From: an uncultured Methanosarcinales archaeon | GTDB taxonomy: Archaea; Nanobdellota; Nanobdellia; Woesearchaeales; GW2011-AR9 | Direction of reading: 5' to 3' | Length of the DNA: 55,510 nt | Assembly: GCA_964434885.1 (NCBI GenBank) | Contig: CAYSWQ010000005.1 | Location: 1-55,510, forward strand | Shown: positions 1 to 55,510 of the stretch, in pieces | Numbering within the stretch: the stretch's first letter is position 1 | Layout of the letters: the number at the start of each line of letters is the position of its first letter | Translations under genes and position numbers: made by a program | Notes under the pieces: model-generated | Database searches by the model: none | What the model saw: the letters and a program-made list of their open reading frames with translations, nothing else | What the model was told of the DNA's origin: nothing

Positions 1-102
1 GGTCTTCGTCCATATCTTGCTCCAAATCTTTTAGTCGGCATTTTAGGTTATTTTGTGGGCTATTTTTTAAATGTTTTGCTTAAAAAGGTCAATTCATTAT
101 AA
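1..102 (+). CDS. 3' end of a truncated ORF with a hydrophobic C-terminus (unknown membrane protein)
   Basis: Frame 1 is open from the window edge to TAA at 100-102 (...LVGILGYFVGYFLNVLLKKVNSL*). No function can be inferred. Confidence 0.3.
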   Translation, partial: GLRPYLAPNLLVGILGYFVGYFLNVLLKKVNSL

Positions 103-104
103 AT

Positions 105-179
105 TGGGGCCGCCCGGATTCGAACCGGGGTTCAAGCGTCCCAAACGCTTAGTGATAGACCAAGCTACACTACGGCCCC
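105..179 (-). tRNA. tRNA-Pro (anticodon UGG)
   Basis: The reverse complement folds as a cloverleaf: acceptor GGGGCCG/CGGCCCC, anticodon arm AAGCG-UUUGGGA-CGCUU, T arm CCCGG-TTCGAAT-CCGGG, discriminator A. No intron. Confidence 0.9.
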
Positions 180-225
180 AATGAATGCTTTTAAACGGTG
201 TGTTTTTAAAAGGTTTTTGCTAATT

Positions 226-684
226 TTAAACTAAAACTTCTTTACTTCGATGGATTTTTGGGAGGTAATTGAGTATTTTTTGGTCTTTATATTTAGCACA
301 ACTAATGATTTCTTTAGCATATTTTAACAATACAAAACGGTTTTTCTCTCCTAAATCTTTAGGTAGGTCTTCACCAAGAAAATAACTTTTTAATTCTTGG
401 TTATTTATTTCAATGATGTTGGTTTTGGCTTTTTGACCAATTAACCAGGCCCCTTCCATACTTAAGCGAAGTTCATTTTTGAATTCACCAAAATATAGGC
501 CATATTTGTCAATTCTTAATTTATCTAATTCAATTTGAGAAATATCTTTATTAGTGATGAATAATTTATTTTTGTTATTTAGTAAAAAAACATAATCTTC
601 TGTGTAAGTGTAATCAAATTGTTCTTTTAGAATATTCTTTATTTGTTTTATTTCTCTAGTGTTAAGTATTTTTAATTTTTGCAT
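226..684 (-). CDS. Small RNA-binding protein, tentatively Nip7/pre-PUA+PUA-like
   Basis: 152-aa ORF. Its two-domain layout and C-terminal segment (NRFVLLKYAKEIISCAKYKDQKILNYLPK) resemble archaeal Nip7/PUA proteins. The call rests on resemblance only. Confidence 0.5.
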   Translation of the reverse strand: MQKLKILNTREIKQIKNILKEQFDYTYTEDYVFLLNNKNKLFITNKDISQIELDKLRIDKYGLYFGEFKNELRLSMEGAWLIGQKAKTNIIEINNQELKSYFLGEDLPKDLGEKNRFVLLKYAKEIISCAKYKDQKILNYLPKIHRSKEVLV

Positions 685-730
685 TTAATTGAGATTGGGT
701 TTTGGTTTAAATGGTTTTCTGAAATATTTA

Positions 731-744
731 GTAAAGTTTATAAA
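731..744 (+). promoter_or_regulatory. BRE/TATA-like promoter (GTAAAGTTTATAAA), probably driving a leaderless mRNA that starts at ATG 768
   Basis: The TATA word lies about 30 nt upstream of ATG 768. The same GTAAAGTTTA word recurs at 7031-7044, at the same distance from ATG 7066. Confidence 0.45.
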
Positions 745-767
745 TGGTCTTTTTTGTTGGTCTAAAA

Positions 768-1022
768 ATGAAAATCGAATTTAATGGAGAAGAATATTTG
801 GTGGATAGAAAAGCAGAAAAATACCTGAGAACTAATTATCCTTTGTTTTTTGATCCAGATAAAGACCGAACGAACCAATTAGTAACACAATTAAGAACAG
901 ATCCTCAATTTGATTTAAAAGATAAAAACTTACAGGTTTATGTGGGATTAAAAAAAGAACATCATGAGTTTGGTAGTATAATGCCTGGTTTGGAAAAAAA
1001 GCTTAGTTTTAGAGAAATCTAG
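768..1022 (+). CDS. Hypothetical small protein
   Basis: The track ORF is 744..1022, but ATG 744 overlaps the TATA box, so in-frame ATG 768 (MKIEFNGEEY...) is preferred. No recognisable motif. Confidence 0.45.
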   Translation: MKIEFNGEEYLVDRKAEKYLRTNYPLFFDPDKDRTNQLVTQLRTDPQFDLKDKNLQVYVGLKKEHHEFGSIMPGLEKKLSFREI

Positions 1023-1029
1023 TTGATTT

Positions 1030-2802
1030 TTAACCAACACCCCAAATAGCATTGTTTTTTCTTTTAATTTCTGCAATTTCTTTCATGATAACTATTTCTT
1101 TTTCAGAAAGATATTGTTTTAATTCTTTTAATTTTTTGAAATCTTCTTCTGGAACATCAGAATAATAAAAATCTCCTTCTTTAATTTGTCGACCAACAGT
1201 GGCTCCTTCAATAGCCATGGCTAATTGCTTACCTTGTTTAGCTTCACTTAAATTTTCCCCTTCACTTTCTAGGTTTTTTACTTTACCAACCTGTTTACCT
1301 TCTTTGTTCATTACATAGCCGTTAGTTTTAATAGAACCGATCTCTATTTCGACTCCAACAATAGCAGGATTGTTTTGGCGAAAAGTATAACCTTTTAACA
1401 CAAAGAATTTACATGGTTTAGTTAGTTTTCCTAATTGTTCAGCTTCAATTTTTTTCATTAATTCTTCAACATATTTATCATATTCTTCAAGAATGTGGTA
1501 AATTACAGGTTGAGTGATAATTTTAACCTTTTTATCTTTCAAGAAATCTTCTACATCGGAATTTAATTTGACATTAAACCCTAAAATGATTTGGTTGAAA
1601 TCATCTGCACTAGATTCGGCTTTAGAAATATCTTTTTTACTAATGTCCCCGATTGAGGCAGATTGAACAGGGATGTTTTTTTCTTTCAACATAACCAATA
1701 ATGCTTCTAAACTCCCTAAACTATCTGCTTTAACAATAATACCTTCTTGATCAGTTTCAATTAAAACTTCTTCAATTTCTTGTTGGATTTCTTCTTCTAC
1801 TTGTTTAATGTTGTTTGGTTGGCAGCTTCTAAGTGGCATACCTGCGACTGCCCCATCTAAGTTAGGAGCAGAAATTTTAACTCCAGTGGCAGCGAAAACT
1901 TCTTTCATTTGTTTGAATTTAGCTTTCTTTTCTCGCATTTCCATTAAAGGGAGAGGTTCTAAAAGAGATCTTATTTTAGTTGTGATTGGTTTCTCTAAAC
2001 CACCAATAACAATTGTATCATTAACTTTTAATTTACCATTATAAATTATAACATCTAATGTGGTTCCAAGGCCTTTTTCTTCCTTTACTTCTAAAACAGT
2101 TCCTTTAGCAAAAGTATTAACATCACATTCTAAACATTTTTCTAAGAATTTTTGAGCTAAACCAGTTAAGACCATTAATAGTTCTGGGATCCCTTGTCCA
2201 GTTAAACCAGAAACAGGAACAATAGCGATTTGTTTGGTGTAATCTTCTACTCGATCAAATCTTTCAGCAGGGAAACCAAATTCATGTAATTTTCCAACCA
2301 ATTCATATAATCTTTTTTCAAATTCTCCGCTTATGTTGGTGGGAAGTTGGTTGAGATTTTCTAATAATGATTTAGATTTGTCTTGTTCCCAACCAGGAAT
2401 CAAATCAATTTTATTAGCAGCGACAATAAAAGGGGTTTTATCTGCTTTAAGAATTTCTAATGCCTCAATGGTTTGTGGTTTAAATCCTTCGTTGATGTTG
2501 ACAACTAGGATTGCTATGTCGGCTAAAGCACCACCTCGTTTTCTTAAATTAGAGAAAGCAGCATGACCTGGGGTATCGATGAATAATAGGCCTGGGAGAG
2601 TAAAATTTAGTTTGAGAGCATCTAGAAGATTACCACATATTTTTTTGATAGTTTCTAAAGGAATAATACTTGCTCCAATGATTTGGGTGATTTTTCCAGC
2701 TTCACCAGAAACAACCTTGGTTCCCCTAATTTGATCTAAAATAGTGGTCTTGCCATGATCAACATGGCCTTCAATTACACAAATTGGGCTTCTGGTTGTC
2801 AT
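1030..2802 (-). CDS. infB: Translation initiation factor aIF5B (IF-2 family GTPase)
   Basis: 590 aa. G1 GHVDHGKTT, DTPGH and NKID motifs, followed by the typical aIF5B domains II-IV. Confidence 0.95.
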   Translation of the reverse strand: MTTRSPICVIEGHVDHGKTTILDQIRGTKVVSGEAGKITQIIGASIIPLETIKKICGNLLDALKLNFTLPGLLFIDTPGHAAFSNLRKRGGALADIAILVVNINEGFKPQTIEALEILKADKTPFIVAANKIDLIPGWEQDKSKSLLENLNQLPTNISGEFEKRLYELVGKLHEFGFPAERFDRVEDYTKQIAIVPVSGLTGQGIPELLMVLTGLAQKFLEKCLECDVNTFAKGTVLEVKEEKGLGTTLDVIIYNGKLKVNDTIVIGGLEKPITTKIRSLLEPLPLMEMREKKAKFKQMKEVFAATGVKISAPNLDGAVAGMPLRSCQPNNIKQVEEEIQQEIEEVLIETDQEGIIVKADSLGSLEALLVMLKEKNIPVQSASIGDISKKDISKAESSADDFNQIILGFNVKLNSDVEDFLKDKKVKIITQPVIYHILEEYDKYVEELMKKIEAEQLGKLTKPCKFFVLKGYTFRQNNPAIVGVEIEIGSIKTNGYVMNKEGKQVGKVKNLESEGENLSEAKQGKQLAMAIEGATVGRQIKEGDFYYSDVPEEDFKKLKELKQYLSEKEIVIMKEIAEIKRKNNAIWGVG

Positions 2803-2888
2803 TTTATTTTTGGAGAGAGTAGTCTTTTTTAAATTTTCTTACTAATATTCAACTATAGTTTTTTAAAATTAGTGGATATTTTCTAAAT

Positions 2889-4001
2889 ATGGAAATAGTT
2901 AGAGAAGTCAATACTGAAATTAAAATAGTAAAACCAAAGAAAGACGTCCATGCTAAGATGGAAGTATTTTATAATCCATTGATGAAATCTAATCGTAATA
3001 TTTCTATTTTGTTGCTGAATGCGTTAGGTGGTAAGAATATGAACTTAGCTTTACCTTTGGCGGGTTCTGGAATTCGTGCGTTAAGGTTTTTACAAGAATT
3101 GAAAAAGGGAAAGATTGATTCTATTTATATTAATGATAAGAAAGAGAATTTTATTAAGAATTTTAAAGAAAATTTGGGATTAAATAAAATAAAACCCACT
3201 AAGTTGAAGATATTTAATCAAGAGGCAAATGATTTTCTTTTAAATCAACACAAAGATGATTTTTGTGGTTATTTTGATTATATTGATATAGATCCTTTTG
3301 GTAGTCCGAACCCTTTTTTGTCTTCAGCAGTGGCGCGGATTAAGCGAGGAGGGATATTGGCAGTTACAGCTACAGATACAGCTGCTTTGACTGGAACTTA
3401 TTTGCGGACGACTCGGCGTAAGTATTGGGCTAGTTCTTTGAAGAACTATTTAATGCATGAAACAGGGTTGAGGATTTTAATTAGAAAAGTCCAATTACTG
3501 GGAGTACAGTTTGAGAAAACTTTAGTTCCCGTTTTAAGTTATCATAAAGACCATTATTTTAGGATTTATTTTGTTTCTGATCGAGGCAAGAAGAGATGTG
3601 ATGACTTGTTGAAAGAGCACCAATTTTTGTTGTATTGTAATAATTGTTTGAATTTTGAGAAATCTAAATTTAATTGTGGAGTTTGTGGCTGTGGTCAAGA
3701 TTTTAATTTTGCTGGGCCATTATGGACAGGAGAGTTGTTTGATAAGAAATTGGTTAAAAAAATGGCTAAAGAGAATACTTTTGTTAAAGAGCAGGCGTTT
3801 TTAGATTTGTTGAGTAAGGAGTCGTGGAAGGGAGTGTTTGGATTTTATGATCTACATATAATATCTAAAAAATATAAATTAGGAACTCCTAAAATAGAAG
3901 AGTTTTTGAAAAAAATTAAAGGAGTTAGAACACATTTTTCTAAATATGGAATTAAGAGTGAATTGAAAATTGAAGAAATAATAAAAAAAATAAAAAAATA
4001 A
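2889..4001 (+). CDS. trm1: tRNA (guanine26-N2)-dimethyltransferase Trm1
   Basis: 370 aa. FYNPLMKSNRNISIL and DIDPFGSP motifs typical of TRM1. The Cys cluster CNNC...CGVCGC sits in the C-terminal domain. Confidence 0.9.
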   Translation: MEIVREVNTEIKIVKPKKDVHAKMEVFYNPLMKSNRNISILLLNALGGKNMNLALPLAGSGIRALRFLQELKKGKIDSIYINDKKENFIKNFKENLGLNKIKPTKLKIFNQEANDFLLNQHKDDFCGYFDYIDIDPFGSPNPFLSSAVARIKRGGILAVTATDTAALTGTYLRTTRRKYWASSLKNYLMHETGLRILIRKVQLLGVQFEKTLVPVLSYHKDHYFRIYFVSDRGKKRCDDLLKEHQFLLYCNNCLNFEKSKFNCGVCGCGQDFNFAGPLWTGELFDKKLVKKMAKENTFVKEQAFLDLLSKESWKGVFGFYDLHIISKKYKLGTPKIEEFLKKIKGVRTHFSKYGIKSELKIEEIIKKIKK

Positions 4002-4003
4002 AA

Positions 4004-4204
4004 TTAACACTTACATACTTTTGGGTGGACTAACCAAATTAAACCTTTTAGGATTACCATTGCCCCAACAAACACTCCCCAAGTTACCCAGCCGTAAAGA
4101 GCGTTCAATAAGATAAGAACTCCCAAAATCAAAACTCCCCAAGCCATACAACTACAACATTTTCCTGTAGAACAAGTATTTGCTACAACTTTCTTTTTTG
4201 CCAT
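4004..4204 (-). CDS. Small Cys-rich membrane protein (paralogue of 4219..4437)
   Basis: 66 aa. MAKKK..NTCSTGKCCSC head, two hydrophobic helices, C-terminal CKC. Confidence 0.5.
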   Translation of the reverse strand: MAKKKVVANTCSTGKCCSCMAWGVLILGVLILLNALYGWVTWGVFVGAMVILKGLIWLVHPKVCKC

Positions 4205-4218
4205 TTAATTCACCTCTT

Positions 4219-4437
4219 TTATTTACACCAACTTTTTCTTACTGCTGGGCAAGCCCAGATAGAAATGTTAAGTAAGATTATTAAGATAAGAGTGCTAAGC
4301 CATAAGTTGGTTTGAATTTTTAACAAGTATTGTACATAATATAAAAATCCGAATAAAGCTGCTTCTGAAATAAGCAATAAAAAAAACTCATTACCTGCAC
4401 AACAACTAGTGGAACAAGTATTTTTCTTTTTAACCAT
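4219..4437 (-). CDS. Small Cys-rich membrane protein (paralogue of 4004..4204)
   Basis: 72 aa. MVKKKNTCSTSCCAGN head, two hydrophobic helices, C-terminal Cys residues. Confidence 0.5.
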   Translation of the reverse strand: MVKKKNTCSTSCCAGNEFFLLLISEAALFGFLYYVQYLLKIQTNLWLSTLILIILLNISIWACPAVRKSWCK

Positions 4438-4484
4438 ACTATCACCTCTAGAAATTAGAAATAAAAAAAACTATATAATTGTTT

Positions 4485-4772
4485 CTATCCAATTGCTCTT
4501 CGAACATCAACCACTTCAAAACTTTGGACTCCTTCAATGCTCGTAATTTTGCTTTCTATAGCATCTGGACTTCCTTTTGCTTCATCCATGGTGAAAAGTA
4601 TTTTGATAGCTTTTAAACCGAAAGCAACAGGTTCAATTTCTACTTTTTGATCTTCTGGAGCATCTCTTTCCGTAAATTCTTTAATTAGGGATTGAATTTT
4701 TGGAGTTAATTCATCTAGATTTACTTCTGGACTTTCCGGCATAATTTTTACAGTAACTACAGCAACAGCCAT
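4485..4772 (-). CDS. ef1b: Elongation factor aEF-1beta
   Basis: MAVAVVTVKIMPESPEV...VDVRRAIG matches the archaeal EF-1beta fold family. The start was moved to ATG 4772, which is preceded by GAGGTGA. The track ORF begins further upstream, at 4799. Confidence 0.9.
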   Translation of the reverse strand: MAVAVVTVKIMPESPEVNLDELTPKIQSLIKEFTERDAPEDQKVEIEPVAFGLKAIKILFTMDEAKGSPDAIESKITSIEGVQSFEVVDVRRAIG

Positions 4773-4782
4773 ATTATTCACC

Positions 4783-4953
4783 TCAATTAGGACCAACAAA
4801 GTTGCATTCTGGGCAAGTGTATTTTACTGCAGATTTTCGGCAATCAGAACATCTGATAAGTTCAAACTTACCACAATTCGGACATTGAAAAGTAACACAA
4901 CCTTTGTCATTATCTGTTTTTTTCTTACATGAACTACAATTTTTTGATTCCAT
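4783..4953 (-). CDS. Zn-ribbon protein (four CxxC) of the type usually found just upstream of aEF-1beta
   Basis: Translated by hand and absent from the track (<60 aa): MESKNCSSCKKKTDNDKGCVTFQCPNCGKFELIRCSDCRKSAVKYTCPECNFVGPN*. Its stop lies 10 nt before the ef1b ATG. Confidence 0.75.
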   Translation of the reverse strand: MESKNCSSCKKKTDNDKGCVTFQCPNCGKFELIRCSDCRKSAVKYTCPECNFVGPN

Positions 4954-4984
4954 TTAGTTCTCAAACTTGATTTTATTTATAAAA

Positions 4985-6055
4985 TTATCTTCTTTCAACA
5001 CTAATTTCTAAACCTTTTAAGTTAAATTTAATATCTAAGAATTTTTCGATGATGTACATATTGGTTTTAGTATGTTCAGTTAACTCTGAGATCCTCATTT
5101 TGCTTCCTGGGAGAAGAGCAAGATAAAGTAATAATTGGTCTGCCAAATATTTATCCACACAAGCACCAGATTTGATTTCTTGAATTAAATTATTTGCGGC
5201 TTCTTGGCCAACTTTTTCTGCTGACTTGCCTTTTTCGGCTCTGGCGTCAGCACCTAAAATAACTGGGTTTTTGAAGTTAATTTCTTCTTCAGAAGCATAT
5301 TGGGCCCAAAGTACAATTTCTCCACCGGGGCTTAAAGTATTGGCATATTCAATTCTAATGTCGGTGGGGCAATTTCTTGGAGCAAGAGTTATTTCTGCAC
5401 TTCGTTTAATTCTTTCAGCAACTTCTTTTTCTTCTAAATGAGTAGAACAATTGATTACGCCTTTAATTTGTACCAAGTCTCCAAGTTCAGTAAGATTAAT
5501 TCTTGGAATTTCTCTTAAATCTTGATAAAATTCATTTAAGTATTTAGGATGAATAATTAATTGAATCTCTCCACCACCTTTGGGATAATATCCTCTTTTG
5601 ATGATTTTAAGATCAATTTTGTCAACAAATTTTCTTAAGTGGGGGAGGAGAATATTTTGTAGATAATCTATTCCAGCTGACCATTTTCCAGAAGTACCTC
5701 CTTTCAGGTTTAAAGTGACTTTCCCCGGGGCAAAAAGACAAGGTAAGGTTAAGGCTTGGAGGAGAAGAGTAATAGAACCGGCAGTACCAATATCAAAATT
5801 AAAAGTTCCTTTTTTTATTTTTCCTGGAACAAACATAAATTCTTGAGAACCTAAGAAAACATCACTGGCTTTGGCTTGACAAATTTCTTTTAAGGCTTGG
5901 ATTGCGGTTAGGTGTTGGGCTTTTAAGCCAGGATTTGGGCGATTGGCACGGACATTGGTGATTTTGAATGGTTTATTGGTTAAGGTTGATAAGGCTAAAG
6001 CTACCCTTGGTATAGAACCTCCTCCTTCTCCATATTGGCCATCGATTTCAATCAT
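4985..6055 (-). CDS. rtcA: RNA 3'-terminal phosphate cyclase
   Basis: 356 aa. N-terminal IDGQYGEGGGSIPRVALALS and the overall RtcA pattern. Confidence 0.9.
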   Translation of the reverse strand: MIEIDGQYGEGGGSIPRVALALSTLTNKPFKITNVRANRPNPGLKAQHLTAIQALKEICQAKASDVFLGSQEFMFVPGKIKKGTFNFDIGTAGSITLLLQALTLPCLFAPGKVTLNLKGGTSGKWSAGIDYLQNILLPHLRKFVDKIDLKIIKRGYYPKGGGEIQLIIHPKYLNEFYQDLREIPRINLTELGDLVQIKGVINCSTHLEEKEVAERIKRSAEITLAPRNCPTDIRIEYANTLSPGGEIVLWAQYASEEEINFKNPVILGADARAEKGKSAEKVGQEAANNLIQEIKSGACVDKYLADQLLLYLALLPGSKMRISELTEHTKTNMYIIEKFLDIKFNLKGLEISVERR

Positions 6056-6142
6056 TTTTGGTTTTATTTTTTGATTGTTTATTTAATTTATTGCTTGAAA
6101 AACAAAAAGTTAATAAAAAACTGGGCTTACTGAAGAATTATT

Positions 6143-6282
6143 GGGGCTGTAGTATAAACCACGTAAGTGGGTACAGCCTGGCTAGAATAGGGGCCTCCAG
6201 TAATGGAGAGTTGAGCGTTAAGCGATGAAAATACTTTCCCTGAAGTAAGCCTTAGATCTGGGTTCGAATCCCAGCAGCCCCA
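6143..6282 (+). tRNA. tRNA-Trp (CCA) with a canonical 37/38 intron (about 6201-6247) and a second 19-nt insertion in the D-arm region (6152-6170, or equivalently 6155-6173)
   Basis: Perfect 7-bp acceptor GGGGCTG/CAGCCCC, T arm CTGGG-TTCGAAT-CCCAG, anticodon stem GGGGC/GCCTT flanking CUCCAG. 140 nt genomic minus 47 minus 19 gives 74 nt mature. Exact splice junctions were not resolved by eye. Confidence 0.75.
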
Positions 6283-6286
6283 CTTC

Positions 6287-6595
6287 TTATTTTTTATTAG
6301 TTTTCTTAGGTAATCTTAAAACATAAATAAAACCAAGAATAACTGAGATAAAGATTAAGTATAACCAAACATTTAATTCTGTGATTCCACCAGTGATTTC
6401 TTTCATTGTTTTGTTGGCACCTAAGAAAAGACCTACTAAAACATCAATGGCTATTGAGAGACCAATGGAAAGGGCGATTCTTTCTAGAATATCTATTTTT
6501 TTGAATAAAATTAAAGTTAATAAGAACCCGGGAATGAATAGGCCAAACAAGAGTCCAATTATTGCGTGTAAGATATCTAAGATCATTTTAACCAA
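6287..6595 (-). CDS. Membrane protein resembling the N-terminal TM half of DUF1616 proteins
   Basis: 102 aa. The FIPGFLLTLILF...ILERIALSIGLSIAIDVLVGL pattern is typical of the DUF1616 N-terminus. Confidence 0.5.
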   Translation of the reverse strand: MVKMILDILHAIIGLLFGLFIPGFLLTLILFKKIDILERIALSIGLSIAIDVLVGLFLGANKTMKEITGGITELNVWLYLIFISVILGFIYVLRLPKKTNKK

Positions 6596-6981
6596 AAGTG
6601 GATTGATTGTTTTTTGTTTAGTAAAGTAATCGTGATTTTTCCTTGTTTGAATGAATTTTGTATTTTAAATTGGTGATAGATTGGTTGTTTTTGATTATGA
6701 TTTAAAGTAATTTGTTCTTGTTTTAAGATTTTTGTAGTTCCATCTAAATCTAAAGTTATTTGGTAGTTGTAAGTGAATTGTGTGTTTTCTAAATTGTTAA
6801 TCGTAAAATAGAATTCATTGTTTTTGTTTAATTCTATGTTTTTTGGTAAATTTTGATGATTTTCAAAGTACAATTCAGTAAATGATTCGCTTTTTTTGGT
6901 GGTAAAAATTAAGATGGTTACTGCCACAATTGCAATTATACAAGCGATAATTAAGATGTTGTAAATAGTATTTTCTTTCAT
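6583..6981 (-). CDS. TM-anchored beta-rich protein resembling the C-terminal half of DUF1616 proteins
   Basis: 132 aa. One N-terminal TM, then FTELYFENHQNLPKNIEL...FYFTINNLENTQFTYNYQITL. Overlaps the downstream ORF by 13 nt. Confidence 0.5.
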   Translation of the reverse strand: MKENTIYNILIIACIIAIVAVTILIFTTKKSESFTELYFENHQNLPKNIELNKNNEFYFTINNLENTQFTYNYQITLDLDGTTKILKQEQITLNHNQKQPIYHQFKIQNSFKQGKITITLLNKKQSIHFWLK

Positions 6982-7030
6982 GTTTGTTGGAAAATTTAAT
7001 GGTTTATTTAAATCTTACTATTAAATGGTA

Positions 7031-7044
7031 GTAAAGTTTAAAAA
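7031..7044 (+). promoter_or_regulatory. BRE/TATA-like promoter (GTAAAGTTTAAAAA)
   Basis: Lies 29 nt upstream of ATG 7066. Twin of the element at 731-744. Confidence 0.45.
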
Positions 7045-7065
7045 GTAGCCCTAAATTTGAATAAT

Positions 7066-7572
7066 ATGGCATTTTTTCAGAGGATAATGGATTGGATTTC
7101 GGCTAATTTTAAGTTTATTGCAGTCAATGGATTGTCTCATCTTTTTATGGGTATTTTTTTAAGTACTGCTCTTTATCCTTTTTTGAAAGAATTTAAGGAG
7201 AGGTTTAATTACTTTTTGTTTGTGTTTTTTCCTTTAGTTTTTGGATCTCTCTTTCCAGACTTATTATTTGCTATTAGTACATTAATTAGGAGTGGAAGTT
7301 TGAAAAGTTGGGGTTATTTGTTAAAACACGGTGGAGAAATCCATTCTGTTTTTCATAGGGATATTGCTTTGGTATTGGTAATTCCTAGTACTGTGTTTTT
7401 AGTTATCGTTTTAGTTTATTTAGTTAATTTTATAAGGTATTTGGTGAGTTGGGGAAAGAAATATGATAAGATTAAATTGGATAATTTACCTAGGAAGTGG
7501 TTGTTGATTTGTTCAGGATTATCTTTGTTAGGAGCAGTTGTACATTTATTGATGGATGTGGTGGGGTTTTAA
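7066..7572 (+). CDS. Membrane-bound metal-dependent hydrolase-like protein (DUF457/YdjM-like)
   Basis: Polytopic. His in TM1 (GLSHLFMG), SLFPDLL motif, C-terminal HLLMDVVGF. ATG 7066 is preferred over the TTG at 7057 used by the track. Confidence 0.5.
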   Translation: MAFFQRIMDWISANFKFIAVNGLSHLFMGIFLSTALYPFLKEFKERFNYFLFVFFPLVFGSLFPDLLFAISTLIRSGSLKSWGYLLKHGGEIHSVFHRDIALVLVIPSTVFLVIVLVYLVNFIRYLVSWGKKYDKIKLDNLPRKWLLICSGLSLLGAVVHLLMDVVGF

Positions 7573-7573
7573 A

Positions 7574-7780
7574 ATGAAAGAAGTAGATCAAGTGATGACT
7601 GTGATGTATGATTTGCTTCAGCGTGAAAAACTTACGGAAGAAGAATTATTAAGAAAAACTAAAATGGAAGTTGGAGTCAAGTGTAGTTTTATTGTTCCTC
7701 AGGAATTATATAATGAAGCAAGAGCAGAATTAGGATGTATTGTTGGTAGAGATGAAAATAAGAAATTGTATGTGTTGTGA
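7574..7780 (+). CDS. Small protein, member 1 of a tandem paralogous trio (possible winged-helix)
   Basis: 68 aa from ATG 7574 (MKEVDQ...). The tail ...PQELYNEARAELG..DENKKLYVL aligns with member 2. Confidence 0.5.
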   Translation: MKEVDQVMTVMYDLLQREKLTEEELLRKTKMEVGVKCSFIVPQELYNEARAELGCIVGRDENKKLYVL

Positions 7781-7796
7781 ACGGATATTATTCAAA

Positions 7797-8003
7797 ATGA
7801 AAGATAAAATGGATCAATTGGAATGGTTGGCTTTACGCTTAGTTTTAGAAGAAAACGGAATAAAAGATTGGGATTTAGTTAGAAAAATGAGTCAAGTTTA
7901 CAACACTGATGGGAGAGTGATGGACTTGAATGATTATAGTCAAGTAAAAAAGAACATGTTGCATGTGTTTGATTATAAAGAAGGGAGAGTGTATTTGAAA
8001 TGA
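7797..8003 (+). CDS. Small protein, member 2 of the trio
   Basis: 68 aa from ATG 7797 (MKDKMDQ...). ...DLNDYSQVKKNML..KEGRVYLK. Its stop overlaps the next ATG (ATGA). Confidence 0.5.
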   Translation: MKDKMDQLEWLALRLVLEENGIKDWDLVRKMSQVYNTDGRVMDLNDYSQVKKNMLHVFDYKEGRVYLK

Positions 8004-8245
8004 GTAAAATGTTAAGAGAAGAAAGAATATTGCGATTAGAAGTATTAATGGAAGATGCCATAAATGAATTGGGAGTATCAGACCAAAATTTAATGAGATT
8101 TGCTATAGAAGATTATGTTAAACATTATAAGGGGTTGGTGGATTTGGATGATTATGATGTTGCCAAAAGTAATTTGGGAAGTTCAGAAAGGTATGAATTT
8201 GAAAGGTTGGAAAAGAAAAGAGAGATTAGGAGAGAATTGAAATGA
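8000..8245 (+). CDS. Small protein, member 3 of the trio
   Basis: 81 aa. ...DLDDYDVAKSNLG... followed by a charged tail. Its stop overlaps the galE ATG (ATGA). Confidence 0.5.
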   Translation: MSKMLREERILRLEVLMEDAINELGVSDQNLMRFAIEDYVKHYKGLVDLDDYDVAKSNLGSSERYEFERLEKKREIRRELK

Positions 8246-9180
8246 AAATCTTAGTTACGGGTGGAGCAGGATATATTGGAAGTGCAGCAGTTAAGGAGTT
8301 ATTTTCTTTAGGTCATTCTGTGGTGGTTGTAGATAATTTGAGTAAAGGTTTGCGGGAGTTGGTTGGTGTTGAGGCTAGATTTTATGAAGGTGATTTAGTT
8401 GATTATTCTTTTTTACAAGGTGTTTTTCTTGAGAATCGGTTTGATGCAGTAATGCATTTTGCTTCTTATAAAGCTGCAGGGGAATCTATGACTGAAGTTT
8501 CTAAGTATTCAGATAATATTACAGGTTTGATTAATTTGTTAGATTGTATGGTTGAATTTGGAGTTAAGAAGATTGTGTTTTCTTCTTCGGCAGCAGTTTA
8601 TGGTAATCCAGAATATGTTCCGATTGATGAAAAACATTCTTTGAAACCAATTAATTATTATGGATTTACTAAATTAGAAGGGGAACGAATTTTAGAATGG
8701 TATTCTAAATTGAAAGGAATCACTTTTGTAGCTTTGAGATATTTTAATGTGGCTGGTGATTGTGGGTTGAAATATATTGATCCTTGTGCTCAGAATATAT
8801 TCCCAATAATTATGGAAGTTCTGGCTGGAAAGCGGTCTGGGTTGGAGATTTTTGGAGGAGATTATGATACTCCGGATGGAACTTGTATTCGAGATTATAT
8901 TGATATTAATGATTTAATTAGGGGACATGTGTTGGCTTTAGAAGTAGATAAGTCAGCAGTGATTAACTTGGGTAGTTCTGAAGGTAGTTCTGTATTGGAG
9001 TTAGTAAAAGCTTTTGAAGAGGTCTCTGGTCAAAAGATAAATTATTCAATTGGTAAACGCCGGGAAGGAGATCCAGCTAAATTAGTGGCTTCTTTTGATA
9101 AAGCACAAAAAGTGTTGGGTTGGAAACCTCAAAATGATTTGAAAGAAATGGTGAGGAGTTCATTGGATGCTCTAAAATGA
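8242..9180 (+). CDS. galE: UDP-glucose 4-epimerase (NAD-dependent epimerase/dehydratase)
   Basis: MKILVTGGAGYIGS Rossmann motif, SSSAAVYG, YGFTKLEGE (YxxxK). Confidence 0.9.
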   Translation: MKILVTGGAGYIGSAAVKELFSLGHSVVVVDNLSKGLRELVGVEARFYEGDLVDYSFLQGVFLENRFDAVMHFASYKAAGESMTEVSKYSDNITGLINLLDCMVEFGVKKIVFSSSAAVYGNPEYVPIDEKHSLKPINYYGFTKLEGERILEWYSKLKGITFVALRYFNVAGDCGLKYIDPCAQNIFPIIMEVLAGKRSGLEIFGGDYDTPDGTCIRDYIDINDLIRGHVLALEVDKSAVINLGSSEGSSVLELVKAFEEVSGQKINYSIGKRREGDPAKLVASFDKAQKVLGWKPQNDLKEMVRSSLDALK

Positions 9181-10391
9181 TAAAGAAATGGATTAACAAA
9201 GTGTATGGAGATAACCTATACAAGAATTCTCTGTTTTTGATAGTGAATAGCTTTGTTATGGCTTTATTTGGATTTGTGTTTTGGACAATCAATGCAAGAT
9301 TGTTTACAGCCGAACAAGTCGGTTTGGCATCAACATTAATTTCAGTAATGGGGTTGTTGGTAAACTTATCTTTATTAGGTTTTAATGTTGCTTTGTTGAA
9401 GTATTTACCAAAATCTGATTATAAGGATGATAAAATTAGTTCTTGTTTTATCTTATCTGGAATAGTTAGTTTAATTGTTAGTTTGATATTTGTTTTGGGG
9501 GTAAAAATATTTTCTCCAAAACTAGCATTTATTCAAAATAAAACTTATTTTGTCTTGTTTGTCTTGTTTATTTTATTTGGAACATTATTTATGTTAATCG
9601 AAGCTGTATTTATTGCTTCTCGTAAAAGTAAATTTGTTTTATTGAAGAATACGATTTGGAGTGCTTTGAAAATTATTTTTCCTGTATTTTTGGTTGCTTG
9701 GGGGGCATTTGGAATCTTTGGATCTTGGATGATTTCTATGATTCTTGCTTTAATGATTAGTTTGTTTTTTATTAAGATTAATTTTAAATTTAAAGTTAAT
9801 TGGAAATTGATTAAACAGATGTTTAAGTTTAGTTCTGGAAATTATGTGGCTACTTTCTTTGCTATTGCTCCAGGAATGATTTTACCAATCATGATTACTA
9901 ATTTAATTAGTCCTGTACAAACAGCTTATTTTTATGTTGCTTGGATGATTGCTAGTTTATTGTTTGTAGTTCCAACCGCAGTTTCTCAATCTTTGTTGAC
10001 TGAAAGTTCTCATGAAGAAATTGGAGATAAAGTAAAAAAAGCGAGTAAAATAATCTTTTTGTTATTGGGAATAGGTGTATTGGGTGTTGGTTTATTGGGT
10101 AAGTTTGTTTTATTGTTGTTCGGAAAAAATTATGTTTCTGGAGCATATTGGCCTTTGTTGGTTTTAGCGTTATCTAGTTTTCCTTTTGCTGTAAATGTTA
10201 TTTTTATAACTTTGGAAAACATTAAACATAATATTAAGAAAGTTGTTCTTTTGTACGGGTTGATCGCTGGAATAACGTTTGTATTTAGTTATCTATTGTT
10301 GGGTCAGGGTTTAGTTGGTGTAAGTTTGGGGTGGTTGATTGGTAATTTGGTTGTTGTAGTTGGGTCGATAAAAAAATGGATCAAAAAATAA
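9177..10391 (+). CDS. Polysaccharide/oligosaccharide flippase (MOP/Wzx-like)
   Basis: 404 aa with about 12 TM segments. Typical Wzx-like N-terminus (NSLFLIVNSFVMALFGFVFWTINARLF). Start overlaps the galE stop. Confidence 0.75.
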   Translation: MIKKWINKVYGDNLYKNSLFLIVNSFVMALFGFVFWTINARLFTAEQVGLASTLISVMGLLVNLSLLGFNVALLKYLPKSDYKDDKISSCFILSGIVSLIVSLIFVLGVKIFSPKLAFIQNKTYFVLFVLFILFGTLFMLIEAVFIASRKSKFVLLKNTIWSALKIIFPVFLVAWGAFGIFGSWMISMILALMISLFFIKINFKFKVNWKLIKQMFKFSSGNYVATFFAIAPGMILPIMITNLISPVQTAYFYVAWMIASLLFVVPTAVSQSLLTESSHEEIGDKVKKASKIIFLLLGIGVLGVGLLGKFVLLLFGKNYVSGAYWPLLVLALSSFPFAVNVIFITLENIKHNIKKVVLLYGLIAGITFVFSYLLLGQGLVGVSLGWLIGNLVVVVGSIKKWIKK

Positions 10392-11950
10392 TTTTAAATT
10401 ATTTAGTTTTAGTTTTAGCAATTTTATTAGTTTTAACACCTTTAGTTATCTTTCCAGTATTTGGCTATGATTGGGCAGTTCATAAAGAAATATCGGATAA
10501 ATTAACCACTAGTGGATCATTGGAAAGTGTTTCTTGGACTGAAGCATACAAATATACTCCGGGAACAGCACTTATAATAAACATGGTTGGCAATTTGTCT
10601 GAAAATAATCCTTTTATATTAAAAATTTTAACAATAATTTTATCTGTTCTTTTTGTAGTGTTGTTTTTTATTATTTTAAAAAAATTTGTATCTAAGACAA
10701 TTCATGTTGGGTTAGTTTCATTGTTTTTACTTGGATCATTTGAAATATTAGTTTATACTTCAGTTCTTCATTCTCAATTATTGGGTTATATTTTATTATT
10801 ATTATTATTTTATTTAATATTAGAAAAGAAATTTGAATTAGTATTATTTTTCTCCATTATAATTTCACTAACACACACTTGGACAAGTTTTTTTGTATTG
10901 GTATTTTTTATATTTTATATGGTTGTAGAAGATCAAGGAAATAAAATTTGGATTTATTTAAGTTGTTTGACAATTTTATTTATTTCAACCACATATAATT
11001 TTTTTGTAAGTGGACCTATACTTAATATATTAAAATTAAATTCTAATTTGTTGGTGTTTGTTTTTGTAGCACTTATTTTTTCGATATTTTTTTTAATATT
11101 GGTCTTATTGAAAAAGAAAGATTTCCATAATTTATTGATTATTTATTATAATAAATTGAATAAAAAGTTTTTGAGATATGTTTTGTTTGTGTTATTGGGA
11201 GGAATAAGTTTTTTATTTTTTCAATTAATGTATTTGAAGCATTCAACTAATTTAATTTCATTAATCCTTTTCAATTCTGGAAAATTATTGGTTGCAGTAT
11301 TATTTATTTATTCCATAACAAATCAATATAATTTGAAAAATCATCAAAACCAATTATTATTTTCATTTATTTGTTCATCGGGATTGCTTTTGTTTGTTGG
11401 GATGTTATTTAAGTTTTTTATGCCCCAACTTTCACCAATTTTATCTTCTATTGGAACACGAACAATATTAGTTCTTCCCATTTTTGCCAGCATTTTTATT
11501 GCAATTATGTTTAAAAAAAAAATAAGTAAATATACAAATAGTTTATTTTCATTAATTTTGATTTTCTTATTGGTGGCAAGTAATTTGTTATTGATTCTCA
11601 ATCCAACAATTTTTTCTCAAACAAATAATCTCCCCCCCTATGATTTTAATCAAAAGGAAATTATGTCTATTGATTATGTTTCTTTTCAAATTCCTTTGGA
11701 TAAATTTATTTTCACTAGTTTTCGTTATAATTTTTTATTAAATTATGATAATTCAAAAGAATTCAAAAATAAAATAATTTCCAACAATAATTTTGATGAA
11801 GAGGGATACTATATCTTCACGAAGATCATGGGGAAATATGGTGTTTTACAAGAGGAAAAAACTATGGGAAAACAAGCACCAATTTCAATAATAATTGATC
11901 CCAATAAAGATTTAATTTACAACAATGACGAAGTCAAGATATACAATTAA
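10376..11950 (+). CDS. Large polytopic membrane protein with a C-terminal soluble domain (possible glycan polymerase/GT-C-like; function unknown)
   Basis: 524 aa with about 12 or more TM segments. Overlaps the flippase gene. No WWDYG motif, so it is not called AglB. Confidence 0.55.
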   Translation: MDQKIILNYLVLVLAILLVLTPLVIFPVFGYDWAVHKEISDKLTTSGSLESVSWTEAYKYTPGTALIINMVGNLSENNPFILKILTIILSVLFVVLFFIILKKFVSKTIHVGLVSLFLLGSFEILVYTSVLHSQLLGYILLLLLFYLILEKKFELVLFFSIIISLTHTWTSFFVLVFFIFYMVVEDQGNKIWIYLSCLTILFISTTYNFFVSGPILNILKLNSNLLVFVFVALIFSIFFLILVLLKKKDFHNLLIIYYNKLNKKFLRYVLFVLLGGISFLFFQLMYLKHSTNLISLILFNSGKLLVAVLFIYSITNQYNLKNHQNQLLFSFICSSGLLLFVGMLFKFFMPQLSPILSSIGTRTILVLPIFASIFIAIMFKKKISKYTNSLFSLILIFLLVASNLLLILNPTIFSQTNNLPPYDFNQKEIMSIDYVSFQIPLDKFIFTSFRYNFLLNYDNSKEFKNKIISNNNFDEEGYYIFTKIMGKYGVLQEEKTMGKQAPISIIIDPNKDLIYNNDEVKIYN

Positions 11951-13020
11951 TTATTTTTAAGAATTTTCGAATAAATATTTTGATATCTTTTTGAAATTAT
12001 TTCCCAATCAAACATTTCTGCTTTTCTTCTTGCATTTTTTCCTAATTTTGCTCTTAGTTTTTTGGATTTAATTTTTTCTAACGCATTTTCTAAGTCATTT
12101 AAATTGTTTGGTTTAATCATCAAGCAATCATTCTCATTTTTAAATACAATTTTATTATTTCCTACATTCGTAATGATGCAAGGAATACCACATGCCATTG
12201 CTTCTAAGACAACCACTGGAAAACCTTCAATTAAGGATGGCAAAATAAAGACCTCGTGGGATTGGTAGATTCCGGGTAAGTTTTTGTTTTTTATTTCTCC
12301 TTTAAAGAAAATTTTTCTTTTAGCTTTTTTAATTAATTTTCTTTTGATTGGGCCATCACCAACAAGTGTTAAGGTAAATTCTTCATGTTTATTTACCACA
12401 TCAACGAGTAAATCAAAACCTTTTATTTTTTCTAATCTACCAACTGACAATAATTTAATCTGTTTTTTATTTTTTATTTTATTTTTTATTGGTTTAAATA
12501 AAGAAGTATCAATGCCGTTGGGAACATATTTAACATGGTTAGTGCTGAAATTAATTAAACTTGTTTTATCAACAACACTAATTTTATCAATTAAACTAAA
12601 TCGTATTAACATTTTGTCTAGTATTCTTTTAAAATAATTGATTTCTTTTTTATTGAATGTTGTTCCATGTAATGTACAAATCAATGGAATATTTAATAAT
12701 TTTGAAGATAAAGATATGGCAAAAGCAAGATCGATGGAGTGAACATGAATTATTTTTGGTTGAATTTTTTTTAAAATATAAAAAGATTTAATAAATAATA
12801 GAAAAAGAGACATAATTCTTTTAATTGAGATATTATCTAAATCTTTTGATTTGGCTTTCATTCCAAATTTTAAAATATTTTTACTTTTTGTTTGGCCACA
12901 ATTTGATGTTAGTACAAACACAGAATTTTTTTTTGATTGTATTTTAACTAAATTACTTACAACTGAAGCATCCCCTCCAATTAAAGGAGGGAATTTTTTG
13001 GTAACATGGAGAATTTTCAT
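11947..13020 (-). CDS. Glycosyltransferase family 4
   Basis: MKILHVTKKFPPLIGG N-terminus and EGFPVVVLEAMACGIPCI (E-x7-E region). Confidence 0.85.
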   Translation of the reverse strand: MKILHVTKKFPPLIGGDASVVSNLVKIQSKKNSVFVLTSNCGQTKSKNILKFGMKAKSKDLDNISIKRIMSLFLLFIKSFYILKKIQPKIIHVHSIDLAFAISLSSKLLNIPLICTLHGTTFNKKEINYFKRILDKMLIRFSLIDKISVVDKTSLINFSTNHVKYVPNGIDTSLFKPIKNKIKNKKQIKLLSVGRLEKIKGFDLLVDVVNKHEEFTLTLVGDGPIKRKLIKKAKRKIFFKGEIKNKNLPGIYQSHEVFILPSLIEGFPVVVLEAMACGIPCIITNVGNNKIVFKNENDCLMIKPNNLNDLENALEKIKSKKLRAKLGKNARRKAEMFDWEIISKRYQNIYSKILKNN

Positions 13021-14138
13021 TATTTATAGGTTTCAATCATATCATCAACTATCTTCTCCCAACAATATTTTTTTCTAACTAAATTGATTCCATTTTGGCC
13101 CATTTCTTTAGAAAGTTGAGAATTATTTAATATTTTAATAATGGCTGAAGATAATTCATTTACATTTTTTGGTTTTACAATTAATCCTGTGTTGTTGTTT
13201 ATTATTTCGGTTGCCACACCGACAATATTAGTTGAAACTACTGGTGTCCCACAAGCCATCGCTTCTAATAAAACAATACCAAAACCTTCTTGATGGGCAA
13301 TAGATGGTAAAACAAATAAATTTGATTGATTAAAATAATCAATTAATTTTTCATCTGGAATATATCCTTCGAAAGCAACATTATTTTCTAAACCCAGATT
13401 TTTAACAATTTTTTTATATTCTGGAATTAATTCCCCAGAACCCCCAACAACTAATTTAATGTTGGGAATCTTTTTTTTGATTAATTTTAACGAATGTAAT
13501 AAAACATCTAACCCCTTATATTTGTGGTATTTGTCTAATACACTAAGAAAGAAAAGAGAATTTTCATTTTTTTTGATAGTGTTAATTTTTTTAAATTTAT
13601 TTATATCTATGGCATTAGGTATGACTGTAGTTTTTTGTTTATATTTTTTTATGATTGGAGAATATTCAATGTATTTTGGTTGAGTAATAATTATTTTATT
13701 AGCAATATTTAGAATTATTTTTAAAAAAGTTGCATTATATATTTTTGTAATGATGTTGATAAAGAAATTATCTGTTGATTCATTCAAATCATTATGGTAG
13801 GTTACAATAAGTGGCTTTTTTTTGATGAATGAAATCCAAGCACTCCAATCAGCACTCCAGGGTGTTGGTATGTGTGTGTGCATAATATCAAATTTGCTTT
13901 TAATTAATTCTAAAGGCAAACCCCACATTAGGTTGGTGTTAGCTATTTTACCACAATAATTTAGACGTTTTATTTTTATTTTATTGTATATTTCATTTTT
14001 ATTTCGACGAGGTTCATTTGCACATAATATTTCTACTTTGTGTCCTTTTTTACAAAGTTCTTGACTTAAATCTAAAACATATTTTTCTACCCCACCTACA
14101 AAAGGATAGAATCTTACTGGAGTTTGAACAATTTTCAT
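13020..14138 (-). CDS. Glycosyltransferase family 4
   Basis: EGFGIVLLEAMACGTPVV. The start was set at ATG 14138, which forms an ATGA overlap with the upstream stop. The track ORF starts at 14162. Confidence 0.85.
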   Translation of the reverse strand: MKIVQTPVRFYPFVGGVEKYVLDLSQELCKKGHKVEILCANEPRRNKNEIYNKIKIKRLNYCGKIANTNLMWGLPLELIKSKFDIMHTHIPTPWSADWSAWISFIKKKPLIVTYHNDLNESTDNFFINIITKIYNATFLKIILNIANKIIITQPKYIEYSPIIKKYKQKTTVIPNAIDINKFKKINTIKKNENSLFFLSVLDKYHKYKGLDVLLHSLKLIKKKIPNIKLVVGGSGELIPEYKKIVKNLGLENNVAFEGYIPDEKLIDYFNQSNLFVLPSIAHQEGFGIVLLEAMACGTPVVSTNIVGVATEIINNNTGLIVKPKNVNELSSAIIKILNNSQLSKEMGQNGINLVRKKYCWEKIVDDMIETYK

Positions 14139-15217
14139 TTTTGATAAACCTCTTCTAACCAATTAACAATTTTTTCCCAATCATATTTTTGAACTATTTT
14201 TTTACAATTAGTTTTATTTATCTTTTTTATAGTCAGTTCAATATTATTTAAATATTCTTTTGGTTCGTTTTTTGAAACATATCCATTAACACCTACATTA
14301 ATTAAATTTTTGGAAGCATTGTTTGGTACATTAACAACAACTACAGGAAGACCACAAGCATTGGCTTCAATAACAGAAATTCCAAAACCTTCTCTTAATG
14401 AAGGAAAAGCAAATACTTTAGCTGATTTCATTAAAGCATAAACATCATCAACATTTTTTAAGAAACCAAAGAATTCAAAATTTTTAGGTGCTTTTTTTCT
14501 TAATCTTTTGAATTCTGGACCTTCTCCAATAACTCCTACTTTGTATTTAGTTCCCACTGCATCAATTAGAAGATCAACATTTTTTTCTTTGATTAATCTT
14601 CCTGCAAATAAAATATCAAATTTTTTTTTGGAAGGTTTTATTTTTTTAATTTCTTTTAGATCTAAACCATTAGGGATTAAATAAGATTGGTTTTTGTTTA
14701 TTTTATATAGTTTATTTTGAGTATCTTTAGAAACCACAATATTTTTTTTAGATAGTTTAGCAGCAATTTTTTCAATTAAGAATCCAAAAAAACCTTTCCA
14801 ACCAAGATAATCAAACCAATATTTTCCCCAAACTTCGTGCCAAGTAACAAAAAAAAGTGTTTTGTTAATTTTGGCAATTAATTTGCATGTGAAAATTGGG
14901 AAATAGGGAAAATTGCTACATTCAATTAAGTCAAGTTTTTCCTTTTTTAATGGAAAGTATAGTTTTGTTGCAAAAAGAATGGCTTGTTTGATTGATCTTT
15001 GGCCATTTTTTCCAGTATATAATTTAAGTGGTTTACAAATACCATGGTAGTAGATACCTTCTTTTTTAATGGTGTTTTTTCCTTTCCAAAATTTCATTCC
15101 AAAGAAATGAATTTGATGTCCTTTTTTGGTTAATTCTTTAGCAATCTCATAATATCTTTTTTCAGCTCCACCTTTAATATATGGATAGATTGCATCATAT
15201 ACAAATGCGATTTTCAT
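14135..15217 (-). CDS. Glycosyltransferase family 4
   Basis: MKIAFVYDAIYPYIKGGAEKR and EGFGISVIEANACGLPVV. Confidence 0.85.
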   Translation of the reverse strand: MKIAFVYDAIYPYIKGGAEKRYYEIAKELTKKGHQIHFFGMKFWKGKNTIKKEGIYYHGICKPLKLYTGKNGQRSIKQAILFATKLYFPLKKEKLDLIECSNFPYFPIFTCKLIAKINKTLFFVTWHEVWGKYWFDYLGWKGFFGFLIEKIAAKLSKKNIVVSKDTQNKLYKINKNQSYLIPNGLDLKEIKKIKPSKKKFDILFAGRLIKEKNVDLLIDAVGTKYKVGVIGEGPEFKRLRKKAPKNFEFFGFLKNVDDVYALMKSAKVFAFPSLREGFGISVIEANACGLPVVVVNVPNNASKNLINVGVNGYVSKNEPKEYLNNIELTIKKINKTNCKKIVQKYDWEKIVNWLEEVYQK

Positions 15218-15223
15218 TAGAAA

Positions 15224-15907
15224 TTAACCTACTACTCTTTTCTTAAAAAGATGAAACAGATTTCTAAAACCATCTTTAAAAGCGTTTAATTTTACTTCCC
15301 CCACTCTTTCACTATAATAAATTGGCTCTTCCACAGATTTAAAACCATTAGACATTGCCTCAATTTTCAATTCTTGAGAAAAAGGCATTCCTGAAGATTT
15401 TAAATTCAAGTGATTTAACACTTTTTTTTTAAAAATCCACATTCCAGATTGAGAATCTTGAATTTTTACTCCAAATAATAAATTGGTAAAAAAAGTTAAA
15501 ACATTATTGCCAAACTTATTCCTTCCACTCATTGCATTTTTATGCATTTTAGCAAATCTATTAGTAGTCATAAAATCAATTTTTTGATTTAATAACTTTT
15601 TAACTAATTTAGGGATGTCTTGCATAGGGTAGGTTAAATCAGCATCCCCTGTGGCAATAATATCTCCAGAAGCATTAGCAAAACCTATTTTATAGGCGTT
15701 ACCATAACCACGATCAGGTTGTACAATTACTTTGGCACCTCTTTTTTCTGCAATTTGTTTGGTTTTATCAACACTTCCATTATCAATAACTAGAATTTCA
15801 GTTTGAAATCCCAATACATTCAATTCAGAAATAGGTACAGCATCAATAACTTTACCAATAGCCTTTTCTTCGTTGAGTGCAGGGATTACAATACTGATTT
15901 TTTTCAT
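15224..15907 (-). CDS. Glycosyltransferase family 2, dolichyl-phosphate glycosyltransferase-like
   Basis: ISIVIPALNEE, DNGSVDKT and GDADLTYP motifs (DxD). Confidence 0.85.
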   Translation of the reverse strand: MKKISIVIPALNEEKAIGKVIDAVPISELNVLGFQTEILVIDNGSVDKTKQIAEKRGAKVIVQPDRGYGNAYKIGFANASGDIIATGDADLTYPMQDIPKLVKKLLNQKIDFMTTNRFAKMHKNAMSGRNKFGNNVLTFFTNLLFGVKIQDSQSGMWIFKKKVLNHLNLKSSGMPFSQELKIEAMSNGFKSVEEPIYYSERVGEVKLNAFKDGFRNLFHLFKKRVVG

Positions 15908-15922
15908 AGTTATTCAAACGAA

Positions 15923-16834
15923 TCACCTACGCATTAAAACCACTAGTCCCAAAATGATTGCTAAAACAACTAAAATAACCAAAGCGATTGGTAAAGCTGT
16001 TTTTAACAATGAGGAAGCATTGTTTGTTTGCTTTGTAATTGGTGTAGTAGCTAATACTTGAGTGTTAATGGTGCTGGATGCAACAGATGTAGTTAATAAA
16101 GCTTTTCCTTTTACTGTAAATGGAATAGTTTTAACAGTGGTGCTATCTCCATCAAAGTAAAGAACTTTTAATCGAGCAACATAATTGTCTGTCTTTGCAT
16201 CACTAGGGATTCTTAATAAGCCATCAAATTCAACAGAGTCACCAGCTTCAACATTGGTGAAATATTTAGCTGTAGAAAGTTTTAATTGAGGAACTTCTAA
16301 AGTAACTTTCATCCAATCTTGTTCTTTCTGACCCATGTTTTTTACTAAAGATTTAACTTGTAAAAAACCACCAGCATCAACAGCAGTTGATTGTGATACT
16401 GAACTATCTTTGATAGTCATTAAGTTTCTTTTAGCAACAATATGGTATGGAACATAACATGTTTTGCTTAATGAGTTTTTATCAGTAATTTGAAATCTCA
16501 TATGGTATTTTCCAGGTTCCATGTTAGCTGGTAAGTTTAAAGATAATTTTTTGATGTGTGTGGTATCTTTGTCCATGTCAAATAAACCAGTTTTAGCTTC
16601 AATTTTTTTGTGATCATATCCACTAAAAGACATTTTAACTTGAACATCTTTTAAATTTGTTTTAGAACTCATTTCAATGTGTCCACCAAAAGACTGTCCT
16701 CGGTCAATTGCTTCGTAACCGATTGGTGTTTCTCCATAACACTTCAAATTAACAACATCAACATCTGCAGCGTGAACGAAGTTCATCATTGCGACAGCCA
16801 TCACCATCATAATTAACATAAATATTTTCTTCAT
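15923..16834 (-). CDS. Secreted, C-terminally TM-anchored surface protein (S-layer-like/CARDB-like; paralogue of 26819..28078)
   Basis: Signal peptide MKKIFMLIMMVMAVAMMNFVHA and C-terminal TM LPIALVILVVLAIILGLVVLMRR. The block TGLFDMDKDTTHIKKLSLNLPANMEPGKYHMRFQITDKNS aligns with TSLFDLDAGDSRWISLSLSLPKNLDKDLYLLRIWVTDKNS. Confidence 0.7.
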   Translation of the reverse strand: MKKIFMLIMMVMAVAMMNFVHAADVDVVNLKCYGETPIGYEAIDRGQSFGGHIEMSSKTNLKDVQVKMSFSGYDHKKIEAKTGLFDMDKDTTHIKKLSLNLPANMEPGKYHMRFQITDKNSLSKTCYVPYHIVAKRNLMTIKDSSVSQSTAVDAGGFLQVKSLVKNMGQKEQDWMKVTLEVPQLKLSTAKYFTNVEAGDSVEFDGLLRIPSDAKTDNYVARLKVLYFDGDSTTVKTIPFTVKGKALLTTSVASSTINTQVLATTPITKQTNNASSLLKTALPIALVILVVLAIILGLVVLMRR

Positions 16835-16875
16835 TTTAGTAGGCCTCTAAATTGTTTTATGTCTTAGGAAGTCTG

Positions 16876-16893
16876 CTTTTATTTAAATGTTTC
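16876..16893 (-). promoter_or_regulatory. BRE/TATA-like promoter (GAAACATTTAAATAAAAG on the minus strand)
   Basis: Upstream of the surface-protein gene. The same GAAACATTTA word occurs at 26738-26747 and 41687-41696. Confidence 0.45.
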
Positions 16894-16982
16894 TATTATT
16901 TAGCATTGTAGAATAGTAACGGATAGAGAGTACTTTGAGATAGGAACTATTAATACAATGTGTTTTTTAAGAAAGAATTAAA

Positions 16983-17672
16983 TTAACATTCAAAGTTTGC
17001 TTCAGCGAAATTATATTTCTCTAAAGTGTCGGTAGGGAACCATTGCCCTTCATGGATAAAAGCAGAAATCTTTCCTAACGGAGCTAGTTTTTCAAAACAA
17101 TCTTTTTCAATGGATGATTTTCCTGAAGGTAAAATATCTAAACATTTAGGATCTACAACAAAAGCTCCAGCATTGATTAAATTAGAAGGGGCGTCTTCTC
17201 GTTTTGGTTTTTCTACAAAATTAATGATTTTATCATTATTTAATTTGGCTACACCAAAATGTTCAACATCTTCACGAGGTGTTAAAACCATGGTTATTTG
17301 AGAATCATTCTCTTGAAATTCTTGAACTATTTGCTGAACATCCAAGTCCATTAAATTATCTCCCCAAGCCAAAATAAATGGTTCTTGTAAATTAGCTTTT
17401 ACTACTGCTCCACCAGTTCCTAATGGTTCAGTTTCTAAAGAATAAGTAATTTTGATATCTAAATTCAAGTCGTCAAAATATTCTTTGATTTTATCAGCAC
17501 GATAACCAATAGAAAGAATTACTTCTTCAACACCATGTTTTTGTAAGTTTTCAATTAGGTGTTGAATAATGGGTTTGCCTTTAATTGGTAATAATGGTTT
17601 AGGAGTTGTATCAGTTAAAGGTCTTAACCTGGTTCCTAACCCTCCTGCTAGTATCAAAGCTTTTTTGATCAT
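16983..17672 (-). CDS. Sugar-1-phosphate nucleotidyltransferase (mannose/glucose-1-P NTP-transferase family)
   Basis: MIKKALILAGGLGTRLRPLTDTTPKPLLPI from ATG 17672. The track ORF begins 19 codons upstream. Confidence 0.85.
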   Translation of the reverse strand: MIKKALILAGGLGTRLRPLTDTTPKPLLPIKGKPIIQHLIENLQKHGVEEVILSIGYRADKIKEYFDDLNLDIKITYSLETEPLGTGGAVVKANLQEPFILAWGDNLMDLDVQQIVQEFQENDSQITMVLTPREDVEHFGVAKLNNDKIINFVEKPKREDAPSNLINAGAFVVDPKCLDILPSGKSSIEKDCFEKLAPLGKISAFIHEGQWFPTDTLEKYNFAEANFEC

Positions 17673-17783
17673 TTTGTTTTTATAATGGATGGGTTTTAAA
17701 TATTTTTTGTTATCAAATAGTAGAAACATTTAATCCTTTCTTCACACCAAACATTTTAAAAACTAAAGAGATTTAGTTCTGTT

Positions 17784-18953
17784 ATGCACAAAAAAAGAGG
17801 GTTTTTTGCTAATCATAAGTTTGGAATGGCGACAGCCACATTGATTGGAACTATTGTTGGGGCAGGTGTTTTAGGGATCCCTTATGTGATTGCAAAGAGT
17901 GGTTTTGTTTATGGTTCTTTATTGATTTTAGTGGTAGGGGCAGCGTTTTTGTTTTTGAATTTATTTGTAGGAGAAATAGTATTAAGGACTAAAGGTAAAC
18001 ACCAGTTAACTGGATATATGGAGAAATACCTGGGAAAGTGGGGGAAAAACCTAATGATGTTTTCCATGGTGTTTGGAATTTATGGAGCATTAACTGCTTA
18101 TTTGATTGGAGAAGGACAAGTTTTGAAACAGATTCTTGGTGGTCCAGCATGGATATATACTTTAATCTTTTTTGTGATTGTTTCCGTGATTATTTACAGG
18201 GGAGTTAAAGCGGCAGGAAAAGTAGAATTAGTGATGATTGCTTTGTTGGTGGTAATCGTTATTTTAATTGGGGCACTTTCATATGACAAGATTAATATTA
18301 GTAATTTGTCAACATTTAATCCTGCGTTTTTCTTTTTACCATATGGGGTAATTTTGTTTGCTTTTATTGGAACCGCATCGGTTCCGGAAATGAGTGAGCA
18401 ATTAGAAAATGAGAAAAAGAAGTTAAAAAAAGCATTGGTGTGGGGAAGTACAATCCCAGTTTTTTTGTATATTTTGTTTTCTTTTATCATTATCAGTATT
18501 GTGGGTTTGGGAAATTTTGAATTGTTACAACCTAATGAAAGAATTGCAACAGTAGCATTGAGTGTTTACGCTAATCCAACTTTGGGATTGTTTGCAAATA
18601 TTTTTGCAATTTTTACAATGTTTACTACTTTTTTGACGTTAGGAGTAGCATTAAAAGAAATGTATGAGTATGATTATCATTTGAATAAATTTCTGGCGTT
18701 TGCGTTAACGATGTTTTTGCCTTTGGGTTTAGCATTATCTGGGTTTACTACTTTTATTGCGACTTTGGGAATTACTGGAGCAGTAGCAGGAGGAGTAGAT
18801 GGAATCTTGGTAGTGTTGGCATATTGGAAAGCGAAAAAGTTTGGAAATCGTAAACCAGAATATTCTATGCGCGTTCCTAAAATTGTTGGATATGTTTTGA
18901 TTTTGATGTTTGGGGTAGGGATTGCATATCAATTGTGGCAGAAGTTTATTTAA
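17784..18953 (+). CDS. Amino acid permease (Aa_trans/aromatic amino acid permease-like)
   Basis: 389 aa with about 11 TM segments. N-terminal ATATLIGTIVGAGVLGIPYVIAKSG pattern. Confidence 0.65.
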   Translation: MHKKRGFFANHKFGMATATLIGTIVGAGVLGIPYVIAKSGFVYGSLLILVVGAAFLFLNLFVGEIVLRTKGKHQLTGYMEKYLGKWGKNLMMFSMVFGIYGALTAYLIGEGQVLKQILGGPAWIYTLIFFVIVSVIIYRGVKAAGKVELVMIALLVVIVILIGALSYDKINISNLSTFNPAFFFLPYGVILFAFIGTASVPEMSEQLENEKKKLKKALVWGSTIPVFLYILFSFIIISIVGLGNFELLQPNERIATVALSVYANPTLGLFANIFAIFTMFTTFLTLGVALKEMYEYDYHLNKFLAFALTMFLPLGLALSGFTTFIATLGITGAVAGGVDGILVVLAYWKAKKFGNRKPEYSMRVPKIVGYVLILMFGVGIAYQLWQKFI

Positions 18954-18982
18954 TCCGTTACTACTGGATGTTAGCAATTATT

Positions 18983-19000
18983 GCGAAACCTTTATATATA
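18983..19000 (+). promoter_or_regulatory. BRE/TATA promoter (GCGAAACCTTTATATATA)
   Basis: Strong TATA about 60 nt upstream of ATG 19060. It is the only such element ahead of the three tightly spaced genes 19060-26661. Confidence 0.5.
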
Positions 19001-19059
19001 TGTGGTTACTTTTGGGTAGTGTTATATATTAGTAGGTGTTAGATGGTGGAAAATTTAAA

Positions 19060-21573
19060 ATGTCTACTGATAATGATGGAAATGGTTCTGATGGTTCTGA
19101 TATGGATACTTATGTGAATGAACTTTGGGACCAAGCTGCAGAAGCTGATGAATTACCTGGAGAAAAGACCATGGTAATGTCAATGCAACATATTGCAGAA
19201 GATGAAAGTTCTGAAGCAGTTGGAGCTATTTCTACCGATGATAAACCAGAACCAGAATTATTTAAAGAGAGTTCTGTTCAAGTTGATCAAGAAGCATTAA
19301 AAGAACCAGAAGTTGTTTCTATGACTCCAGAAGAACTTGAAAAGCCAGGTTTTTGGGCTGGATTATATGCTCGATTAAATCAACCAGTGTTTAATGGTAA
19401 AGAAGAATCAGATCCAGAAATTCCAATTGAGGTAGAAGAACCAGTGGAAAAACCAATAATTCCTGCGTCAAAACCAGAACCTGTTTTGCTTGAAGAGAAA
19501 GTAGAAGAGACAGATGCTTTAGCAACTACTTTAGAATTTGAAAGAAAAGAGCCTGGTTTTTTGGGTCGATTGTATCAGGCAGCCAAGATTTTTTTTAGTG
19601 GAGAAGAAGAACTTCAAGTTGAACCAAAAGAATTACTGGCGGAAAATCCCGCTTATGAAGAAATGGAATTGATCGATAGATTATCTTATGATTTAACAAA
19701 TGAATTTTTTCCTTTTCCTGGAAGTATGGAAAGACCAGCTGTTTTTGATGATTTGGATGAAGCAAAAATGGCACTATTGGATTTTGTTAGTGCAGAAGGA
19801 TATAGGAAATTGGAAGATATTTTACCAAAATCAGATAGGGAAGATCAGAAATTAATGTTTTTGAATTGTGCTTATAATTTATTGGAAAATGATTATGTTC
19901 GTTTAGTAAAAACGAAAGCAGACTCAGAAAAAGCAAGACTTATTTTGGAAAGCAAAATTGTTGCATTAAGGGGAGACTTGAGTCAAGCGAAAGAAGACAT
20001 AGATAGTTTACGAGAAGTTGGCGAAGATTATAATAGAGATAATGAAAATTTTAAACAATATAATGATGAATTAGAAGGAAAATTGGATGAAGCAGAAGCT
20101 GAAGCAAGCCAATTAAAAATTAATTTAGAGAGTGTAAATAAACAACTTGGTGAAACTCAAGGGTTGTTATATCGGATTACAGGAGAAAGAGATTCTTTGC
20201 AAAAGAAGTTGAGAAGATATATTGATATCATGGGAGACCATACTGCTGAAGAGTTTAGAGATAGGACTTTGGAAGCAGAAGGAGAACACCAAGTGGAAAA
20301 ATTACAAAGACAAAATTTAGAAGGAGAATTCGAAGATTATAAATTAGCTGCAGAGCAGAGAGAAGCAGATTTGCAGGCTCGGTTAGATGGTGTTGAAGGA
20401 TTACAATTAGGAATAGAAAGAAGCAAAAAAGAAACTGAAGAACAATTGGTTGCAGTACAGGCTGAATCTAGTTCGGCACAAGAAAGAATTAGTAAATTAC
20501 AAGCTTCTTTAACTCGAGTTAATGATACTTTAGCAGAATATAGGGTGAATTTGGGAGGAGATGAACCAGTTGAAATTAAAGCTTATATTGAAAGTTTGGA
20601 AAATGCTAAAGAGGAAGCTGAAGAAAAATTAACTACTGCAACTGAATCATTGAAATTACTAAAAGATAGATTGGGAAGATATCATACTTTAACTGCAGAA
20701 CAAATTGACACAGAATTTGATGGTATTAAAGAGACTAATGAAAGATTGGAAGAAAGTGTTTTTGATTCTAAAGAAGAATTGGCTGAGATTGTTGAAGAAT
20801 TGAAAGGAGTTAAACAAACTTTAGATGAGAGAACTGCCGAATTAGAAAGAGTTCAAAAAGAATTTAAAACTTATAAATTAGTAGATCCAGAAGCACAAGA
20901 GCATGCAGATAATTTATTTGCATTGGAAGAACAGAATGAATTATTGTCTGCTCAGAATGCAGAATTAGTGGTTGATTCTCATCCAAGAAGAGGAAATAAT
21001 GTTTTAATGGTTGCAGCAGGATTTTTGACTGCTACTTGTTTGGGGGCAGCTGTTTATTTGGGAATTCAGAATGCAGATTTATCTAGTGAGTTAGTTAATG
21101 CTAGAAATCAAAATACAAGTTTAACTCAAACTTATCAGAAAGAGAAAACTCAAATGGTTAGTGGCTATGCACAGAAGAGTAAAGCAGCAGAACAGAAACA
21201 TTCTCAATTTGCTGCTCGAGCCAACAAACTTAATGCTTCTTTGCAAAAGAAATTAGAAGAATCAAAATCAGAATATCAGGATTTAGCTGTGGAATCAGTG
21301 GCTATGGAGAATTATGCATCAATCTTAAAAGCAGATAATTTAGGTGAATTCCAAAAAGTATTGAGAGATTATACTCGAAGTGAAGGGGGAGTAAAAATGA
21401 CTTGTTCTACTCGAGCAGAATGTGCAGAAGATTTGTATGGTCAAATGGTGGATGGATACACACCTGCAGAAGGAGATCTGAAAACAAAAGAAAAATTTGT
21501 GAAGCTGTTTGAAGAAACTTATGCTAAAACACTTCCTGAAAAATTTGGGAAGAAAATCTCTATTGGGATGTAA
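19060..21573 (+). CDS. Giant acidic coiled-coil protein with a single TM segment (unknown function)
   Basis: The track ORF starts at GTG 19036, and in-frame ATG 19060 follows GGTGG. It has an acidic Pro/Glu-rich N-terminus, two PGF(W/L)xxLY motifs, about 350 aa of heptad-like sequence, a TM (NNVLMVAAGFLTATCLGAAVYLGIQ, nt about 20998-21066) and a roughly 165-aa tail. Confidence 0.7.
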   Translation: MSTDNDGNGSDGSDMDTYVNELWDQAAEADELPGEKTMVMSMQHIAEDESSEAVGAISTDDKPEPELFKESSVQVDQEALKEPEVVSMTPEELEKPGFWAGLYARLNQPVFNGKEESDPEIPIEVEEPVEKPIIPASKPEPVLLEEKVEETDALATTLEFERKEPGFLGRLYQAAKIFFSGEEELQVEPKELLAENPAYEEMELIDRLSYDLTNEFFPFPGSMERPAVFDDLDEAKMALLDFVSAEGYRKLEDILPKSDREDQKLMFLNCAYNLLENDYVRLVKTKADSEKARLILESKIVALRGDLSQAKEDIDSLREVGEDYNRDNENFKQYNDELEGKLDEAEAEASQLKINLESVNKQLGETQGLLYRITGERDSLQKKLRRYIDIMGDHTAEEFRDRTLEAEGEHQVEKLQRQNLEGEFEDYKLAAEQREADLQARLDGVEGLQLGIERSKKETEEQLVAVQAESSSAQERISKLQASLTRVNDTLAEYRVNLGGDEPVEIKAYIESLENAKEEAEEKLTTATESLKLLKDRLGRYHTLTAEQIDTEFDGIKETNERLEESVFDSKEELAEIVEELKGVKQTLDERTAELERVQKEFKTYKLVDPEAQEHADNLFALEEQNELLSAQNAELVVDSHPRRGNNVLMVAAGFLTATCLGAAVYLGIQNADLSSELVNARNQNTSLTQTYQKEKTQMVSGYAQKSKAAEQKHSQFAARANKLNASLQKKLEESKSEYQDLAVESVAMENYASILKADNLGEFQKVLRDYTRSEGGVKMTCSTRAECAEDLYGQMVDGYTPAEGDLKTKEKFVKLFEETYAKTLPEKFGKKISIGM

Positions 21574-21607
21574 TAATAAATAAAAAATAAAGCGAGGAAA
21601 AAACAAA

Positions 21608-23668
21608 ATGAAAAAATTAGAAAACATGTTGAGAAGTGCAGTTTTTGCTGGAAGTATGGCATTAGCTGGATTAGGATTATATTCAACTGCAGTAGCAGGA
21701 GAACCTGGACCAAAATCAGATGCAACTGTTGTAGATGCAAGAGGACCAGATGCTGGTGCTCCTAAATTAAAATATAAATTAGATGCTGGTGTTCCAGATA
21801 CTGCTTCACCTGATAGTGCAAAACCAGACATGTATGGTGGTAAAAAAGACAAGGGTGCTCCAATTGTTAAAAAAGATATGTCTTGGAATTGGAATTTTTC
21901 TGATAGTGGAAGTAATGCAGAAGCAACTCCAGATGCTAGTGTTAGGAAAGATATGGGAACTAAGAAAGATTTAGGTTCTCAGAAAGATATGGGAACTAAA
22001 GATATGGGCCCTAAAAAAGATGTAGGTTCTGACAAAGGTAAAGGAAAAACAGCTCCTAAAACACCACCTAAAAAAGTCCCTAAAAAAACTCCTAAAGTAG
22101 AATATAAAGGGAAATTGGAAATTAAATGTGAGAAAGGAGAATACAAAGTTCCTACTAACAGAGGAGATTTACCAGGGAAGTGTGTTATTGATAATAAACC
22201 AAAATACAAACCTTCTAAGTTAGGAACTAAAACCATCTGTGGAACTGATGTTGTTAAGAAAGTTAAATTCAAAACCGGAAAAAAAGCAACTTTTAAGGAA
22301 TTGAATTTGAAAGGTTACACTTGTATGCACAAGCATGTAGTTAAGTCTTTTGGATTTGACTTTTTGAATGGAAACCAATACACTAACAAATTAGAAGAAA
22401 TGTGTGGACCGCAATATCAATGTGCTAAGAATGGTTTAGCTCAGAAAGCAAAAGGATTGAGTAAAGCTAAGCAGTTAGAAAATATGTTAGAACCATGTAA
22501 AGATGAGTACAAGGTTTTGAAAACAAAAACTGAAGCAGCTCAAAAGAGTTACACTGGTTTACAAGCAGCAATTAGGAATTTAGATGGTGCTGTAGCTAAA
22601 CAAAAAGCACAAGTGAAAGCAAATTATCCTAAAGCTTTAGAAGCAGTGAAGAAAGGAGTACCTCAAGTTGGTGATTCGGAAGCTGTTAATAAAGCTAAAG
22701 CGTTTTTTGATGCGTCCAAAAAAGATTACCAAGCGAAAGAGAAAGATTTGAAAGCTTATTTGGGAGAATTAGCAAAGACTGGTTGTGTGACTGAAGATCT
22801 AGGACATTTGAATAAGAAGATTCAAAATCAGTTTACTCAAGTCTACAATGACTTAAATGATTTGGGAGGCGAAGTGGATGCAAACACAGAAGGTCGTTTA
22901 GCTAATAAAAAGAAACTTGGAGAATTAGGACCAAAAGTTAGAAAGAATATAACTAACATTGGAAACAATGCAGATAACATTGGTGTTAACTCAGATGATA
23001 TTGAAGGTCTTAAAAAGAAAGATTTACAACATGATGCAGCAATAAAGAAAGGTACAGCTGCAAGAAAAGCCTTAGAAGAAAAAGTAAGCAAAGGACATGG
23101 CGTTGAAGTTGGAATTGGACCAGTTTATATGAAAGATGCAGCTAATGCAGAAACTGGTGACAATGGTTCTCGTTATGGAGTTATGGCTCAAGTGGTTAAG
23201 AAATTTGGACACAAAGCTAAAACTTATCTTGGCGGTTTCTTAATGGTTACTGGTGGTTCTGGAAGTAAAACCACAGATGCAAATAAACCTTCTTACCAAG
23301 GTACTGTAACTAATGAATCTGGTAACACTAGTTTCACTGCAGGAGTTGTAGCTGGAAAAGACGATCTTTTACATAATGGTAAAAATGTTGATTTCGGTTT
23401 AGAAGGAGCATTAGGTGGAGGAGTTGATCTTGAAACAAAAAACACCAAAGTTAAAGGACAACATTATGTAAATGGTGTTAAACAAGGAAAAGCTTTGGAG
23501 TATGATAAAGATTCAACTACAGAAAGACCTGGTAATTTTGTTGGTATGATTTGCCCAACAGTTACTTTCAATAATAAATTGAAACTAAGTACCTGTGCTA
23601 TTGGTAAATTAAATACTAAAGGAAAAGTTTCACCAGGAGGATCATTACTATTAAAATATGCTTTTTAG
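21608..23668 (+). CDS. Secreted Lys-rich protein with a central coiled coil and a C-terminal OMP-like beta-barrel domain (unknown function)
   Basis: GAGGA SD and a signal peptide. Also KDMGTK-type low-complexity repeats and a PKKxPKK tract. The last ~190 aa alternate hydrophobic and polar residues and end in LLLKYAF*. Confidence 0.7.
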   Translation: MKKLENMLRSAVFAGSMALAGLGLYSTAVAGEPGPKSDATVVDARGPDAGAPKLKYKLDAGVPDTASPDSAKPDMYGGKKDKGAPIVKKDMSWNWNFSDSGSNAEATPDASVRKDMGTKKDLGSQKDMGTKDMGPKKDVGSDKGKGKTAPKTPPKKVPKKTPKVEYKGKLEIKCEKGEYKVPTNRGDLPGKCVIDNKPKYKPSKLGTKTICGTDVVKKVKFKTGKKATFKELNLKGYTCMHKHVVKSFGFDFLNGNQYTNKLEEMCGPQYQCAKNGLAQKAKGLSKAKQLENMLEPCKDEYKVLKTKTEAAQKSYTGLQAAIRNLDGAVAKQKAQVKANYPKALEAVKKGVPQVGDSEAVNKAKAFFDASKKDYQAKEKDLKAYLGELAKTGCVTEDLGHLNKKIQNQFTQVYNDLNDLGGEVDANTEGRLANKKKLGELGPKVRKNITNIGNNADNIGVNSDDIEGLKKKDLQHDAAIKKGTAARKALEEKVSKGHGVEVGIGPVYMKDAANAETGDNGSRYGVMAQVVKKFGHKAKTYLGGFLMVTGGSGSKTTDANKPSYQGTVTNESGNTSFTAGVVAGKDDLLHNGKNVDFGLEGALGGGVDLETKNTKVKGQHYVNGVKQGKALEYDKDSTTERPGNFVGMICPTVTFNNKLKLSTCAIGKLNTKGKVSPGGSLLLKYAF

Positions 23669-23694
23669 AAAAGCATACGAGGTAAACTAAAAAA

Positions 23695-26661
23695 ATGAAA
23701 ATCTTAAAAATATTCACGGTGATTTTTTTAGTTTTAGCTTTGACTACCAGTGGATTGGCTCACCTTGATTGGTTAAAGGTAGATAATACCTTGACTCCTC
23801 TTTTGGCTTGGGACAATGGTAAAAAAACTAAAACTATTACTGATGGAGAATCAGCTACCTTTTCAACAGGGCGGTTTATTTCTCTTACTGACTCAACTGT
23901 AAGTTTAAAGGCATATTTGAATGATGCTCTTACTGGAAAAACAATCAATCAGATTTATTCTGAAGCAGTTGATGTAACAAAAGACGCTCAAGAAAGAAAG
24001 ATTACTATTAAACAGAGTAATTATTTGAAGCCAGGTAAATATGTAGTAGTAATTAATCTACAAACAAAAAATGAGCAATCATCTGATGTTAGCTTAACTT
24101 TAGAAGTTAAAGAAAAGAGTAACTCTGTTACTCCAGTAAATCCGATTGATCCAAATGGACCTAAAGTTAATCCTGGACCTTTTAAGAAAGTCATTAAACC
24201 TTATGCTTTTATGTCTTGGTCTGGTCAAGATATTAATCAGAAAAGTAAAACTGTGATTGTGGGAGAATCTGCAAAAGCAGTATATGTTGCTTCTAGTAAT
24301 GAAGGATATGTGATTGCCAAATTGGAATTAGTACAAAATGGTAAAGTTATCAAAAAATTGGTTGAGAAATCAGCAACTGATAATTACTTAGCTTATGTTA
24401 CTGGTTCTGAAACACTAAATTTAGGTGTTGGTAAATATGAATTGCGATTAGTAGCAGTAGATAAAGACAAAGATTATTCTGTGTATTCTTTATATTTGGA
24501 TGTTAATCAAAAGACAGCAACCTATAAACCAAAGATTCCTCAGAAGCAACCAGGACCTTTCAAAAAAGTTCCTCAAGGGAAAGCAGCACCTTCAATTACT
24601 TTGTCATCTAACAATGTGGTTGTGAAAGAAAATGAGAAAACTAGCATCACAGTTACTGCAACTGATGCAGATAGTAAAAACTTGAAGTTAAGAGCTTACT
24701 TTAAATACACTATTTTTGGTTGGACACTTCCAATTGAATTTAAGTCGTTATGGGGAGCTACTTTTGTAGATAACGGAGATAATACTGGAACTTACACATT
24801 TGCTCCAGATTATAACTTTGTAATCCATAAGTTAACTAGCAAGGTTACTGATTTATATGTGGCTGCTTCAGATGGAGAAACTACTGATGCAGAAGCTAAA
24901 GTGACTGTAACAGTATTGGATGTTAATCGAAAGCCTACTTTTGTTAATTTCGTTAAAGACAGAACCATTGAAGTTGGTAAAGAATTGAAATTTAAAGTAA
25001 CTGGAACAGATGCAGATAAAGAAGATATTAAATCTTTGAAATTCGCAGCTGGTCCAGCTTCATTAGGTTTTAAATTTACTGAAAAAGGCGAATTTACTTG
25101 GACTCCAACTAAAACTGGAGAATATGCAGTATTCTTCCAGATTACTGATCAAATGGGTTTGAGTAGTGATTTGGCTACATTGAAAATCAATGTTAAGGCA
25201 GCTCCAGTTAAACCAAATACTCCTCCAGTAATGGATCCGATTAAGGATAAAACTGGATATGTGGGAGAGAAAGTTAGCTTTGGAGTTAAAGCCACTGATG
25301 CAGATAATGATAAGTTAACATTTAACAAGTTTTACTTGCCTACTGGATCTAAGTTTACCGATAATGGAGATGGAACAGGAACATTTACTTGGACTCCAAC
25401 CAAAGTTGGAACTTATAAAATGGCTTTCCAAGCAGATGATGGAAAAGCAGAAAGTAAGGCAGAGTTTGTTACTTTGACTATTAAGGAAAAATCAACTACA
25501 AATAACAACCCAGTAATCGAATCAATTGGAGACAAACAAGTTGAAGTTGGTAAACAATTAACTATCAAAGTTAAAGCAACCGATAAAGATGGAGATAAGT
25601 TAACTTGGGAAGTTAATCCAAAAGACTTTACTGGACACAAGTTTGTTGACAATGGAGACGGAACTGGAGTATTCACCTGGACTCCAACTAAAGTAGGAAC
25701 TTATTCTGCTTTATTCGGAGTATCTGATGGAATGGGGGGAGAAGACAAGGAAAATATTGGTATCGAAGTTAATGCTAAACCAGTTACTCCTACAAATAAC
25801 AACCCAGTAATCGAATCAATTGGAGACAAACAAGTTGAAGTTGGTAAACAATTAACTATCAAAGTTAAAGCAACCGATAAAGATGGAGATAAGTTAACTT
25901 GGGAAGTTAATCCAAAAGACTTTACTGGACACAAGTTTGTTGACAATGGAGACGGAACTGGAGTATTCACCTGGACTCCAACTAAAGTAGGAACTTATTC
26001 TGCTTTATTCGGAGTATCTGATGGTTTTGGTGGAGGAGAAGCTAAAGAGACAATTAAGATCAACGTAATTAGATCTAATTCAGCACCAAAGATTGTTTCT
26101 TCACCTTTGACTACTGCTAACTTGGGAAAAGAATACACTTACACTGTTAAAGTAGTTGATGCTGAGAATGATCCAGTTAAATATGAAGTATTGTCTGGAC
26201 CAGCAGGAATGAGTTTTAAGAACAATGTTTTATCTTGGACACCAACAAATTCGGGAAAAGCATGTGCTTTGATTCAAGTAACTGAGACAAACACAGCAAG
26301 TAAATTGACAGATAGTCAAGGTTTCTGTGTTGGAACTCAAGAAAAAACTGCGGAAGTAAAATTCGTTACTGCTAACTTATGGTCTGAATATCTCTTACCT
26401 GGAGAATACTTGAGAATCAATGTAGGGGTAAACAATAACGGGGACAAAGATTTCGAAGATTTGAAAGTTACTGGTGTTGTTTACAGTTTAGGACTAATGA
26501 GAACTACTGGTCATTTTGACTTAGATAGTGGAAAGACTTGGCAGAAACAACTAGTAATGGAAATTCCAGCAGATACTCCTGTTGGAGATTATTATGTAAG
26601 AATCACTGTTAGTGGAGATGAGATTAAACACACAACTCATCGGGTTTTTACCATCTACTAA
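23695..26661 (+). CDS. Large secreted adhesin-like protein with about 6 cadherin-like/He_PIG-type Ig repeats and CARDB-like end domains
   Basis: Signal peptide. Two PGPFKKV linkers. Repeats carry (V/K)TATDAD.., DNGDGTG(T/V)FTWTPTK.G.Y motifs. No C-terminal TM. Confidence 0.8.
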   Translation: MKILKIFTVIFLVLALTTSGLAHLDWLKVDNTLTPLLAWDNGKKTKTITDGESATFSTGRFISLTDSTVSLKAYLNDALTGKTINQIYSEAVDVTKDAQERKITIKQSNYLKPGKYVVVINLQTKNEQSSDVSLTLEVKEKSNSVTPVNPIDPNGPKVNPGPFKKVIKPYAFMSWSGQDINQKSKTVIVGESAKAVYVASSNEGYVIAKLELVQNGKVIKKLVEKSATDNYLAYVTGSETLNLGVGKYELRLVAVDKDKDYSVYSLYLDVNQKTATYKPKIPQKQPGPFKKVPQGKAAPSITLSSNNVVVKENEKTSITVTATDADSKNLKLRAYFKYTIFGWTLPIEFKSLWGATFVDNGDNTGTYTFAPDYNFVIHKLTSKVTDLYVAASDGETTDAEAKVTVTVLDVNRKPTFVNFVKDRTIEVGKELKFKVTGTDADKEDIKSLKFAAGPASLGFKFTEKGEFTWTPTKTGEYAVFFQITDQMGLSSDLATLKINVKAAPVKPNTPPVMDPIKDKTGYVGEKVSFGVKATDADNDKLTFNKFYLPTGSKFTDNGDGTGTFTWTPTKVGTYKMAFQADDGKAESKAEFVTLTIKEKSTTNNNPVIESIGDKQVEVGKQLTIKVKATDKDGDKLTWEVNPKDFTGHKFVDNGDGTGVFTWTPTKVGTYSALFGVSDGMGGEDKENIGIEVNAKPVTPTNNNPVIESIGDKQVEVGKQLTIKVKATDKDGDKLTWEVNPKDFTGHKFVDNGDGTGVFTWTPTKVGTYSALFGVSDGFGGGEAKETIKINVIRSNSAPKIVSSPLTTANLGKEYTYTVKVVDAENDPVKYEVLSGPAGMSFKNNVLSWTPTNSGKACALIQVTETNTASKLTDSQGFCVGTQEKTAEVKFVTANLWSEYLLPGEYLRINVGVNNNGDKDFEDLKVTGVVYSLGLMRTTGHFDLDSGKTWQKQLVMEIPADTPVGDYYVRITVSGDEIKHTTHRVFTIY
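25498..26024 (+). repeat. Perfect 233-bp direct duplication (25498-25730 and 25792-26024; period 294 bp = 98 codons) inside the adhesin gene
   Basis: The two copies read identically base for base by eye and encode TNNNPVIESIGDKQVEVGKQLTIKVKATDKDGDKLTWEVNPKDFTGHKFVDNGDGTGVFTWTPTKVGTYSALFGVSDG twice. Confidence 0.9.
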
Positions 26662-26665
26662 AAAA

Positions 26666-26703
26666 GGAGTAATTAGTGTAATATAACTATTACACAATAC
26701 TCC
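26666..26703 (+). terminator. Strong hairpin just after the adhesin stop (possible terminator or processing site)
   Basis: GGAGTA..GTGTAATA-TAAC-TATTACAC..TACTCC (6 + 8 bp with a small internal loop). Confidence 0.4.
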
Positions 26704-26736
26704 TAATGTGTTCCTACTCAATAATGCTAAAACAAA

Positions 26737-26776
26737 CGAAACATTTATATATGACCTCGAGTATAGGGTCATATAT
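26737..26776 (+). promoter_or_regulatory. BRE/TATA promoter (CGAAACATTTATATA) overlapped by a 10-bp inverted repeat ATATATGACC-N10-GGTCATATAT
   Basis: TATA at 26744-26751. Palindrome arms at 26747-26756 and 26767-26776. About 70 nt upstream of ATG 26819. Confidence 0.5.
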
Positions 26777-26818
26777 TAAAACTAATACTACAAAAACCGA
26801 ATTCGGAGGATAAGAAAA

Positions 26819-28078
26819 ATGAAAAAAGTTTTGATGTTATTGGCTTTGCTTATCGTTAGCTTAGTAACAATCGGTATGGTAAATGCAGCAACTTTACCTG
26901 TAAGTATCGAAGAATTAAAAGTTGATGGTAATAAATTATCAAAGTCAAGTGCAAAAGAAAACCTTTATGTTGAAGAAGGTAAATCCTTGAAAGTACAAAT
27001 CAAGGTTAAAAATACTGGTACTACTACTGTTAAAGATATGGAAGTGGAAGCCGCTTTGAAAGGATCTAAATATAGTGTGGATGCTCAAACATCTTTATTT
27101 GATTTAGATGCTGGGGATTCCCGATGGATTTCTTTAAGTTTAAGTTTGCCTAAAAATCTAGACAAAGATCTATATTTGTTAAGAATTTGGGTAACTGACA
27201 AAAACAGTGATGAAGTTAAAGAAACATACAACTTGAAAGTTAACCCAATCAGAAATGGTGTTGGCGTTAAAGATGTTGTTTTTTCACCTGGAACTACTGT
27301 GAAAGCAGGTCATTCTTTGATTGCAGATGTCTTAGTTGATAATTTTGGAGCTAAAGACGAAAAAGATGTCAAAGTTACCTTAAGTATTCCTGCTTTAGGA
27401 GTTAGTACTGCAGATTATGTTAGTAAAATCGAAAACGATGACAAAAAAGTTAGTGAACCAATGTTCTTAAGATTGCCTTTATGTGCAAAAGCTGGAACTT
27501 ACGACGCTAAAGTTACTGTTGCTTACGATGATGCTGACAAAACTGTTACTAAAACTTACAAATTGAATGTTTTGGCTAACGACCGATGTACTACAAGTGC
27601 AGCTACAGGAGGAAAATTAGTTCTGACTGTTGGTCCTGAAACCCAAAATGTTGTAGCTAATAAACAAGCAGTTTACCCAATTGCTTTGACCAATGCTGGT
27701 ACAGAAACTAAAACTTACGTTTTAGAATTAACTGCTGGTAGCTGGGCTACTTCCAAGTTATCTGATAACTTAGTTGTTTTAGCTCCAGGTAAAACCAAAG
27801 TTGCTTACGCTTACTTGACTCCAAGTAAAGATGTAACTGCTGGTCAAAAAGTAGCTACTTTATCAGTTAAATCTGGTAACAATGTCTTGAAAACTGTTTA
27901 CTTGAAAGCTAACGTTGTTAAAGAGAGTAAATCATTGAGCTTAAGAAATGGCTTAGAAATCGCTTTAGTGGTTTTGGTTGTTATCTTAGTTATCGTTGGT
28001 TTAATCTTGGGCTTTAGTAGACTAAGAAAAGACGACGAAGAAGAAGTTTTAGACGAAGAAGGTAAAACTTATTACTAA
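26819..28078 (+). CDS. Secreted, C-terminally TM-anchored S-layer-like protein (paralogue of 15923..16834)
   Basis: GGAGGA SD, signal peptide, three beta-rich CARDB-like segments, TM LEIALVVLVVILVIVGLILGF, acidic tail. Confidence 0.75.
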   Translation: MKKVLMLLALLIVSLVTIGMVNAATLPVSIEELKVDGNKLSKSSAKENLYVEEGKSLKVQIKVKNTGTTTVKDMEVEAALKGSKYSVDAQTSLFDLDAGDSRWISLSLSLPKNLDKDLYLLRIWVTDKNSDEVKETYNLKVNPIRNGVGVKDVVFSPGTTVKAGHSLIADVLVDNFGAKDEKDVKVTLSIPALGVSTADYVSKIENDDKKVSEPMFLRLPLCAKAGTYDAKVTVAYDDADKTVTKTYKLNVLANDRCTTSAATGGKLVLTVGPETQNVVANKQAVYPIALTNAGTETKTYVLELTAGSWATSKLSDNLVVLAPGKTKVAYAYLTPSKDVTAGQKVATLSVKSGNNVLKTVYLKANVVKESKSLSLRNGLEIALVVLVVILVIVGLILGFSRLRKDDEEEVLDEEGKTYY

Positions 28079-28108
28079 GTTTTTCTTTTTTTATTTCTTT
28101 TTTTCTTA
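28079..28108 (+). terminator. Oligo-T tract (archaeal-type terminator candidate)
   Basis: TTTTTCTTTTTTTATTTCTTTTTTTC immediately after the stop codon. Confidence 0.4.
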
Positions 28109-28142
28109 ATATTTTTGTTAGTGGTTTAGTGTTGGAACTAAA

Positions 28143-29234
28143 ATGAATGTAGTTATTGTTGGAGCCGGACCAGTAGGAAGTTATGCTGCTTATTTGTTGG
28201 TTCAAAAAGGCTTTTCAGTTGATTTATATGATTGTAAAAAGAAATCACAAATTGGTAAGCCAGTTCAATGTACAGGAATATTTCCAGAAGAGATTTTGAA
28301 TTTTTTGAAATTAAATGATAAATGTTTAATTAATGTTATTAGTAAAATTGAATTATGTTCTAAGAATAGAAAAGCAGTTTTTAATAAAAAAGAATATGTG
28401 GTGGATCGGACTAAATTTGATAAATCATTGTTAGATTTAGCCATTTCTAGTGGTGTTAATTTTCATTCTGGACATAAATTAGTTGGGTTGAAAAAGAATC
28501 AAGAAGGAAAAGTTAATTTGATTTTTAAGAAAGAGAAGGCAATTAAAATAGTATCTCCTGATTTAATTATTGGGGCAGATGGTCCAAATTCTTTGTTGTT
28601 TCGACGGTTGAATAAAGGAAAAACTCGGAAGAATTATTATGGGGTTCAAGCTAGAGTTAAAGGTGATTTTGATGCTCATGCTTATCAAACTTATTTTGGT
28701 AGTGAGTTTCCTAATTTTTTTGGATGGGTGGTCCCGGAATCTAGTACGGTTGGCAGAGTAGGTTTGGCCACATTAAAAGAACCAGCTGTTTATTTCGATC
28801 AGTTTATGAAGAAGTTGGGGATTGATAAAAAACAAATTGTAGTTAAAGAAGGGGGTGTAATTCCTATTTTTGATTCTTCAATTAGATTTAATTATAAGAA
28901 TATTTATTTGTTGGGGGATGCTGCTGGTTGGGTAAAAGCAACTACTGGAGGAGGAATTGTGCCTGCTTTTTATGAAGTTCATAATTTAGTTAATTGTTTG
29001 GTTAGAAGGAAAGATTATAAGTCAAATTCAAGTAATTTGAAATTACATTTATTGATTAGAAAAGTTTTGAATAAGTTTAATGATGGGGAATATGATAAGT
29101 TAATTGGGGTTTTGGCAAAACCGAGAAATAAAAGATTGGTTGAGAATTATTCTAGGGAGAAACCACTTAAATTAATGTGGAAATTGTTTTTGAATGAACC
29201 TAAATTAGCTTGGTTTGCTCGTAAATTGGTTTGA
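28143..29234 (+). CDS. Geranylgeranyl reductase family FAD-dependent oxidoreductase
   Basis: MNVVIVGAGPVGSYAAYLL dinucleotide fold, GADGPNS, LLGDAAG motifs. Confidence 0.85.
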   Translation: MNVVIVGAGPVGSYAAYLLVQKGFSVDLYDCKKKSQIGKPVQCTGIFPEEILNFLKLNDKCLINVISKIELCSKNRKAVFNKKEYVVDRTKFDKSLLDLAISSGVNFHSGHKLVGLKKNQEGKVNLIFKKEKAIKIVSPDLIIGADGPNSLLFRRLNKGKTRKNYYGVQARVKGDFDAHAYQTYFGSEFPNFFGWVVPESSTVGRVGLATLKEPAVYFDQFMKKLGIDKKQIVVKEGGVIPIFDSSIRFNYKNIYLLGDAAGWVKATTGGGIVPAFYEVHNLVNCLVRRKDYKSNSSNLKLHLLIRKVLNKFNDGEYDKLIGVLAKPRNKRLVENYSREKPLKLMWKLFLNEPKLAWFARKLV

Positions 29235-29329
29235 TTTTATTTACTTAGTTGAGACAAGAAATGTTTTTATAGTTGTTTTTTGCTTTTTCTATTTTTAATG
29301 AAACAATTTATTCTTAGAAGGAGGTTTTT

Positions 29330-30976
29330 ATGATGAATGTTCTTGGTGATGTTATGACTATGCAAGGTTTTGAAAGAAAAGATGTAGATGCTATTCTGGA
29401 TGTGGCAGATGAAGTTAAATTAGCAATTCATGATCCGGAAGGATTTGGTAAAAAGTTTAAAAAAAAATATGGGAGAAGAGTTTCTAAATTGTTAAAAGAC
29501 ACATTGACTATTGACACTTTTTTTGAGAATAGTACAAGAACTAAGTTTTCTTTTGAAATAGCTGTAATGAAAGCAGGAGGAAAGATTACTGGTTTTCCTT
29601 CCGGAAAATATACTTCTTTAGCAAAGGGAGAAAGTTATGCCGATACCGAAGATATGTTTAATCTTTATGGTTCAGATGCAATAGTGATGAGGAGTAAGAT
29701 AGAAGGGATGCCAAGATGGATTAAAGATTTTTTAGTTCAAGGTTACGATCATATTTTAGGTCATCACCAAGAATCTGGAATGCCTTACATATATAATGTT
29801 CCTTTAATTCTCAATGGGGGAGATGGAAAAAATCAACACCCCACCCAGTGTTTGTTGGATCTATTTACATTAAGAGAAATTGCTCGTTCACAAGGAAAAG
29901 AATTAGAAGGAATGAAAGTAGCATTGCTTAATGATATTGCTCATGGAAGAACAATTTCTTCACTTATTTCGGTTGCACATCTTTATGATTTAGAATTACA
30001 TTTTGCTTCACCGAAACCAGATCGGTTTGGGTTACAAAAACATCATCGTGAAGATTTGATGCGAAGAAGAGTTCTTTTTTACGATCATGGAACTGATTTT
30101 TTAGAAGCAATGAATGCAGCTTTTGCAGCTTATCAATCTCGCCCACAAAAAGAAAGAGTTGGAGCGGGAGAAGATTTGATATCGATGATTAACAAAGGCC
30201 AAATAAATTTAAAGATGATGGAAGAACTAGGAGATTCGGCACCTTATTTACTCCATCCTCGGCCAGTCGATTCAGAAGTTTTTCAAGAAATTCATCCAGA
30301 TTTGAACTTTCATCCTAAGAATAAATCACGAGCTCAATCAGCCAATGGAGTTTATGTGAGAATTGCTTTGGAGGCGTTAGGTTTGGGAAAGATCCAAGTT
30401 GATCATGATTTTTCAGGAAGTTCAAGTGATTTTGAAGGAGTAAATATCCAGAAATTGAAGAAAAATTCTGAACGAAAAAAAAGAGATGAGAATTCTCGAT
30501 CTGGTTATATAGAAGGAAGTGGAATTGTTATTGATCATATAGAAGAAGGATTAGGTAGGAGATTGTGTGGGGTTTTGGGTTTAGAAGGTTTAGGAGTACC
30601 AAAAGTAGTTTCTGATTATATGGAAGTAGCAAATGGTAGAAAATCAAGAAAAGATATGATTAAAATTCATTGTAATTACAAACTTTCAGATAGACAACTC
30701 GAAGCGATTGCTTTAATTTCTCCGGATGCAACAATCAGTAAGATTAAAAACGGTCGAATCAAGAAAAAATTTAGGCCTGTGTCTGGGAATTATGTTGAAG
30801 ATTTGGTTGTGTGTGGTAATGATGCTTGTGTTTCTCATGTTGCTAAAGAACCAACAACTCATAAACACCTACTTACTGGAGATTTAGATGAACGAGTAGT
30901 TAGTTGTTATTATTGTGGTAGGGCAGAAGGAGTAAAAGAGATTTATGACCGAAAAGGGTTCAAATATGTTAAATAA
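29330..30976 (+). CDS. pyrB: Aspartate carbamoyltransferase with the catalytic (PyrB) and regulatory (PyrI) chains fused in one polypeptide
   Basis: PyrB part: NSTRTKFSFE, GESYADT..DAIVMR, GGDGKNQHPTQCLLDLFTLRE, HGRT. After a charged linker comes the PyrI part: GIVIDHIEEG, KDMIKI, and the Zn domain CGNDACVSH...CYYCG. Confidence 0.85.
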   Translation: MMNVLGDVMTMQGFERKDVDAILDVADEVKLAIHDPEGFGKKFKKKYGRRVSKLLKDTLTIDTFFENSTRTKFSFEIAVMKAGGKITGFPSGKYTSLAKGESYADTEDMFNLYGSDAIVMRSKIEGMPRWIKDFLVQGYDHILGHHQESGMPYIYNVPLILNGGDGKNQHPTQCLLDLFTLREIARSQGKELEGMKVALLNDIAHGRTISSLISVAHLYDLELHFASPKPDRFGLQKHHREDLMRRRVLFYDHGTDFLEAMNAAFAAYQSRPQKERVGAGEDLISMINKGQINLKMMEELGDSAPYLLHPRPVDSEVFQEIHPDLNFHPKNKSRAQSANGVYVRIALEALGLGKIQVDHDFSGSSSDFEGVNIQKLKKNSERKKRDENSRSGYIEGSGIVIDHIEEGLGRRLCGVLGLEGLGVPKVVSDYMEVANGRKSRKDMIKIHCNYKLSDRQLEAIALISPDATISKIKNGRIKKKFRPVSGNYVEDLVVCGNDACVSHVAKEPTTHKHLLTGDLDERVVSCYYCGRAEGVKEIYDRKGFKYVK

Positions 30977-31720
30977 TTATTTCATAATGCCATACCATTG
31001 CAATACTAAGCGATCAACAGCTTTAACAATACCATAGTCTTTACCTTGGACTAAAATACAAGTACCTTGAGAAGTGATTTTGGTTTCGTTAGCCCATTTT
31101 AGTTCAATGACGGGTTTACCTTGATTATTATCACAAGATAAGATATCTCTTTCTTCACAGATATCGTTTTTCTTAGTACAAACACCAGAAGGTTTTCTTC
31201 TGATTCCTTTAACAATGTTAAAGTTTAGTTCTGATAAAGCAAGAGTGTAATATTTATTAGCAAATTCTGGATCAATAGCAACATAAACAATATCTCCTTT
31301 ATTGAAATTAGGATCTAAGGTTCCAGTTACTGGAATTTGAGTTAAATTTTTAGGTCCAAAGTGTAATGGGATTTTAGTAATTAGTCCAGTTTCTTTTACT
31401 TCTGTGTACCATAAACCCTGGTTAAAGACGAAACTATACCCATTATACATATAACCTCGAGTAGAATCTAATTTGCCTTGATAATTCATTTGGTGAAGAT
31501 AATCAGTATCAATTACTGCAGCCCCAGTGAATTTGTTATAAGCACTAAATCCTCCAGTGAATAGAACAAAGACTCCTAAAAGAACAGCAACCATAATTAA
31601 AACATTACGAGCATCATTATTTTTTTTAGGAACATCTTCTTTAACTGCTGCTTCAATTTGTTGTTTTTCTTCTTGAGCGTTTTTCTTTTCTAAAGCTTCA
31701 ATAATGTCTAAATCAGTCAT
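30977..31720 (-). CDS. Type II membrane-anchored hypothetical protein
   Basis: 247 aa. Acidic N-terminus, one TM (VLIMVAVLLGVFVLFTGGF), extracytoplasmic domain with 5 Cys. Confidence 0.5.
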   Translation of the reverse strand: MTDLDIIEALEKKNAQEEKQQIEAAVKEDVPKKNNDARNVLIMVAVLLGVFVLFTGGFSAYNKFTGAAVIDTDYLHQMNYQGKLDSTRGYMYNGYSFVFNQGLWYTEVKETGLITKIPLHFGPKNLTQIPVTGTLDPNFNKGDIVYVAIDPEFANKYYTLALSELNFNIVKGIRRKPSGVCTKKNDICEERDILSCDNNQGKPVIELKWANETKITSQGTCILVQGKDYGIVKAVDRLVLQWYGIMK

Positions 31721-31723
31721 TTT

Positions 31724-32731
31724 TTATTTAGTGGATTGTTTATTTATATTCTTTTCCATAGTTTTAACACTTTGGTCTATTTTCTCTAAAACTCTTTTAT
31801 TTAATTTATGTTTTTTTACTTCATTTTTCCAATTTAGTTGAGGTAATTTAGTTAAAGAAGTAGTTAATTTTCTTCCAGATTTTTCAATCAATTTTTCAAT
31901 CAAATTTGCATTTTCAGATCCAAATTTTCGGATAGCTGGAAACTTAGTAATTCCATTAACACCTGCTTTTAATAAGAGTTCTACATAATCTACTTTTTTA
32001 GGAGTGAGGCCAGCGATTATTTCTAATTTAGGAAAATTGATTCTAGTTTTAGCAATCCACCAAATATAATCTTCAACTTTTGGACTTTCAGTGAAGCTAG
32101 TTCCTTTAACCGGTTTTAGAGCATAGAAAGTTATTCTATCTAATTTGTTTTTTTCTATAAAATCAAATAACAAGTTTAAATTTTCTTTCTTTTCTCCTAA
32201 ACCAATAACTATTGTCATACTTTTCTTAAAACCCAATTCACTAGCGTTTTTGAGTAATTGAATATAAGGTTCAATTGGTTTATCAGGACATAGTTGATTG
32301 TGTAATTTTTCTTCTACGGTTTCAATAGAAGCACAAATTCCTTCAACATATGGTTTTAATTGTTCTAATTCTTTTTTTTCTAGAACTCCTAGATTAATCC
32401 AAATTTTTTTACCATAAATTTTAGAAACTTGTTTGATGATTTCTAGTATTTCATTAAAAGAAAATATCTTATATCCTCCAGTTAAGAATTCTAATCTCCA
32501 ATTCATAACTTTACCAATTACCGCATCAGAAAGAATTGATTCTTTGGTACGTTTAGCAGTTTTGGCATGTCTGATTTTATGTTTTATTGTGCTACGGAAA
32601 CAAAATTTACAAGTTCCTAAATCACAATACCAGCTTAAAAAAACACATCTACCAAACCATACTGTGTTGGGAAAATGTTGTTGATAGGTTTGGTTGGCTT
32701 TGTTTAATAGTTGTTTTAATTCATTATTCAT
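31724..32731 (-). CDS. Radical SAM-like protein (BioB/HydE-like TIM barrel)
   Basis: 335 aa. The Cys cluster YCDLGTCKFCF is spaced CX4CX2C rather than CX3CX2C. The downstream barrel pattern looks BioB-like. Confidence 0.6.
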   Translation of the reverse strand: MNNELKQLLNKANQTYQQHFPNTVWFGRCVFLSWYCDLGTCKFCFRSTIKHKIRHAKTAKRTKESILSDAVIGKVMNWRLEFLTGGYKIFSFNEILEIIKQVSKIYGKKIWINLGVLEKKELEQLKPYVEGICASIETVEEKLHNQLCPDKPIEPYIQLLKNASELGFKKSMTIVIGLGEKKENLNLLFDFIEKNKLDRITFYALKPVKGTSFTESPKVEDYIWWIAKTRINFPKLEIIAGLTPKKVDYVELLLKAGVNGITKFPAIRKFGSENANLIEKLIEKSGRKLTTSLTKLPQLNWKNEVKKHKLNKRVLEKIDQSVKTMEKNINKQSTK

Positions 32732-32739
32732 TTTAAATA

Positions 32740-32843
32740 AGCCCCTAGGGAGAGTTGCACTCCCGATCTACTGCTTTCACAACTTAATAGGCTACGAGGT
32801 TCGACTAAATTATCAGTCGCTATAGCTACTAAGCCACAGGGGC
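32740..32843 (-). ncRNA. tRNA-like gene, probably an intron-containing tRNA with unresolved anticodon
   Basis: Minus strand: acceptor GCCCCUG/UAGGGGC (one G-U), discriminator U, arm GGGAG-UGCAACU-CUCCC next to the 3' acceptor strand, variable AGAUC. About 31 nt too long. Contains CGACU-GAUAAUUU-AGUCG and a CUGAUAA heptamer. Confidence 0.45.
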
Positions 32844-32844
32844 A

Positions 32845-33006
32845 TTAAATCTTTTTTAAGATCTCTTCTTTTGTTTTTAGCTTTTTTTGACAATCAAAAC
32901 AAACGTGATATTGTTTACTAGAACCTTCTTTTTTGATGATTGTTCCTTTAATTTTACCTAAAAACAATTCTTTGAGTTTAGTTCCACAAACTTTGCATTT
33001 AACCAT
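32845..33006 (-). CDS. Small Zn-ribbon protein (CxxC...CxxC)
   Basis: Translated by hand: MVKCKVCGTKLKELFLGKIKGTIIKKEGSSKQYHVCFDCQKKLKTKEEILKKI*. Not in the track (<60 aa). Confidence 0.5.
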   Translation of the reverse strand: MVKCKVCGTKLKELFLGKIKGTIIKKEGSSKQYHVCFDCQKKLKTKEEILKKI

Positions 33007-33117
33007 ATTTGGTTAGGAAGCAGGTTGTTTTATAAAATTTGTTAAAATAATTTTTTTAACCATAAATAATATAAAAAAACTTCAAATAAAAGACAATAAA
33101 TAAGATAATATGTTAAA

Positions 33118-34869
33118 ATGAAGAAAAGAATCGCAATTGTACACAAAGATAAGTGTAATCCTGGAACTTGTGCTAACTTATGTGAGAAGTTATGTCCGGT
33201 TAACCGAACTGGAAAAGAATGTATTTTGATTCCTGGGAAAGCTAAAATTGATGAGTTATTGTGTACAGGATGTAATATTTGCAGTAACCGGTGTCCGTTA
33301 GGAGCAATAGAGATTCTTAATCTTCCAGAAGCATTGAAGAAACCACCAATTCATAGATATGGGGAAAATGCGTTTGAATTATTTAGTTTACCTGCTCCTT
33401 TGTTTGGTCAAGTAACTGGGTTGTTGGGGAGGAATGGAATTGGAAAGTCTTCGGCGTTTAATATCTTGGCCGGATTAACCAAACCAAACCTAGGAAATTA
33501 TGAAGGAGAGGTTGATTTTAAAGAAATTATTTCTTTTTTCAAAGGAACTGAATTACAAAAAGTATTGGAAAAGATCAGAGATAAAAAAATTACGTTGTCT
33601 TACAAACCACAACAAGTTGATTTGATTCCCAAACAATTTCAAGGAACAGTACAAGAGTTATTGAAGAAATTGGATAAAGAAGGAAAAATCAAAGAGTTGG
33701 TAGAGGAATTACAGTTAACACACTTTTTAGATACTGAAGTTTCAAAAGTTTCCGGAGGAGAATTACAAAGAGTGGCAATTGCGGCAGCTACTTTGAAAAA
33801 AGCAAATTTATATTTATTTGACGAACCATCTTCTTATTTAGACATTAAACAAAGAGTTAACGTTTCTAAGTTTATTAGAAAATTAGCAAATGATGAAACC
33901 GGAGTAATGGTGGTAGAACACGATTTGATTATTTTTGATTATATGACAGATTTAATTAATATCATGTATGGGCAACCAAGTTGTTATGGAATTGTTTCTG
34001 GATTGAAATCTACGCGAGAAGGAATTAATACTTTTTTAGATGGTCAATTAAAAGAAGAAAATATTCGATTTAGACCTTATCCAATTAAATTTGAAAAAAC
34101 ACAAAAAAAGGAAAAACTTGCCCCAGTTCCGTTAATTTCTTGGACTGAAACTTCTAAAAAATTAGGAAAGTTTCAATTAAAAGCGGAAGCAGGAGAGCTT
34201 AACCAAAATGAAGTAATTGGTGTGTTGGGAGAGAATGGAATTGGAAAAACTTCATTTATTAAGATTTTAGCTGGATTAATTAAAACAAATTCTGGAAAGA
34301 TAAATGGTAAAGTAAAAGTAGCTTACAAGCCACAGTATTTAGAAACAGAATCTGATCAATTAGTGGCTGAATTTTTGAAAGACGCAATTAATAATTATTC
34401 CACCCAATTAATTAATCCATTAGAAATTGATAAATTATTAACTAAGAAATTATCTCAACTTTCGGGAGGAGAATTACAAAAAGTAAGTATTGTTCATTGT
34501 TTAAGTCAAGAGGCTGATTTGATTTTATTAGATGAGCCTTCTGCATATTTAGATATCGAACAGAGGTTATTAGTTTCAAAAGTTATCAAAAATGTAACTG
34601 AAGAAAGAGAATTAACTGTTTTAGTAGTAGATCATGATTTGATGTTTTTAGATTATATTTCAGATCGATTAATGGTATTTTCTGGTGTTCCAGCTAAAGA
34701 AGGATTGTTAAAAGGGCCTTTTGAAATGGAGGAAGGAATGAATTTGTTTTTAGGTGATTTAAATATTAGTTTGAGAAGAGATCATAACTCGAAAAGACCA
34801 CGGATCAATAAGGCTGGTTCGGTTAAAGATCGAGAACAAAGAGGAAAAGGAAAGTTGTATTATAGTTAA
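33118..34869 (+). CDS. ABCE1: ABCE1 (RNase L inhibitor homologue; ribosome recycling factor)
   Basis: N-terminal 4Fe-4S clusters (CNPGTCANLCEKLCP, CTGCNICSNRCP) followed by two ABC cassettes (GRNGIGKS, GENGIGKT, LSGGELQ x2). Confidence 0.95.
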   Translation: MKKRIAIVHKDKCNPGTCANLCEKLCPVNRTGKECILIPGKAKIDELLCTGCNICSNRCPLGAIEILNLPEALKKPPIHRYGENAFELFSLPAPLFGQVTGLLGRNGIGKSSAFNILAGLTKPNLGNYEGEVDFKEIISFFKGTELQKVLEKIRDKKITLSYKPQQVDLIPKQFQGTVQELLKKLDKEGKIKELVEELQLTHFLDTEVSKVSGGELQRVAIAAATLKKANLYLFDEPSSYLDIKQRVNVSKFIRKLANDETGVMVVEHDLIIFDYMTDLINIMYGQPSCYGIVSGLKSTREGINTFLDGQLKEENIRFRPYPIKFEKTQKKEKLAPVPLISWTETSKKLGKFQLKAEAGELNQNEVIGVLGENGIGKTSFIKILAGLIKTNSGKINGKVKVAYKPQYLETESDQLVAEFLKDAINNYSTQLINPLEIDKLLTKKLSQLSGGELQKVSIVHCLSQEADLILLDEPSAYLDIEQRLLVSKVIKNVTEERELTVLVVDHDLMFLDYISDRLMVFSGVPAKEGLLKGPFEMEEGMNLFLGDLNISLRRDHNSKRPRINKAGSVKDREQRGKGKLYYS

Positions 34870-34882
34870 AGAAAATAAAAAA

Positions 34883-35248
34883 TTAAAATTTAAATTTGTC
34901 TCCATATTGGCCAATAATTGGCAGTTCTTTTTCTACACCTTGAACGGAATAAACTACTCCAAACAACCACAAGACCAAAGGAATTAAACTAATCAAGGTT
35001 GGGATAAACATTAGGATTGTACCTAAACCTAATGTCAACATAGCAATTAATCCAAAAATTACTCCTAAGATTGCGTTTAAAATCCCCAAAGCAATTGAAA
35101 AGATTAATAACACCAATGCTTGTTTAACATGAAAATTAACGTAAGAATTTTTTTTCATTTTTTCATCTACAAAATACCAAATTATCCCGATTACTAAATA
35201 AGATAAAACAGCACAAACTTTACCATCTTCAACTTCTTTTTTTACCAT
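34883..35248 (-). CDS. Small membrane protein (DUF4870-like)
   Basis: 121 aa with 3-4 TM segments. NFHVKQALVLLI motif. Confidence 0.5.
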   Translation of the reverse strand: MVKKEVEDGKVCAVLSYLVIGIIWYFVDEKMKKNSYVNFHVKQALVLLIFSIALGILNAILGVIFGLIAMLTLGLGTILMFIPTLISLIPLVLWLFGVVYSVQGVEKELPIIGQYGDKFKF

Positions 35249-35309
35249 TATAATATCACCCTAGTAAATAAATAAAATCTTTTAGTTTATAATATTTTTC
35301 TTTATTAAT

Positions 35310-35696
35310 TCAATTTATGATTATAGAACCTTGCATGCCAGGATGGAAACTACAAAAATACCTCACTTCTTCTTTTTCTTTGAAAACATGACTAACTTGT
35401 GCTTGGGGATTCAAAACTTGATTAATACGAACGTCTTCAAAAGTAACGGTGTGTTTATTAGATCCTTTATTAATCCAAATAACTTTGTCTCCAGTAAAAA
35501 TTTTAATTGTGTTGGGTATAAATTTATTGTCTTGTATTAAAATAGTGTGAGTTTGAGGGGTAGAAGGTCTTTTTATTGTTTCTTTTACTTTAATGGAAGG
35601 AGTTTCTTTGGTTTGAGATTCACAGCTACAACCAACTAAGAAAATTAAAGAAGCCAATAAAAAAAATAAAAAAATTTTTTTCAATTTACCACCCAT
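35310..35696 (-). CDS. Cupredoxin (plastocyanin/amicyanin-like blue copper protein) with a lipobox signal peptide
   Basis: LASLIFLVGCS lipobox. Cu ligands H (NKHTV) ... C-x2-H-x2-M (CSFHPGM). Confidence 0.8.
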   Translation of the reverse strand: MGGKLKKIFLFFLLASLIFLVGCSCESQTKETPSIKVKETIKRPSTPQTHTILIQDNKFIPNTIKIFTGDKVIWINKGSNKHTVTFEDVRINQVLNPQAQVSHVFKEKEEVRYFCSFHPGMQGSIIIN

Positions 35697-35902
35697 TCAA
35701 CATTTTTGAATTTGTGTTTGGTAGCAATTAGAATTACATCTATAATCCACCAGATCCATCCTAAAATTCCCAGAGTTAAGATAGTGACTAATAATTTTAA
35801 AATTCCTAAACCAACATGACCCATTACAAATCGATCTACACCGAGTCCACCAAATAAGATAGACAATACTAAGGTCAAAACCCAATTAACTTTTTTTGCC
35901 AT
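35681..35902 (-). CDS. TM2 domain protein
   Basis: MAKKVNWVLTLVLSILFGGLGVDRFVMGHVGLGILKLL... Start moved to ATG 35902. Confidence 0.7.
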   Translation of the reverse strand: MAKKVNWVLTLVLSILFGGLGVDRFVMGHVGLGILKLLVTILTLGILGWIWWIIDVILIATKHKFKNVEWVVN

Positions 35903-35925
35903 ATTAATACCTCCATATTGTGTAA

Positions 35926-36702
35926 TTATTTTATCTTTAATAATCTTTTCCAATCTTCTAAATAATATTTGAAGAAAATGATTAGTGCTACTATAACCAT
36001 AACTAGACTAAACCATTGACCTAGACTAAATCCAAGGAAAATACTGTTTTGACGGTAGAAATCAACAATGATTCTTCCTAACCCTTCCCAAAAAACAAAA
36101 TTCCAAAAGATAAAACCTGGTTTAAAATTTTCTTTGAAACTGAGGATTAATAACCAACCGAAAACTAAGAATCTCTTTCCGGCAGCATATAATGTAGAAG
36201 GGTGACGACAATCTTGATAATTGGGAAATTGAACACACCAATCAACGTTAGTTGTTCTCCCTACTAGTTCTCCATTCATGAAATTAGCAATTCTTCCTAA
36301 AGCAAGAGCAAAGATACCTGGAACACTTAAAAGATCTGCCATTTTCCAAAAATTTATTTTTTTCTTTTTACAATACCAATAACCAGCTACCACGATTCCA
36401 ACAAAACCACCATGAAAGCTCATCCCCCCTTGCCAGAATTTTAAAAGATTTAATGGATTTTTAAGATATAATGAAGGTTCCCAGAAGATTTCAAATAATC
36501 TTGAACCAATTAAAACCCCTAACATCAAATAAAAACAAAAATCCCAAATATCATCTTTAGTTAAAGGTATTTTTCCTTTTTTTCTCCAAAAAAACAACCA
36601 CCAAATCATCAGAAAAAATCCCAGAACATAAACTAAACCATAATATCTTATTTCTACTGGTCCTAGAGATAATAGTGTTGGATTGAGGTCATGAATAAAC
36701 AT
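35926..36702 (-). CDS. lgt: Prolipoprotein diacylglyceryl transferase
   Basis: All Lgt signature blocks are present: YYGLVYVLGF, GGMSFHGGFVG, LGRIANFMNGELVGR, RHPSTLY, GRIIVDFYRQ. Confidence 0.9.
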   Translation of the reverse strand: MFIHDLNPTLLSLGPVEIRYYGLVYVLGFFLMIWWLFFWRKKGKIPLTKDDIWDFCFYLMLGVLIGSRLFEIFWEPSLYLKNPLNLLKFWQGGMSFHGGFVGIVVAGYWYCKKKKINFWKMADLLSVPGIFALALGRIANFMNGELVGRTTNVDWCVQFPNYQDCRHPSTLYAAGKRFLVFGWLLILSFKENFKPGFIFWNFVFWEGLGRIIVDFYRQNSIFLGFSLGQWFSLVMVIVALIIFFKYYLEDWKRLLKIK

Positions 36703-36760
36703 TTTATTGTTGTATTTTTAATAGATTATTTAAATTTTAGCAAATAACTCCTACTTCACA

Positions 36761-36776
36761 GAAAAATTTATATATA
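36761..36776 (+). promoter_or_regulatory. BRE/TATA promoter (GAAAAATTTATATATA)
   Basis: About 45 nt upstream of ATG 36819. Confidence 0.45.
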
Positions 36777-36818
36777 GACTAGCTCTTCTTAAATTTATAA
36801 TTATATGAGGGGATTATT

Positions 36819-37085
36819 ATGGCTGATGAAAAAGAAAGAAATTATTCAAGAGAACTTATTGGTAAAACTATTGTTTCAAAAACTGGAAAAAGATTTGGAG
36901 AAGTAGGAGATTTAATCTTTGAAGCTAGTTCCGGAGAATTAATTCATTTATTATTAAGAGGACCAACGTCTTATACTGATAGGATGGAATTAGAGAAGTC
37001 TAAAGAAGGCAATATTTTGATTCCTTTTTCTGCAGTAATCGCTTCTGGTGATTTTGTGGTTGTTAGTGAAGAAGATATTATTTAG
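36819..37085 (+). CDS. PRC-barrel domain protein
   Basis: 88 aa. ELIGKTIVSKTGKRFGEVGDLIFEASSGELIHLLL pattern. Confidence 0.7.
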   Translation: MADEKERNYSRELIGKTIVSKTGKRFGEVGDLIFEASSGELIHLLLRGPTSYTDRMELEKSKEGNILIPFSAVIASGDFVVVSEEDII

Positions 37086-37106
37086 ATTTTTTTATTCTAC
37101 TTCTTT

Positions 37107-37574
37107 TTACTCTGTTCCAAATTCCAAATCCACCTTCTTAACATATTCTTTAACTCTTCCTAAAACTGAGCTGAGTAAGAAGCTTTCGATCTTTTCTTCG
37201 AAGATTTCATTTAGTTCACTCCATTCGGAAATTCGATAAAGGTTAGAGTTGCTTTCAATTAAGTGGATATCTTTTAATCTTTTTAATTGTCTTCTGATGT
37301 TAGAACCAGCAACTCCAAGAACAGGTAGTTTGTTTCTTTTTCTATAACCAATTACTTTGTTTTTGATTTCTTCAGAATGTAATTCTTCTTTTTGTTGTTT
37401 TGCTTTAAGTAAAGTGTATAAAACATCAACAACTACATCTCTACTATCTCCAGGTTGTAATAATCCCAAACTTAGACATAATTTTCTTACTAGTTCTCGA
37501 TCTTGAGTAACTGGTTTTTCATATCTTCTTAATGTGATTTCCGATAAAGGAGTATCACGTGAAATTTTTGCCAT
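37107..37574 (-). CDS. Conserved archaeal winged-helix (HTH) protein
   Basis: Start set at ATG 37574 (MAKISRD...), preceded by GAGGTGA. The track's N-terminal extension runs into hairpin element A. Confidence 0.6.
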   Translation of the reverse strand: MAKISRDTPLSEITLRRYEKPVTQDRELVRKLCLSLGLLQPGDSRDVVVDVLYTLLKAKQQKEELHSEEIKNKVIGYRKRNKLPVLGVAGSNIRRQLKRLKDIHLIESNSNLYRISEWSELNEIFEEKIESFLLSSVLGRVKEYVKKVDLEFGTE

Positions 37575-37610
37575 GTTATTCACCTCAATTTTTATTTTAA
37601 TGTTGTTCAG

Positions 37611-37698
37611 AAAAACATCACGCACGGCCCTTCGATTTTTTACTCTTACGGCTTCGCCATCGGGTAAAAAATGGGCCTCATTTGGCGGTGATGTTTTT
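37611..37698. ncRNA. Copy A of an unassigned conserved hairpin/structured-RNA motif
   Basis: 11-bp outer stem AAAAACATCAC/GTGATGTTTTT. Conserved core GCACGGCCC ... GGGCCTCATTTGGCG. Inner 11-bp stem ATTTTTTACTC/GGGTAAAAAAT. Confidence 0.55.
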
Positions 37699-37716
37699 CT
37701 TGATAAGTGTGTATTT

Positions 37717-39411
37717 TTACCTGTGTAAGTACCAAAAAGTAATTTTGTTTTTATCTATTTTATCTACTCGAGCAAAATAATTTCTTTCTAATTGAACTAA
37801 GTCTCCTTCTTTAAGGTCTTTCATACTTTCTTCTCCCAAACCTAAAGCAATATTATTGTCTTCTAAACACACATTGGTAATAATATTTTTTTCATCAGGT
37901 AACCAATGAATGATTACTCCTTTGTTTTTAGAGGATTTAAAATCTTCATAAATTTCAGAGACATAATAATATTTTCCATCTCTAACTTCAAAATTACAAT
38001 AATCCATTAATCGATGAATTTTTCCTTCTTCTAATTTTCCTAAATCTTTTTCAGTAATATTAATTTCTTTGGTAGGAATTAAGGTTCTTTGTCCACGTTT
38101 TGGGAAATCCGGGTGTAAATCTAGCTTCACTTCTTTTTTAGGAAGGTTTTTTATTTTTATTTTTACTGGATCTTGGATAAAGAAATAACGATTAGCTTTG
38201 GATTCAATTATTTCTTTGTTGAAGGCATTGATGTTTTTCCAGAATTCTTCTAAAGAAACTGTTTTATCATTTAAACTCAAACCAATTTCTGTCGCATACT
38301 TCCTAAATGCACCAGCCTGGTAACCTCTTTTTCTAAGGGCCAATAAGGTCATTAAACGAATGTCATCCCAACCAGTGTATTCACCTTGTTCAATAGCTAA
38401 TTTTGTTTTAGTGGTGCTTAATTTGAAGCCCTCAAAATTGATCCTGCCCCAATGTTGATAGTGAGGTGGTTTCCAACCCAAATAATCCATTATCAAAGCT
38501 TCTTTTCTACCATTGTCGGTATGGTCTTTACCATTCAAAACATGAGTGATTCCTAAGTCATGATCATCGATAGCAACCGAAAAAACCATCAAAGGCCAAA
38601 CTCTTTGTTCTTTGCCAGTTTTAGGGTGAATATGTTCATTAATTCTGAGAATTACAAAATCCCTCATAGCAGGATTCTTGTGATCAATTTCTGTTTTTAA
38701 TCTAAGAACTGCTTCTCCTTCAGCATACCCACTAAACATTTTGGCGTATCTTAATTGGTTTTCTTTTTTTTCTAGATCTCGGCAAGGACAAGCTTGACCT
38801 TGGTTTTTTAGTTCTCGCCATTGGTCTGCATCACAAATACAAACATAGGCTTTTTCCATTTCCACCAACTTCTCTGCATAATCATAATAAATTCCTAAAC
38901 GGGAAGACTGAATTATTACTTGGTTTACTTTATTATCAGTTAACCAGTTAGAATCATCTTCGATTAATTGGTAAGCTGGTTTGTAGATGTTTTCTGGATT
39001 GGTATCTTCGATCCGGACGATGAATTTTCCTTGATATATTTTAGAATATTCATAATTTAAAGAAGCCCCATAAGCATGGCCAATGTGTAAAGGACCACTA
39101 GGAGAAGGAGCAATTCTAACTACTACTTTTCCTTTTTCTGCATCTTTCAATGGTTTTAGTGGGCCAGTTGGTTTTTCTTTCTTATCTTCTAATAATTCTG
39201 GAGCAATTTTTTGTAATTGTTTTTTGATTTCTTCTTTGTTTAAACTAGATGTTTTTTTGATAATGGCTTCAATTTCTTTCATTAAAGCAGGAATATCTTT
39301 TTTTAATTCATTCTTTTCTTTTAGAACCATTCCCATAACAAATTTGGGGTTAACACTTCCAAAACGAAAAGAATTTTGTAAAACCCATTTTTTGATTGTT
39401 TCTCTCATCAA
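37717..39411 (-). CDS. gltX: Glutamyl-tRNA synthetase, archaeal type
   Basis: 564 aa. Archaeal N-terminal extension (WVLQNSFRFGS.NPKFVMGMVL), HIGH (PSGPLHIGHA), class I core. Confidence 0.9.
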   Translation of the reverse strand: MMRETIKKWVLQNSFRFGSVNPKFVMGMVLKEKNELKKDIPALMKEIEAIIKKTSSLNKEEIKKQLQKIAPELLEDKKEKPTGPLKPLKDAEKGKVVVRIAPSPSGPLHIGHAYGASLNYEYSKIYQGKFIVRIEDTNPENIYKPAYQLIEDDSNWLTDNKVNQVIIQSSRLGIYYDYAEKLVEMEKAYVCICDADQWRELKNQGQACPCRDLEKKENQLRYAKMFSGYAEGEAVLRLKTEIDHKNPAMRDFVILRINEHIHPKTGKEQRVWPLMVFSVAIDDHDLGITHVLNGKDHTDNGRKEALIMDYLGWKPPHYQHWGRINFEGFKLSTTKTKLAIEQGEYTGWDDIRLMTLLALRKRGYQAGAFRKYATEIGLSLNDKTVSLEEFWKNINAFNKEIIESKANRYFFIQDPVKIKIKNLPKKEVKLDLHPDFPKRGQRTLIPTKEINITEKDLGKLEEGKIHRLMDYCNFEVRDGKYYYVSEIYEDFKSSKNKGVIIHWLPDEKNIITNVCLEDNNIALGLGEESMKDLKEGDLVQLERNYFARVDKIDKNKITFWYLHR

Positions 39412-39461
39412 TGATTGGAAAAAAGAATTAATTATTAAATGTTTTGATTAAATATTATAAT

Positions 39462-40052
39462 TTACTTTCTCCACCAACTCAAAAACCAACTTATTCCGGC
39501 TCCAATCATTCCCAAGAACATATCTTTTTGGGCATCCCAAATATCTCCTTGCATACCTAAATAATTAGTTTCTACTAATTCACTTTCTGCTACTAAACTA
39601 TAACCAACTTCGATTATTTCGAAAATTCCTTTTAATCCGATAATAACCATAAAGGTGAAAAAATGACTCCAGATTTTTTTGATCTTTAGTTTTTTGTAGA
39701 TTATTACTTGGATGGGAAAATAGAAGACTACTCCGAATAAAAAGTGGACTACTCGGTCATAATGATTACGGGATAAGTTCAGCCAATTTTTTAATAGATC
39801 AAACAATGGCATTTCTGAATAACTGTAGTGAGCACCGATGGTGTGTAAGATTAAGAAAATAAATAAGAGGGTGTAGCTGAGATTGGAGAAACGAAAATAT
39901 TTGTAAGTTATAACCAATAATAAAACTAAAGTAACACTCAAGATATTTTCAGCAATCCAAACTTCTCGATATAATGGGGAGATGGCTAGAAAGGTCCAAA
40001 TTAGAGTAAAAATGCCTAATAAGATAGAAGGATAATAATTTTCTTTTTTCAT
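39462..40052 (-). CDS. Polytopic membrane protein (DUF2238/YjdF-like)
   Basis: 196 aa with about 6 TM segments. Resemblance only. Confidence 0.45.
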   Translation of the reverse strand: MKKENYYPSILLGIFTLIWTFLAISPLYREVWIAENILSVTLVLLLVITYKYFRFSNLSYTLLFIFLILHTIGAHYSYSEMPLFDLLKNWLNLSRNHYDRVVHFLFGVVFYFPIQVIIYKKLKIKKIWSHFFTFMVIIGLKGIFEIIEVGYSLVAESELVETNYLGMQGDIWDAQKDMFLGMIGAGISWFLSWWRK

Positions 40053-40862
40053 TTAAAATTGTCCTTTTTCAATTAAAATTCTCATTCTTTGCACAAAATC
40101 ATTGGCTTCTTTTAAGTAAAGATCATATTGGTCACCGCGGATTTCTTTAATTTCTCGATGAGTAATCATTTTACTAAGTTTGTAAAATTTGTGCATAGTT
40201 TCTACATATTTTTTTTCTAATAATTTCTTTTTAACAAAAATTTTATCTAACATATGGGCAACGTGTTCAGGAGTGGGAGGGATTTCGTTTTTTCTCATTA
40301 ACGCAGCATGAGCAGAATCAATAACTGCCCAATATAAATCTAAAGTAGCTTGTAATAAATGCCATCGAGAATTAAGTATTGTTCTTGGGGCTCTTCCGAA
40401 GTAACGCCAAACACTTTCTTCTGAAGGTCTGATTCTTCCTCTTTTTAGTAAAACTTGTAATGGATTATAGAAACCAGAATCATATAATGCGAAACCATCT
40501 CTTAGGATGTTAACTACTACGGGATCTCCAGCTTTAGCATATTCCCAGAAAGAAGATAAGGTCATAGAAGTAATATGTAATTTTTCTGAAGTTTTACTGA
40601 TGGTGTTTTCAACAATTACTCGATAAGTTTCTACCAATGCATCTGTGATTTGAAAACTGATGTCGTCAGTAACAACTAAAATATCAATGTCACTTTTTTC
40701 AGTAGCTTCCCTTCTAACTGTGCTACCAAAAAGAACAATTCCTTTTAAGAAATCTTTTAATTCTGTTTGTAATTGATTAGAAAAACTAGTAGCGATTTTA
40801 ACATCTGCAGTAGGATATTTGTGTAGGTTGGTGTTCTCTCTTTTGGCTATTCTAAATTCCAT
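40053..40862 (-). CDS. Nucleotidyltransferase-domain protein with a helical HEPN-like C-terminal domain
   Basis: GSTVRREATEKSDIDILVVTDD (minimal NTase G-S...DxD), followed by a helical C-terminal half. Confidence 0.6.
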   Translation of the reverse strand: MEFRIAKRENTNLHKYPTADVKIATSFSNQLQTELKDFLKGIVLFGSTVRREATEKSDIDILVVTDDISFQITDALVETYRVIVENTISKTSEKLHITSMTLSSFWEYAKAGDPVVVNILRDGFALYDSGFYNPLQVLLKRGRIRPSEESVWRYFGRAPRTILNSRWHLLQATLDLYWAVIDSAHAALMRKNEIPPTPEHVAHMLDKIFVKKKLLEKKYVETMHKFYKLSKMITHREIKEIRGDQYDLYLKEANDFVQRMRILIEKGQF

Positions 40863-40977
40863 ATTAACCTCTTTTTAGATTGAGATATTGTTTAGGTATA
40901 AAAAAGTTACTTTTTCTGTATGATTAAACAAAAAAGAAAATTATTTAAGGTGGAAAAATTTAATTTATTGAATTAGG

Positions 40978-41655
40978 ATGAAAAAATTAGTTTTTGTAAT
41001 GGTATTGATCTTGTTTGTTGTAGGGTGTGATAATAATAGCATCAATAAACAAGGTTTGAAATTACATTATGAAAGAACTTTTTTTTCGTTGCATTCAGAT
41101 TTGGATTGTGGAGAAGAACAGGGGGACTTCTGTTTGTTACAACAAATAGTAAAGGGTAAAAATGTTTCTGCCTGTGAACAATTTGGAGAAGGAATTGCTA
41201 ACTACGAATGTTATACTAAAATGGCGGAAAAGTTGGGTGATTTTAAGATTTGTCATAAACAAAATATTTCTGAACCAAAAAAATCTATTTTTGGAGGAAT
41301 GCATATTTGGGTTTACCAATGTTATCTTAATTTGATTGCAACTAAAGGAGATGTTAAGTTGTGTGATCTCAAATATAATAACACCGAAGGAAGAATAGTC
41401 TGTTACAATGAGTTGGCAGGGGTTTTGGCTAATTTGGATATTTGTGATAAAATTAAAACAGTTGAAGATAAGAACAATTGTTTTACTTGGGTGGCAGAGA
41501 CATTAAGAGATATTTCAATATGTGATAGAAACATTAAAAACGAGTACACTAAACAATTTTGCTATAAAAACGTGGCTCTAGTTTTAAATGATACTTCAAT
41601 TTGTAAAGATAAGGTCACTTTTGATGATTTAAGATTCTATTGTGGAATAGAATAG
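40978..41655 (+). CDS. Cys-rich repeat lipoprotein (unknown function)
   Basis: LILFVVGCDNN lipobox. About 6 repeats of roughly 30 aa with the pattern D.x.(I/L)CD/H ... C(Y/F)..(V/L)A. Confidence 0.6.
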   Translation: MKKLVFVMVLILFVVGCDNNSINKQGLKLHYERTFFSLHSDLDCGEEQGDFCLLQQIVKGKNVSACEQFGEGIANYECYTKMAEKLGDFKICHKQNISEPKKSIFGGMHIWVYQCYLNLIATKGDVKLCDLKYNNTEGRIVCYNELAGVLANLDICDKIKTVEDKNNCFTWVAETLRDISICDRNIKNEYTKQFCYKNVALVLNDTSICKDKVTFDDLRFYCGIE

Positions 41656-41686
41656 TTTGGATAAGGGGAGTAATAACTTTTTGAGA

Positions 41687-41700
41687 GAAACATTTATAAA
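41687..41700 (+). promoter_or_regulatory. BRE/TATA promoter (GAAACATTTATAAA)
   Basis: Would place a TSS near 41725. That gives rps2 a leader of about 210 nt containing hairpin element B. Confidence 0.4.
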
Positions 41701-41817
41701 AGTGCAGCTGTTTGAAGAGATAGAGCCAACATTTACCTATTGTGGGGTAAATATTGCTGCATGAGGCAAAAAATATTGCAGTCTTTGAAGTTATTCTTAG
41801 ACTTTTTTTGCTTATTA

Positions 41818-41907
41818 AAATATCGGCCTGCACGGCCCAGTTATTTTTCACCCTTACGGCTTCGCCACCGGGTAAAAAATGGGCCTCCTTTGGCAAGGCC
41901 GATATTT
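41818..41907. ncRNA. Copy B of the unassigned hairpin/structured-RNA motif
   Basis: 12-bp outer stem AAATATCGGCCT/AGGCCGATATTT. Core GCACGGCCC ... GGGCCTCCTTTGGCA. Ends 30 nt before the rps2 ATG. Confidence 0.55.
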
Positions 41908-41937
41908 CACTTACAAAAACAAACGAGGAAATTAAAA

Positions 41938-42540
41938 ATGGCAGAACAAGAAACATTATTGATTGATTCCAACGAATACTTGAAATCAGGAATTCATATT
42001 GGAACTAAATTTAAAACTAAGTATATGTCTAATTTCATCTATAAAACTAGACCTGATGGGTTAAGTGTTTTGAACTTGAAATTGATTGATGAAAGAATCA
42101 AGACAGCTGCGAATCTAATGGCACAATACGAACCAGAAGATATTTTGGTAGCAGGAAGAAGAGAGAGTTGTTGGAAATCTTTGAAGACATTAGAAAAAAC
42201 TACGGGTGTAAAAACTTTAGTTGGTAGATACCCACCAGGAATTTTAACTAATCCAAACTTGAAGATTTTTATTCAACCAAAATTGCTTTTAGTTTGTGAT
42301 CCATGGCCGGACAAAAACGCAGTTAGTGATGCAATTAAAGGAGGAATTCCAGTAATTGCACTTTGTGATACAAACAACCAATCAAACAATCTTGATTTAG
42401 TTGTACCTTGTAATAACAAAGGAAAAAAATCTTTAGGATTAATTTTCTATCTATTAGCAACAGAATATCTGAGAATGAAAGGTAAATTGAAAGCTAATGA
42501 AAAGTTAAAAGAAACAATAGAAGATTTTACTGAAGAATAA
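41938..42540 (+). CDS. rps2: 30S ribosomal protein uS2 (archaeal S2/SA type)
   Basis: MAEQETLLIDSNEYLKSGIHIGTKFKTKYMSNFIYKTRPDGLSVLNL. GAGGA lies 10 nt upstream. The track's upstream extension is not coding. Confidence 0.95.
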   Translation: MAEQETLLIDSNEYLKSGIHIGTKFKTKYMSNFIYKTRPDGLSVLNLKLIDERIKTAANLMAQYEPEDILVAGRRESCWKSLKTLEKTTGVKTLVGRYPPGILTNPNLKIFIQPKLLLVCDPWPDKNAVSDAIKGGIPVIALCDTNNQSNNLDLVVPCNNKGKKSLGLIFYLLATEYLRMKGKLKANEKLKETIEDFTEE

Positions 42541-42595
42541 TTTTTTATTCTTTTTTTCTTATTAAATTTGGTGATGGGTAGTTGGAGGTATAATA

Positions 42596-43582
42596 ATGAA
42601 AAACATAGCTATTATTGGTGGTAGTGGAGCAGCAGGAGTGGTTAGTGGATTAGGTATTAAAGAAGAAGAATTGACTACTTGTTTTAATGTGGAAACACAA
42701 GCACTCGATTATATGAAATTTCAACATGGAGATATTAATGTTGTTTTTGCTTTAAGACATGGTAAAGAACATACTAAAGATCCTGCTCGAATAAAACCAA
42801 AATATTTGGCAAAACAATTATCTAAATTGGTTAATCCCGAAGAAACATTGGTGGTACAAACAAGTGCTTCTGGGAGTTTGGATGTTGATATTGATTTGGT
42901 TGATGAAGGGGGAATTGTGGTTTGTGATTCTGTGATGAGGGGTTTTGGATTTAGAGGAAGTTCAAGATCTATTGTTGATCCCAAAATAGTTCATGCTGTA
43001 ATTGATAATGCATATTCAGAAAGAGCAAGAGAATTAGGAGTAAATGCAGTTCGATCTGTTAGGGGGGCAATTGCTTATGATGGTGGTGTTTATGTTGAAA
43101 ACGAAGGTAATCGGTTTGAAACTAAAGAAGAAATTGCAGATCTTTATTGTCGTTTAGATACTCCTAGATTTAGATTGCAAAGTTTGGAAAGAGAAAGAGC
43201 GATTTGTGATTATTTGGATGGTTTAAATCGCGGAGAACATTCAGATCCATTATGGCATAAATTTAGAATGGGAGATGGGAGAGTAACAGATAACGACAGA
43301 TTAACTAAAGAAATAGAAAAATATCAAAGAATGAGTGAAAATTTAAGTGTTAAATATGCACAAGTTTCTATGAATGCAGCTAAAGAAATAGAACCTTTGA
43401 TGGAATCTGGGTTTAAAGATGTTGTTTTGTTGGCGTTTCCAGTTAATTATGGAAAAGGCTTGATTCCTGATGAACAAGTTGATCATGCTAGAACAGAAGA
43501 AGCAATAGCAAACGCAACAGAACCATATATTGTTTCAACTTTGATGAACATGATTGAAATGGCACCAAGATATATTAAATAA
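42596..43582 (+). CDS. Divergent PNP/MTAP-family phosphorylase-like protein
   Basis: IAIIGGSGAAG ... VFALRHGKEH..P ... ASGSL resemble MTAP blocks. There is a long insertion, and the function is uncertain. Confidence 0.45.
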   Translation: MKNIAIIGGSGAAGVVSGLGIKEEELTTCFNVETQALDYMKFQHGDINVVFALRHGKEHTKDPARIKPKYLAKQLSKLVNPEETLVVQTSASGSLDVDIDLVDEGGIVVCDSVMRGFGFRGSSRSIVDPKIVHAVIDNAYSERARELGVNAVRSVRGAIAYDGGVYVENEGNRFETKEEIADLYCRLDTPRFRLQSLERERAICDYLDGLNRGEHSDPLWHKFRMGDGRVTDNDRLTKEIEKYQRMSENLSVKYAQVSMNAAKEIEPLMESGFKDVVLLAFPVNYGKGLIPDEQVDHARTEEAIANATEPYIVSTLMNMIEMAPRYIK

Positions 43583-43586
43583 TTTT

Positions 43587-44498
43587 TTATTCTTTTATTT
43601 CTATTTCATCGACAACACCATCAGAATCCATGTCAATCCCTTCTACAACTTTAGCATTGATTTTTGGATTAGTTGTATTGCCTTGAGTTAATTCTTTGAA
43701 ATTTTTTAAGAAAGCGATAATGCAGGCTCTGGTGCCAGCATGTCTTTTTCCAGCAATCAATAATATTTTTTTGTTTTTGTTAAAAGGATTTTCGGTTTTA
43801 ATAATAATTCCATTTTCATCGGAAAAATAACTCTTTTTTGATATTTTGCTGACTATTTTTTTTCCATCAAAATGAATTGGTAATTGGTTGTTAATTTTGT
43901 TGGTAATGTTATTAACTACTGGACCTCCAAAGATAATTAAGTTTTCTTTGAGTTCTTTTTCTCTGATTTCTGTATCTAAGCGAACATTTAACTTAGGGAT
44001 ATGATTGAGAAACGTTCCTAAAAATAAAGCAAAATCCATACCATAATAGCCATCTCTAGATCTAGCTTTTTCTGGACCATGTGGGTCTGGACTACCAACA
44101 ACAATTAATGATTTTAATTCCCCATTTTGAATAAAAGGTTCAAGAAAAGTAGATTCATTGGAAGGGGCAGCGATTTTTTGAGCCGCTTTCATCTTTTGAA
44201 ATTTTAAAACAAAAGCAGGTTCAGTTAATGTAAAATATTTGGCAACGGGTCCTTGTTTAGTTTCTTCTTTTAATACTCTAATCAAATCTGCATCCAATAG
44301 TCTTTTGATATGATAATATATTTTTTGTTCGTGGACCCCTAATTTTTGAGCAAGTTTTTTTGGATAGGTGGGAGAAGCAGCTAATGTTTTGATAATTTTT
44401 TCTGCTAAAGGCGAAGAAAGAGTTTTTAGTTGAGAGGTAGTTAATTCTTTAACTGGTAAAGTGAATAATTGATTCTTTTTGGTTTTTGTTAGGAACAT
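43587..44498 (-). CDS. ArsR-like winged-helix protein with a large uncharacterised C-terminal domain
   Basis: LSSPLAEKIIKTLAASPTYPKKLAQKLGVHEQKIYYHIKRLLDADLI, then about 200 aa of alpha/beta sequence. Confidence 0.6.
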   Translation of the reverse strand: MFLTKTKKNQLFTLPVKELTTSQLKTLSSPLAEKIIKTLAASPTYPKKLAQKLGVHEQKIYYHIKRLLDADLIRVLKEETKQGPVAKYFTLTEPAFVLKFQKMKAAQKIAAPSNESTFLEPFIQNGELKSLIVVGSPDPHGPEKARSRDGYYGMDFALFLGTFLNHIPKLNVRLDTEIREKELKENLIIFGGPVVNNITNKINNQLPIHFDGKKIVSKISKKSYFSDENGIIIKTENPFNKNKKILLIAGKRHAGTRACIIAFLKNFKELTQGNTTNPKINAKVVEGIDMDSDGVVDEIEIKE

Positions 44499-44517
44499 AG
44501 TGTTGTGTTGAATAATA

Positions 44518-44590
44518 AATCAACCTGCACGGCCCGAGGATAAATTCCATTTACCTGGAATTTATGGGCCTCCATTGGCAAGGTTGATTT
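44518..44590. ncRNA. Copy C of the unassigned hairpin/structured-RNA motif
   Basis: 10-bp outer stem AAATCAACCT/AGGTTGATTT. Core GCACGGCCC ... GGGCCTCCATTGGCA. Unrelated but perfect 10-bp apical stem ATAAATTCCA/TGGAATTTAT. Confidence 0.55.
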
Positions 44591-44673
44591 ATAATCTATA
44601 TTATAAAATTATTTTTAATAGTAGTATAAATACTTTAATAACACTTATATATAAATGTTTCTTCGAGGTTTAA

Positions 44674-45621
44674 ATGAAGAAAAAGATCACAGTGGTTGGT
44701 GGAGGAACAGGAAGTTATACTGCATTAAAAGGATTGAAAGGATATGATATTGATTTAGCAGCAATAGTAAGTATGTTTGATTCTGGAGGAAGTACCGGTG
44801 TTTTAAGGGACGAATTAGGAGTTTTACCGCCAGGAGATTTAAGAAAATGTTTGATTGCTTTAGCAGATGAAGAAGGAGAGAATGTTTTAAGAGAATTATT
44901 TTCTTATCGATTTGAAGGCGGAGTAGGAGATCATTCTTTAGGAAATTTAATATTGACTGCGGCACAGAAAAGATATGGTAATATAGCTAAAGGAATTGGA
45001 AAGTTATCTAAAATTTTAAATTTGAAAGGAGATGTTTACCCAGTTTCATTAGATGATTGTACTTTATGTGCTAAATTGAAAGATGGGGAAGTGATAGAAG
45101 GGGAAGCCAATATTGATGTTCCAGTTGGAGAGAGAGAACCAATCGATTATGTTTATTTAAAACCGGGGGCGAAAGTATATTCTGACGTAGAAAAAGTGCT
45201 TGCAGATTCTGATTTAATTGTTATTGGTCCAGGAGATTTATACACTAGTGTTATACCTAATCTTTTAGTGGAAGGAGTTCCAGAAGCAATTAGAAAGAGT
45301 TCAGCTAAAACAGTTTACGTCTGTAATTTAATGACTAAACAAGGAGAGACAGACGATTATAAAGCTAGTGATTTTTTAAGAGAAGTAGAAAAGTATTTGG
45401 GTGGACCAGTCGATTATGTAATTTGTAATGAAAATGGGATGTCTGCAGAATCATTAGCAATTTATGAAGACCAAAACCAATTTCCAGTAGAGGTTGATTT
45501 AAAAGATGAAAGATTAATAAAAGCTAATATTTTGTATCAGAAAAATGGGGGAAAAGATTTGATTAGACATCACCGAGAAATGTTAGCAAAGGAGTTGATG
45601 AAGATTGTTGATAATATTTGA
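44674..45621 (+). CDS. YvcK/CofD-family protein (UPF0052, gluconeogenesis factor-like)
   Basis: ITVVGGGTGSYTALKGLK ... VSMFDSGGSTGVLRDELGVLPPGDLRKCLIALAD. Confidence 0.85.
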   Translation: MKKKITVVGGGTGSYTALKGLKGYDIDLAAIVSMFDSGGSTGVLRDELGVLPPGDLRKCLIALADEEGENVLRELFSYRFEGGVGDHSLGNLILTAAQKRYGNIAKGIGKLSKILNLKGDVYPVSLDDCTLCAKLKDGEVIEGEANIDVPVGEREPIDYVYLKPGAKVYSDVEKVLADSDLIVIGPGDLYTSVIPNLLVEGVPEAIRKSSAKTVYVCNLMTKQGETDDYKASDFLREVEKYLGGPVDYVICNENGMSAESLAIYEDQNQFPVEVDLKDERLIKANILYQKNGGKDLIRHHREMLAKELMKIVDNI

Positions 45622-46078
45622 TTTGGATGATACCATTTATGATAGAACTGGTCAGTTGAGTGATGATTTGAAAGAATTGAAGGAGATTAGTGTTTTTCCA
45701 GGGGTTTTTGATTTTTTGCAACAAAAAGAAGTTACAAAGGTGTTAGTGACTAAAGGAAATGAAGAAATACAAAATCAAAAAATCGATGTTTTAAAAATAA
45801 GAAATTATTTTAATAAGATTTACATTTGTAAAACAGATGAAGAGAAGATTGGGTGTTTTAGAGATGCAAAAAAACATTGTCTTCAAAATGAAAAAATATG
45901 GGTAGTTGGTAATCGAATAGATTCAGAAATTCAAGCAGGCAATAAACTTGGATTAAAAACAATCTTATTGAAGCATGGAAAATATAAAAGTTTAAAAGCA
46001 AAAAACAAATTCGAAGTACCAGATTATAAGATATTTCATTTTTGGGAGTTAAATAAAATAATCAAATGCAAGCAGTAA
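45605..46078 (+). CDS. HAD-superfamily hydrolase
   Basis: Motif I FDLDDTIYD lies at residues 5-13. The ORF has a TTG start and overlaps the yvcK-like 3' end by 17 nt. Confidence 0.65.
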   Translation: MLIIFDLDDTIYDRTGQLSDDLKELKEISVFPGVFDFLQQKEVTKVLVTKGNEEIQNQKIDVLKIRNYFNKIYICKTDEEKIGCFRDAKKHCLQNEKIWVVGNRIDSEIQAGNKLGLKTILLKHGKYKSLKAKNKFEVPDYKIFHFWELNKIIKCKQ

Positions 46079-47202
46079 TTTTGGCAGCGGGAAAAGGAAC
46101 GAGGATGTATCCAATGACCTTGGAGAAACCTAAGCCTTTGGTAGAAGTAGCAAATAAGCCAGTTCTGGAACATAATTTAGATCAAATGTTAGGTGTAGTT
46201 GAAGAAGCAATAATTGTTGTTGGTTATAAGAAAGATATGATTATCAAAAAATTAGGTGATAATTATTTGGGAATGAAATTAACTTATGTGGTCCAGGAAG
46301 AACAATTAGGTACTGGGCATGCAGTGATGCAAGCAGAAAATAAAATTACGGGAAAATTTTTGGTTTTGAATGGAGACGATTTGTATTCTAGAAAAGACAT
46401 GGAAAGTATTTCTAAATATGATAATTGTATTTTAGTTAAGAAACAAAAAGATGCTTCTGCTTTTGGAGCAGTGGTAGTAAAAGAAGGTTTAGTTGTTGAT
46501 ATTGTTGAAAAACCAAAAGAATTTGTTTCTGATTTAGTAAATGTGGGAATGTATTGTTTTTCTCCAGAAGTGTTTGAAGTTTTGAAAAATTTGAAAAAAA
46601 GTGAAAGAGGAGAATATGAGATAACTGATGCAGTTCGGGAATTGGCTAAAAAAGGAAAAGTTCATTATGAGGAAGTCAAGGGTTTTTGGATTCCAGTTGG
46701 TTACCCTTGGCAGATTTTAGAAGCTACAGAAGAATTGTTGGAAGAACAAAAAGATACTTCAATCAAAGGTAAATTAGAAGAAGGAGTAGTAATTGAAGGT
46801 TCAGTTGATGTGGGAGAAGGAACTTTAGTGGGAAAAGGAACTTTATTGGGTGGTAATGTGGTGTTGGGAAAAAATTGTCAAATTGGTGAAAATTGTGTTT
46901 TAACAGGATTTACTGCGATTGCAGATAATTGTGTAATTGGTTCTAATGTGGAATTAGATAATGTGATTATGGGACAAGAAAGTGTTTTAGAAGGTGATTG
47001 TGTGATTACAGATTCTGTTTTAGGAGATGGGGCTTGTTTAAGTAAAGGAGTTAGAATTGATAATAAAAAGAGAACTGGAACTGTGAAATTGAATAATGGA
47101 AGTGAATGTTATGATTCTGGGAAGGAAAAATTAGGTGTTTTTGTAGGTGATGGTTGTCGAGTTTGTGAGAATATGAAATGTGGAGAATGTGTGAGTGAAT
47201 AA
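46066..47202 (+). CDS. Bifunctional-type sugar-1-P nucleotidyltransferase with a C-terminal left-handed beta-helix (GlmU-like)
   Basis: MQAVILAAGKGTRMYPMTLEKPKPLV, followed by hexapeptide repeats (VGEGTLVGKGTLLGGNVVLGKNCQIGENCVL...). Confidence 0.85.
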   Translation: MQAVILAAGKGTRMYPMTLEKPKPLVEVANKPVLEHNLDQMLGVVEEAIIVVGYKKDMIIKKLGDNYLGMKLTYVVQEEQLGTGHAVMQAENKITGKFLVLNGDDLYSRKDMESISKYDNCILVKKQKDASAFGAVVVKEGLVVDIVEKPKEFVSDLVNVGMYCFSPEVFEVLKNLKKSERGEYEITDAVRELAKKGKVHYEEVKGFWIPVGYPWQILEATEELLEEQKDTSIKGKLEEGVVIEGSVDVGEGTLVGKGTLLGGNVVLGKNCQIGENCVLTGFTAIADNCVIGSNVELDNVIMGQESVLEGDCVITDSVLGDGACLSKGVRIDNKKRTGTVKLNNGSECYDSGKEKLGVFVGDGCRVCENMKCGECVSE

Positions 47203-47313
47203 ATAGTGTTTTTTTGTTATAGAAGATAGTTCTATTTTGGGAAAGTTTTATATATTGTTTTTGTTTACTTCTGTGTTGATATAGTTAAAATTATCAAAAA
47301 AGAGGTGTGTTTG

Positions 47314-47361
47314 ATGTCCTTAAAAAACAGGTTTTTTGGGACATTTTCCACAAAGAGGTGA
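47314..47361 (+). promoter_or_regulatory. 15-codon uORF (MSLKNRFFGTFSTKR*) with its own AAAGAGGTG SD, overlapping a hairpin in the leader of the surface-glycoprotein gene
   Basis: AAAGAGGTG occurs twice (47299-47307 and 47352-47360). The uORF stop TGA (47359-47361) sits inside the second SD, 4 nt before ATG 47365. Hairpin ATGTCCT..AAAAA/TTTTT..GGGACAT spans 47314-47344. Confidence 0.35.
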
Positions 47362-47364
47362 AAA

Positions 47365-49680
47365 ATGAATAAAAAAACAATTTATGCATTATTTTTAGTT
47401 AGTTTGGTAGCAGTTTTTGCTTACATGGTTATGGCTAGTTTTGATGGAAGGGGAGTATCAGTAATAAGTCCAACAGTAGATAATAATTATTCTGGTGTTT
47501 TGATATTAAATGCCACAATTAATGATTCTGGAACTGATATTGATAATGCAACAAATGTAACTTTCTTTTTTTATAGTGATACAGATGGTTCTTTAGTTTA
47601 TAATGTTACATTTGAGAATTCTTCTGGTAACCAAAGTCGATTTAATACTTCTGTTAATACTGTGACTTTACTTGCAGATGATACATATAATATCACAGTT
47701 AATGCTACTAATGCGAGTAAAGATAACATTGAGAATAGTTCAATAACTGGGGTGCTTATAGATAATACTGCTCCAACAATAACTATTAATACAGCAAACA
47801 ATTCTTTTTTAGGTACGAGTGTAACTAGTTTGGTTTTTAATGTAACTGTTGCAGATTCAGGATCAGGAGTTTTGACAACTGTTGATTTACAGAATAATTC
47901 AGAAACAAATGAAAGTGCTTCGCAAGTAGGAACTGCAGCATCGAGAGAATTTAATCGAACAGTAGTTTTGAGTGAATTAGCTACAGGAAGCAACACATTA
48001 ACAGTAGTTGCTAATGATACTATCACTGCTGCTAATGGAGGAATAAACACCAATGATTCAGAATCTATTGTAGTGTGGGTAGATAATGTTTCTGGACCTA
48101 TTATAGAATTAAATTCAACACAATATTTACAAAACTATACGTGGACTACAGATACTACTCCAACTTTATATTTTAATTTCTCTGATGATTATTCACCAAA
48201 CGCATCTTGTGAATTATTTGTAGATGAAACTGGATATGGGGTTACTGATGTTTTGAATAATACTGCTACAGGTTTGACTGCCAATGATAGTTTGAGTATT
48301 GGTGTACATAGTTGGTATGTTAATTGTACTGATTTGGGTGGTTTTTTAAATTCATCATTAGAAAACAATCCTGCTTTTACTTTAGACGTAGTTAGTCCAA
48401 TTACAGTAACTACACCTACAAACAATAGTTGGACGAATGGAACTGAAGCAGGTAATGTTTCGTTTATATTTAGTTTCGTTTCTGGATTAACTAATGGAAA
48501 TAACACAAACGATAATGGTTTAGTTAGTTGTGAATTATATATAGAAAATGAAACAGGAAGTGTTTTCAATCCAGCTGGAGTCAATACCACTGCATTGAAT
48601 GATACTTCAATGACTTTCACTAATAACCAATCTTTAGTTAATGGACAAGCGACTAATTGGACTATTAATTGTAGTTTTAATGGTACAGATATAACTCAAG
48701 CAGTTAACAATGATTACTTTATTTTGAATGTAGATAATGCTACTCCAACAACTCCAACATTAACTTCATCTGCTAGTTCATCTACTTCATTAACAATTGC
48801 AGTAAGTACTAGTTCTGATGTTGTTTCTTGTGTAGATACAGACCCAGACACTAGTATTTCAGGTAGTGGAGCAAGTTGGACAATTACAAAAGGAGGATTA
48901 AGTCCAAGTACATCTTATTCATTTCAAGTAACTTGTACTGATTCTGCTAGTAATTCGGCTCAATCAGCTTCAACGGCATTTAGTACTTCAGCTAGTGGAG
49001 GAGGCACAGGAGGTTCAGGGGGAGGAGTTTCAACCTCGGCAACTGGAAGTTTCTCTAAAGAAGTATGGAGTTCATTAGATGCAGGAGATACTGCTACAGT
49101 TAAAGTAGAGAATGGTGAAATTGGGATTTCAGAAGTTAGTTTTAAAGTAGAAGAAAAAACATATGGTGTTTGGTTAGAAGTGGAAAAAGTTAGTACTTTG
49201 GATGAAGGAATAACCAAGTATGGTGGAAAAACATACAAAACCATTCAAATAATGGGCGGAAATACAGAAAAAATAGTAACTAGTAAGAACATGGCAACTG
49301 TAAAGTTTACAGTTAAAAAAACTTGGTTGACAGAAAATAAAGTGGATAAGACTAGTGTGGCTTTGTTTAGATATAACGATGATAAATGGAATGAATTAAC
49401 TACAACAATGGATAAAGATGATGGTACTTATGTACATTATACAGCAATGACGCCAGGATTTAGTTATTTTATGATTGGAGAGAAACTCACTCCAACTTCA
49501 ACGACAGCTGAAAAGAAAACCACTACAACAACAAAAGAAACAACTCCAACTAAAGAAGCAACTAAAAAAACTGATGATAAAAAAGTCACAAAAGAAAGAA
49601 TGAATAAAGGATGGATTGTGGCTTTGATCGTAGCTTTATTAGTTATTGGTGGACTTGTTTATTTCTGGAAAAAGAAATAG
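47365..49680 (+). CDS. Surface (S-layer-type) glycoprotein with a PGF-pre-PGF domain, Thr-rich stalk and C-terminal TM anchor
   Basis: Signal/anchor MNKKTIYALFLVSLVAVFAYMVMA. About 40 N-x-S/T sequons in the first ~450 aa. ...FRYNDDKWNELTTTMDKDDGTYVHYTAMTPGFSYFMIGEK, then T-rich linker, then GWIVALIVALLVIGGLVYFWKKK. Confidence 0.8.
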   Translation: MNKKTIYALFLVSLVAVFAYMVMASFDGRGVSVISPTVDNNYSGVLILNATINDSGTDIDNATNVTFFFYSDTDGSLVYNVTFENSSGNQSRFNTSVNTVTLLADDTYNITVNATNASKDNIENSSITGVLIDNTAPTITINTANNSFLGTSVTSLVFNVTVADSGSGVLTTVDLQNNSETNESASQVGTAASREFNRTVVLSELATGSNTLTVVANDTITAANGGINTNDSESIVVWVDNVSGPIIELNSTQYLQNYTWTTDTTPTLYFNFSDDYSPNASCELFVDETGYGVTDVLNNTATGLTANDSLSIGVHSWYVNCTDLGGFLNSSLENNPAFTLDVVSPITVTTPTNNSWTNGTEAGNVSFIFSFVSGLTNGNNTNDNGLVSCELYIENETGSVFNPAGVNTTALNDTSMTFTNNQSLVNGQATNWTINCSFNGTDITQAVNNDYFILNVDNATPTTPTLTSSASSSTSLTIAVSTSSDVVSCVDTDPDTSISGSGASWTITKGGLSPSTSYSFQVTCTDSASNSAQSASTAFSTSASGGGTGGSGGGVSTSATGSFSKEVWSSLDAGDTATVKVENGEIGISEVSFKVEEKTYGVWLEVEKVSTLDEGITKYGGKTYKTIQIMGGNTEKIVTSKNMATVKFTVKKTWLTENKVDKTSVALFRYNDDKWNELTTTMDKDDGTYVHYTAMTPGFSYFMIGEKLTPTSTTAEKKTTTTTKETTPTKEATKKTDDKKVTKERMNKGWIVALIVALLVIGGLVYFWKKK

Positions 49681-49730
49681 ATTTTTTTATTTTTTTATTT
49701 TCTTCATTTTTATTTGACTGAGTTAGTTTA

Positions 49731-49746
49731 AGAAACTTTTAAAAAG
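49731..49746 (+). promoter_or_regulatory. BRE/TATA-like promoter (AGAAACTTTTAAAAAG)
   Basis: About 60 nt upstream of the signal peptidase start. Confidence 0.4.
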
Positions 49747-49806
49747 TGAATTGTTATTCTTCTGATTACAAAAGAGGTTATCAAGATTACACAAAACAAA
49801 TATTTT

Positions 49807-50403
49807 TTGATTAGTGTTGTTTTAGGTATTTTATTTTTAAGTACTTTAGGAGTTAGTGTTTTTTTGATGTTAGATAAAGGAGAAAAACAAAGCGGCAATT
49901 TAGATTCTGAATTACAAAAACTTAATGCCACTATTCTGAAATTGGAGAAAGAGCAGAAAGAATTGAAAATTGAAAAACAAGAATTGGGAAAACAGTTAGA
50001 AAAAGAAATTGGAAGCCGACCTGTGTTAGGGATAGATAAAGATTCTCCTTTTGACCATATAAAGACCAGTCAAGTAAATGTGATGCAACATAAAGTCGAA
50101 ATAGATATAAAAGATGTTACTTGGTGGGATATTGCAGATACAAATTCTATGGATCCATTAATAGACATTGGTTCTACGGCATTAAGTGTAAAACCAAAAT
50201 CAACTGATTTTATTTATGTTGGTGATGTGGCTTTCTATGATTCGGTTGTAGTTAAAAAACCAATCGTTCACAGAGTAGTAAATATTAGTTCTGATGGTGT
50301 AGGTTGGTACTCAAAATTTAAGGGAGACAATTTAGAAAAAGTTGACCCTGAAAAAGTTAGATTTAAACAAATACTTGGGGTTTTGATTGGCATAATATAT
50401 TAA
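49807..50403 (+). CDS. Signal peptidase I, archaeal/ER (S26B) type, with an N-terminal TM and coiled-coil spacer
   Basis: Ser box TNSMDPLI, His box PIVHRVV, GDN box KGDNLEKVD. The only in-frame start that keeps the TM is TTG 49807. Confidence 0.75.
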   Translation: MISVVLGILFLSTLGVSVFLMLDKGEKQSGNLDSELQKLNATILKLEKEQKELKIEKQELGKQLEKEIGSRPVLGIDKDSPFDHIKTSQVNVMQHKVEIDIKDVTWWDIADTNSMDPLIDIGSTALSVKPKSTDFIYVGDVAFYDSVVVKKPIVHRVVNISSDGVGWYSKFKGDNLEKVDPEKVRFKQILGVLIGIIY

Positions 50404-50424
50404 AAAGATTAAAAAGGTGAAAAA

Positions 50425-51453
50425 ATGGTTATTGAAAAATTATTTCCAAAAAAATGGGTGGAGAAAAAATTAAGATATTCTTTTTTGATTGCAGTAGTTT
50501 ATTCAGCAATTTGTATTATTGGTTCAGTTTTATTGTTTGGTAAGAATTCTGGATTAATTTCTGTTTTTTTAACTTCTTTGTTAATTTTGCCATTGTTAGA
50601 GAATTTGTTAGTTAAAGAGGAAAAAAAAGAAGAACAAGAAAAGAAATTTTCATTTAAACATTTGTTTTTAGACAATCGAGAAACAGTAATCACTTATTTG
50701 TTTTTATTTTTAGGGATATTTTTTACTTACGCCTTCGCTGTTTTTGTTTTCAAATGGATGGGATTGAATATTGTGGATTCATTTAAAGGCCAATTATTTT
50801 TAGATTTTGGAAAAGGTGGAGCCACTTTTATTTTTAAGAATTTTTGGACTATTTTTATTAATAATTGGTGGGTTTTATTGACTGTTTTTTTAATTGCTTT
50901 TTTTATTAAGGATGGAGCAATTTTTTTTATTGCTTGGAATGCATCTTCGTGGGGAGTGATTTTAAGTTATAATGCCATAACTTCTGCTTTGGTAGTGGGA
51001 GGAAGTTCGTTAAAGTTTTTCTTGATAGTTTTAGCTTTAAGTTTTCCTTTTTTATTGTTGGAAGCTTTAGCTTATATTTTGGCAGCCATATCTGGAAATA
51101 TTATTTCTAAGGATGTAGTGAGAAAAACTAAGTATATCAAGAAAGTAGTGGTATATGCAGTAGGAGGAATTTTAGTTTATTTTGGTGTTAATTATTTATT
51201 GGGTTTGTTAGGTTTTGGAAAGATTGTAAGTATATTAGTTCAAATTGGATTGGTGTTGTTGATTTTGTTTTTAGTTTCTAAGACAATTAAGGAAAAGAAA
51301 TTAAAAGAAGTATTTATCTATAATTATTGGTTATTTGTTGTTGCAATAGTTGTATTTGTTTTGGGAGCAATATTAGAGATGTTAATAGTTCAGAATGTGG
51401 ACATTTTAACTAAAATTTATGCAACTAGTATGTTGTTTAAATTACCAATTTGA
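50425..51453 (+). CDS. Polytopic membrane protein (SpoIIM/DUF95-like)
   Basis: 342 aa. The FFIAWNASSWGVIL region resembles DUF95. Weak call. Confidence 0.45.
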   Translation: MVIEKLFPKKWVEKKLRYSFLIAVVYSAICIIGSVLLFGKNSGLISVFLTSLLILPLLENLLVKEEKKEEQEKKFSFKHLFLDNRETVITYLFLFLGIFFTYAFAVFVFKWMGLNIVDSFKGQLFLDFGKGGATFIFKNFWTIFINNWWVLLTVFLIAFFIKDGAIFFIAWNASSWGVILSYNAITSALVVGGSSLKFFLIVLALSFPFLLLEALAYILAAISGNIISKDVVRKTKYIKKVVVYAVGGILVYFGVNYLLGLLGFGKIVSILVQIGLVLLILFLVSKTIKEKKLKEVFIYNYWLFVVAIVVFVLGAILEMLIVQNVDILTKIYATSMLFKLPI

Positions 51454-51463
51454 ATGGATTAAT

Positions 51464-52045
51464 TTAGAAGGAATAATTTAAACCTAATTCAAAGGCTTGG
51501 AGATTATTATCTAAGTCTTTTGGTAATGTGGATTCAAGAGATTTAATGATTGATTCTTTGCTAATGGGCAAGATGTTTTTTTTGATAGCTATTCCTAGCA
51601 AGATTATATTTCCATAAATTAAATCCCCAAATTTTTCTTTTGATAATTGGGCAGCGTTGATAAATAAAGAATTTTTTGCAATAGTATTAATTTCTTTTTT
51701 TACTTCATCTAAGGAAGGGTAATTTTTAGTTTCTACTGGCCTAATAGATAAAGTATCAATTAAGAAAGAAGTTTTTTCTTTATTGGCTAAGTTTAAATAA
51801 CGAAGGGCTTCAATTAGTTCGAATCCAATGATAAGATCGGCCTGATTATCTCTAATCATTGGGGAATGAATTTCTTCTTTCCCGAATCTCACTTGAATGG
51901 GAATAGCTCCACCACGTTGAGCTAAACCATGAATTTGGGAACCATTAACTTGATAACCTTCAATGTGGGCAGCTCTTGCAATAATTACGGAAGTAAGCAT
52001 TGCCCCTAGTCCCCCAACTCCAGCAAAAAGAATATTGAAAGTCAT
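51464..52045 (-). CDS. iorB: Indolepyruvate:ferredoxin oxidoreductase beta subunit
   Basis: FNILFAGVGGLGAMLTS N-terminus. Overlaps iorA by 4 nt. Confidence 0.85.
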   Translation of the reverse strand: MTFNILFAGVGGLGAMLTSVIIARAAHIEGYQVNGSQIHGLAQRGGAIPIQVRFGKEEIHSPMIRDNQADLIIGFELIEALRYLNLANKEKTSFLIDTLSIRPVETKNYPSLDEVKKEINTIAKNSLFINAAQLSKEKFGDLIYGNIILLGIAIKKNILPISKESIIKSLESTLPKDLDNNLQAFELGLNYSF

Positions 52046-53883
52046 TGTTTTTTATCCTCTTGTTCTTTTTTTATGGTGACTGTTCCAGGTTCGCACAATT
52101 GTAAACAAACAGTACAACCCCAACATAATTCAGAATTTATTTTTCCTTCAATGATTGCTGGACAAGCAAAACCATTGAGGTCTTTGATAGCTTGTTCTTT
52201 TTTATCTGGATTAATTTGATAAGTTAAGAATTTTTTCCCTTGTTTTCTCAATTTTCTTTTAGTTAATAAACGACATTCTCCTTGGGAAATTAAAACCCCT
52301 AATTCGTTTTTGTCAGTTAATTCTTTAATTGTTTGTAGAAGTTCTTTTTGGTTAAATGCATTAGCTGTTTTTACATTAGTTATTCCTAATGCTTTGACTA
52401 CATTTTCGATTTTAATATCATCTAGAGCATCACAAACGGGAGTACGACAAGTAGCGGGAATGGGTTGATGTCCAGTCATAGCAGTGGTATCATTATTTAG
52501 AATTACTACTAGGCCAGTTGAACCGTTTACTTTCATATTTGTTAAAGCAGGAATTCCAGCATGAAAGAAAGTAGAGTCTCCAATTAAACTAACAACTTTT
52601 TGGTTACTTACTTTTTTGATTCCATGGGCAATTCCTTCTCCCGCACCCATAGCAATTAAGAAATCTGCTACTCCCCAAGGTTTGAATGTTCCCAACATAT
52701 AACAACCAATATCTCCAGCCCAAACTACTTCTTCTCCTAAAACTTTTTTTAGAGCATAAAAAGTAGAAGCGTGAGGACAACCTGAACAGAGAACTGGTTT
52801 TCGAAGAGGTAAATTTAAGTTTGATTCTTCTTTTTGAAAGTTTGGAATGTTTATTTCTAAAACTGGAGCAATTTTTTCTAAAATTAAATCAGGAGTAAAT
52901 TCATTAACTTGGGGGAGAATATCTTTTCCGTGGATTTTTAGTTGAGGGTTGATTTCTTTAGCGATTTGTTTAACTTCGTTTTCGATAATTGGTTCTAATT
53001 CTTCGACAATTATGATTTTTTCTAAATCTTGAATAAATTCAGTGATAAATTTTTTACTGATTGGATAAGTGAAGTTTAATTTACCAAGTTTAATTTTATT
53101 GTCTGGGTTTATTTCTTTTTCAATCTCTTTAATGTGTAAATAAGAAACTCCATGAGTTAATATCCCAATTTTTCCAGTTCCTTCAATTTTGTTTAGATTA
53201 GAGTATTCTTCTTCAATATTTTTTATTTTGTCAATAGTTTTTTGATGAAGATCAAAGAGGCCTTGTTTAATATTATAATATCTTTTAGGGTCTTTTTCAA
53301 ATTTGCCAGTAGTTTTTGGAGGAGTTAATTCTCCTAATTCTACAGTTGCAGTACCATGACTTACCTTAGTTGTAGTTCTAACCATTACTGGAATTTGATA
53401 TTTTTCAGAAATTTCAAAAGCCAATTTAGTAAAATCTTTACATTCTTGAACAGAAGAAGGTTCGATAGTTGGAATATATCCTAATCTTGAAAAGTAACGA
53501 GAATCTTCCTCAGTTTGAGCTGAGCTGTGTCCTCCAGGATCATCAGCACACATAATAACGAAACTATTTTTTACACCAGTATAGATAATTGGGAGGAGAG
53601 AGTCACAAGCAACATTTAAACCAAAATGTTTCATTGCAGTCATTGCTTTAACACCAGAGAAAGCAGCACCAGCAGCAGCTTCTAAAGCTACTTTTTCATT
53701 AGTGCTCCATTCATAATAAAACCCTACTTGATTTGCTATTTTTGAAGCAGTTAAACCAACTTCGCTACTTGGAGTTCCAGGATAAGTAGCCATAAATCCA
53801 ACTCCTGCTTCTATTGCTCCTCTAACGATAGCTTCATTTCCTAATAAAACTACTTTTTTTCCTGGTTTTTCTAGAACATCCAT
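52042..53883 (-). CDS. iorA: Indolepyruvate:ferredoxin oxidoreductase alpha subunit
   Basis: LLGNEAIVRGAIEAGVGFMATYPGTPSSEV, TPP-binding GDIGCY...GDSTFFH, C-terminal ferredoxin-like Cys motifs. Confidence 0.9.
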   Translation of the reverse strand: MDVLEKPGKKVVLLGNEAIVRGAIEAGVGFMATYPGTPSSEVGLTASKIANQVGFYYEWSTNEKVALEAAAGAAFSGVKAMTAMKHFGLNVACDSLLPIIYTGVKNSFVIMCADDPGGHSSAQTEEDSRYFSRLGYIPTIEPSSVQECKDFTKLAFEISEKYQIPVMVRTTTKVSHGTATVELGELTPPKTTGKFEKDPKRYYNIKQGLFDLHQKTIDKIKNIEEEYSNLNKIEGTGKIGILTHGVSYLHIKEIEKEINPDNKIKLGKLNFTYPISKKFITEFIQDLEKIIIVEELEPIIENEVKQIAKEINPQLKIHGKDILPQVNEFTPDLILEKIAPVLEINIPNFQKEESNLNLPLRKPVLCSGCPHASTFYALKKVLGEEVVWAGDIGCYMLGTFKPWGVADFLIAMGAGEGIAHGIKKVSNQKVVSLIGDSTFFHAGIPALTNMKVNGSTGLVVILNNDTTAMTGHQPIPATCRTPVCDALDDIKIENVVKALGITNVKTANAFNQKELLQTIKELTDKNELGVLISQGECRLLTKRKLRKQGKKFLTYQINPDKKEQAIKDLNGFACPAIIEGKINSELCWGCTVCLQLCEPGTVTIKKEQEDKKQ

Positions 53884-54079
53884 TTTTATACCGAGAGGTT
53901 AATTATTTATAAGTTTTTGGGAATAAAGGGCTTAATCCAGAATAAAGAGCGTTTGAAGAAGGGCAATTAAGTATTAATTTTAACTAGAAAACAATGCATT
54001 TAAATAATTTAAATGAATAACAAACATTAATTGATATAATTAAGTAAAAGCAAATAATTAAAAATAAAAAAGGTGAAAA

Positions 54080-54823
54080 ATGAAATCAACATTATTTAAA
54101 TCACAAAGAGTAGGAGTTTTAGTAGATGTTCAAAATTTATATTATTCGGCCCGTAGTTTATATCATCGGAAAGTTAATTTTGAAAATGTTTTGAAAGATG
54201 CAGTTGGAAACAGAACCCCAATTAGAGCAATTGCTTATGTGGTTAAAACAGAGGAATTTAAAGAAAAGACTTTTTTTGAAGCATTAGAGAGAATTGGTTA
54301 CGAAATTAAAGCTAAAGATTTACAGATTTTTTATGGGGGAAATAAAAAAGCAGATTGGGATGTTGGTTTGGCCATGGATGCGATTGAATTAGCTGCTAAA
54401 TTAGATGTTATTGTAATTGTTTCTGGAGATGGAGATTATATTCCTCTAGTTCAACATTTGAAAAGAGCATTTGGTTGTAAAGTTGAAGCAATGGCTTTTG
54501 GAAAAACAACATCTTCAAAATTAAGAGAAGAAGTTGATGGGTTTATTGATTTGGATGAAAATAGTGGCCGGTATTTGAGAAAAGCAATTCCTTTTAGAGA
54601 AAATGGAAAATTTGATAGTAAAAAAGGGAAAGAAGAAAGGGCAAAAAGTTCTGTTAAACCTGCTTCGAGGAGTGGAGCTATTTCAAAAGTTAAATCAACT
54701 TCAACCAAATTAGTAAAAGAAACTAAGAAAAAAGAAGTAAAAACAAAAAAAGAAGAGAAAAAATCAACATTACCTAAAATTAATAAATCTGTTCCGAAAA
54801 CAAAACTTAAGACAACTAAATAA
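54080..54823 (+). CDS. NYN/LabA-like (DUF88) domain protein with a Lys-rich C-terminal tail
   Basis: VGVLVDVQNLYYSAR ... DWDVGLAMDAIE ... VIVSGDGDYIPLV, then K/S/T-rich low complexity. Confidence 0.75.
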   Translation: MKSTLFKSQRVGVLVDVQNLYYSARSLYHRKVNFENVLKDAVGNRTPIRAIAYVVKTEEFKEKTFFEALERIGYEIKAKDLQIFYGGNKKADWDVGLAMDAIELAAKLDVIVIVSGDGDYIPLVQHLKRAFGCKVEAMAFGKTTSSKLREEVDGFIDLDENSGRYLRKAIPFRENGKFDSKKGKEERAKSSVKPASRSGAISKVKSTSTKLVKETKKKEVKTKKEEKKSTLPKINKSVPKTKLKTTK

Positions 54824-54835
54824 ATTATCTTTAAA

Positions 54836-55510
54836 ATGACCTACAAAAAAAAGATTATTGAATTAAAGAATGTTTGGAAGACTTATTATATGGGAGATAT
54901 TTCTTTAGATGTTTTGAAAGGGGTTAATGTTGAAATTGAAGAAGGGGAATTTGTAGTTATTGTTGGTCCGAGTGGAAGTGGGAAATGTGTTACAGGAGAT
55001 ACATTAATTGTTTCTGAAGATGGCGAATTAATTCCTATTTGTGAAATAAGAAAACAGAAAGTATTTGCATTAAATAAGATGGGTGAAATGAAATCTTTCA
55101 AATATTCCAAATTCCACCAAAGAAGAGTAAGTAGTATTCTTGAACTAGAAACCACTTCTGGTAAAAAAATTAAATGTACTCCAGAACATCCTTTATTCAC
55201 AATAACTGAAAATGGTTTCAGTGAAATTAAAGCAAAAGATTCTTTAAATGAGTTTGTTGCTACACCGAGAATAATTTCATTTAAAGGGAAGCCCCAACAA
55301 TTAGATTCTTTTTCAAAGTTGAAAGCGGACAAAACATTAGTGATACATAACTCTTCTAATTTAGTTAAGGGTCTGTTTAAGAAACTAAAAGTTTCCAGGA
55401 AGGAAATCTGTAAAAAATTCAAGATTAAGCCCAATACTTATGATTATTGGTTACAAGGAAACAATATAAAACTATTTAATCTAGTTAGAATTTTAAGCCA
55501 TTACCCTAAA
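54836..55510 (+). CDS. ABC transporter ATP-binding protein (MacB/LolD-like), 5' part, interrupted by an intein within Walker A; runs off the window
   Basis: Hand translation: MTYKKKIIELKNVWKTYYMGDISLDVLKGVNVEIEEGEFVVIVGPSGSGK|CVTGDTLIVSEDGELIPICEI... The frame stays open to the window end. The track shows only an antisense shadow ORF here. Confidence 0.85.
   Translation, partial: MTYKKKIIELKNVWKTYYMGDISLDVLKGVNVEIEEGEFVVIVGPSGSGKCVTGDTLIVSEDGELIPICEIRKQKVFALNKMGEMKSFKYSKFHQRRVSSILELETTSGKKIKCTPEHPLFTITENGFSEIKAKDSLNEFVATPRIISFKGKPQQLDSFSKLKADKTLVIHNSSNLVKGLFKKLKVSRKEICKKFKIKPNTYDYWLQGNNIKLFNLVRILSHYPK
54986..55510 (+). mobile_element. Intein (N-terminal splicing domain plus start of the linker/endonuclease region), partial
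   Basis: Begins with Cys immediately after GPSGSGK. Block A is CVTGDTLIVSEDGELIPI and block B is GKKIKCTPEHPLFT (TxxH). No return to ABC sequence (ST..., Q-loop) occurs before the window end. Confidence 0.8.

What the first reader, a model, noticed from the sequence alone, without database searches (positions are those of the whole stretch)
18983..28078. Candidate undescribed envelope / cell-contact module: TM-anchored coiled-coil giant, secreted OMP-like protein, multi-Ig adhesin, and an S-layer-like paralogue
Seen: one strong BRE/TATA (18983-19000) precedes three + strand genes (19060-21573, 21608-23668, 23695-26661). Each gene has a GAGG-type SD, and they are separated by only 34 and 26 nt. 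A hairpin, a second promoter and an S-layer-like gene (26819-28078) follow. None of the first three proteins shows an enzyme motif I recognise. Their features are: a cytoplasm-to-membrane coiled-coil protein with one TM; a signal-peptide protein with a Lys-rich tract, coiled coil and C-terminal beta-barrel-like domain; and a 988-aa secreted protein built of cadherin-like/He_PIG repeats with no membrane anchor of its own. The block is visibly less AT-rich than the neighbouring glycan locus. Inference: a secreted adhesin, a putative membrane-inserting barrel and a TM-anchored coiled-coil scaffold sit in one operon of an otherwise streamlined archaeal genome. That combination would fit an attachment or host-interaction apparatus of an episymbiont. 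I cannot name any described system with this gene trio.
Basis: partly seen in the sequence, partly recalled or inferred. Interest (0 to 1): 0.8.

Follow-up and report, generated by a model that had tools for sequence, protein, structure and literature searches.

The report
Conserved archaeal surface-protein gene block
A small marine archaeon carries four adjacent cell-envelope genes; two are ordinary surface proteins and two form a fast-evolving pair with no recognisable relatives, so this is a reasonable but untested candidate for cell-contact machinery and not a demonstrated new apparatus.

Summary
Four co-directional genes sit where described: P1 19060-21573, P2 21608-23668, P3 23695-26661 and P4 26819-28078. 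A BRE/TATA lies upstream of P1, the gaps are 34 and 26 nt, each gene has an SD-like motif, and P4 has its own promoter.

P3 is an ordinary tandem-95/Big_9/cadherin-like repeat protein. Its C-terminal CARDB-like domain is related to P4. P4 is a CARDB/NEW3 S-layer-like protein with a C-terminal TM.

P1 has an acidic N-terminus, a long coiled coil, one TM and a 170-aa ectodomain. P2 has a signal peptide, a 6-Cys domain, a helical region and a Gly-rich beta domain. Neither matches any Pfam, NCBIfam, PDB, PHROGs or PADLOC family.

New here: the whole block, flanks and promoters included, is collinear in a second species from Tara station 37 (0.1-0.22 µm fraction), and P1-P2 adjacency recurs in a third contig. 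Between the two species the flanks are 51-86% identical, P4 86% and P3 56%. P1 and P2 are only 26-30% identical and partly unalignable. Their orphan status therefore reflects rapid divergence.

The "OMP-like barrel" is not supported: no OMP family matched, the terminal ...YAF is not conserved, and the AlphaFold models are unusable (pLDDT 33-40). GC3 is native and nothing points to a virus or plasmid.

Most likely this is a native envelope operon in which P1 tethers secreted P2. A host-attachment role is only inferred.

The parts
18957..19000 (+). P1 promoter: upstream box GTTACTACT (18957-18965), then BRE/TATA GCGAAACC-TTTATATA (18983-18998).
   Evidence: Sequence read. The motif is rare in the window. 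The non-coding region is about 85% identical to the Tara orthologous locus. The box is shared with the P4 promoter, but the 9-mer alone occurs 9 times in the window.
19060..21573 (+). P1, 837 aa (alternative GTG start at 19036). Predicted N-in/C-out single-pass membrane protein. Layout: acidic, Pro-rich N-terminal region (aa 1-200); conserved helical domain (aa 225-290, PA.FDDL...AL..FV...KL.F...AYNL); long coiled coil (aa 290-640); RR + TM (aa 646-668); ectodomain (aa 669-837).
   Evidence: No family above a curated cutoff. The Tara orthologue P0011 (991 aa) is 26% identical over aa 116-424 only.
19342..19584 (+). Two copies of an aromatic/basic motif inside the acidic region of P1: KPGFWAGLYARL (aa 95-106, nt 19342-19377) and EPGFLGRLYQAA (aa 164-175, nt 19549-19584).
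   Evidence: One copy (KPGLIGRIWKRA) is conserved in the Tara orthologue.
20995..21063 (+). Transmembrane helix of P1 (aa 646-668), preceded by HPRRGNN.
   Evidence: The Tara orthologue has KKANRRTR followed by a TM 182 aa from its C-terminus, against 171 aa here.
21064..21570 (+). P1 ectodomain (aa 669-837): a short helical segment plus a small C-terminal domain with CSTRAEC.
   Evidence: The last 70 aa are 65% identical to the fragment upstream of the P2-like gene in contig L005. It is not alignable to the Tara orthologue.
21608..23668 (+). P2, 686 aa, secreted. Layout: signal peptide aa 1-30 (AVA|G); variable Lys/Asp/Gly-rich low-complexity tract aa 31-162; 6-Cys domain aa 163-276; helical region aa 284-494; Gly-rich beta-rich domain aa 495-686.
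   Evidence: An exhaustive HMMER search of 1.84 billion representatives found only 2 partial relatives. The Tara orthologue P0005 (534 aa) is 30% and 28% identical in two blocks.
22094..22435 (+). Conserved Cys-rich domain of P2 (aa 163-276; C174, C192, C211, C239, C266, C272).
   Evidence: Alignment A1 and A4. No Pfam or PDB match.
23090..23665 (+). C-terminal beta-rich, Gly-rich domain of P2 (aa 495-686; conserved GLEG.LGG and NGVK.G motifs). Its fold is unresolved.
   Evidence: A6. No Pfam or PDB match even at E<=10. AlphaFold pLDDT 33. The fold search was meaningless.
23695..26661 (+). P3, 988 aa, secreted. Layout: signal peptide; two N-terminal beta-rich domains (aa 28-275); six Ig-like repeats (aa 298-889, repeats 4 and 5 93% identical); C-terminal CARDB-like domain (aa 890-988). 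No membrane anchor.
   Evidence: Pfam Big_9 112 bits, He_PIG 86 and Cadherin_5 70, all above cutoff. NCBIfam tandem-95 repeat 95.4 bits against a cutoff of 90. Repeat map. The C-terminal domain is related to P4 domains 1 and 2. 56% identical to the Tara orthologue.
26665..26704 (+). Hairpin after the P3 stop codon. Not followed by a T-run.
   Evidence: dG -16.2, z -4.5. The 5' arm is absent in the Tara locus.
26710..26818 (+). P4 promoter and leader: box GTTCCTACT (26710-26718), CGAAACA-TTTATATA (26737-26751), palindrome 26747-26776, a conserved leader of about 55 nt, and GGAGG at 26804-26808.
   Evidence: About 89% identical to the Tara locus, and nearly identical from the BRE to the ATG.
26819..28078 (+). 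P4, 419 aa: signal peptide, CARDB/NEW3-type beta-sandwich domains, C-terminal TM (aa about 380-402) and an acidic cytoplasmic tail. S-layer-like.
   Evidence: Pfam CARDB 28.3 bits (cutoff 22.7) and NPCBM_assoc 24.6 (cutoff 24.4). NCBIfam 'PACE-CTERM-PROT putative S-layer protein' E=2e-26, 92.8 bits, below the 110 cutoff. 86% identical to the Tara orthologue.
15923..16834 (-). Paralogue of P4 (303 aa), next to the glycan locus. It lies outside the finding's coordinates but belongs to the same envelope island.
   Evidence: tblastn 32% identity, E=2e-28. Same NCBIfam model at E=8e-11. Conserved in position in the Tara contig L006, 72% identical.

Best explanation
This is a native, lineage-restricted cell-envelope gene block of a small, AT-rich marine archaeon, probably a DPANN (Pacearchaeota/Woesearchaeota-like) organism.

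P1, P2 and P3 are most likely transcribed together from one strong promoter. P4 has its own strong promoter and a conserved leader.

P1 is a single-pass membrane protein. About 645 residues lie in the cytoplasm: an acidic disordered region, a small conserved helical domain and a long coiled coil. About 170 residues lie outside.

P2 is exported by a cleavable signal peptide and has no anchor of its own. I infer that it is held at the surface by the P1 ectodomain, so that P1 and P2 together form a membrane-spanning, largely helical tether or stalk. The Cys-rich and beta-rich domains of P2 would then be displayed outward.

P3 is a conventional multi-Ig (tandem-95/cadherin-like) adhesin. I infer that its C-terminal CARDB-like domain, which is homologous to P4's domains, docks it onto the P4-type surface layer.

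Shown: the gene arrangement, the predicted topologies, the family status of each protein, conservation of the block in a second species, and the fast divergence of P1 and P2.

Inferred: co-transcription, the P1-P2 physical interaction, P3 docking on P4, and any role in adhesion or cell-cell contact.
For: Arrangement: ORFs, gaps, SD motifs and promoters are confirmed.

Topologies: P1 has RR + TM and no signal peptide. P2, P3 and P4 have signal peptides, with the AXA site conserved in all three P2-family members. P4 has a C-terminal TM.

Conservation of the block: P1-P2 adjacency with a GAGG-bearing spacer of 17-39 nt recurs in three populations with different GC content (window; L005; the L004/L007 lineage). 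The full order permease-P1-P2-P3-P4-GGR-PyrBI is conserved in the Tara lineage. In the same comparison the neighbouring glycan cassette has exchanged genes.

Regulatory DNA: the P1 and P4 promoters are 85-89% identical between the species.

Links between parts: the P3 C-terminal domain is homologous to P4 domains. P4 is 86% identical between species, as expected of a constrained lattice or structural protein.

Native origin: GC3 matches the rest of the window. There are no hits in PHROGs, phage records, plasmid records or IMG/VR.

Organism: archaeal markers in the window are aIF-2, Trm1, RLI and a class Ic GluRS. The orthologues come from the 0.1-0.22 µm fraction.
Against: No expression, localisation or interaction data exist.

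The flanks are collinear as well. At least two of the three populations are related species, so conserved order is weaker evidence for coupling than it would be across unrelated genomes.

The P1 ectodomain has diverged beyond recognition between the two species. This fits a co-evolving interface only if P2 changed with it, and that cannot be tested with 2-3 sequences.

The window's best candidate for the main S-layer glycoprotein is another gene, ORF 47365-49680 with a PGF-pre-PGF domain. P4 may therefore not form the lattice.

Neither AlphaFold model is usable, so no structural argument is available.

The DPANN or episymbiont status of the organism is inferred, not shown.
Confidence: 0.45

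Rival explanations
1. The block is an envelope gene neighbourhood and not a machine. The four genes are independent, fast-evolving or ordinary surface and cytoskeletal proteins. They sit together because the region from the glycan locus to the S-layer-like genes is an envelope island that related species inherited collinearly. P1 could be a cytoplasmic scaffold or division-related coiled-coil protein with no link to P2-P4.
For: Collinearity extends well beyond the block. DPANN genomes are rich in unannotated proteins (PMC10936187 and PMC11329633). P3 and P4 belong to common families. Coiled-coil and disordered proteins drift quickly without any special selection (P1 is 26% identical).
Against: The spacers are very short (17-39 nt), lack a promoter and carry a conserved SD in three populations. 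The topologies are complementary: an anchored protein with an ectodomain sits next to an anchorless secreted protein. The block stayed intact while adjacent glycan genes were replaced.
Confidence: 0.3
2. Host-contact or membrane-insertion device. P2's Gly-rich beta domain is a lipid-inserting barrel or pore (OMP-like or toxin-like). It is presented on a helical stalk anchored by P1 and targets the membrane of a host cell. P3 provides adhesion.
For: The P2 C-terminus has several amphipathic period-2 segments and ends ...LLLKYAF. P1 and P2 diverge fastest in the locus, as expected of proteins in an arms race. The source is an ultra-small cell fraction. The attachment structures of cultivated DPANN have no assigned proteins (PMC11420986 and PMC11329633).
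Against: No OMP, autotransporter, YadA-anchor or pore-forming family matched even at E<=10. PDB sequence and profile searches found nothing. The terminal aromatic is not conserved, because the orthologue ends ...NLSVPLK. AlphaFold pLDDT was 33-40 and the fold search was meaningless. No insertion machinery is encoded in the window. There is no evidence that the organism has a host.
Confidence: 0.1
3. Foreign cargo. The block is a horizontally acquired island, of viral, plasmid or bacterial origin, that encodes infection or defence functions.
For: Bulk GC is slightly higher than the surroundings. There are weak PADLOC hits to JetC, LmuB and DruC. Bacterial-type genes such as Lgt occur elsewhere in the window.
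Against: GC3 is indistinguishable from the rest of the window. PHROGs gave no hits. The PADLOC hits score 14-19 bits on the coiled coil only. Phage records, plasmid records and IMG/VR gave no match. There is no integrase and no adjacent tRNA. The block occupies the same chromosomal position between the same housekeeping genes in a second species.
Confidence: 0.03

Closest known systems
Archaeal S-layer with membrane-anchored stalk (Sulfolobales SlaA/SlaB; Staphylothermus tetrabrachion) - recalled from general knowledge; PMC6911244 appeared in the results but I did not read it
   Same: A coiled-coil stalk component is combined with beta-sandwich surface domains to hold a surface layer at a set distance from the membrane. 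The genes are adjacent and strongly expressed.
   Different: In SlaB the coiled coil and the C-terminal TM are in one secreted protein. Here the TM protein (P1) keeps most of its coiled coil in the cytoplasm, and the secreted helical protein (P2) has no TM. There is no sequence similarity to any solved structure.
Tandem-95 / Big_9 / cadherin-like repeat surface adhesins (NCBIfam NF012211; Pfam PF17963, PF05345, PF17892)
   Same: P3 passes the curated thresholds of these models. It has the usual signal peptide, a string of Ig-like repeats and a recent repeat duplication.
   Different: P3 ends in a CARDB-like domain homologous to the neighbouring S-layer-like protein. It lacks a sorting signal, a TM or a lipobox.
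NCBIfam NF033506 'PACE-CTERM-PROT putative S-layer protein'; CARDB/NEW3 beta-sandwich surface proteins
   Same: P4 and its paralogue align to this model (E=2e-26 and 8e-11). P4 has the expected layout: signal peptide, beta-sandwich domains and a C-terminal TM.
   Different: Both score below the curated cutoff (92.8 and 41.3 bits against 110). P4 covers only the C-terminal 60% of the model.
Eukaryotic LINC complex (KASH + SUN) - analogy only, from general knowledge
   Same: One partner has a large cytoplasmic coiled-coil region, a single TM near the C-terminus and a short exoplasmic tail. The other partner has a coiled coil followed by a C-terminal beta-rich domain of about 190 aa in the extracytoplasmic space.
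   Different: No Sad1_UNC or KASH match was found. P2 has a cleavable signal peptide and not an N-terminal TM. Archaea have no second membrane for it to bridge. This is an architectural analogy only.
Mycoplasma attachment-organelle proteins (HMW1/2/3, P65, P200) - analogy only (PMC8191905 appeared in the results; not read in detail)
   Same: The organism is a streamlined small cell. P1 combines a giant coiled coil with an acidic, Pro-rich region and short aromatic/Gly-rich motifs, and it is encoded next to surface adhesins.
   Different: No EAGR-box or HMW family match was found. The only traces are sub-threshold coiled-coil hits to mycoplasma helix-rich models (18 and 15 bits against cutoffs of 270 and 125). 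The domain of life and the envelope are different.

Membership tests
Bacterial outer-membrane beta-barrel / autotransporter anchor (for the P2 C-terminus) | Match to an OMP, autotransporter or YadA-anchor profile | tested here: not met
   Pfam scan of aa 491-686 alone at E<=10 gave 0 families. The full-length Pfam and NCBIfam scans gave only coiled-coil noise.
Bacterial outer-membrane beta-barrel / autotransporter anchor (for the P2 C-terminus) | Conserved C-terminal beta-signal that ends in an aromatic residue | tested here: not met
   The window protein ends ...LLLKYAF. The orthologue P0005 ends ...NLSVPLK.
Bacterial outer-membrane beta-barrel / autotransporter anchor (for the P2 C-terminus) | Closed barrel of amphipathic beta-strands | tested here: inconclusive
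   Period-2 segments are present, but the AlphaFold models have pLDDT 40 and 33. The Foldseek search found no hit with E<=0.001.
Bacterial outer-membrane beta-barrel / autotransporter anchor (for the P2 C-terminus) | An outer membrane and Omp85/BAM insertion machinery in the organism | not testable with these tools
   Only 55 kb of the genome is available, and nothing of this kind lies in the window.
Tandem-95 / Big_9 / cadherin-like repeat surface protein (P3) | Score above the curated thresholds of the repeat models, with several repeats | tested here: met
   NF012211 95.4 bits (cutoff 90; 4 stretches). PF17963 112 bits (5 stretches). PF05345 85.6 bits. PF17892 69.9 bits. Six repeats were mapped.
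Tandem-95 / Big_9 / cadherin-like repeat surface protein (P3) | Secretion signal | tested here: met
   N-terminal hydrophobic segment aa 1-25, KD 2.16, and no other TM.
NCBIfam NF033506 putative S-layer protein (P4) | Score at or above the curated cutoff (110 bits) | tested here: not met
   92.8 bits, E=2.1e-26, covering model positions 250-612 of 627. P4 is related to the family but below its threshold.
Archaeal S-layer protein in the functional sense (P4) | Signal peptide, beta-sandwich domains, C-terminal membrane anchor, strong promoter and high conservation | tested here: met
   (86% identity between species).
Archaeal S-layer protein in the functional sense (P4) | Forms the 2-D lattice and is the most abundant envelope protein | not testable with these tools
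   This needs proteomics or cryo-ET. The rival candidate ORF 47365-49680 has a PGF-pre-PGF domain and 41 sequons.
SMC / Rad50 / JetC-type coiled-coil ATPases (P1) | Walker A/B ATPase head domains flanking the coiled coil | tested here: not met
   Hits of 14-28 bits fall on the coiled coil only, against cutoffs of 567-1087 bits. No head domains were matched.
LINC complex SUN/KASH (P1+P2) | SUN (Sad1_UNC) domain and KASH peptide | tested here: not met
   No Pfam match in the full-length or domain-only scans.
A conserved P1-P2(-P3-P4) gene module (a family proposed here) | The same gene order recurs in independent genomes | tested here: met
   The Tara lineage has contigs L006-L011, and L005 keeps the P1-P2 adjacency. 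Caveat: the flanks are collinear too. No relatives turned up in GTDB species representatives, JGI metagenomes or IMG/VR.

The most novel reading that the evidence does not exclude
P1 and P2 form a previously undescribed trans-envelope coupling device of marine DPANN archaea. A cytoplasmic coiled-coil scaffold (P1) is linked through the membrane to an extracellular helical stalk. The stalk's Cys-rich and Gly-rich beta domains (P2) contact or insert into a partner cell's envelope, and P3 acts as the adhesin. On this reading the pair would be the first molecular candidates for the attachment structures that cryo-ET has shown in cultivated DPANN without identifying their proteins. Their rapid divergence would reflect host-specific co-evolution.
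Probability: 0.12. Interest if true: 0.8.

Novelty: new variant of a known kind. Interest (0 to 1): 0.42.

Why it matters
The proteins that DPANN archaea use to hold on to other cells are unknown. The cryo-ET studies I consulted describe attachment organelles and nanotubes but leave their molecular identity open (PMC11420986, PMC11329633).

A conserved, strongly promoted operon that pairs a membrane-spanning coiled-coil protein with an anchorless secreted partner and a multi-Ig adhesin is a sensible place to look.

A practical lesson follows from the comparison. P1 and P2 are "orphans" among 15 billion proteins because they diverge about 2-3 times faster than their neighbours. Synteny-anchored searching, and not sequence searching, is the way to trace them.

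As it stands, the finding is a well-documented candidate and not a discovery. Two of the four proteins are ordinary, and no function has been shown for the other two.

Tried and rejected
1. Word-indexed searches with full-length P1 and P2 returned only the proteins themselves. The 8000-candidate limit was probably saturated by low-complexity and coiled-coil words.

2. A profile of the P1 tail (A2) returned nothing, not even P1. That search was uninformative and a wasted use of the cap.

3. Collection scans all found nothing:
- GTDB species-representative genomes with the Cys-domain profile and with the GGR anchor.
- JGI metagenomes with the Cys-domain and P1-tail profiles.
- IMG/VR.
The lineage is absent from those collections, or the peptide patterns were too strict.

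4. AlphaFold2 in single-sequence mode failed for full-length P2 (pLDDT 40) and for the P2 C-domain (pLDDT 33). The Foldseek search on the latter was meaningless, with TM<=0.19.

5. PDB searches by sequence and by 2-3-sequence profiles of the P2 beta domain, the P2 Cys domain and the P1 helical domain gave nothing credible. The best was MakB at E=0.035.

6. PHROGs, PADLOC and the phage and plasmid tblastn searches rejected a viral, defence or plasmid origin.

7. Horizontal transfer suggested by base composition was rejected on GC3.

8. The apparent loss of P3 in contig L002 was rejected. It is an assembly artefact: an N-gap and a collapsed repeat.

9. The post-P3 hairpin as a conserved terminator was rejected, because it is not conserved.

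10. A shared upstream box as evidence that P1 and P4 are co-regulated is only weak, because the 9-mer occurs 9 times in the window.

11. Sequence homology between the P1 tail and the Tara upstream ORF was not demonstrable by BLAST or hhalign. Orthology there rests on the N-terminal and central regions, on architecture and on position.

12. Literature searches found no described system with this gene set, no record of the sample accession and no mention of the NCBIfam model name.

Full report
**1. Observation**

Gene callers use a GTG at 19036 for P1.

The sequence GCGAAACC-TTTATATA lies at 18983-18998, 30 nt after the stop of an amino-acid permease gene. The extended motif GAAAC.TTTATATA occurs only three times in the 55.5-kb window, and two of those copies sit in front of P1 and P4.

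The P1-P2 and P2-P3 gaps are 34 and 26 nt. Each carries a GAGG-type motif 8-12 nt before the ATG and no TATA-like motif. All four block genes have an SD-like motif, against 13 of the 39 other large ORFs.

The hairpin after P3 (26665-26704; dG -16.2 kcal/mol, z -4.5) is real. So is a palindrome that overlaps the P4 promoter (26747-26776; z -4.2).

The block's higher bulk GC (0.33-0.36, against 0.23-0.30 in the glycan locus) comes from codon positions 1 and 2. GC3 is 0.17-0.22, against 0.213 +/- 0.042 for the other genes. The block is therefore compositionally native.

**2. The organism**

The window encodes the following:
- archaeal aIF-2 (814 bits, above cutoff), Trm1, RtcA, ABCE1/RLI, a class Ic Glu/Gln-tRNA synthetase, a fused PyrB-PyrI and a GGR-like flavoprotein;
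- a glycan-biosynthesis locus at 8.2-17.7 kb.

Identical or near-identical contigs come from three further metagenome assemblies of one sample series. Orthologues come from Tara Oceans station 37, mesopelagic, mostly the 0.1-0.22 µm fraction.

An AT-rich, ultra-small marine archaeon fits a DPANN lineage. That assignment is an inference.

**3. The four proteins**

*P1*
- It has no signal peptide. It is 15% Glu and has one hydrophobic segment (aa 646-668) preceded by HPRRGNN. This predicts about 645 cytoplasmic and about 170 external residues.
- The N-terminal 200 residues are acidic and Pro-rich. They carry two copies of a PG[FL]..[GR]LY motif.
- Residues 290-640 show heptad periodicity.
- The only family hits are sub-threshold matches on the coiled coil, to SMC, Rad50 and JetC at 14-28 bits.

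*P2*
- It has a signal peptide with an AXA site, and that site is conserved in all three family members.
- Next comes a Lys/Asp/Gly-rich low-complexity tract. The tract is absent from the Tara orthologue and differs in the third lineage.
- The remaining parts are a six-Cys domain (aa 163-276), helices at about aa 229-494 and a Gly-rich beta-rich C-terminal domain.
- No Pfam, NCBIfam or PDB match exists for any part, even at E<=10 on isolated domains.

*P3*
- It passes the curated thresholds of Big_9, He_PIG, Cadherin_5 and the NCBIfam tandem-95 repeat model.
- It has six Ig-like repeats. Repeats 4 and 5 are 93% identical.
- It ends in a domain of about 95 aa that is homologous to the first two domains of P4.

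*P4*
- It is a CARDB/NEW3 beta-sandwich protein with a signal peptide and a C-terminal TM.
- It aligns to NCBIfam 'PACE-CTERM-PROT putative S-layer protein' at E=2e-26, which is below the curated cutoff.
- It has a paralogue at 15923-16834 on the minus strand.

**4. Relatives and synteny**

Word-indexed searches found only self hits. An exhaustive HMMER search of 1.84 billion cluster representatives with P2 found just two partial relatives.

One relative, P0004 on contig L005, lies 39 nt downstream of a gene fragment whose last 69 residues are 65% identical to the C-terminus of P1.

The other, P0003 on contig L004, led through its 90% cluster to full-length proteins. These are a 534-aa P2-like protein (P0005) and a 991-aa P1-like protein (P0011). 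Their contigs L006-L011 show this gene order:

flippase - glycosyltransferases - P4-paralogue - NTP-transferase - permease - P1-like - 17 nt - P2-like - 23 nt - P3-like (995 aa) - P4-like (421 aa) - GGR-like - PyrBI

It comes with a caveat: the flanks are collinear too, so part of the signal is simple relatedness. Within the same comparison the glycan cassette has exchanged genes. A 524-aa ORF faces a non-homologous 571-aa ORF, and two glycosyltransferases are only about 36% identical. The P1-P4 block stayed intact.

Scans of GTDB species representatives, JGI metagenomes and IMG/VR found no further relatives.

**5. Rates of divergence**

Identity between the window and the Tara lineage:

| Protein | Identity |
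|---|---|
| P4 | 86% |
| Permease | 85% |
| Flippase | 80% |
| NTP-transferase | 74% |
| P4 paralogue | 72% |
| GGR-like | 66% |
| P3 | 56% |
| PyrBI | 51% |
| P2 | 30% and 28%, in two blocks |
| P1 | 26%, over aa 116-424 only |

The P1 ectodomain is not alignable at all.

The non-coding P1 promoter and the P4 promoter with its leader are 85-89% identical.

P1 and P2 are the fastest-evolving genes in the locus, and this accounts for their apparent lack of homologues. P3 evolves at an ordinary rate, and P4 is strongly constrained.

Conserved cores of P1:
- the N-terminal MST.ND.GNGS;
- one PG[FL].GR[LI] motif;
- a helical domain, PA.FDDL...AL..FV...KL.F...AYNL.

Conserved cores of P2:
- the Cys-rich domain;
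- two Cys in the helical region;
- motifs of the beta domain (GLEG.LGG, NGVK.G).

Profiles of these cores find nothing credible in the PDB.

**6. The 'OMP-like barrel'**

The C-terminal domain has amphipathic period-2 segments and ends ...KYAF in the window. Four results count against a barrel:
- No OMP, autotransporter or YadA-anchor model matches.
- The orthologue ends ...SVPLK.
- Both AlphaFold models are unusable, with pLDDT 40 and 33.
- The fold search gave no significant hit.

**7. Rivals**

A viral, plasmid, defence or horizontally transferred origin is rejected. The grounds are native GC3, the empty PHROGs, phage, plasmid and IMG/VR searches, noise-level PADLOC hits, and the conserved chromosomal position.

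The main live rival is that this is an inherited envelope neighbourhood of independent genes. The strong host-contact or pore reading remains possible but has no positive evidence.

**8. Mechanism**

I commit to the following, at about 0.45 confidence.
- P1-P2-P3 is one transcription unit.
- P1 spans the membrane and retains secreted P2 through its ectodomain. Together they give a helical tether that links a cytoplasmic coiled-coil scaffold to outward-facing Cys-rich and beta-rich domains.
- P3 is an Ig-repeat adhesin that docks through its CARDB-like domain onto P4-type surface protein.

Shown here:
- the gene arrangement;
- the predicted topologies;
- the family membership of P3;
- the sub-threshold relationship of P4 to its NCBIfam model;
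- conservation of the block;
- the divergence rates.

Inferred:
- co-transcription;
- both protein-protein contacts;
- any adhesion or host-contact role.

**9. Comparison with known systems**

P3 and P4 are new members of known kinds.

P1 and P2 belong to no described family. Architecturally they recall stalk-anchored S-layers (SlaB, tetrabrachion), the KASH/SUN pairing and the coiled-coil proteins of mycoplasma attachment organelles. Each of those membership tests failed or is only an analogy (see the membership table).

The cryo-ET papers on cultivated DPANN describe attachment structures whose proteins are unidentified (PMC11420986 and PMC11329633). There is therefore no described system to assign this block to.

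**10. Verdict**

The feature is real, native and conserved.

Novelty is modest. This is a new variant of the familiar archaeal envelope gene cluster, and it contains one uncharacterised, fast-evolving gene pair. I score interest at 0.42. The block is a good candidate for follow-up by synteny-anchored structure prediction and metatranscriptomics, but nothing shown so far would greatly surprise a specialist.

Noticed in passing
window 47365-49680 (+): A 771-aa ORF with a signal peptide, 41 N-x-S/T sequons (about 20 expected), a PGF-pre-PGF domain (TIGR04213, 87.5 bits against a cutoff of 28), a Thr/Lys-rich linker and a C-terminal TM. It has its own TTTATATA at 47247. It looks like the classic heavily glycosylated archaeal S-layer glycoprotein, and it competes with P4 for that role.
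   Followed up: partly
window 35926-36702 (-): A bacterial-type prolipoprotein diacylglyceryl transferase (Lgt) in an archaeal contig. It passes TIGR00544 (182 bits against a cutoff of 118.9) and Pfam LGT (214 bits). None of P2, P3 or P4 has a lipobox cysteine.
   Followed up: partly
window 44500-44675 (-): The third copy of the strong promoter motif (GAAACATTTATATA, starting at 44661 on the minus strand). About 160 nt without an ORF follow it, including a GC-rich stretch at 44500-44590, before the gene at 44498. This may be a small RNA or a long leader. Rfam gave nothing significant (best E=0.34).
   Followed up: partly
window 25413-25970 (inside P3): A near-identical tandem duplication of one Ig-like repeat (294-nt period, 98% nt and 93% aa identity). 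In a sister assembly of the same population (L002) it is collapsed and N-gapped, so P3 was not called there. This is an assembly artefact and not a real polymorphism.
   Followed up: yes
window 23695-28078 (P3, P4) and Tara orthologues L007:5395-8382, L011:4213-5478: Avoidance of N-glycosylation sequons. P3 has 0 against 9.3 expected (none of 2000 shuffles as low). P4 has 0 in both species (p about 0.02 each). The Tara P3 has 5 against 8.9 expected, so the effect is only partly conserved there. It contrasts with the sequon-rich ORF771.
   Followed up: partly
window 10376-16834 versus L006:1173-7366: Gene replacement inside the glycan locus between the two species. The 524-aa family-less ORF faces a non-homologous 571-aa ORF, the Tara contig has an extra methyltransferase, and two glycosyltransferases are only about 36% identical. 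The flanking flippase (80%) and the P4 paralogue (72%) are conserved.
   Followed up: partly
window 23657-23677: A small hairpin (AUAUGCUUUUUAGAAAAGCAUA) straddles the P2 stop codon just upstream of the P3 SD (dG -6.9, z -2.6). It could influence translational coupling or be chance.
   Followed up: no
window 18957-18965 and 26710-26718; L007 equivalents: Both the P1 and P4 promoters, in both species, carry GTTnCTACT about 18 nt upstream of the CGAAAC-TTTATATAT core, which hints at a shared regulator. The 9-mer alone occurs 9 times in the window (1.3 expected), partly in coding repeats, so the evidence is weak.
   Followed up: partly
window 29330-30976 (+): The aspartate carbamoyltransferase catalytic (PyrB) and regulatory (PyrI) chains are encoded as one 548-aa fusion ORF (Pfam OTCace_N, OTCace and PyrI in a single protein).
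   Followed up: no

What the first reader, a model, noticed from the sequence alone, without database searches (positions are those of the whole stretch)
23093..23668. Bacterial outer-membrane-type beta-barrel with a canonical C-terminal beta-signal, encoded in an archaeal context
Seen: the last ~190 aa of the 686-aa secreted protein (from GHGVEVGIGPVYM) consist of about 8 short segments with alternating hydrophobic/polar residues. These include GVEVGIGPVYM, RYGVMAQVVKKF, KTYLGGFLMVTGG, TSFTAGVVAGK, VDFGLEGALGGGVDLE, NFVGMICPTVTFN, LKLSTCAIGKLN and GGSLLLKYAF. Gly/Asn/Asp-rich turns separate them, and the protein ends in ...L-L-L-K-Y-A-F-stop. Established: a terminal Phe with aromatic or hydrophobic residues at -3, -5 and -7 is the beta-signal of diderm-bacterial 8-stranded OMPs (OmpA/OmpX/PF13505 type), which the BAM complex recognises. 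Archaea lack BAM and normally have a single membrane. Inference: this could be a horizontally acquired barrel, a pore-former delivered into a partner cell's membrane, or a sign of an unusual envelope.
Basis: partly seen in the sequence, partly recalled or inferred. Interest (0 to 1): 0.75.

Follow-up and report, generated by a model that had tools for sequence, protein, structure and literature searches.

The report
OMP-like beta-barrel tail in Woesearchaeota
A secreted surface protein of an uncultured marine DPANN archaeon ends in a 190-residue domain that looks, by sequence pattern, like a small bacterial outer-membrane beta-barrel; relatives carry the same kind of domain at the same gene position, which would be unprecedented for archaea, but the fold could not be confirmed.

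Summary
ORF 21608-23668 (+) encodes a 686-aa secreted protein whose last 191 aa form eight amphipathic strands and end in ...LLLKYAF. The contig is archaeal (Woesearchaeota). It is not chimeric: the identical protein with the same flanks occurs on 7 contigs from several metagenomes, and GC/GC3 are normal. The domain has no detectable homologue in 1.84 billion representative proteins, Pfam, NCBIfam or PDB, so neither bacterial-family membership nor horizontal transfer is supported. Synteny showed that it belongs to a fast-evolving Woesearchaeal family. In four other genomes the same slot (membrane-anchored protein, this protein, Ig-repeat giant, S-layer-like protein, GG reductase) holds a secreted protein with an eight-strand C-terminal domain. 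These domains share the short-turn/long-loop alternation, and 6 of 7 end in F/W. A control test on 365 E. coli ORFs picked only true OMPs. By that test the family has OMP-type signatures: Gly-rich inner faces (29%, against 22% in OMPs and 5% in soluble beta proteins) and aromatics at strand ends. AlphaFold without an alignment failed (pLDDT 34), so the barrel is inferred, not shown. Which membrane it would sit in is unknown.

The parts
21608..23668 (+). Whole gene: 686-aa secreted protein (signal peptide, low-complexity region, Cys region, helical region, C-terminal beta domain)
   Evidence: The identical protein occurs on 7 contigs from independent assemblies.
21608..21700 (+). N-terminal Sec-type signal peptide (aa 1-31, MKKLENMLRSAVFAGSMALAGLGLYSTAVAG)
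   Evidence: Read from the sequence. Counterparts have the same type, ending ADA|E or AEA|E.
21701..22132 (+). K/D/P/G-rich low-complexity spacer (aa 32-175) with short tandem repeats at 21946-22021 (18-nt unit, KDMGTK) and 22046-22096 (12-nt unit). Absent from the counterparts.
22127..22498 (+). Cys-containing region (aa 174-297, 7 Cys). The motif at 22226-22360 (TKTICG...FKELNLKGYTCMHKHVVKSFGFD) is the only part with detectable similarity to the counterparts.
   Evidence: Family-A HMM match at aa 203-265, 14.1 bits. Empirical p about 0.001 against 2000 block shuffles.
22445..23092 (+). About 215-aa helical, coiled-coil-like stalk (aa 280-495) running directly into the beta domain. Specific to this protein.
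   Evidence: Weak SMC/CENP coiled-coil hits. A low-confidence AlphaFold model has a helix up to the first strand.
23093..23665 (+). The finding: C-terminal 191-aa Gly-rich beta domain, with eight amphipathic strands, turns of 1-8 aa alternating with loops of 7-37 aa, and a terminal Y-A-F
23099..23131 (+). Strand 1 GVEVGIGPVYM
23171..23206 (+). Strand 2 RYGVMAQVVKKF
23219..23257 (+). Strand 3 KTYLGGFLMVTGG
23327..23359 (+). Strand 4 TSFTAGVVAGK
23384..23422 (+). Strand 5 NVDFGLEGALGGG
23534..23572 (+). Strand 6 NFVGMICPTVTFN (Cys649)
   Evidence: Cys649 lies opposite Cys663 across the 1-aa turn, as in the counterparts.
23576..23614 (+). Strand 7 KLKLSTCAIGKLN (Cys663)
23636..23665 (+). Strand 8 GGSLLLKYAF: beta-signal-like C-terminus (F at 0, Y at -2, L at -4, L at -6)
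19036..21573 (+). Upstream partner gene: 845-aa protein without signal peptide, with a coiled-coil N-terminal part, a single TM helix (aa 656-674) and about 170 aa outside. Proteins with the same architecture occupy this slot in all related loci.
23695..26661 (+). Downstream 988-aa Ig/cadherin-like repeat surface protein (conserved slot)
26819..28078 (+). 419-aa S-layer-like protein (CARDB/NPCBM_assoc) with a C-terminal TM anchor. It is 58-64% identical in related loci and marks the end of the cluster.

Best explanation
The last 191 aa are the anchor domain of a lineage-specific, fast-evolving family of secreted Woesearchaeal envelope proteins. I infer that they fold as an eight-stranded up-and-down barrel of OmpX/OmpA size, built inside-out relative to soluble barrels. 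The outer face would be apolar with aromatic residues at both strand ends, so it would be buried in lipid. The inner face would be rich in Gly and other small residues.

In this model the termini and the 1-8-residue turns lie on one side, and the long loops L2 and L3 (23 and 37 aa) lie on the other. The C-terminal aromatic strand acts as a folding or insertion determinant, as in bacterial OMPs.

The N-terminal part (Cys domain plus a 215-aa helical stalk) would then extend from the barrel's cis side back towards the cell. There it could meet the extracytoplasmic tail of the bitopic membrane protein encoded immediately upstream. The pair would form a tether between the cytoplasmic membrane and a second lipid layer, either the cell's own outer layer or the membrane of a host cell.

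Shown: the sequence features, their conservation across a syntenic family, the native archaeal origin, and the absence of known-family membership. Inferred: the closed barrel, lipid embedding, the partner interaction and the target membrane.
For: 1. Native and real. The identical protein with the same flanks occurs in independent assemblies. GC is 0.35 and GC3 0.18, against window means of 0.313+/-0.031 and 0.209+/-0.042.

2. Conserved slot. In L039, L040, L042 and L057 the order is permease, bitopic TM protein, secreted protein with a C-terminal beta domain, Ig-repeat giant, S-layer-like protein, GG reductase.

3. Shared features in the counterparts (405, 444, 418 and 386 aa, plus paralogues of 458/459 aa). 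All have signal peptides and eight amphipathic strands with the same asymmetry: T1-T3 of 2-4 aa, L2 and L3 of 27-41 aa. Six of seven end in F/W: GARF, RYNW, RVKW, RINF (twice) and KYAF. The beta domains fall into three classes that phmmer/HMM cannot connect, so the retained terminus and topology point to constraint.

4. Weak sequence orthology in the Cys motif (empirical p about 0.001).

5. Controls for Gly on the face opposite the apolar face: 49/220 (22%) in six E. coli OMPs, 53/1008 (5%) in 25 soluble secreted beta proteins (including lipocalin Blc, YceI, pilins and the neighbouring archaeal Ig and S-layer proteins), and 41/140 (29%) in the family. Family vs soluble p=6e-16; family vs OMP p=0.14.

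6. Controls for aromatics on the apolar face, ends vs centre: OMPs 0.45/0.28, soluble 0.11/0.21, family 0.31/0.21.

7. Combined criterion (C-terminal pattern, Gly at or above 0.15-0.17, at least 4 strand windows). It flags only OMPs among 365 E. coli ORFs, with no false positive; 5/8 OMPs pass at 0.17 and 8/8 would at 0.15. It flags exactly the six family proteins with a terminal F/W among 119 archaeal ORFs.

8. A Cys pair lies directly across the S6-S7 hairpin in the target and in most counterparts, which fits an extracytoplasmic, oxidising location.
Against: - No structure.
- No similarity to any OMP family or solved structure.
- The target's own Gly score rests on only 4 windows (0.19, marginal). 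The thresholds were chosen after seeing the first control set; the second set was unseen, and there LamB and FadL fell just below 0.17.
- The soluble-barrel controls are few (Blc, YceI).
- One counterpart (L057, 386 aa) has 7 residues after the last strand.
- In the A/B subfamilies the best-conserved motifs lie in the long loops, not in the strands, unlike typical bacterial OMPs.
- An S-layer-like protein with a TM anchor is encoded in the same cluster, which argues against a conventional outer membrane.
- No Omp85/POTRA gene was seen in the roughly 65 kb of this genome examined or in the related loci.
- No membrane beta-barrel has been established in archaea (own knowledge; nothing found).
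Confidence: 0.5

Rival explanations
1. The domain is a soluble, extracellular beta domain: an up-and-down barrel of the lipocalin/avidin kind, or a sandwich or lectin-like head. It would sit at the tip of a stalk. The apolar face would be its core or an oligomer interface, and the terminal aromatic residue would be a packing residue.
For: The alternating pattern, the eight hairpin-connected strands and the long loops at one end are also what a calycin-type barrel shows (own knowledge). The conserved motifs sit in the long loops, as expected for a binding site. Archaea have no known OMP insertion machinery. An anchored S-layer-like protein in the cluster suggests a normal single-membrane envelope. 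There is no match to OMP families.
Against: The Gly fraction on the non-apolar faces (29%) is far above soluble controls, including the barrels Blc (8%) and YceI (7%). Aromatics cluster at strand ends, the opposite of the soluble controls. The terminal F/W is retained across sequence classes that are otherwise unrecognisable. There is no match to lipocalin, avidin or any soluble family either.
Confidence: 0.33
2. It is a bacterial 8-stranded OMP gene (OmpA/OmpX/PF13505 type) recently acquired by horizontal transfer.
For: Only the general resemblance of the strand pattern and the Y-x-F terminus to proteobacterial OMPs (compare OmpX GVGYRF and OmpW AGYRF). One insignificant PF13505 hit (E=0.28) was found on a counterpart.
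Against: There is no homologue outside this lineage among 5.8 billion clustered sequences or 1.84 billion representatives. There is none in GTDB genomes and none in Pfam, NCBIfam or PDB. GC and GC3 are native. The gene slot is conserved across diverged Woesearchaeota whose GG reductases are 42-52% identical.
Confidence: 0.03
3. The block 18.9-28.1 kb is an assembly chimera joining bacterial DNA to an archaeal contig.
For: There is a modest shift in AT skew (about -0.1 to +0.2) and slightly higher GC across 19-28 kb.
Against: Both junctions are crossed by contigs from different projects and assemblers (ENA, JGI, Logan) carrying the identical protein. Related genomes have the same gene order. 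GC3 is within 1 SD of the window's genes. The skew follows from four Lys/Asp/Thr-rich secreted proteins on one strand.
Confidence: 0.01

Closest known systems
Small 8-stranded bacterial outer-membrane barrels (OmpX/Ail-Lom PF06316, OmpA N-domain PF01389, OMP_b-brl PF13505, OmpW)
   Same: Size (about 170-200 aa); eight amphipathic strands; short turns alternating with longer loops; Gly-rich inner face; aromatic residues at strand ends; C-terminal aromatic with hydrophobic residues at -2 and -4; Sec signal peptide.
   Different: No sequence or profile similarity. The organism is an archaeon with no known BAM. The barrel is C-terminal to a large N-terminal region. Two loops are very long (up to 41 aa) and carry the conserved motifs in relatives. 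There is a Cys pair across strands 6 and 7.
OmpM / SlpA-type outer-membrane tethers of Negativicutes, Deinococcus-Thermus and relatives (own knowledge)
   Same: Domain order: N-terminal binding domain, long coiled-coil stalk, C-terminal membrane barrel. The proposed role is to link an outer lipid layer to the layer beneath.
   Different: There is no SLH domain and no peptidoglycan. The barrel is far smaller (8 strands, not porin-sized). The stalk is present only in the window's protein, not in the counterparts.
Trimeric and classical autotransporters (YadA anchor PF03895, Autotransporter PF03797)
   Same: Signal peptide, extended passenger or stalk, a helix leading straight into a C-terminal barrel that ends in an aromatic residue.
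   Different: No HMM match. The strand count per chain (8) fits neither the 4x3 nor the 12-strand design.
Soluble calycin barrels (lipocalin Blc, YceI, avidin)
   Same: Eight up-and-down strands with long loops at one end of the barrel.
   Different: Gly content of the polar faces and aromatic placement differ from Blc and YceI in the control test. No sequence match.
Outer-membrane pore Imp1227 of Ignicoccus hospitalis (own knowledge)
   Same: It would be the only other protein type proposed to sit in an archaeal outer lipid layer.
   Different: Imp1227 is a small alpha-helical oligomer, not a beta-barrel, and comes from an unrelated lineage.

Membership tests
Bacterial 8-stranded OMP families (PF13505, PF01389, PF06316, PF03922) | Match to the family HMM at or above the curated threshold | tested here: not met
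   No Pfam family even at E<=10 for the domain. Nothing relevant for the whole protein. NCBIfam gave none. Counterparts gave only PF13505 at E=0.28.
Bacterial 8-stranded OMP families (PF13505, PF01389, PF06316, PF03922) | Eight amphipathic strands, apolar face with an aromatic girdle, Gly/small inner face, short turns alternating with loops | tested here: met
   Strand map. Gly on the opposite face 0.19-0.40 per protein, pooled 29% vs 22% in OMPs and 5% in soluble proteins. Aromatics at ends vs centre 0.31/0.21, like OMPs. Loop and turn lengths were read.
Bacterial 8-stranded OMP families (PF13505, PF01389, PF06316, PF03922) | Closed transmembrane barrel in three dimensions | tested here: inconclusive
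   AlphaFold2 single-sequence models had pLDDT 33.6 and 34.1. The PDB profile search was empty.
Bacterial 8-stranded OMP families (PF13505, PF01389, PF06316, PF03922) | C-terminal beta-signal (terminal F/W, hydrophobic at -2 and -4) | tested here: met
   ...LLLKYAF. The pattern is positive in 6 of 7 family proteins. In E. coli it is hit by all 8 OMPs with C-terminal barrels and by 4 of 357 other ORFs.
Bacterial 8-stranded OMP families (PF13505, PF01389, PF06316, PF03922) | Host cell has an outer membrane and an Omp85/BamA insertase | not testable with these tools
   No Omp85/POTRA family was found among the window's genes or in the 10 kb beyond its left end. The complete genome was not available and no imaging exists.
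Autotransporters (PF03797, PF03895) | HMM match to the translocator domain; 12-strand or 3x4-strand barrel | tested here: not met
   No Pfam hit. Eight strands were counted.
OmpM/SlpA-type tethers | N-terminal SLH domain, coiled coil and C-terminal porin-size barrel | tested here: not met
   No SLH hit. The coiled-coil-like region and a C-terminal beta domain are present, but the barrel is small.
Soluble calycin barrels (lipocalin, avidin, YceI) | HMM match; bulky hydrophobic core face and polar, Gly-poor outer face | tested here: not met
   No Pfam or PDB hit. Blc and YceI have 8% and 7% Gly on the opposite face, against 19-40% here.
Woesearchaeal cluster family defined here | Gene slot between the bitopic TM protein and the Ig-repeat giant, upstream of the S-layer-like protein and GG reductase; signal peptide; Cys motif; about 200-aa eight-strand C-terminal domain | tested here: met
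   Synteny. Cys-motif HMM match. The beta domain itself is not alignable to the others by HMM, so membership rests on position, motif and architecture.

The most novel reading that the evidence does not exclude
This would be the first family of OMP-like transmembrane beta-barrels native to Archaea, assembled without BAM. It would imply one of two things: either some marine Woesearchaeota (DPANN) possess a second, outer lipid layer tethered to the cytoplasmic membrane by this gene cluster, or they plant barrel anchors in the membrane of a host cell.
Probability: 0.42. Interest if true: 0.9.

Novelty: new variant of a known kind. Interest (0 to 1): 0.72.

Why it matters
Membrane beta-barrels are regarded as a hallmark of diderm bacteria and their organelle descendants, and their assembly as dependent on Omp85 machines. 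A native archaeal family with the same physico-chemical design but no sequence ancestry would be either convergent evolution of the barrel anchor or an extremely old relic. It would raise the question of how such barrels insert without BAM into ether-lipid membranes. It would also give a concrete molecular handle (a conserved four- to five-gene envelope cluster) on the unknown cell envelope and attachment biology of uncultured Woesearchaeota. The claim can be tested directly with the seven sequences recovered here.

Tried and rejected
- **Homologue searches.** Searches with the C-terminal domain and with the whole protein found only a fragment of the same protein. Exhaustive phmmer on 1.84 billion representatives found only that fragment plus a 22-aa Gly-rich motif hit (VDFGxxGAxGGG) in a CBM-like repeat protein. 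I take that hit as chance, inflated by five repeats.
- **Genome and metagenome scans.** A GTDB genome scan with the protein found nothing. A metagenome scan with the S-layer-like alignment returned one short locus.
- **Paralogues.** None in the window.
- **Family and structure databases.** Pfam, NCBIfam and PDB sequence or profile searches gave nothing for the target or the counterparts.
- **Profile comparison.** hhalign of the family profile against E. coli OMPs and soluble controls gave no signal in either direction.
- **Structure prediction.** AlphaFold2 was run twice on the single sequence and was unusable, so no fold search was run.
- **Homology within the family.** An HMM of the five counterpart beta domains does not score the target above shuffles. 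L057_386 is likewise unconnected, so I do not claim sequence homology of the barrel itself.
- **Other rejected ideas.** Chimera and horizontal-transfer readings are rejected. The protein has no lipobox (no Cys in its signal peptide). A 381-aa unannotated protein beside another Ig-repeat gene, 17 kb left of the window, is a lipobox protein and not a family member.
- **Literature and samples.** Literature searches found no description of such a family. Sample accessions could not be traced.
Full report
**1. The observation**

The ORF at 21608-23668 (+) encodes 686 aa. All eight quoted segments are present; their coordinates are listed under parts.

The protein has these regions:
- a Sec-type signal peptide;
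- a K/D/P/G-rich spacer with 18-nt and 12-nt tandem repeats;
- a region with seven Cys;
- a helical region of about 215 aa with weak SMC-type coiled-coil hits;
- the 191-aa C-terminal domain, which is 16.8% Gly.

**2. Context and integrity**

The window is archaeal. It encodes aIF5B, Trm1, RNA cyclase, RLI/ABCE1, archaeal GluRS, geranylgeranyl reductase, a PGF-pre-PGF protein and S-layer-like proteins. The aIF5B is 77% identical to that of a Candidatus Woesearchaeota MAG, and the next best hits are all Woesearchaeota/Nanoarchaeota.

The exact 686-aa protein lies on 7 contigs from ENA, JGI and Logan assemblies. All have the same neighbours on both sides (left flank). GC (0.35) and GC3 (0.18) are within about 1 SD of the window's genes. 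The mild AT-skew shift over 19-28 kb follows from four Lys/Asp/Thr-rich genes on one strand. Mis-assembly is excluded for practical purposes.

**3. No known relatives**

- The domain has no Pfam family at E<=10 and no PDB sequence match.
- It has no NCBIfam match.
- Searches of 5.8 billion clustered proteins, with the domain and with the full length, returned only a 383-aa fragment of the same protein.
- Exhaustive phmmer against 1.84 billion representatives returned that fragment plus one short Gly-rich motif hit that I regard as chance.
- GTDB species genomes hold no relative.

Membership of PF13505/PF01389 and recent acquisition from bacteria are therefore unsupported.

**4. Synteny reveals a family**

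I used homologues of the adjacent GG reductase to fetch related Woesearchaeal contigs. Four of them (L039, L040, L042, L057) keep the same order:
1. amino-acid permease (seen in L039 and L057);
2. a protein with no signal peptide, one central TM helix and 130-220 aa outside;
3. a secreted protein of 386-444 aa;
4. an Ig/cadherin-repeat protein of 850-1000 aa;
5. the S-layer-like protein (58-64% identical);
6. GG reductase.

L040 and L042 carry an additional paralogue (458/459 aa). L037 lacks the block. L047 and L056 have lipobox proteins in the slot instead.

The slot proteins read as follows:
- a signal peptide ending ADA|E or AEA|E (AQE in L057);
- a Cys region (in the 405-, 444- and 418-aa counterparts);
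- a C-terminal stretch of about 200 aa with eight amphipathic strands.

Their termini are ...GGGFRLGARF, ...GGGPVLRYNW, ...GGGLLGRVKW and ...VRSAYRINF (twice). In L057 the terminus is ...FWIKLGY followed by a 7-residue tail.

Turn and loop lengths are the same in all:

| Protein | L1 | T1 | L2 | T2 | L3 | T3 | L4 |
|---|---|---|---|---|---|---|---|
| L039 (405 aa) | 6 | 3 | 41 | 3 | 35 | 2 | 6 |
| L057 (386 aa) | 3 | 3 | 27 | 2 | 36 | 2 | 6 |
| Window protein | 13 | 4 | 23 | 8 | 37 | 1 | 7 |

Most members have a Cys pair facing each other across the S6-S7 hairpin.

**5. How far does homology go?**

- The 405-, 444- and 418-aa proteins are clearly homologous to each other. They are weakly homologous to the 458/459-aa paralogues (E of 1e-5 to 1e-9 with Z=1).
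- The target's beta domain does not score above shuffled controls against their profile. The same holds for L057's.
- The target matches the family HMM only in the Cys motif (plCG...fkklnl.dYkC....G.d; 14.1 bits). That score ranks second among 2001 block-shuffled sequences.

The target is therefore a positional counterpart with weak sequence support. The barrel-like domain is conserved in design, not in sequence. That pattern is what one expects if selection acts on a physico-chemical pattern.

**6. Membrane barrel or soluble beta domain?**

Alternating hydrophobicity alone cannot decide this, so I calibrated simple measures on real proteins from E. coli K-12.

*Method.* I took windows of nine residues whose alternate positions are apolar, then examined the opposite face and the placement of aromatic residues.

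*Gly on the opposite face*:

| Set | Gly / residues | Fraction |
|---|---|---|
| OmpX, OmpA-N, OmpW, PagP, OmpT, OmpF | 49/220 | 22% |
| 25 soluble secreted beta proteins (Blc, YceI, pilins, chaperones, LptE, archaeal Ig and S-layer neighbours) | 53/1008 | 5% |
| The family | 41/140 | 29% |

Family vs soluble p=6e-16; family vs OMP p=0.14. Per-protein values are 0.19-0.40. L057_386, scored separately, has 0.29.

*Aromatic residues on the apolar face, ends vs centre*:

| Set | Ends | Centre |
|---|---|---|
| OMPs | 0.45 | 0.28 |
| Soluble controls | 0.11 | 0.21 |
| The family | 0.31 | 0.21 |

Family ends vs soluble ends: p=8e-6.

*C-terminal pattern* (F/W at the end, hydrophobic at -2, hydrophobic or Gly at -4):
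- Among 213 E. coli ORFs it picked five OMPs and FrdC.
- Among 152 unseen ORFs it picked OmpC, LamB, FadL and three spurious ORFs.
- With the Gly criterion added there were no false positives in 357 non-OMP ORFs. OmpT, LamB and FadL fall just below the 0.17 cut but above 0.15.
- Among 119 archaeal ORFs from the window and related loci, the combined criterion selects exactly the six family proteins with a terminal F/W.

*Caveats.*
- The measure is home-made.
- The cut was set after the first control set.
- The target itself contributes only four windows (0.19).
- Only two soluble barrels were available as controls.

**7. What could not be done**

AlphaFold2 on the single sequence gave pLDDT 33.6 and 34.1. 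Strands appeared where I place S1-S3 and S6-S8, but there was no usable fold. The tool does not accept the locus-derived relatives, so the decisive prediction with an alignment remains to be run. hhalign and PDB profile searches were empty. The whole genome could not be searched for Omp85-like genes; none is among the genes of the window or in the 10 kb beyond its left end.

**8. Interpretation**

The most economical reading is this. Woesearchaeota possess a native, rapidly diverging family of secreted envelope proteins, and its C-terminal domain has the design of a small lipid-embedded beta-barrel.

In an even-stranded barrel both termini lie on the side of the short turns. The N-terminal Cys domain (and, in the window's protein, a 215-aa stalk) would therefore project from that side. 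The upstream gene always encodes a membrane-anchored protein with an extracytoplasmic tail, which is a plausible partner. The layout recalls OmpM/SlpA-type tethers, but without SLH domains (own knowledge).

Which lipid layer receives the barrel is open:
- An outer membrane of the cell itself. Double membranes have been reported for ARMAN, Ignicoccus, SM1 and Methanomassiliicoccus (PMC4243693). No such data exist for Woesearchaeota, and the anchored S-layer-like protein argues against it.
- The membrane of a host cell, in keeping with the ectosymbiotic habit of cultivated DPANN (PMC11329633).

The main rival is a soluble calycin-like or lectin-like head domain. I give it about one third. It explains the conserved loop motifs and needs no new cell biology. 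It does not explain the Gly-rich faces, the aromatic placement or the retained terminal F/W.

**9. Verdict**

No description of such a family was found in the literature searched. The finding is a strong lead that one structure prediction with the alignment assembled here could largely settle.

Noticed in passing
window 35926-36702 (-); also L039:18303-19088, L057:3384-4190, L047:5191-6108, L056:5126-6220, L059:17814-18959: There is a strong homologue of bacterial prolipoprotein diacylglyceryl transferase Lgt (PF01790, E=1.9e-63). Several secreted proteins in this and related Woesearchaeal loci have lipobox-like N-termini (LFASC, LAGC, TTGC, AVSC), some in the very slot of the envelope cluster. 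This suggests a bacterial-type lipoprotein pathway in these archaea.
   Followed up: partly
window 25496-25745 and 25790-26039 (inside gene 23695-26661): A 294-nt tandem duplication, 98% identical, encodes two nearly identical Ig-like repeats. Several independent contigs (L003-L006) end inside this gene, probably because the repeat breaks assemblies.
   Followed up: partly
window 29330-30976 (+): A single 548-aa ORF fuses the aspartate carbamoyltransferase catalytic (PyrB) and regulatory (PyrI) chains.
   Followed up: no
L037:7300-11107 compared with window 17784-29234: A related Woesearchaeon has permease, S-layer-like protein and GG reductase with nothing in between. The three-gene block (TM protein, beta-domain protein, Ig giant) is therefore variably present. 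In L047 and L056 it is replaced by a huge coiled-coil TM protein plus a lipobox protein.
   Followed up: partly
L039, L040, L042 beta-domain proteins (alignment A4): The best-conserved motifs of the A/B subfamilies lie in the two long loops (E-x-LLPD-x-TYK-x-TEE and DPKTI), not in the strands. The window's protein lacks both motifs.
   Followed up: no
window 43587-44498 (-): This 302-aa protein combines an ArsR-type HTH (PF12840) with an 'S-layer like family, outer domain' (PF05124), an odd pairing.
   Followed up: no
window 51464-52045 (-): A 193-aa ORF next to the indolepyruvate oxidoreductase alpha gene ends in ...ELGLNYSF. It is a false positive of the C-terminal pattern and shows that the pattern alone is not diagnostic in this AT-rich genome.
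   Followed up: yes
L040:746-1801 (-) and L042:957-2039 (-): A further conserved coiled-coil protein with a single TM helix is encoded divergently just upstream of the cluster in two related loci. The window has no counterpart.
   Followed up: no
window 19036-21573 (+): The 845-aa upstream partner starts at GTG in the mechanical ORF call. It has a very acidic N-terminus and SMC-like coiled-coil hits. A Logan contig (L005) calls it 8 residues shorter (837 aa), so the true start is uncertain.
   Followed up: no

What the first reader, a model, noticed from the sequence alone, without database searches (positions are those of the whole stretch)
35310..36702. Bona fide bacterial-type Lgt in an archaeal genome, in an operon with a lipobox cupredoxin
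Seen: 35926-36702 carries every Lgt signature block (GGMSFHGG, GRIANFMNGELVGR, RHPSTLY, IIVDFYRQ). It overlaps or abuts a TM2-domain gene and a cupredoxin whose signal peptide ends in the lipobox L-V-G-C. A second lipobox protein (V-V-G-C, 40978-41655) lies 4 kb away. Established: Lgt performs the first step of bacterial lipoprotein maturation. Archaeal lipobox proteins are known, but to my knowledge canonical Lgt/Lsp enzymes are generally reported as absent from archaea and the archaeal lipidation machinery is unresolved. Inference: this is probably a horizontally acquired lgt acting on co-encoded substrates. What it would transfer from ether lipids is an open question.
Basis: partly seen in the sequence, partly recalled or inferred. 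Interest (0 to 1): 0.6.

Follow-up and report, generated by a model that had tools for sequence, protein, structure and literature searches.

The report
Bacterial-type Lgt lipoprotein pathway in Woesearchaeota
A small marine DPANN archaeon carries an intact copy of Lgt, the bacterial enzyme that fastens surface proteins to the membrane by a lipid, and also its partner enzymes LspA and Lit; nearly its whole order has all three and lacks the archaeal enzyme AliA, although recent specialist papers say archaea have no such genes.

Summary
Window 35926-36702(-) encodes a 258-aa Lgt. It matches PF01790 full-length at 1.9e-63 and TIGR00544 above its cut-off, and its AlphaFold model matches only E. 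coli Lgt (5AZB, TM 0.80).

It is translationally coupled to a TM2-domain gene and a lipobox (LVGC) type-1 cupredoxin. It lies between archaeal ABCE1 and archaeal GluRS, and that synteny holds in 11 sister genera, so this is neither contamination nor recent transfer.

Lgt is lineage-wide: 93/101 genomes of the order and 141/151 of a phylum sample. LspA occurs in 94/101 and Lit in 75/101; this genome has both, with intact active sites.

The archaeal lipidation enzyme family AliA (DUF63/PF01889) was found in 0/101 genomes of the order. In the phylum sample it occurred only in three genomes, all of which lack Lgt and LspA.

About 40 lipobox ORFs occur in this genome, with Cys enriched fivefold at +1.

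The window's family has remodelled the donor pocket (Y235E, E243D, E202A in E. coli numbering). The lipid donor is unresolved. Lit and order-wide PlsC-like genes hint at ester lipids.

This scan has reported DPANN Lgt on at least 19 other genomes, and NCBI already names these proteins Lgt. The pathway is therefore a new member of a known kind.

The parts
35926..36702 (-). lgt, prolipoprotein diacylglyceryl transferase homologue (258 aa)
   Evidence: PF01790 at 1.9e-63, full length. TIGR00544 181 bits, above the 118.9 cut-off. E. coli Lgt 5AZB by sequence at 6.6e-31 and by fold, TM 0.80. Catalytic residues conserved.
36727..36734 (-). TTTAAATA, a TATA-box-like word 25-32 nt upstream of the lgt ATG (inferred archaeal promoter, short or no leader)
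   Evidence: Read directly from the sequence. Inference only.
35681..35902 (-). TM2-domain small membrane protein (73 aa from the ATG; the ORF extends to 35953 from a TTG start)
   Evidence: PF05154 at 1.4e-13. A GGAGGT box precedes ATG 35902. No counterpart was found beside lgt in 20 related loci.
35310..35696 (-). Lipobox (LVGC) type-1 cupredoxin, halocyanin-like; the probable Lgt substrate
   Evidence: PF13473 at 3.4e-12 and PF00127. Best PDB relatives are type-1 Cu protein 5fc9 and amicyanins, and the C-x2-H-x2-M ligand loop is present. Lipobox-bearing orthologues lie directly downstream of lgt in L027-L033.
34883..35248 (-). 121-aa polytopic membrane protein of unknown family, same strand, 61 nt downstream
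   Evidence: No Pfam match. Homologues lie next to lgt in L024, L029 and L033.
40978..41655 (+). Cys-rich repeat protein with lipobox VVGC; a second candidate substrate
   Evidence: ORF and N-terminus. In the lipobox census. No Pfam family.

Best explanation
The gene is a functional, vertically inherited Lgt of a Woesearchaeota-type (GTDB Nanoarchaeota/Nanobdellota) archaeon.

Together with LspA (own genome, contig C32) and a Lit-family transacylase (contig C10), it forms a complete bacterial-type lipoprotein maturation route:
1. Sec-exported precursors with an [LVI]-x-[GAS]-C lipobox receive a diradylglyceryl group on the Cys thiol from a glycerophospholipid bound in the Lgt pocket. R137 and R210 here correspond to E. 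coli R143 and R239; the H97-GGF motif here corresponds to the E. coli HGGL motif (H103).
2. LspA cuts the signal peptide before the Cys.
3. Lit may then remodel the anchor.

The cupredoxin translated from the same mRNA is one of about 35-40 substrates in this 1.07-Mb genome.

In this order the pathway stands in place of the archaeal AliA/AliB system, which is not detectable.

Shown: gene identity, fold, conserved residues, distribution, synteny, lipobox enrichment and complementarity with AliA.

Inferred: activity, and the lipid donor. I lean slightly (about 55:45) towards an ester-linked, bacterial-type phosphatidylglycerol-like lipid taken from partners, over archaetidylglycerol.
For: Identity:
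- Family matches.
- Fold: pLDDT 88.5, and 5AZB is the only Foldseek hit below E 0.001 (4.7e-13), TM 0.80.
- Y26, H103, D129, R143, N146, E151, G154 and R239 equivalents are invariant in 63 archaeal homologues.

Native archaeal gene:
- Flat G+C.
- Flanked by ABCE1, archaeal GluRS (TIGR00463, 550 bits) and euk/arch uS2.
- The ABCE1-lgt and/or lgt-PRC-wHTH-GluRS order is kept in 11 of 14 same-family genera checked.
- The window's family forms a clade with 100% SH-aLRT. The tree with all archaea held as one clade has a higher likelihood than the free search, AU p 0.586.

Pathway:
- LspA at C32, TIGR00077 100.5 bits against a 73.95 cut-off, with the GNLIDR and FNIADA Asp motifs aligned to S. aureus LspA.
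- Lit at C10, PF07314 71 bits, with His85 and His153 equivalents H64 and H132 (PMC8275575).

Census:
- Lgt 93/101, LspA 94/101 and Lit 75/101 in the order. Lgt 141/151 in the phylum sample.
- AliA family PF01889: 0/101 in the order. In the phylum sample it hits only G137, G159 and G162, which lack Lgt and LspA. HVO_2859 (AliA) is a DUF63 protein (PMC9426492).

Substrates:
- 40 lipobox ORFs among 1163, with Cys enriched 4.95-fold at +1 relative to proteome composition.
- A lipobox cupredoxin lies downstream of lgt in 7 of 14 other same-family loci, 8 with the window.
Against: - There are no expression, activity or lipid data; everything is sequence-based.
- The window's family has E at the position of E. 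coli Y235, D at E243 and A/S at E202. In E. coli, Y235F/L/S and E243A/Q/R do not complement (PMC4728403).
- No PgsA-like phosphatidylglycerol or archaetidylglycerol synthase was recognised. The only CDP-alcohol transferase is closest to archaetidylinositol-phosphate synthase, and below its cut-off.
- The genome shows no GGGPS, PlsY or PlsC, so the membrane lipids are unknown.
- The lipobox census is a regular-expression scan on crude ORF calls, and a few of the 40 are clearly false.
- Seven genomes of the order have LspA without a detected Lgt, and six have the reverse.
- The tree uses only 13 bacterial sequences, 12 of them from plasmid or chromid records.
Confidence: 0.8

Rival explanations
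1. Lgt works on the archaeal side of the lipid divide. It transfers a diphytanyl/digeranylgeranyl-glyceryl (archaeol) group from archaetidylglycerol, and the Y235E/E243D/E202A pocket changes adapt it to the opposite glycerol stereochemistry and to ether chains.
For: - The genome keeps a CarS-like CDP-archaeol synthase next to a CDP-alcohol transferase.
- Archaeal lipoproteins such as halocyanin carry thioether-linked archaeol (PMC12462473).
- Y235 contacts the glycerol C3-OH of the donor in E. coli (PMC4728403), and that residue is changed in this family.
Against: - Most of the order keeps Y235/E243/E202 exactly as bacteria do.
- GGGP synthase has no convincing hit in 101 genomes of the order.
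- The Lit reaction needs an ester-linked sn-2 acyl chain (PMC8275575), and Lit is present with an intact His dyad.
- PlsC-type acyltransferases occur in 50/101 genomes of the order.
Confidence: 0.35
2. The protein is an Lgt-fold enzyme that has changed its job, or is inactive, in this family. It might transfer a different lipid or act on a non-lipobox acceptor, because residues that are intolerant to change in E. coli have been replaced.
For: Y235E, E243D and E202A/S are fixed in the window's family. E. coli mutants at 235 and 243 lose function.
Against: - The changes are coupled and conserved across all 14 same-family rows of the 63-sequence alignment (E or D at 235, D at 243), which looks like compensated remodelling and not decay.
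- All other catalytic residues are invariant.
- LspA and Lit are retained in the same genome.
- Lipobox proteins are enriched, and one is co-transcribed.
Confidence: 0.1
3. The gene is bacterial DNA: contamination or mis-binning, or a very recent transfer into this one genome.
For: The family is otherwise bacterial. The four archaeal control genomes have no hit.
Against: - No composition break.
- Archaeal genes lie on both sides in one 55-kb contig.
- Same neighbourhood in 11 of 14 sister genera, several of them on contigs of 400-560 kb.
- Closest 120 database relatives are 64-84% identical (after the window's own entry), and every source name given is Woesearchaeota or Nanoarchaeota. Bacterial plasmid copies are at most 37% identical.
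Confidence: 0.02

Closest known systems
Escherichia coli Lgt (phosphatidylglycerol:prolipoprotein diacylglyceryl transferase; PDB 5AZB/5AZC; PF01790, TIGR00544)
   Same: - Seven-helix fold with a head domain (TM 0.80).
- The HGG motif, the GRxxNFxNGELxG signature, and Y26, R143, N146, E151, G154, R239 and R246.
- Lipobox substrates and an LspA partner in the genome.
   Different: - The host is an archaeon.
- 33 residues shorter, with a shorter head region and L6-7 loop.
- Y235 is E, E243 is D and E202 is A in this family.
- The donor lipid is unknown, and no PG synthase was recognised.
AliA/AliB of Haloferax volcanii (arCOG02177/02178, DUF63, PF01889), the only archaeal lipoprotein lipidation components described
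   Same: The same cellular task is inferred: a thioether lipid anchor on the lipobox Cys of secreted proteins, including small blue copper proteins.
   Different: - A different family. PF01889 gives no hit in this genome or in 101 genomes of the order.
- AliA attaches archaeol.
- The distribution is complementary to Lgt in the sample.
Firmicute Lgt-LspA-Lit route to lyso-form lipoproteins (Bacillus cereus / Enterococcus faecalis Lit, PDB 7B0O)
   Same: The same three families occur together. The Lit catalytic His85/His153 and the aromatic pocket residues F149, F157 and W162 are conserved.
   Different: - The Lit homologue is shorter (186 aa) and matches only profile positions 43-176.
- Activity on an archaeal anchor is untested.
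- An earlier scan note reports a Lit-like gene beside AliA in another DPANN lineage, so Lit need not imply ester lipids.
Halocyanin of Natronomonas pharaonis (lipobox blue copper protein with archaeol thioether anchor)
   Same: A small type-1 cupredoxin with a lipobox signal peptide in an archaeon.
   Different: Here it is encoded in one operon with a bacterial-type Lgt. It is Sec-type, with no twin-arginine motif.

Membership tests
Lgt (PF01790 / TIGR00544) | Full-length profile match above the curated cut-off | tested here: met
   PF01790 214.5 bits over positions 1-239 of 240. TIGR00544 181.3 bits against a 118.9 cut-off.
Lgt (PF01790 / TIGR00544) | Seven-TM fold with periplasmic head, as in 5AZB | tested here: met
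   AF2 pLDDT 88.5, pTM 0.84. 5AZB is the only Foldseek hit below E 0.001 (4.7e-13), TMq 0.80.
Lgt (PF01790 / TIGR00544) | H103-GGL motif and Y26 | tested here: met
   H97-GGF and Y21; invariant in 63 archaeal homologues.
Lgt (PF01790 / TIGR00544) | Signature G142-G154 with R143, N146, E151 and G154 | tested here: met
   G136, R137, N140, E145 and G148; the four key residues are invariant in 63 sequences.
Lgt (PF01790 / TIGR00544) | R239-E243-R246 hydrogen-bond network | tested here: inconclusive
   R210 and R217 are present. E243 is replaced by D214 here and in 45 of 63 archaeal sequences. An E-to-D change was not tested in E. coli.
Lgt (PF01790 / TIGR00544) | Y235 in the glycerol pocket | tested here: not met
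   E206 in the window. The position is E or D throughout its family and Y in the rest of the order and in 12 of 13 bacteria.
Lgt (PF01790 / TIGR00544) | Lipobox-bearing substrates encoded in the genome | tested here: met
   40 candidates. Cys is enriched 4.95-fold at +1.
Lgt (PF01790 / TIGR00544) | Transfers diacylglyceryl from phosphatidylglycerol to Cys | not testable with these tools
   Needs an enzyme assay or mass spectrometry.
LspA (PF01252 / TIGR00077) | Profile match above cut-off and both catalytic Asp motifs | tested here: met
   G000:C32, 144 aa. TIGR00077 100.5 bits against 73.95. GNLIDR and FNIADA align to 6RYO.
Lit (PF07314) | Profile match above cut-off and the His85/His153 dyad | tested here: met
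   G000:C10:43-603(-). 71.3 bits against 24, but only profile positions 43-176. H64 and H132 align to the dyad of 7B0O.
Lnt (TIGR00546) | Any match in the genome | tested here: not met
   No hit in a genome that is 92% complete.
AliA/AliB (DUF63, PF01889) | Any match in the genome or order | tested here: not met
   0/101 in the order, including G000. The control rings in H. volcanii, M. jannaschii and M. acetivorans. 3/151 in the phylum sample, all of them Lgt-negative.
Type-1 cupredoxin (PF13473/PF00127), halocyanin-like lipoprotein | Cupredoxin domain, His/Cys/His/Met ligand set, lipobox | tested here: met
   PF13473 46.7 bits. The H in KHTVTF and the loop C-SF-H-PG-M are visible. The lipobox is LVGC. 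Copper binding is untested.

The most novel reading that the evidence does not exclude
Woesearchaeales (and most of their class) have replaced the archaeal AliA lipidation system with the whole bacterial Lgt-LspA-Lit route because their membranes are built, at least in part, from bacterial-type ester phospholipids scavenged or remodelled from bacterial partners. That would make them an archaeal lineage living functionally on the bacterial side of the lipid divide. The window's family would then have re-tuned the Lgt donor pocket.
Probability: 0.3. Interest if true: 0.85.

Novelty: new member of a known kind. Interest (0 to 1): 0.6.

Why it matters
Two recent specialist papers (Nat Commun 2025, PMC12462473; bioRxiv March 2026) build on the statement that archaea have no homologues of Lgt or Lsp, and they present AliA/AliB as the archaeal solution. 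Here a large archaeal order carries Lgt, LspA and Lit almost universally and has no detectable AliA.

Archaeal lipoprotein biogenesis therefore has at least two routes with complementary distributions. That makes two questions directly testable:
- Which lipid does an Lgt use in an archaeal cell?
- What are the membranes of these uncultured, host-dependent archaea made of?

It also supplies a natural substrate pair (lgt plus a co-transcribed cupredoxin) for in-vitro work.

Tried and rejected
- Contamination or mis-binning: rejected on composition, flanking genes and synteny.
- Recent HGT: rejected on the census and the clade test.
- Lnt: searched, not found.
- Control for the lipobox scan by swapping Cys for Ser, Thr or Ala. 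Raw counts were similar (33-44), so that control was uninformative. I replaced it with enrichment against proteome composition.
- Donor phylum. The 13 bacterial sequences available (E. coli plus 12 plasmid or chromid copies) only show the archaeal group nearer to proteobacterial, Bacteroidota and Collinsella copies than to Bacilli, Actinomycetes and Cyanobacteria. I make no donor claim. A long-branch Phocaeicola plasmid copy nested among the archaea in the free tree, but the constrained tree scored better.
- Supplementary tables of PMC12462473, which might have shown which DPANN genomes lack arCOG02177, are not held.
- TM2 gene as a conserved partner of lgt: not found beside lgt in 20 related loci.
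- No paper linking Lgt or LspA to Woesearchaeota, Pacearchaeota or DPANN was found. 'LGT' hits meant lateral gene transfer.

Full report
**What is there.**
The minus strand of the window between 34883 and 36702 carries four closely packed genes.
- The first, 35926-36702, encodes a 258-aa protein. It matches Pfam LGT (PF01790) over positions 1-239 of 240 at E 1.9e-63. It matches the NCBIfam equivalog TIGR00544 at 181.3 bits against a cut-off of 118.9.
- By sequence its only relative among solved structures is E. coli Lgt, 5AZB/5AZC, at E 6.6e-31.
- An AlphaFold2 model built on 33 homologues has mean pLDDT 88.5 and pTM 0.84. In the PDB, 5AZB is its only Foldseek match below E 0.001, at E 4.7e-13 and TM-score 0.80; the next hit has E 0.26.

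**Operon anatomy.**
- A TTTAAATA word lies 25-32 nt upstream of the lgt ATG (36702), in the 116-nt divergent spacer shared with a PRC-barrel gene.
- The lgt stop is at 35926.
- A GGAGGT box and ATG 35902 then open a 73-aa TM2-domain protein (PF05154).
- Its stop overlaps by 16 nt the ATG (35696) of a 128-aa cupredoxin (PF13473, PF00127). The cupredoxin's signal peptide ends LIFLVGC.
- The cupredoxin's closest solved relatives are a type-1 copper protein (5fc9) and amicyanins. It has the C-x2-H-x2-M ligand loop.
- A 121-aa membrane protein of no known family follows after 61 nt.

**It is a native archaeal gene.**
- G+C stays at 0.29-0.33 across the region.
- The neighbours are ABCE1/RLI, archaeal-type GluRS (TIGR00463, 550 bits) and euk/arch uS2.
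- The window is contig C5 of a 1.07-Mb assembly in 66 contigs, 92% complete with 0% contamination.
- I fetched the lgt region from 14 other genera of the same family. In 11 of them lgt lies next to ABCE1 and/or the PRC-wHTH-GluRS block, as it does here. Several of these are on contigs of 400-560 kb.
- The 120 best database relatives are 64-84% identical (after the window's own entry). Wherever a source gives a name, it is 'prolipoprotein diacylglyceryl transferase [Candidatus Woesearchaeota archaeon]' or '[Nanoarchaeota archaeon]'.
- Bacterial copies on plasmids and chromids reach at most 37% identity.

**Distribution.**
- PF01790 is found in 93 of 101 genomes sampled from the order, one per genus.
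- It is found in 141 of 151 genomes of a phylum-level sample, including 26 of 36 genomes from other orders of the class.
- The four archaeal control genomes (M. jannaschii, H. volcanii, S. acidocaldarius, M. acetivorans) have none.
- In a tree of 48 archaeal and 13 bacterial sequences, the window's family is a clade with 100% SH-aLRT support.
- The tree that holds all archaea together has a log-likelihood 6.75 better than the free search, AU p 0.586.

This is an old, vertically inherited trait of the lineage and not a local acquisition. The bacterial sample is too small and too plasmid-biased to name a donor.

**The rest of the pathway.**
LspA is present on contig C32 (144 aa). PF01252 gives 1.8e-35, and TIGR00077 gives 100.5 bits against a cut-off of 73.95. 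Both catalytic Asp motifs (GNLIDR, FNIADA) align to S. aureus LspA 6RYO.
- Lnt was not found.
- A Lit-family protein is present on contig C10 (186 aa, PF07314, 71 bits). The equivalents of the catalytic His85/His153 dyad and of F149, F157 and W162 are conserved against 7B0O (mechanism from PMC8275575).
- Across the order, LspA is found in 94/101 genomes and Lit in 75/101 over the cut-off.

**Relation to the archaeal system.**
PMC12462473 identifies AliA (HVO_2859, arCOG02177) and AliB as the archaeal lipidation components, and it states that no archaeal Lgt or Lsp homologues are known. The 2026 follow-up preprint repeats this.

HVO_2859 is a DUF63 protein (PMC9426492), that is, Pfam PF01889. 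The accession was a lead from earlier notes of this scan.
- PF01889 rings in H. volcanii, M. jannaschii and M. acetivorans.
- It is found in 0 of 101 genomes of this order.
- It is found in only 3 of the 151 phylum-sample genomes: G137, G159 and G162.
- All three are among the ten that lack Lgt, and they also lack LspA.

No sampled genome has both systems. The three AliA-positive genomes sit in three different families, but they may represent a single evolutionary switch. The pattern is therefore suggestive and not statistical.

**Substrates.**
A crude ORF set of 1163 genes, covering 93% of the genome, contains 40 ORFs with a basic n-region, an uncharged h-region and [LVIFM]-x-[GAS]-C at positions 13-36. 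About 35 of them look like textbook lipoprotein signal peptides followed by Ser/Thr-rich linkers.

Cys is the only strongly over-represented residue at +1. It is 4.95-fold above its proteome frequency, against 1.8-fold or less for every other residue.

A lipobox-bearing cupredoxin lies directly downstream of lgt in seven other genera of the family. Their lipoboxes are MAGC, VAGC, LAGC, LVAC, LVGC, LSAC and LTSC. This supports a real enzyme-substrate operon. The TM2 gene is peculiar to this genome.

**Catalytic residues.**
Against E. coli numbering, Y26, H103, D129, R143, N146, E151, G154 and R239 are invariant in 63 archaeal sequences. In the window they are Y21, H97, D123, R137, N140, E145, G148 and R210.

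The window's family differs in a coupled way:

| E. coli residue | Window's family | Rest of the order | Bacteria |
|---|---|---|---|
| Y235 | E or D | Y | Y in 12 of 13 |
| E243 | D | E | E in 13 of 13 |
| E202 | A or S | E | not tallied |

In E. coli, Y235 hydrogen-bonds the glycerol C3-OH of the donor. Y235F/L/S and E243A/Q/R do not complement, while E202Q does (PMC4728403). I read this as a compensated remodelling of the donor pocket that is conserved by selection. It is nonetheless the one defining feature the window's protein does not meet.

**Which lipid?**
- This genome has no detectable GGGP synthase, PlsY or PlsC.
- It has a CarS-like cytidylyltransferase beside a single CDP-alcohol transferase. 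That transferase is closest to archaetidylinositol-phosphate synthase, below its cut-off.
- It probably takes lipid cores from elsewhere.
- Across the order, GGGPS has no convincing hit; the best is 25 bits and partial.
- PlsC-type acyltransferases occur in 50/101 genomes of the order and in none of the archaeal controls. Coleman et al. noted sporadic PlsC/PlsY in DPANN (PMC6431249).
- Lit chemistry converts an sn-2 ester into an amide, which is impossible on an ether chain.

Together these observations tilt me slightly towards an ester-type donor. Two things argue the other way: the CarS gene here, and an earlier scan note of a Lit-like gene beside AliA in another lineage. This point stays open.

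**Standing of the finding.**
The surprise lies in the host lineage and in the contradiction with current papers. It is not new to the databases, since PGAP already names these proteins Lgt. It is not new to this scan either, which has reported it on at least 19 other genomes.

- the order-wide trio Lgt-LspA-Lit;
- its complementarity with AliA/DUF63;
- the conserved lgt-cupredoxin operon;
- the family-specific pocket swap;
- the order-level contrast of GGGPS (none) against PlsC (half).

Noticed in passing
order-level genome sample; not in the window: PlsC-type acyltransferases (PF01553) occur in 50/101 genomes of this archaeal order, several as tandem pairs of about 215 aa. GGGP synthase (PF01884) has no convincing hit in any of the 101. 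The window's own genome has neither.
   Followed up: partly
window 35926-36702 (residues E206, D214, A173) and same-family loci L021-L034: A coupled substitution Y235E/D + E243D + E202A/S (E. coli numbering) is fixed in the window's family of Lgt. The rest of the order keeps the bacterial residues.
   Followed up: partly
G000:C7:15033-16020 (L020:1408-2497): A CarS-like CDP-archaeol synthase and the genome's only CDP-alcohol phosphatidyltransferase sit tail to tail on opposite strands, 10 nt apart. The transferase is closest to archaetidylinositol-phosphate synthase. A Dph2-like (diphthamide biosynthesis) gene lies next door.
   Followed up: partly
G000:C32:701-4543: Three consecutive lipobox proteins of about 300 aa lie on the same 11-kb contig as lspA (10625-11059).
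   Followed up: no
G112, G082, G014, G050, G070, G141: Some relatives carry 2-4 Lgt-family matches, including divergent paralogues of 75-125 bits. G141's copy L025 branches far from its own family.
   Followed up: no
L048 (Phocaeicola massiliensis plasmid record OY726034.1): In the unconstrained tree this long-branch Bacteroidota lgt copy nested among the archaeal sequences. The constrained tree scored better, so this is probably long-branch attraction.
   Followed up: partly
window 34883-35248(-): A 121-aa polytopic membrane protein with no Pfam family lies beside lgt here and in L024, L029 and L033.
   Followed up: partly
window 39462-40862(-): A DUF2238 membrane protein and a nucleotidyltransferase (NTP_transf_2) gene lie between GluRS and the Cys-rich lipoprotein. 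The NTase is also kept next to GluRS in G094.
   Followed up: no

Follow-up and report, generated by a model that had tools for sequence, protein, structure and literature searches.

Three hairpins in the window, by which we mean the whole 55.5-kb stretch of DNA that was analysed, are best explained as copies of a small non-coding palindromic mobile DNA element, MITE-like in character and ∼85-130 bp in length, that occupies intergenic spacers in a clade of Woesearchaeales (DPANN archaea). We put the probability of this reading at roughly 0.65. The sequence-only reading in which the hairpins were originally described saw in them a structure under selection, amounting to a new structured RNA, and not a repeat that had been copied. 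This view is unsupported; the hairpins are dispersed repeats whose presence varies among close relatives. The view is countered as well by the terminal inverted repeats and 7-8-bp flanking direct repeats of several copies, by the presence of copies with identical arms in unrelated gene contexts and by orientations that ignore the neighboring genes.

The three hairpins of the window

The hairpins, denoted A, B and C, are found where they had been reported. They are 85-100 nt long and combine a near-invariant, GC-rich asymmetric core with outer and apical stems that differ from copy to copy yet remain paired, as follows:

37609-37700, + strand: copy A, hairpin element; 13-bp perfect arms AGAAAAACATCAC/GTGATGTTTTTCT (37609-37621 / 37688-37700), core 37622-37687; in the spacer between the GluRS gene and a gene for a 155-aa protein, antisense to both
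41815-41913, + strand: copy B, hairpin element; perfect arms 41818-41829 / 41896-41907; ends 24-30 nt before the rps2 ATG (41938), in the same sense as rps2
44512-44595, + strand: copy C, hairpin element; 15-nt arms, 93% complementary (44512-44526 / 44581-44595); in the divergent spacer between an HTH_20/S_layer_C gene (− strand) and cofD (+ strand)
37622-37630 (A), 41830-41838 (B) and 44527-44535 (C), + strand: 5′ core box GCACGGCCC, exact matches
37673-37686 (A), 41881-41894 (B) and 44566-44579 (C), + strand: 3′ core box GGGCCTCNNTTGGC, at the same three loci

The architecture originally described, with its stems, an internal loop of 2 nt versus 7 nt and a bulged purine, is correct for all three copies, as are the distances to the nearest start codons (36 nt for A, 30 nt for B and 19 nt for C) and the apex that A and B share and that is replaced in C by an unrelated 10-bp stem. 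Some details need adjustment. The stems are right as far as they were drawn, but the palindromes of A, B and C all reach further out, copy B having imperfect 27-nt outer arms (41803-41829 / 41896-41922), and at the locus of C, itself properly placed, the 5′ arm begins at 44517 and not at 44518. The genes next to A and C had both been labeled HTH genes; HTH_20 is indeed present in the one adjoining C, but the label is unsupported for the 155-aa gene adjoining A because the latter has no significant Pfam or NCBIfam match.

The box GCACGGCCC occurs exactly 3 times in the 55.5 kb, where 0.57 occurrences are expected, and none of 100 shuffled sequences reaches three. Folding of A, B and C on both strands returns the described hairpin in each case (z-scores −5.1 to −6.9; none of 200 shuffles folds as well), and the two strands of a copy fold equally well. 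A covariance model scored at every position of the window found no copy beyond these three, and a search of the window for other long hairpins gave none that is comparable.

Copies in related genomes and their filled and empty sites

Related Woesearchaeales contigs add six copies (L006, L009, L017, L024, L035 and L036), giving nine distinct copies, a small sample in which 91.9% of cells are paired, as against 69.6% after shuffling, and in which both sides have changed in 23 of 33 pairs. Pairing is therefore far above chance, and that part of the sequence-only reading according to which the hairpin is real and its pairing is kept while the stem sequences change is borne out. Pairwise identity amounts to 0.89 in the core (consensus GCAC-GGCCC ... 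GGGCC-TCNNTTG-GC-R) versus 0.48 in the arms; because L006, L009, L017 and L024 were retrieved via an exact core match, the invariance of the core in these four copies is partly a matter of ascertainment. The core helix of L036 carries a compensatory swap from GGCCC/GGGCC to GGCGC/GCGCC, and that of L035 a single G·U pair. The strand evidence had been said to conflict, and so it does: on the + strand there are 7 G·U and 7 A·C pairs, the latter being G·U on the − strand, so that neither strand is favored as RNA. The elements are 84-132 nt long, with arms of 13-27 nt in every copy, and are non-coding, since the open reading frames that cross them are spurious and differ from copy to copy.

Evidence for mobility is provided by four pairs of filled and empty sites with alignable flanks in close relatives. 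The closest relative, L035, shares 84% GluRS identity with the window. At the site of B the window is filled and L035 empty: when the two are aligned, the conserved flanks GCTTA and CAA enclose ∼99 nt more in the window than in L035. This rps2-proximal copy is absent from L045 as well. At the site of A the window is again filled, while L035 and L037 are empty with a spacer of 24 nt. The remaining two pairs involve sites at which the window itself is empty:

36742-36748, no strand assigned: empty target site in the LGT-PRC spacer, with a single AAATAAC in the window
35249-35309, no strand assigned: empty site in the spacer between a cupredoxin-like gene and a 121-aa gene; in L017 the orthologous spacer is filled by a copy flanked by TCTAAAAC

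In the LGT-PRC spacer L035 carries a 132-nt copy with TAAATAAC on each side, whereas the window has one copy of the target; the L035 element is embedded in a longer insert bounded by terminal inverted repeats (TIRs). In the L017 case the genes on both sides of the site are orthologous. What relatives have or lack is the hairpin as a unit, together with its outer arms. An element consisting of the core only and inserting into pre-existing host hairpins was considered and rejected, because the empty sites lack the outer arms too. The site of A is also filled in L036 (74% GluRS identity to the window), in the same spacer and orientation, and the two copies differ at five arm positions where both sides have changed; orthology of the two would mean that pairing has persisted at this site.

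The distribution is patchy and copy numbers appear low (∼1 per 20 kb in carriers), with three copies in the 55 kb of the window, one in L035, one in L036 and none in L037, L041-L045 and L049-L053 (∼165 kb in total). A strict core pattern run against genome contigs returned 15 hits, 13 of them chance matches in GC-rich bacteria, and 7 of its 9 hits in metagenome contigs were likewise due to chance. In viral contigs the strict pattern had 0 hits and a relaxed version 3 chance hits, so the element is not seen there.

The termini of the copies provide a second line of evidence. L009, L017 and L024 have in common the arms TAAGTAATATGTC(A/G)GC(C/T)T in contexts that are unrelated to one another, namely the spacer between an ABC ATPase gene and an S-layer-like gene, a position beside GDP-mannose dehydratase and one after a cupredoxin-like gene. 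Copy B is a degenerate member of this TAAGTAATATGTC-arm subfamily. The terminus TA(A/G)GTAAT(AT)GTC is shared by the young copies L009, L017, L024 and L035 and is degenerate in B. Direct repeats of 7-8 bp, all A/T-rich, directly abut these same four of the nine copies, with P values from shuffling of 0.00025 for TCTAAAAC (L017), 0.0004 for TAAATAAC (L035), 0.003 for TTATTAAA (L024) and 0.014 for AAAATAA (L009); we read them as putative target-site duplications. No such duplication was detected at A, C, L006 or L036, and a search further out around these four copies for outer TIRs or duplications gave nothing convincing, while the most that the flanks of B offer is CTTA or a 9-mer having 2 mismatches. 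The arms of A, C, L006 and L036 bear no relation to the TAAGTAAT terminus, an observation that runs against a MITE-like reading.

Every copy is located between genes, for most of them a start codon lies 12-40 nt from the end of the element, and the outer arm of L009 contains the stop codon of the gene upstream. The copies are oriented independently of the genes around them: B and L009 are sense, A, L006 and L036 antisense, and C, L024 and L035 located in divergent spacers. The flanking genes have unrelated functions (rps2, the 155-aa protein, an HTH gene, an S-layer-like gene, a glycosyltransferase and an aminotransferase), and a regulatory role accounts less well for the closeness to start codons than does insertion into short, A/T-rich spacers in a genome that is compact.

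Alternative explanations

Could the hairpins nevertheless be independently expressed small RNA genes, encoding an RNP component or a regulator, in which the asymmetric loop and bulged purine form a protein-binding site and the genes are duplicated or mobile? A, B, C, L035 and L036 all retain the core together with its unpaired AC and TC..TTG and its bulged purine, while both flanking stems have diverged fully, with compensated changes; the swap and the G·U pair in the core helix, and the one possible syntenic pair formed by A and the L036 copy, are what would be expected of such genes. Structured RNAs are often G+C-rich in AT-rich archaea, and the copies have 39-52% G+C in a genome of 31%. Against this, the wobble and A·C pairs show no strand bias, a promoter-like box at constant distance is not present (no TATA box was found at A, B or C at the distance seen for the tRNA-Pro gene of the window), the closest relative lacks copies at the sites of A and B, four copies have repeats resembling target-site duplications, and neither an outer arm that contains a neighboring stop codon (L009) nor a location inside a longer TIR-bounded insert (L035) suits an RNA gene. 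The original failure to match the motif to known RNA classes such as tRNA, C/D, H/ACA, SRP, RNase P, riboswitches or ribozymes holds up, in that Rfam (15) gives no match at the gathering score over the whole window nor, with lax filters, at E≤10 over 37400-44800, and ARAGORN finds a tRNA-Pro at 104-180 as the only tRNA, hence none at the hairpins. A K-turn comprises a 3-nt bulge followed by tandem sheared G·A / A·G pairs. As read from the sequences, the bulged side on the − strand ends in GA, with GU on the opposite strand where GA is required and a bulge of 5 nt, while the + strand has no GA, so the consensus for a K-turn or L7Ae site is unmet; nor does a BHB splice motif, an H/ACA pocket with ACA box, an archaeal SECIS, C/D boxes or anti-SD or SD mimicry (CCUCC on +, GGAGG on −) fit all copies. 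We consider RNA genes of this sort unlikely.

A role as a host cis-acting signal, whether mRNA leader or riboswitch-like regulator, ribosomal-protein autoregulatory site, bidirectional terminator or mRNA stabilizer, is very improbable. The closeness of the intergenic copies to start codons and the location of B before rps2 are in its favor, as are arms that begin with AAA and end with TTT, which would produce a hairpin followed by a U-run from either strand. However, the flanking genes are unrelated in function, in the case of A, L006 and L036 the nearest gene runs antisense to the element, rps2 is not preceded by B in L035 or L045, and termination needs no elaborate conserved core. A single-stranded DNA hairpin, read in folded form by a tyrosine or HUH enzyme for recombination or transposition and with the extrahelical purine and asymmetric loop marking the reactive strand, is improbable too. 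In its paired arms of variable sequence, its extrahelical base, its asymmetric and unpaired spacer and its variable terminal structure the architecture resembles the logic of attC, and similar features of structural recognition are found in the subterminal hairpins of IS200/IS605 and in REP/RAYT; the three window copies moreover have the same polarity, and the missing wobble bias fits a hairpin at the DNA level. Yet 7-8-bp flanking duplications are present, and to our knowledge Y1/HUH transposases and integron integrases make none of that size. In integrons the R″/R′ boxes (RYYYAAC...GTTRRRY) bound promoterless cassettes near intI, whereas the arms of A, B and C are without these boxes and the segments between copies hold essential genes in mixed orientation (GluRS, rps2) and not cassettes. 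REP/RAYT or IS200/IS605-derived PATE elements are 20-40-nt palindromes with a GTAG/CGTC tag, a Y1 transposase and no target duplication, in contrast to the present elements of 84-132 nt, which lack the constant tag. All of these systems depend on a tyrosine or HUH enzyme encoded nearby or elsewhere in the genome, and no integrase, TnpA (Y1) or TnpB-like gene appears in any of the fetched locus tables.

Returning to the mobile palindrome, we envisage that copies would be mobilized in trans by a transposase that cuts A/T-rich targets with a stagger of 7-8 bp, which is DDE-type behavior. The GC-rich asymmetric core and the ability to fold back may be needed in cis for mobilization, as a protein-binding or hairpin-nucleating module, and active lineages would then keep both core and arm complementarity while arm sequences drift. 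The window copies, which lack recognizable duplications, are probably older, resident insertions; whichever way they point, they may be co-transcribed passively as part of 5′ leaders or operon spacers. Neither a transposase nor an autonomous element sharing the termini of the copies turned up in ∼450 kb of archaeal sequence from the fetched loci, a weak negative. When the archaeal loci were screened for inverted TIR pairs GTAATATGTC / GGTAATGTC (separated by 40-3000 bp, with ≤1 mismatch), nothing emerged but the known copies and chance pairs within genes.

Comparison with known mobile palindromes

A MITE is small (<∼500 bp) and non-coding, with terminal inverted repeats, a target-site duplication, dispersed copies and a related autonomous IS; the present elements share the size, lack of coding capacity, terminal inverted repeats, dispersed copies and insertion polymorphism. 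Prokaryotic MITEs such as Correia/NEMIS of Neisseria and the SM1-type of Sulfolobus are similarly small, with long inverted arms that fold into a hairpin, intergenic copies that may point either way, short direct repeats at their flanks and insertions that are polymorphic between related genomes. The class is MITE-like in kind but without a name, no described family having been found in the literature consulted. A classical MITE family keeps its termini, which are the transposase-binding sites, while the interior drifts. Here the central asymmetric core is most conserved, the arms are fully different between subfamilies, and no parent IS was found in the fetched loci. Conservation of the interior next to arms that have diverged fully is not what MITEs usually show, and the core itself could have a function; an invariant interior with free termini hints that something other than the terminal repeats is recognized. 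There is a small chance that the folded single-stranded core, RNA or DNA, is a specific protein-recognition module and the element itself, whether mobile structured RNA or ssDNA hairpin, of a type undescribed in archaea; instances would be the cis site of an unrecognized hairpin-dependent transposition or recombination system, or a mobile RNP-forming small RNA with compensated arm changes.

The bcr1 repeats of the Bacillus cereus group are MITE-like, flanked by direct repeats, non-syntenic and transcribed, with compensatory changes (PMC3184786), and therefore establish that covariation and mobility can coexist. They resemble the present elements in their non-conserved genomic distribution, flanking direct repeats and compensated pairs that keep a hairpin or cruciform, and differ in being bacterial, ∼155 bp long and unrelated in sequence, with 5-bp direct repeats, a two-stem-loop fold and demonstrated transcription (PMC3184786). 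Mobile GC clusters of yeast mitochondria are likewise GC-rich palindromic mini-elements dispersed in a very AT-rich, compact genome; they belong to a eukaryotic organelle and have different sequences (PMC4478555). A Woesearchaea genome is among the archaeal genomes most dense in MITEs (PMC11602168).

These data are best read in terms of a new family of mobile palindromic elements, MITE-like in nature, and do not favor a new functional RNA gene. A cautionary message for RNA discovery follows, in that perfect covariation in a palindromic repeat does not count as evidence of an RNA gene because a DNA element that must fold back, or whose arms must match, produces this signal on either strand. The genomes of DPANN archaea are tiny and dense in genes, and their mobile DNA is poorly described. 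Filled and empty sites offer a handy strain-level marker, and insertion of a hairpin 12-40 nt upstream of start codons or in operon spacers, including that before rps2, could alter leaders, promoters and mRNA stability.

Three hairpins and their setting in the window

The three hairpin copies A, B and C that the sequence-only reading had described are present at the positions it gave, with their ends requiring revision: the 5' arm of C begins at 44517 and the palindromes are longer than had been claimed. Exactly three matches to the 5' box GCACGGCCC occur in the 55.5-kb window (0.57 expected; none of 100 shuffles gave three) and the 3' box GGGCCTCNNTTGGC is found at the same three places. No fourth copy was obtained when R1, a covariance model of the element, was scored at every position of the window. 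Each copy folds as a single long hairpin with z-scores from -5.1 to -6.9, the minus strand folding equally well, the minus-strand and plus-strand folds having one layout. Inward from the outer stem come a bulged purine and a 2-bp GC step; beyond an internal loop of 2 versus 7 nt, a GGCCC/GGGCC helix leads to the apical stem-loop.

Features of the window
104-180, minus strand: tRNA-Pro(TGG) gene, with a TTTTAAAAA box ∼25-30 nt upstream
37107-37574, minus strand: gene for a 154-157-aa protein (N-terminus MAKISRDTPLSEITLRRYEKP...)
37609-37700, plus strand: palindrome A, in the spacer between GluRS and the conserved 155-aa gene, antisense to both
41740-41800: block upstream of B (…AAATATTGCTGCATGAGGCAAAAAATATTGCAGTC…)
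41754-41966, plus strand: 70-aa ORF crossing B into rps2
41803-41922, plus strand: palindrome B, imperfect, before rps2 and in the same sense
44512-44595, plus strand: palindrome C, between a divergent HTH_20/S_layer_C gene and cofD

The window has a G+C content of 31%, and the best homologues of the archaeal housekeeping genes that it encodes carry Woesearchaeota or Nanoarchaeota names. Contigs from the same population have all three copies too. Gene order differs between window positions 39462-41655 and positions 1314-2460 of L035, a contig of the closest relative, in which rps2, a nucleotidyltransferase gene and GluRS are adjacent and the DUF2238 gene and a 225-aa lipoprotein-like gene of the window are absent; the 7 kb within which the three copies cluster is thus a locally rearranged stretch.

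The 154-157-aa protein always follows GluRS in these Woesearchaeales, with orthologues in L035 and three further relatives (L036, L037 and L045) and no significant Pfam or NCBIfam match; its gene is a conserved, unannotated partner of GluRS. The 41740-41800 block, with its direct repeat AATATTGC and short inverted repeat CTGCA/TGCAG, is almost identical in L035, the remainder of the spacer being different. It is a possible rps2 promoter or leader, and the insertion of B separates it from the rps2 start codon. Some public assemblies of the population (for example L025, at 9817-10029) call the 70-aa ORF a gene; it has no Pfam match and is almost certainly spurious, created by the inserted repeat.

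The first reading could not match the motif to any RNA family, and this is upheld by Rfam 15, where relaxed filters and a cutoff of E<=10 still give nothing at A, B and C; its sole match in the window at gathering score is the tRNA-Pro (105-179, minus strand), in agreement with ARAGORN. On reading the sequences a K-turn was rejected, tandem G.A pairs being absent, and a BHB, an H/ACA pocket with ACA box, C/D boxes and an archaeal SECIS all fail. With the box of the tRNA-Pro gene as a local yardstick for promoter spacing, no TATA-like box was found at tRNA-gene spacing at any of the three copies.

Further copies and maintained pairing

Scans with an exact-core pattern gave two real copies in genomes, L006 (a Woesearchaeota MAG) and L009, two more in metagenomes, L017 and L024, and none in viral contigs. 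Additional relatives gathered via GluRS and aIF5B homologues were then searched with R1, yielding copies in L035 (84% GluRS identity) and L036 (74%) and none in ∼165 kb of other relatives (L037, L041-L045, L049-L053). The public record of L009 (NYZP01000016.1) names it 'Parcubacteria group bacterium', which would make it a bacterial MAG of the CPR; since it encodes an archaeal aEF-2 at 3374-5569 (TIGR00490, 1017 bits; cutoff 738) and carries this archaeal hairpin element, the contig has probably been mis-binned or given the wrong label. Directly upstream of the L006 copy, at 5905-5975, there is a long (TAT)n/(TTG)n microsatellite tract.

Across the nine copies standard pairs fill 91.9% of cells, as against 69.6% after shuffling, both sides have changed at 23 of the 33 pairs, and displacing the pairing partner by 1-3 columns either way lowers pairing to 35-49%; a five-copy MAFFT alignment agrees. 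Within the core helix, L036 has a single compensated swap, to GGCGC/GCGCC, and L035 a single G.U. The maintenance of pairing, core helix swap included, fully bears out the structural observation made from the sequence. Averaged over pairs of copies, identity is 0.89 for the core, against 0.53 for the apical region and 0.48 for the outer arms. This contrast is inflated, four of the nine having been picked up through an exact core match; the core is still better conserved than the arms in the five found by other means (A, B, C, L035 and L036). In a classical MITE the termini are conserved and the interior is not, whereas here the interior core is conserved most and the outer arms least.

Filled and empty sites

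Outer arms of the form TAAGTAATATGTC(A/G)GC(C/T)T are common to L009, L017 and L024 despite three unrelated gene contexts, and B is a degenerate member of the same subfamily. A/T-rich direct repeats directly abut four copies, with P values obtained by shuffling: TCTAAAAC in L017 (P=0.00025), TTATTAAA in L024 (P=0.003), AAAATAA in L009 (P=0.014) and TAAATAAC in L035 (P=0.0004). The L035 repeats enclose a 132-nt insert containing the hairpin, with termini GGTAATGT...ACATTACC similar to the TAAGTAAT terminus. Among the copies, orientation relative to neighboring genes is mixed.

Four comparisons of filled and empty sites have alignable flanks. The site of B is empty in L035, where GCTTA runs straight into CAA 25 nt before the rps2 ATG, and that of A is empty in both L035 and L037, with 24 nt from GluRS to the next gene. 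Conversely, the window is empty at the site of the L035 copy, having a single AAATAAC at 36742-36748, and at that of the L017 copy (orthologous spacer, 35249-35309). Small, palindromic and non-coding, the element enters or leaves A/T-rich intergenic sites as an entire hairpin, and young copies bear terminal inverted repeats and are flanked by 7-8-bp repeats, read as target-site duplications. Of the interpretation originally offered, the conserved hairpin outside known RNA families stands; the RNA gene is not supported, the hairpin being more probably a mobile palindromic repeat.

Alternative readings and a possible mechanism

A copy in the same spacer and orientation as A is found in L036, from a genome 74% identical in GluRS, and the five arm positions at which the two differ are all compensated. 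Orthology of the two would mean that pairing was maintained at the site, through selection or hairpin-templated conversion; otherwise the spacer has been hit twice. Together with a core conserved beyond the arms, this pair keeps alive, at low probability, the readings in which the hairpin acts as a protein-recognised RNA or as a single-stranded-DNA hairpin. As regards an RNA, the non-Watson-Crick cells comprise seven G.U on the plus strand versus seven A.C, equivalent to G.U on the minus strand, so that neither strand looks like the selected one. A new mechanism behind the invariant asymmetric core is unlikely.

The closest kind of known system to this mobile repeat is the prokaryotic MITE, and its nearest precedent is the bcr1 repeat of the Bacillus cereus group, flanked by direct repeats, non-syntenic and transcribed, with compensatory changes (PMC3184786). 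In a census of prokaryotic MITEs, a Woesearchaea genome ranks with the most MITE-dense of the archaea (PMC11602168). Analogies with attC, IS200/IS605 and REP were rejected, as target duplications, signature boxes and associated genes do not fit.

Mobilisation of the repeat would occur in trans, through a putative transposase making staggered cuts; no transposase was seen in any of the loci examined. The central core and the capacity to fold back would be needed in cis, which would explain why the core is kept and the arms stay complementary despite drift in arm sequence. The copies in the window would then be older residents, passively co-transcribed.
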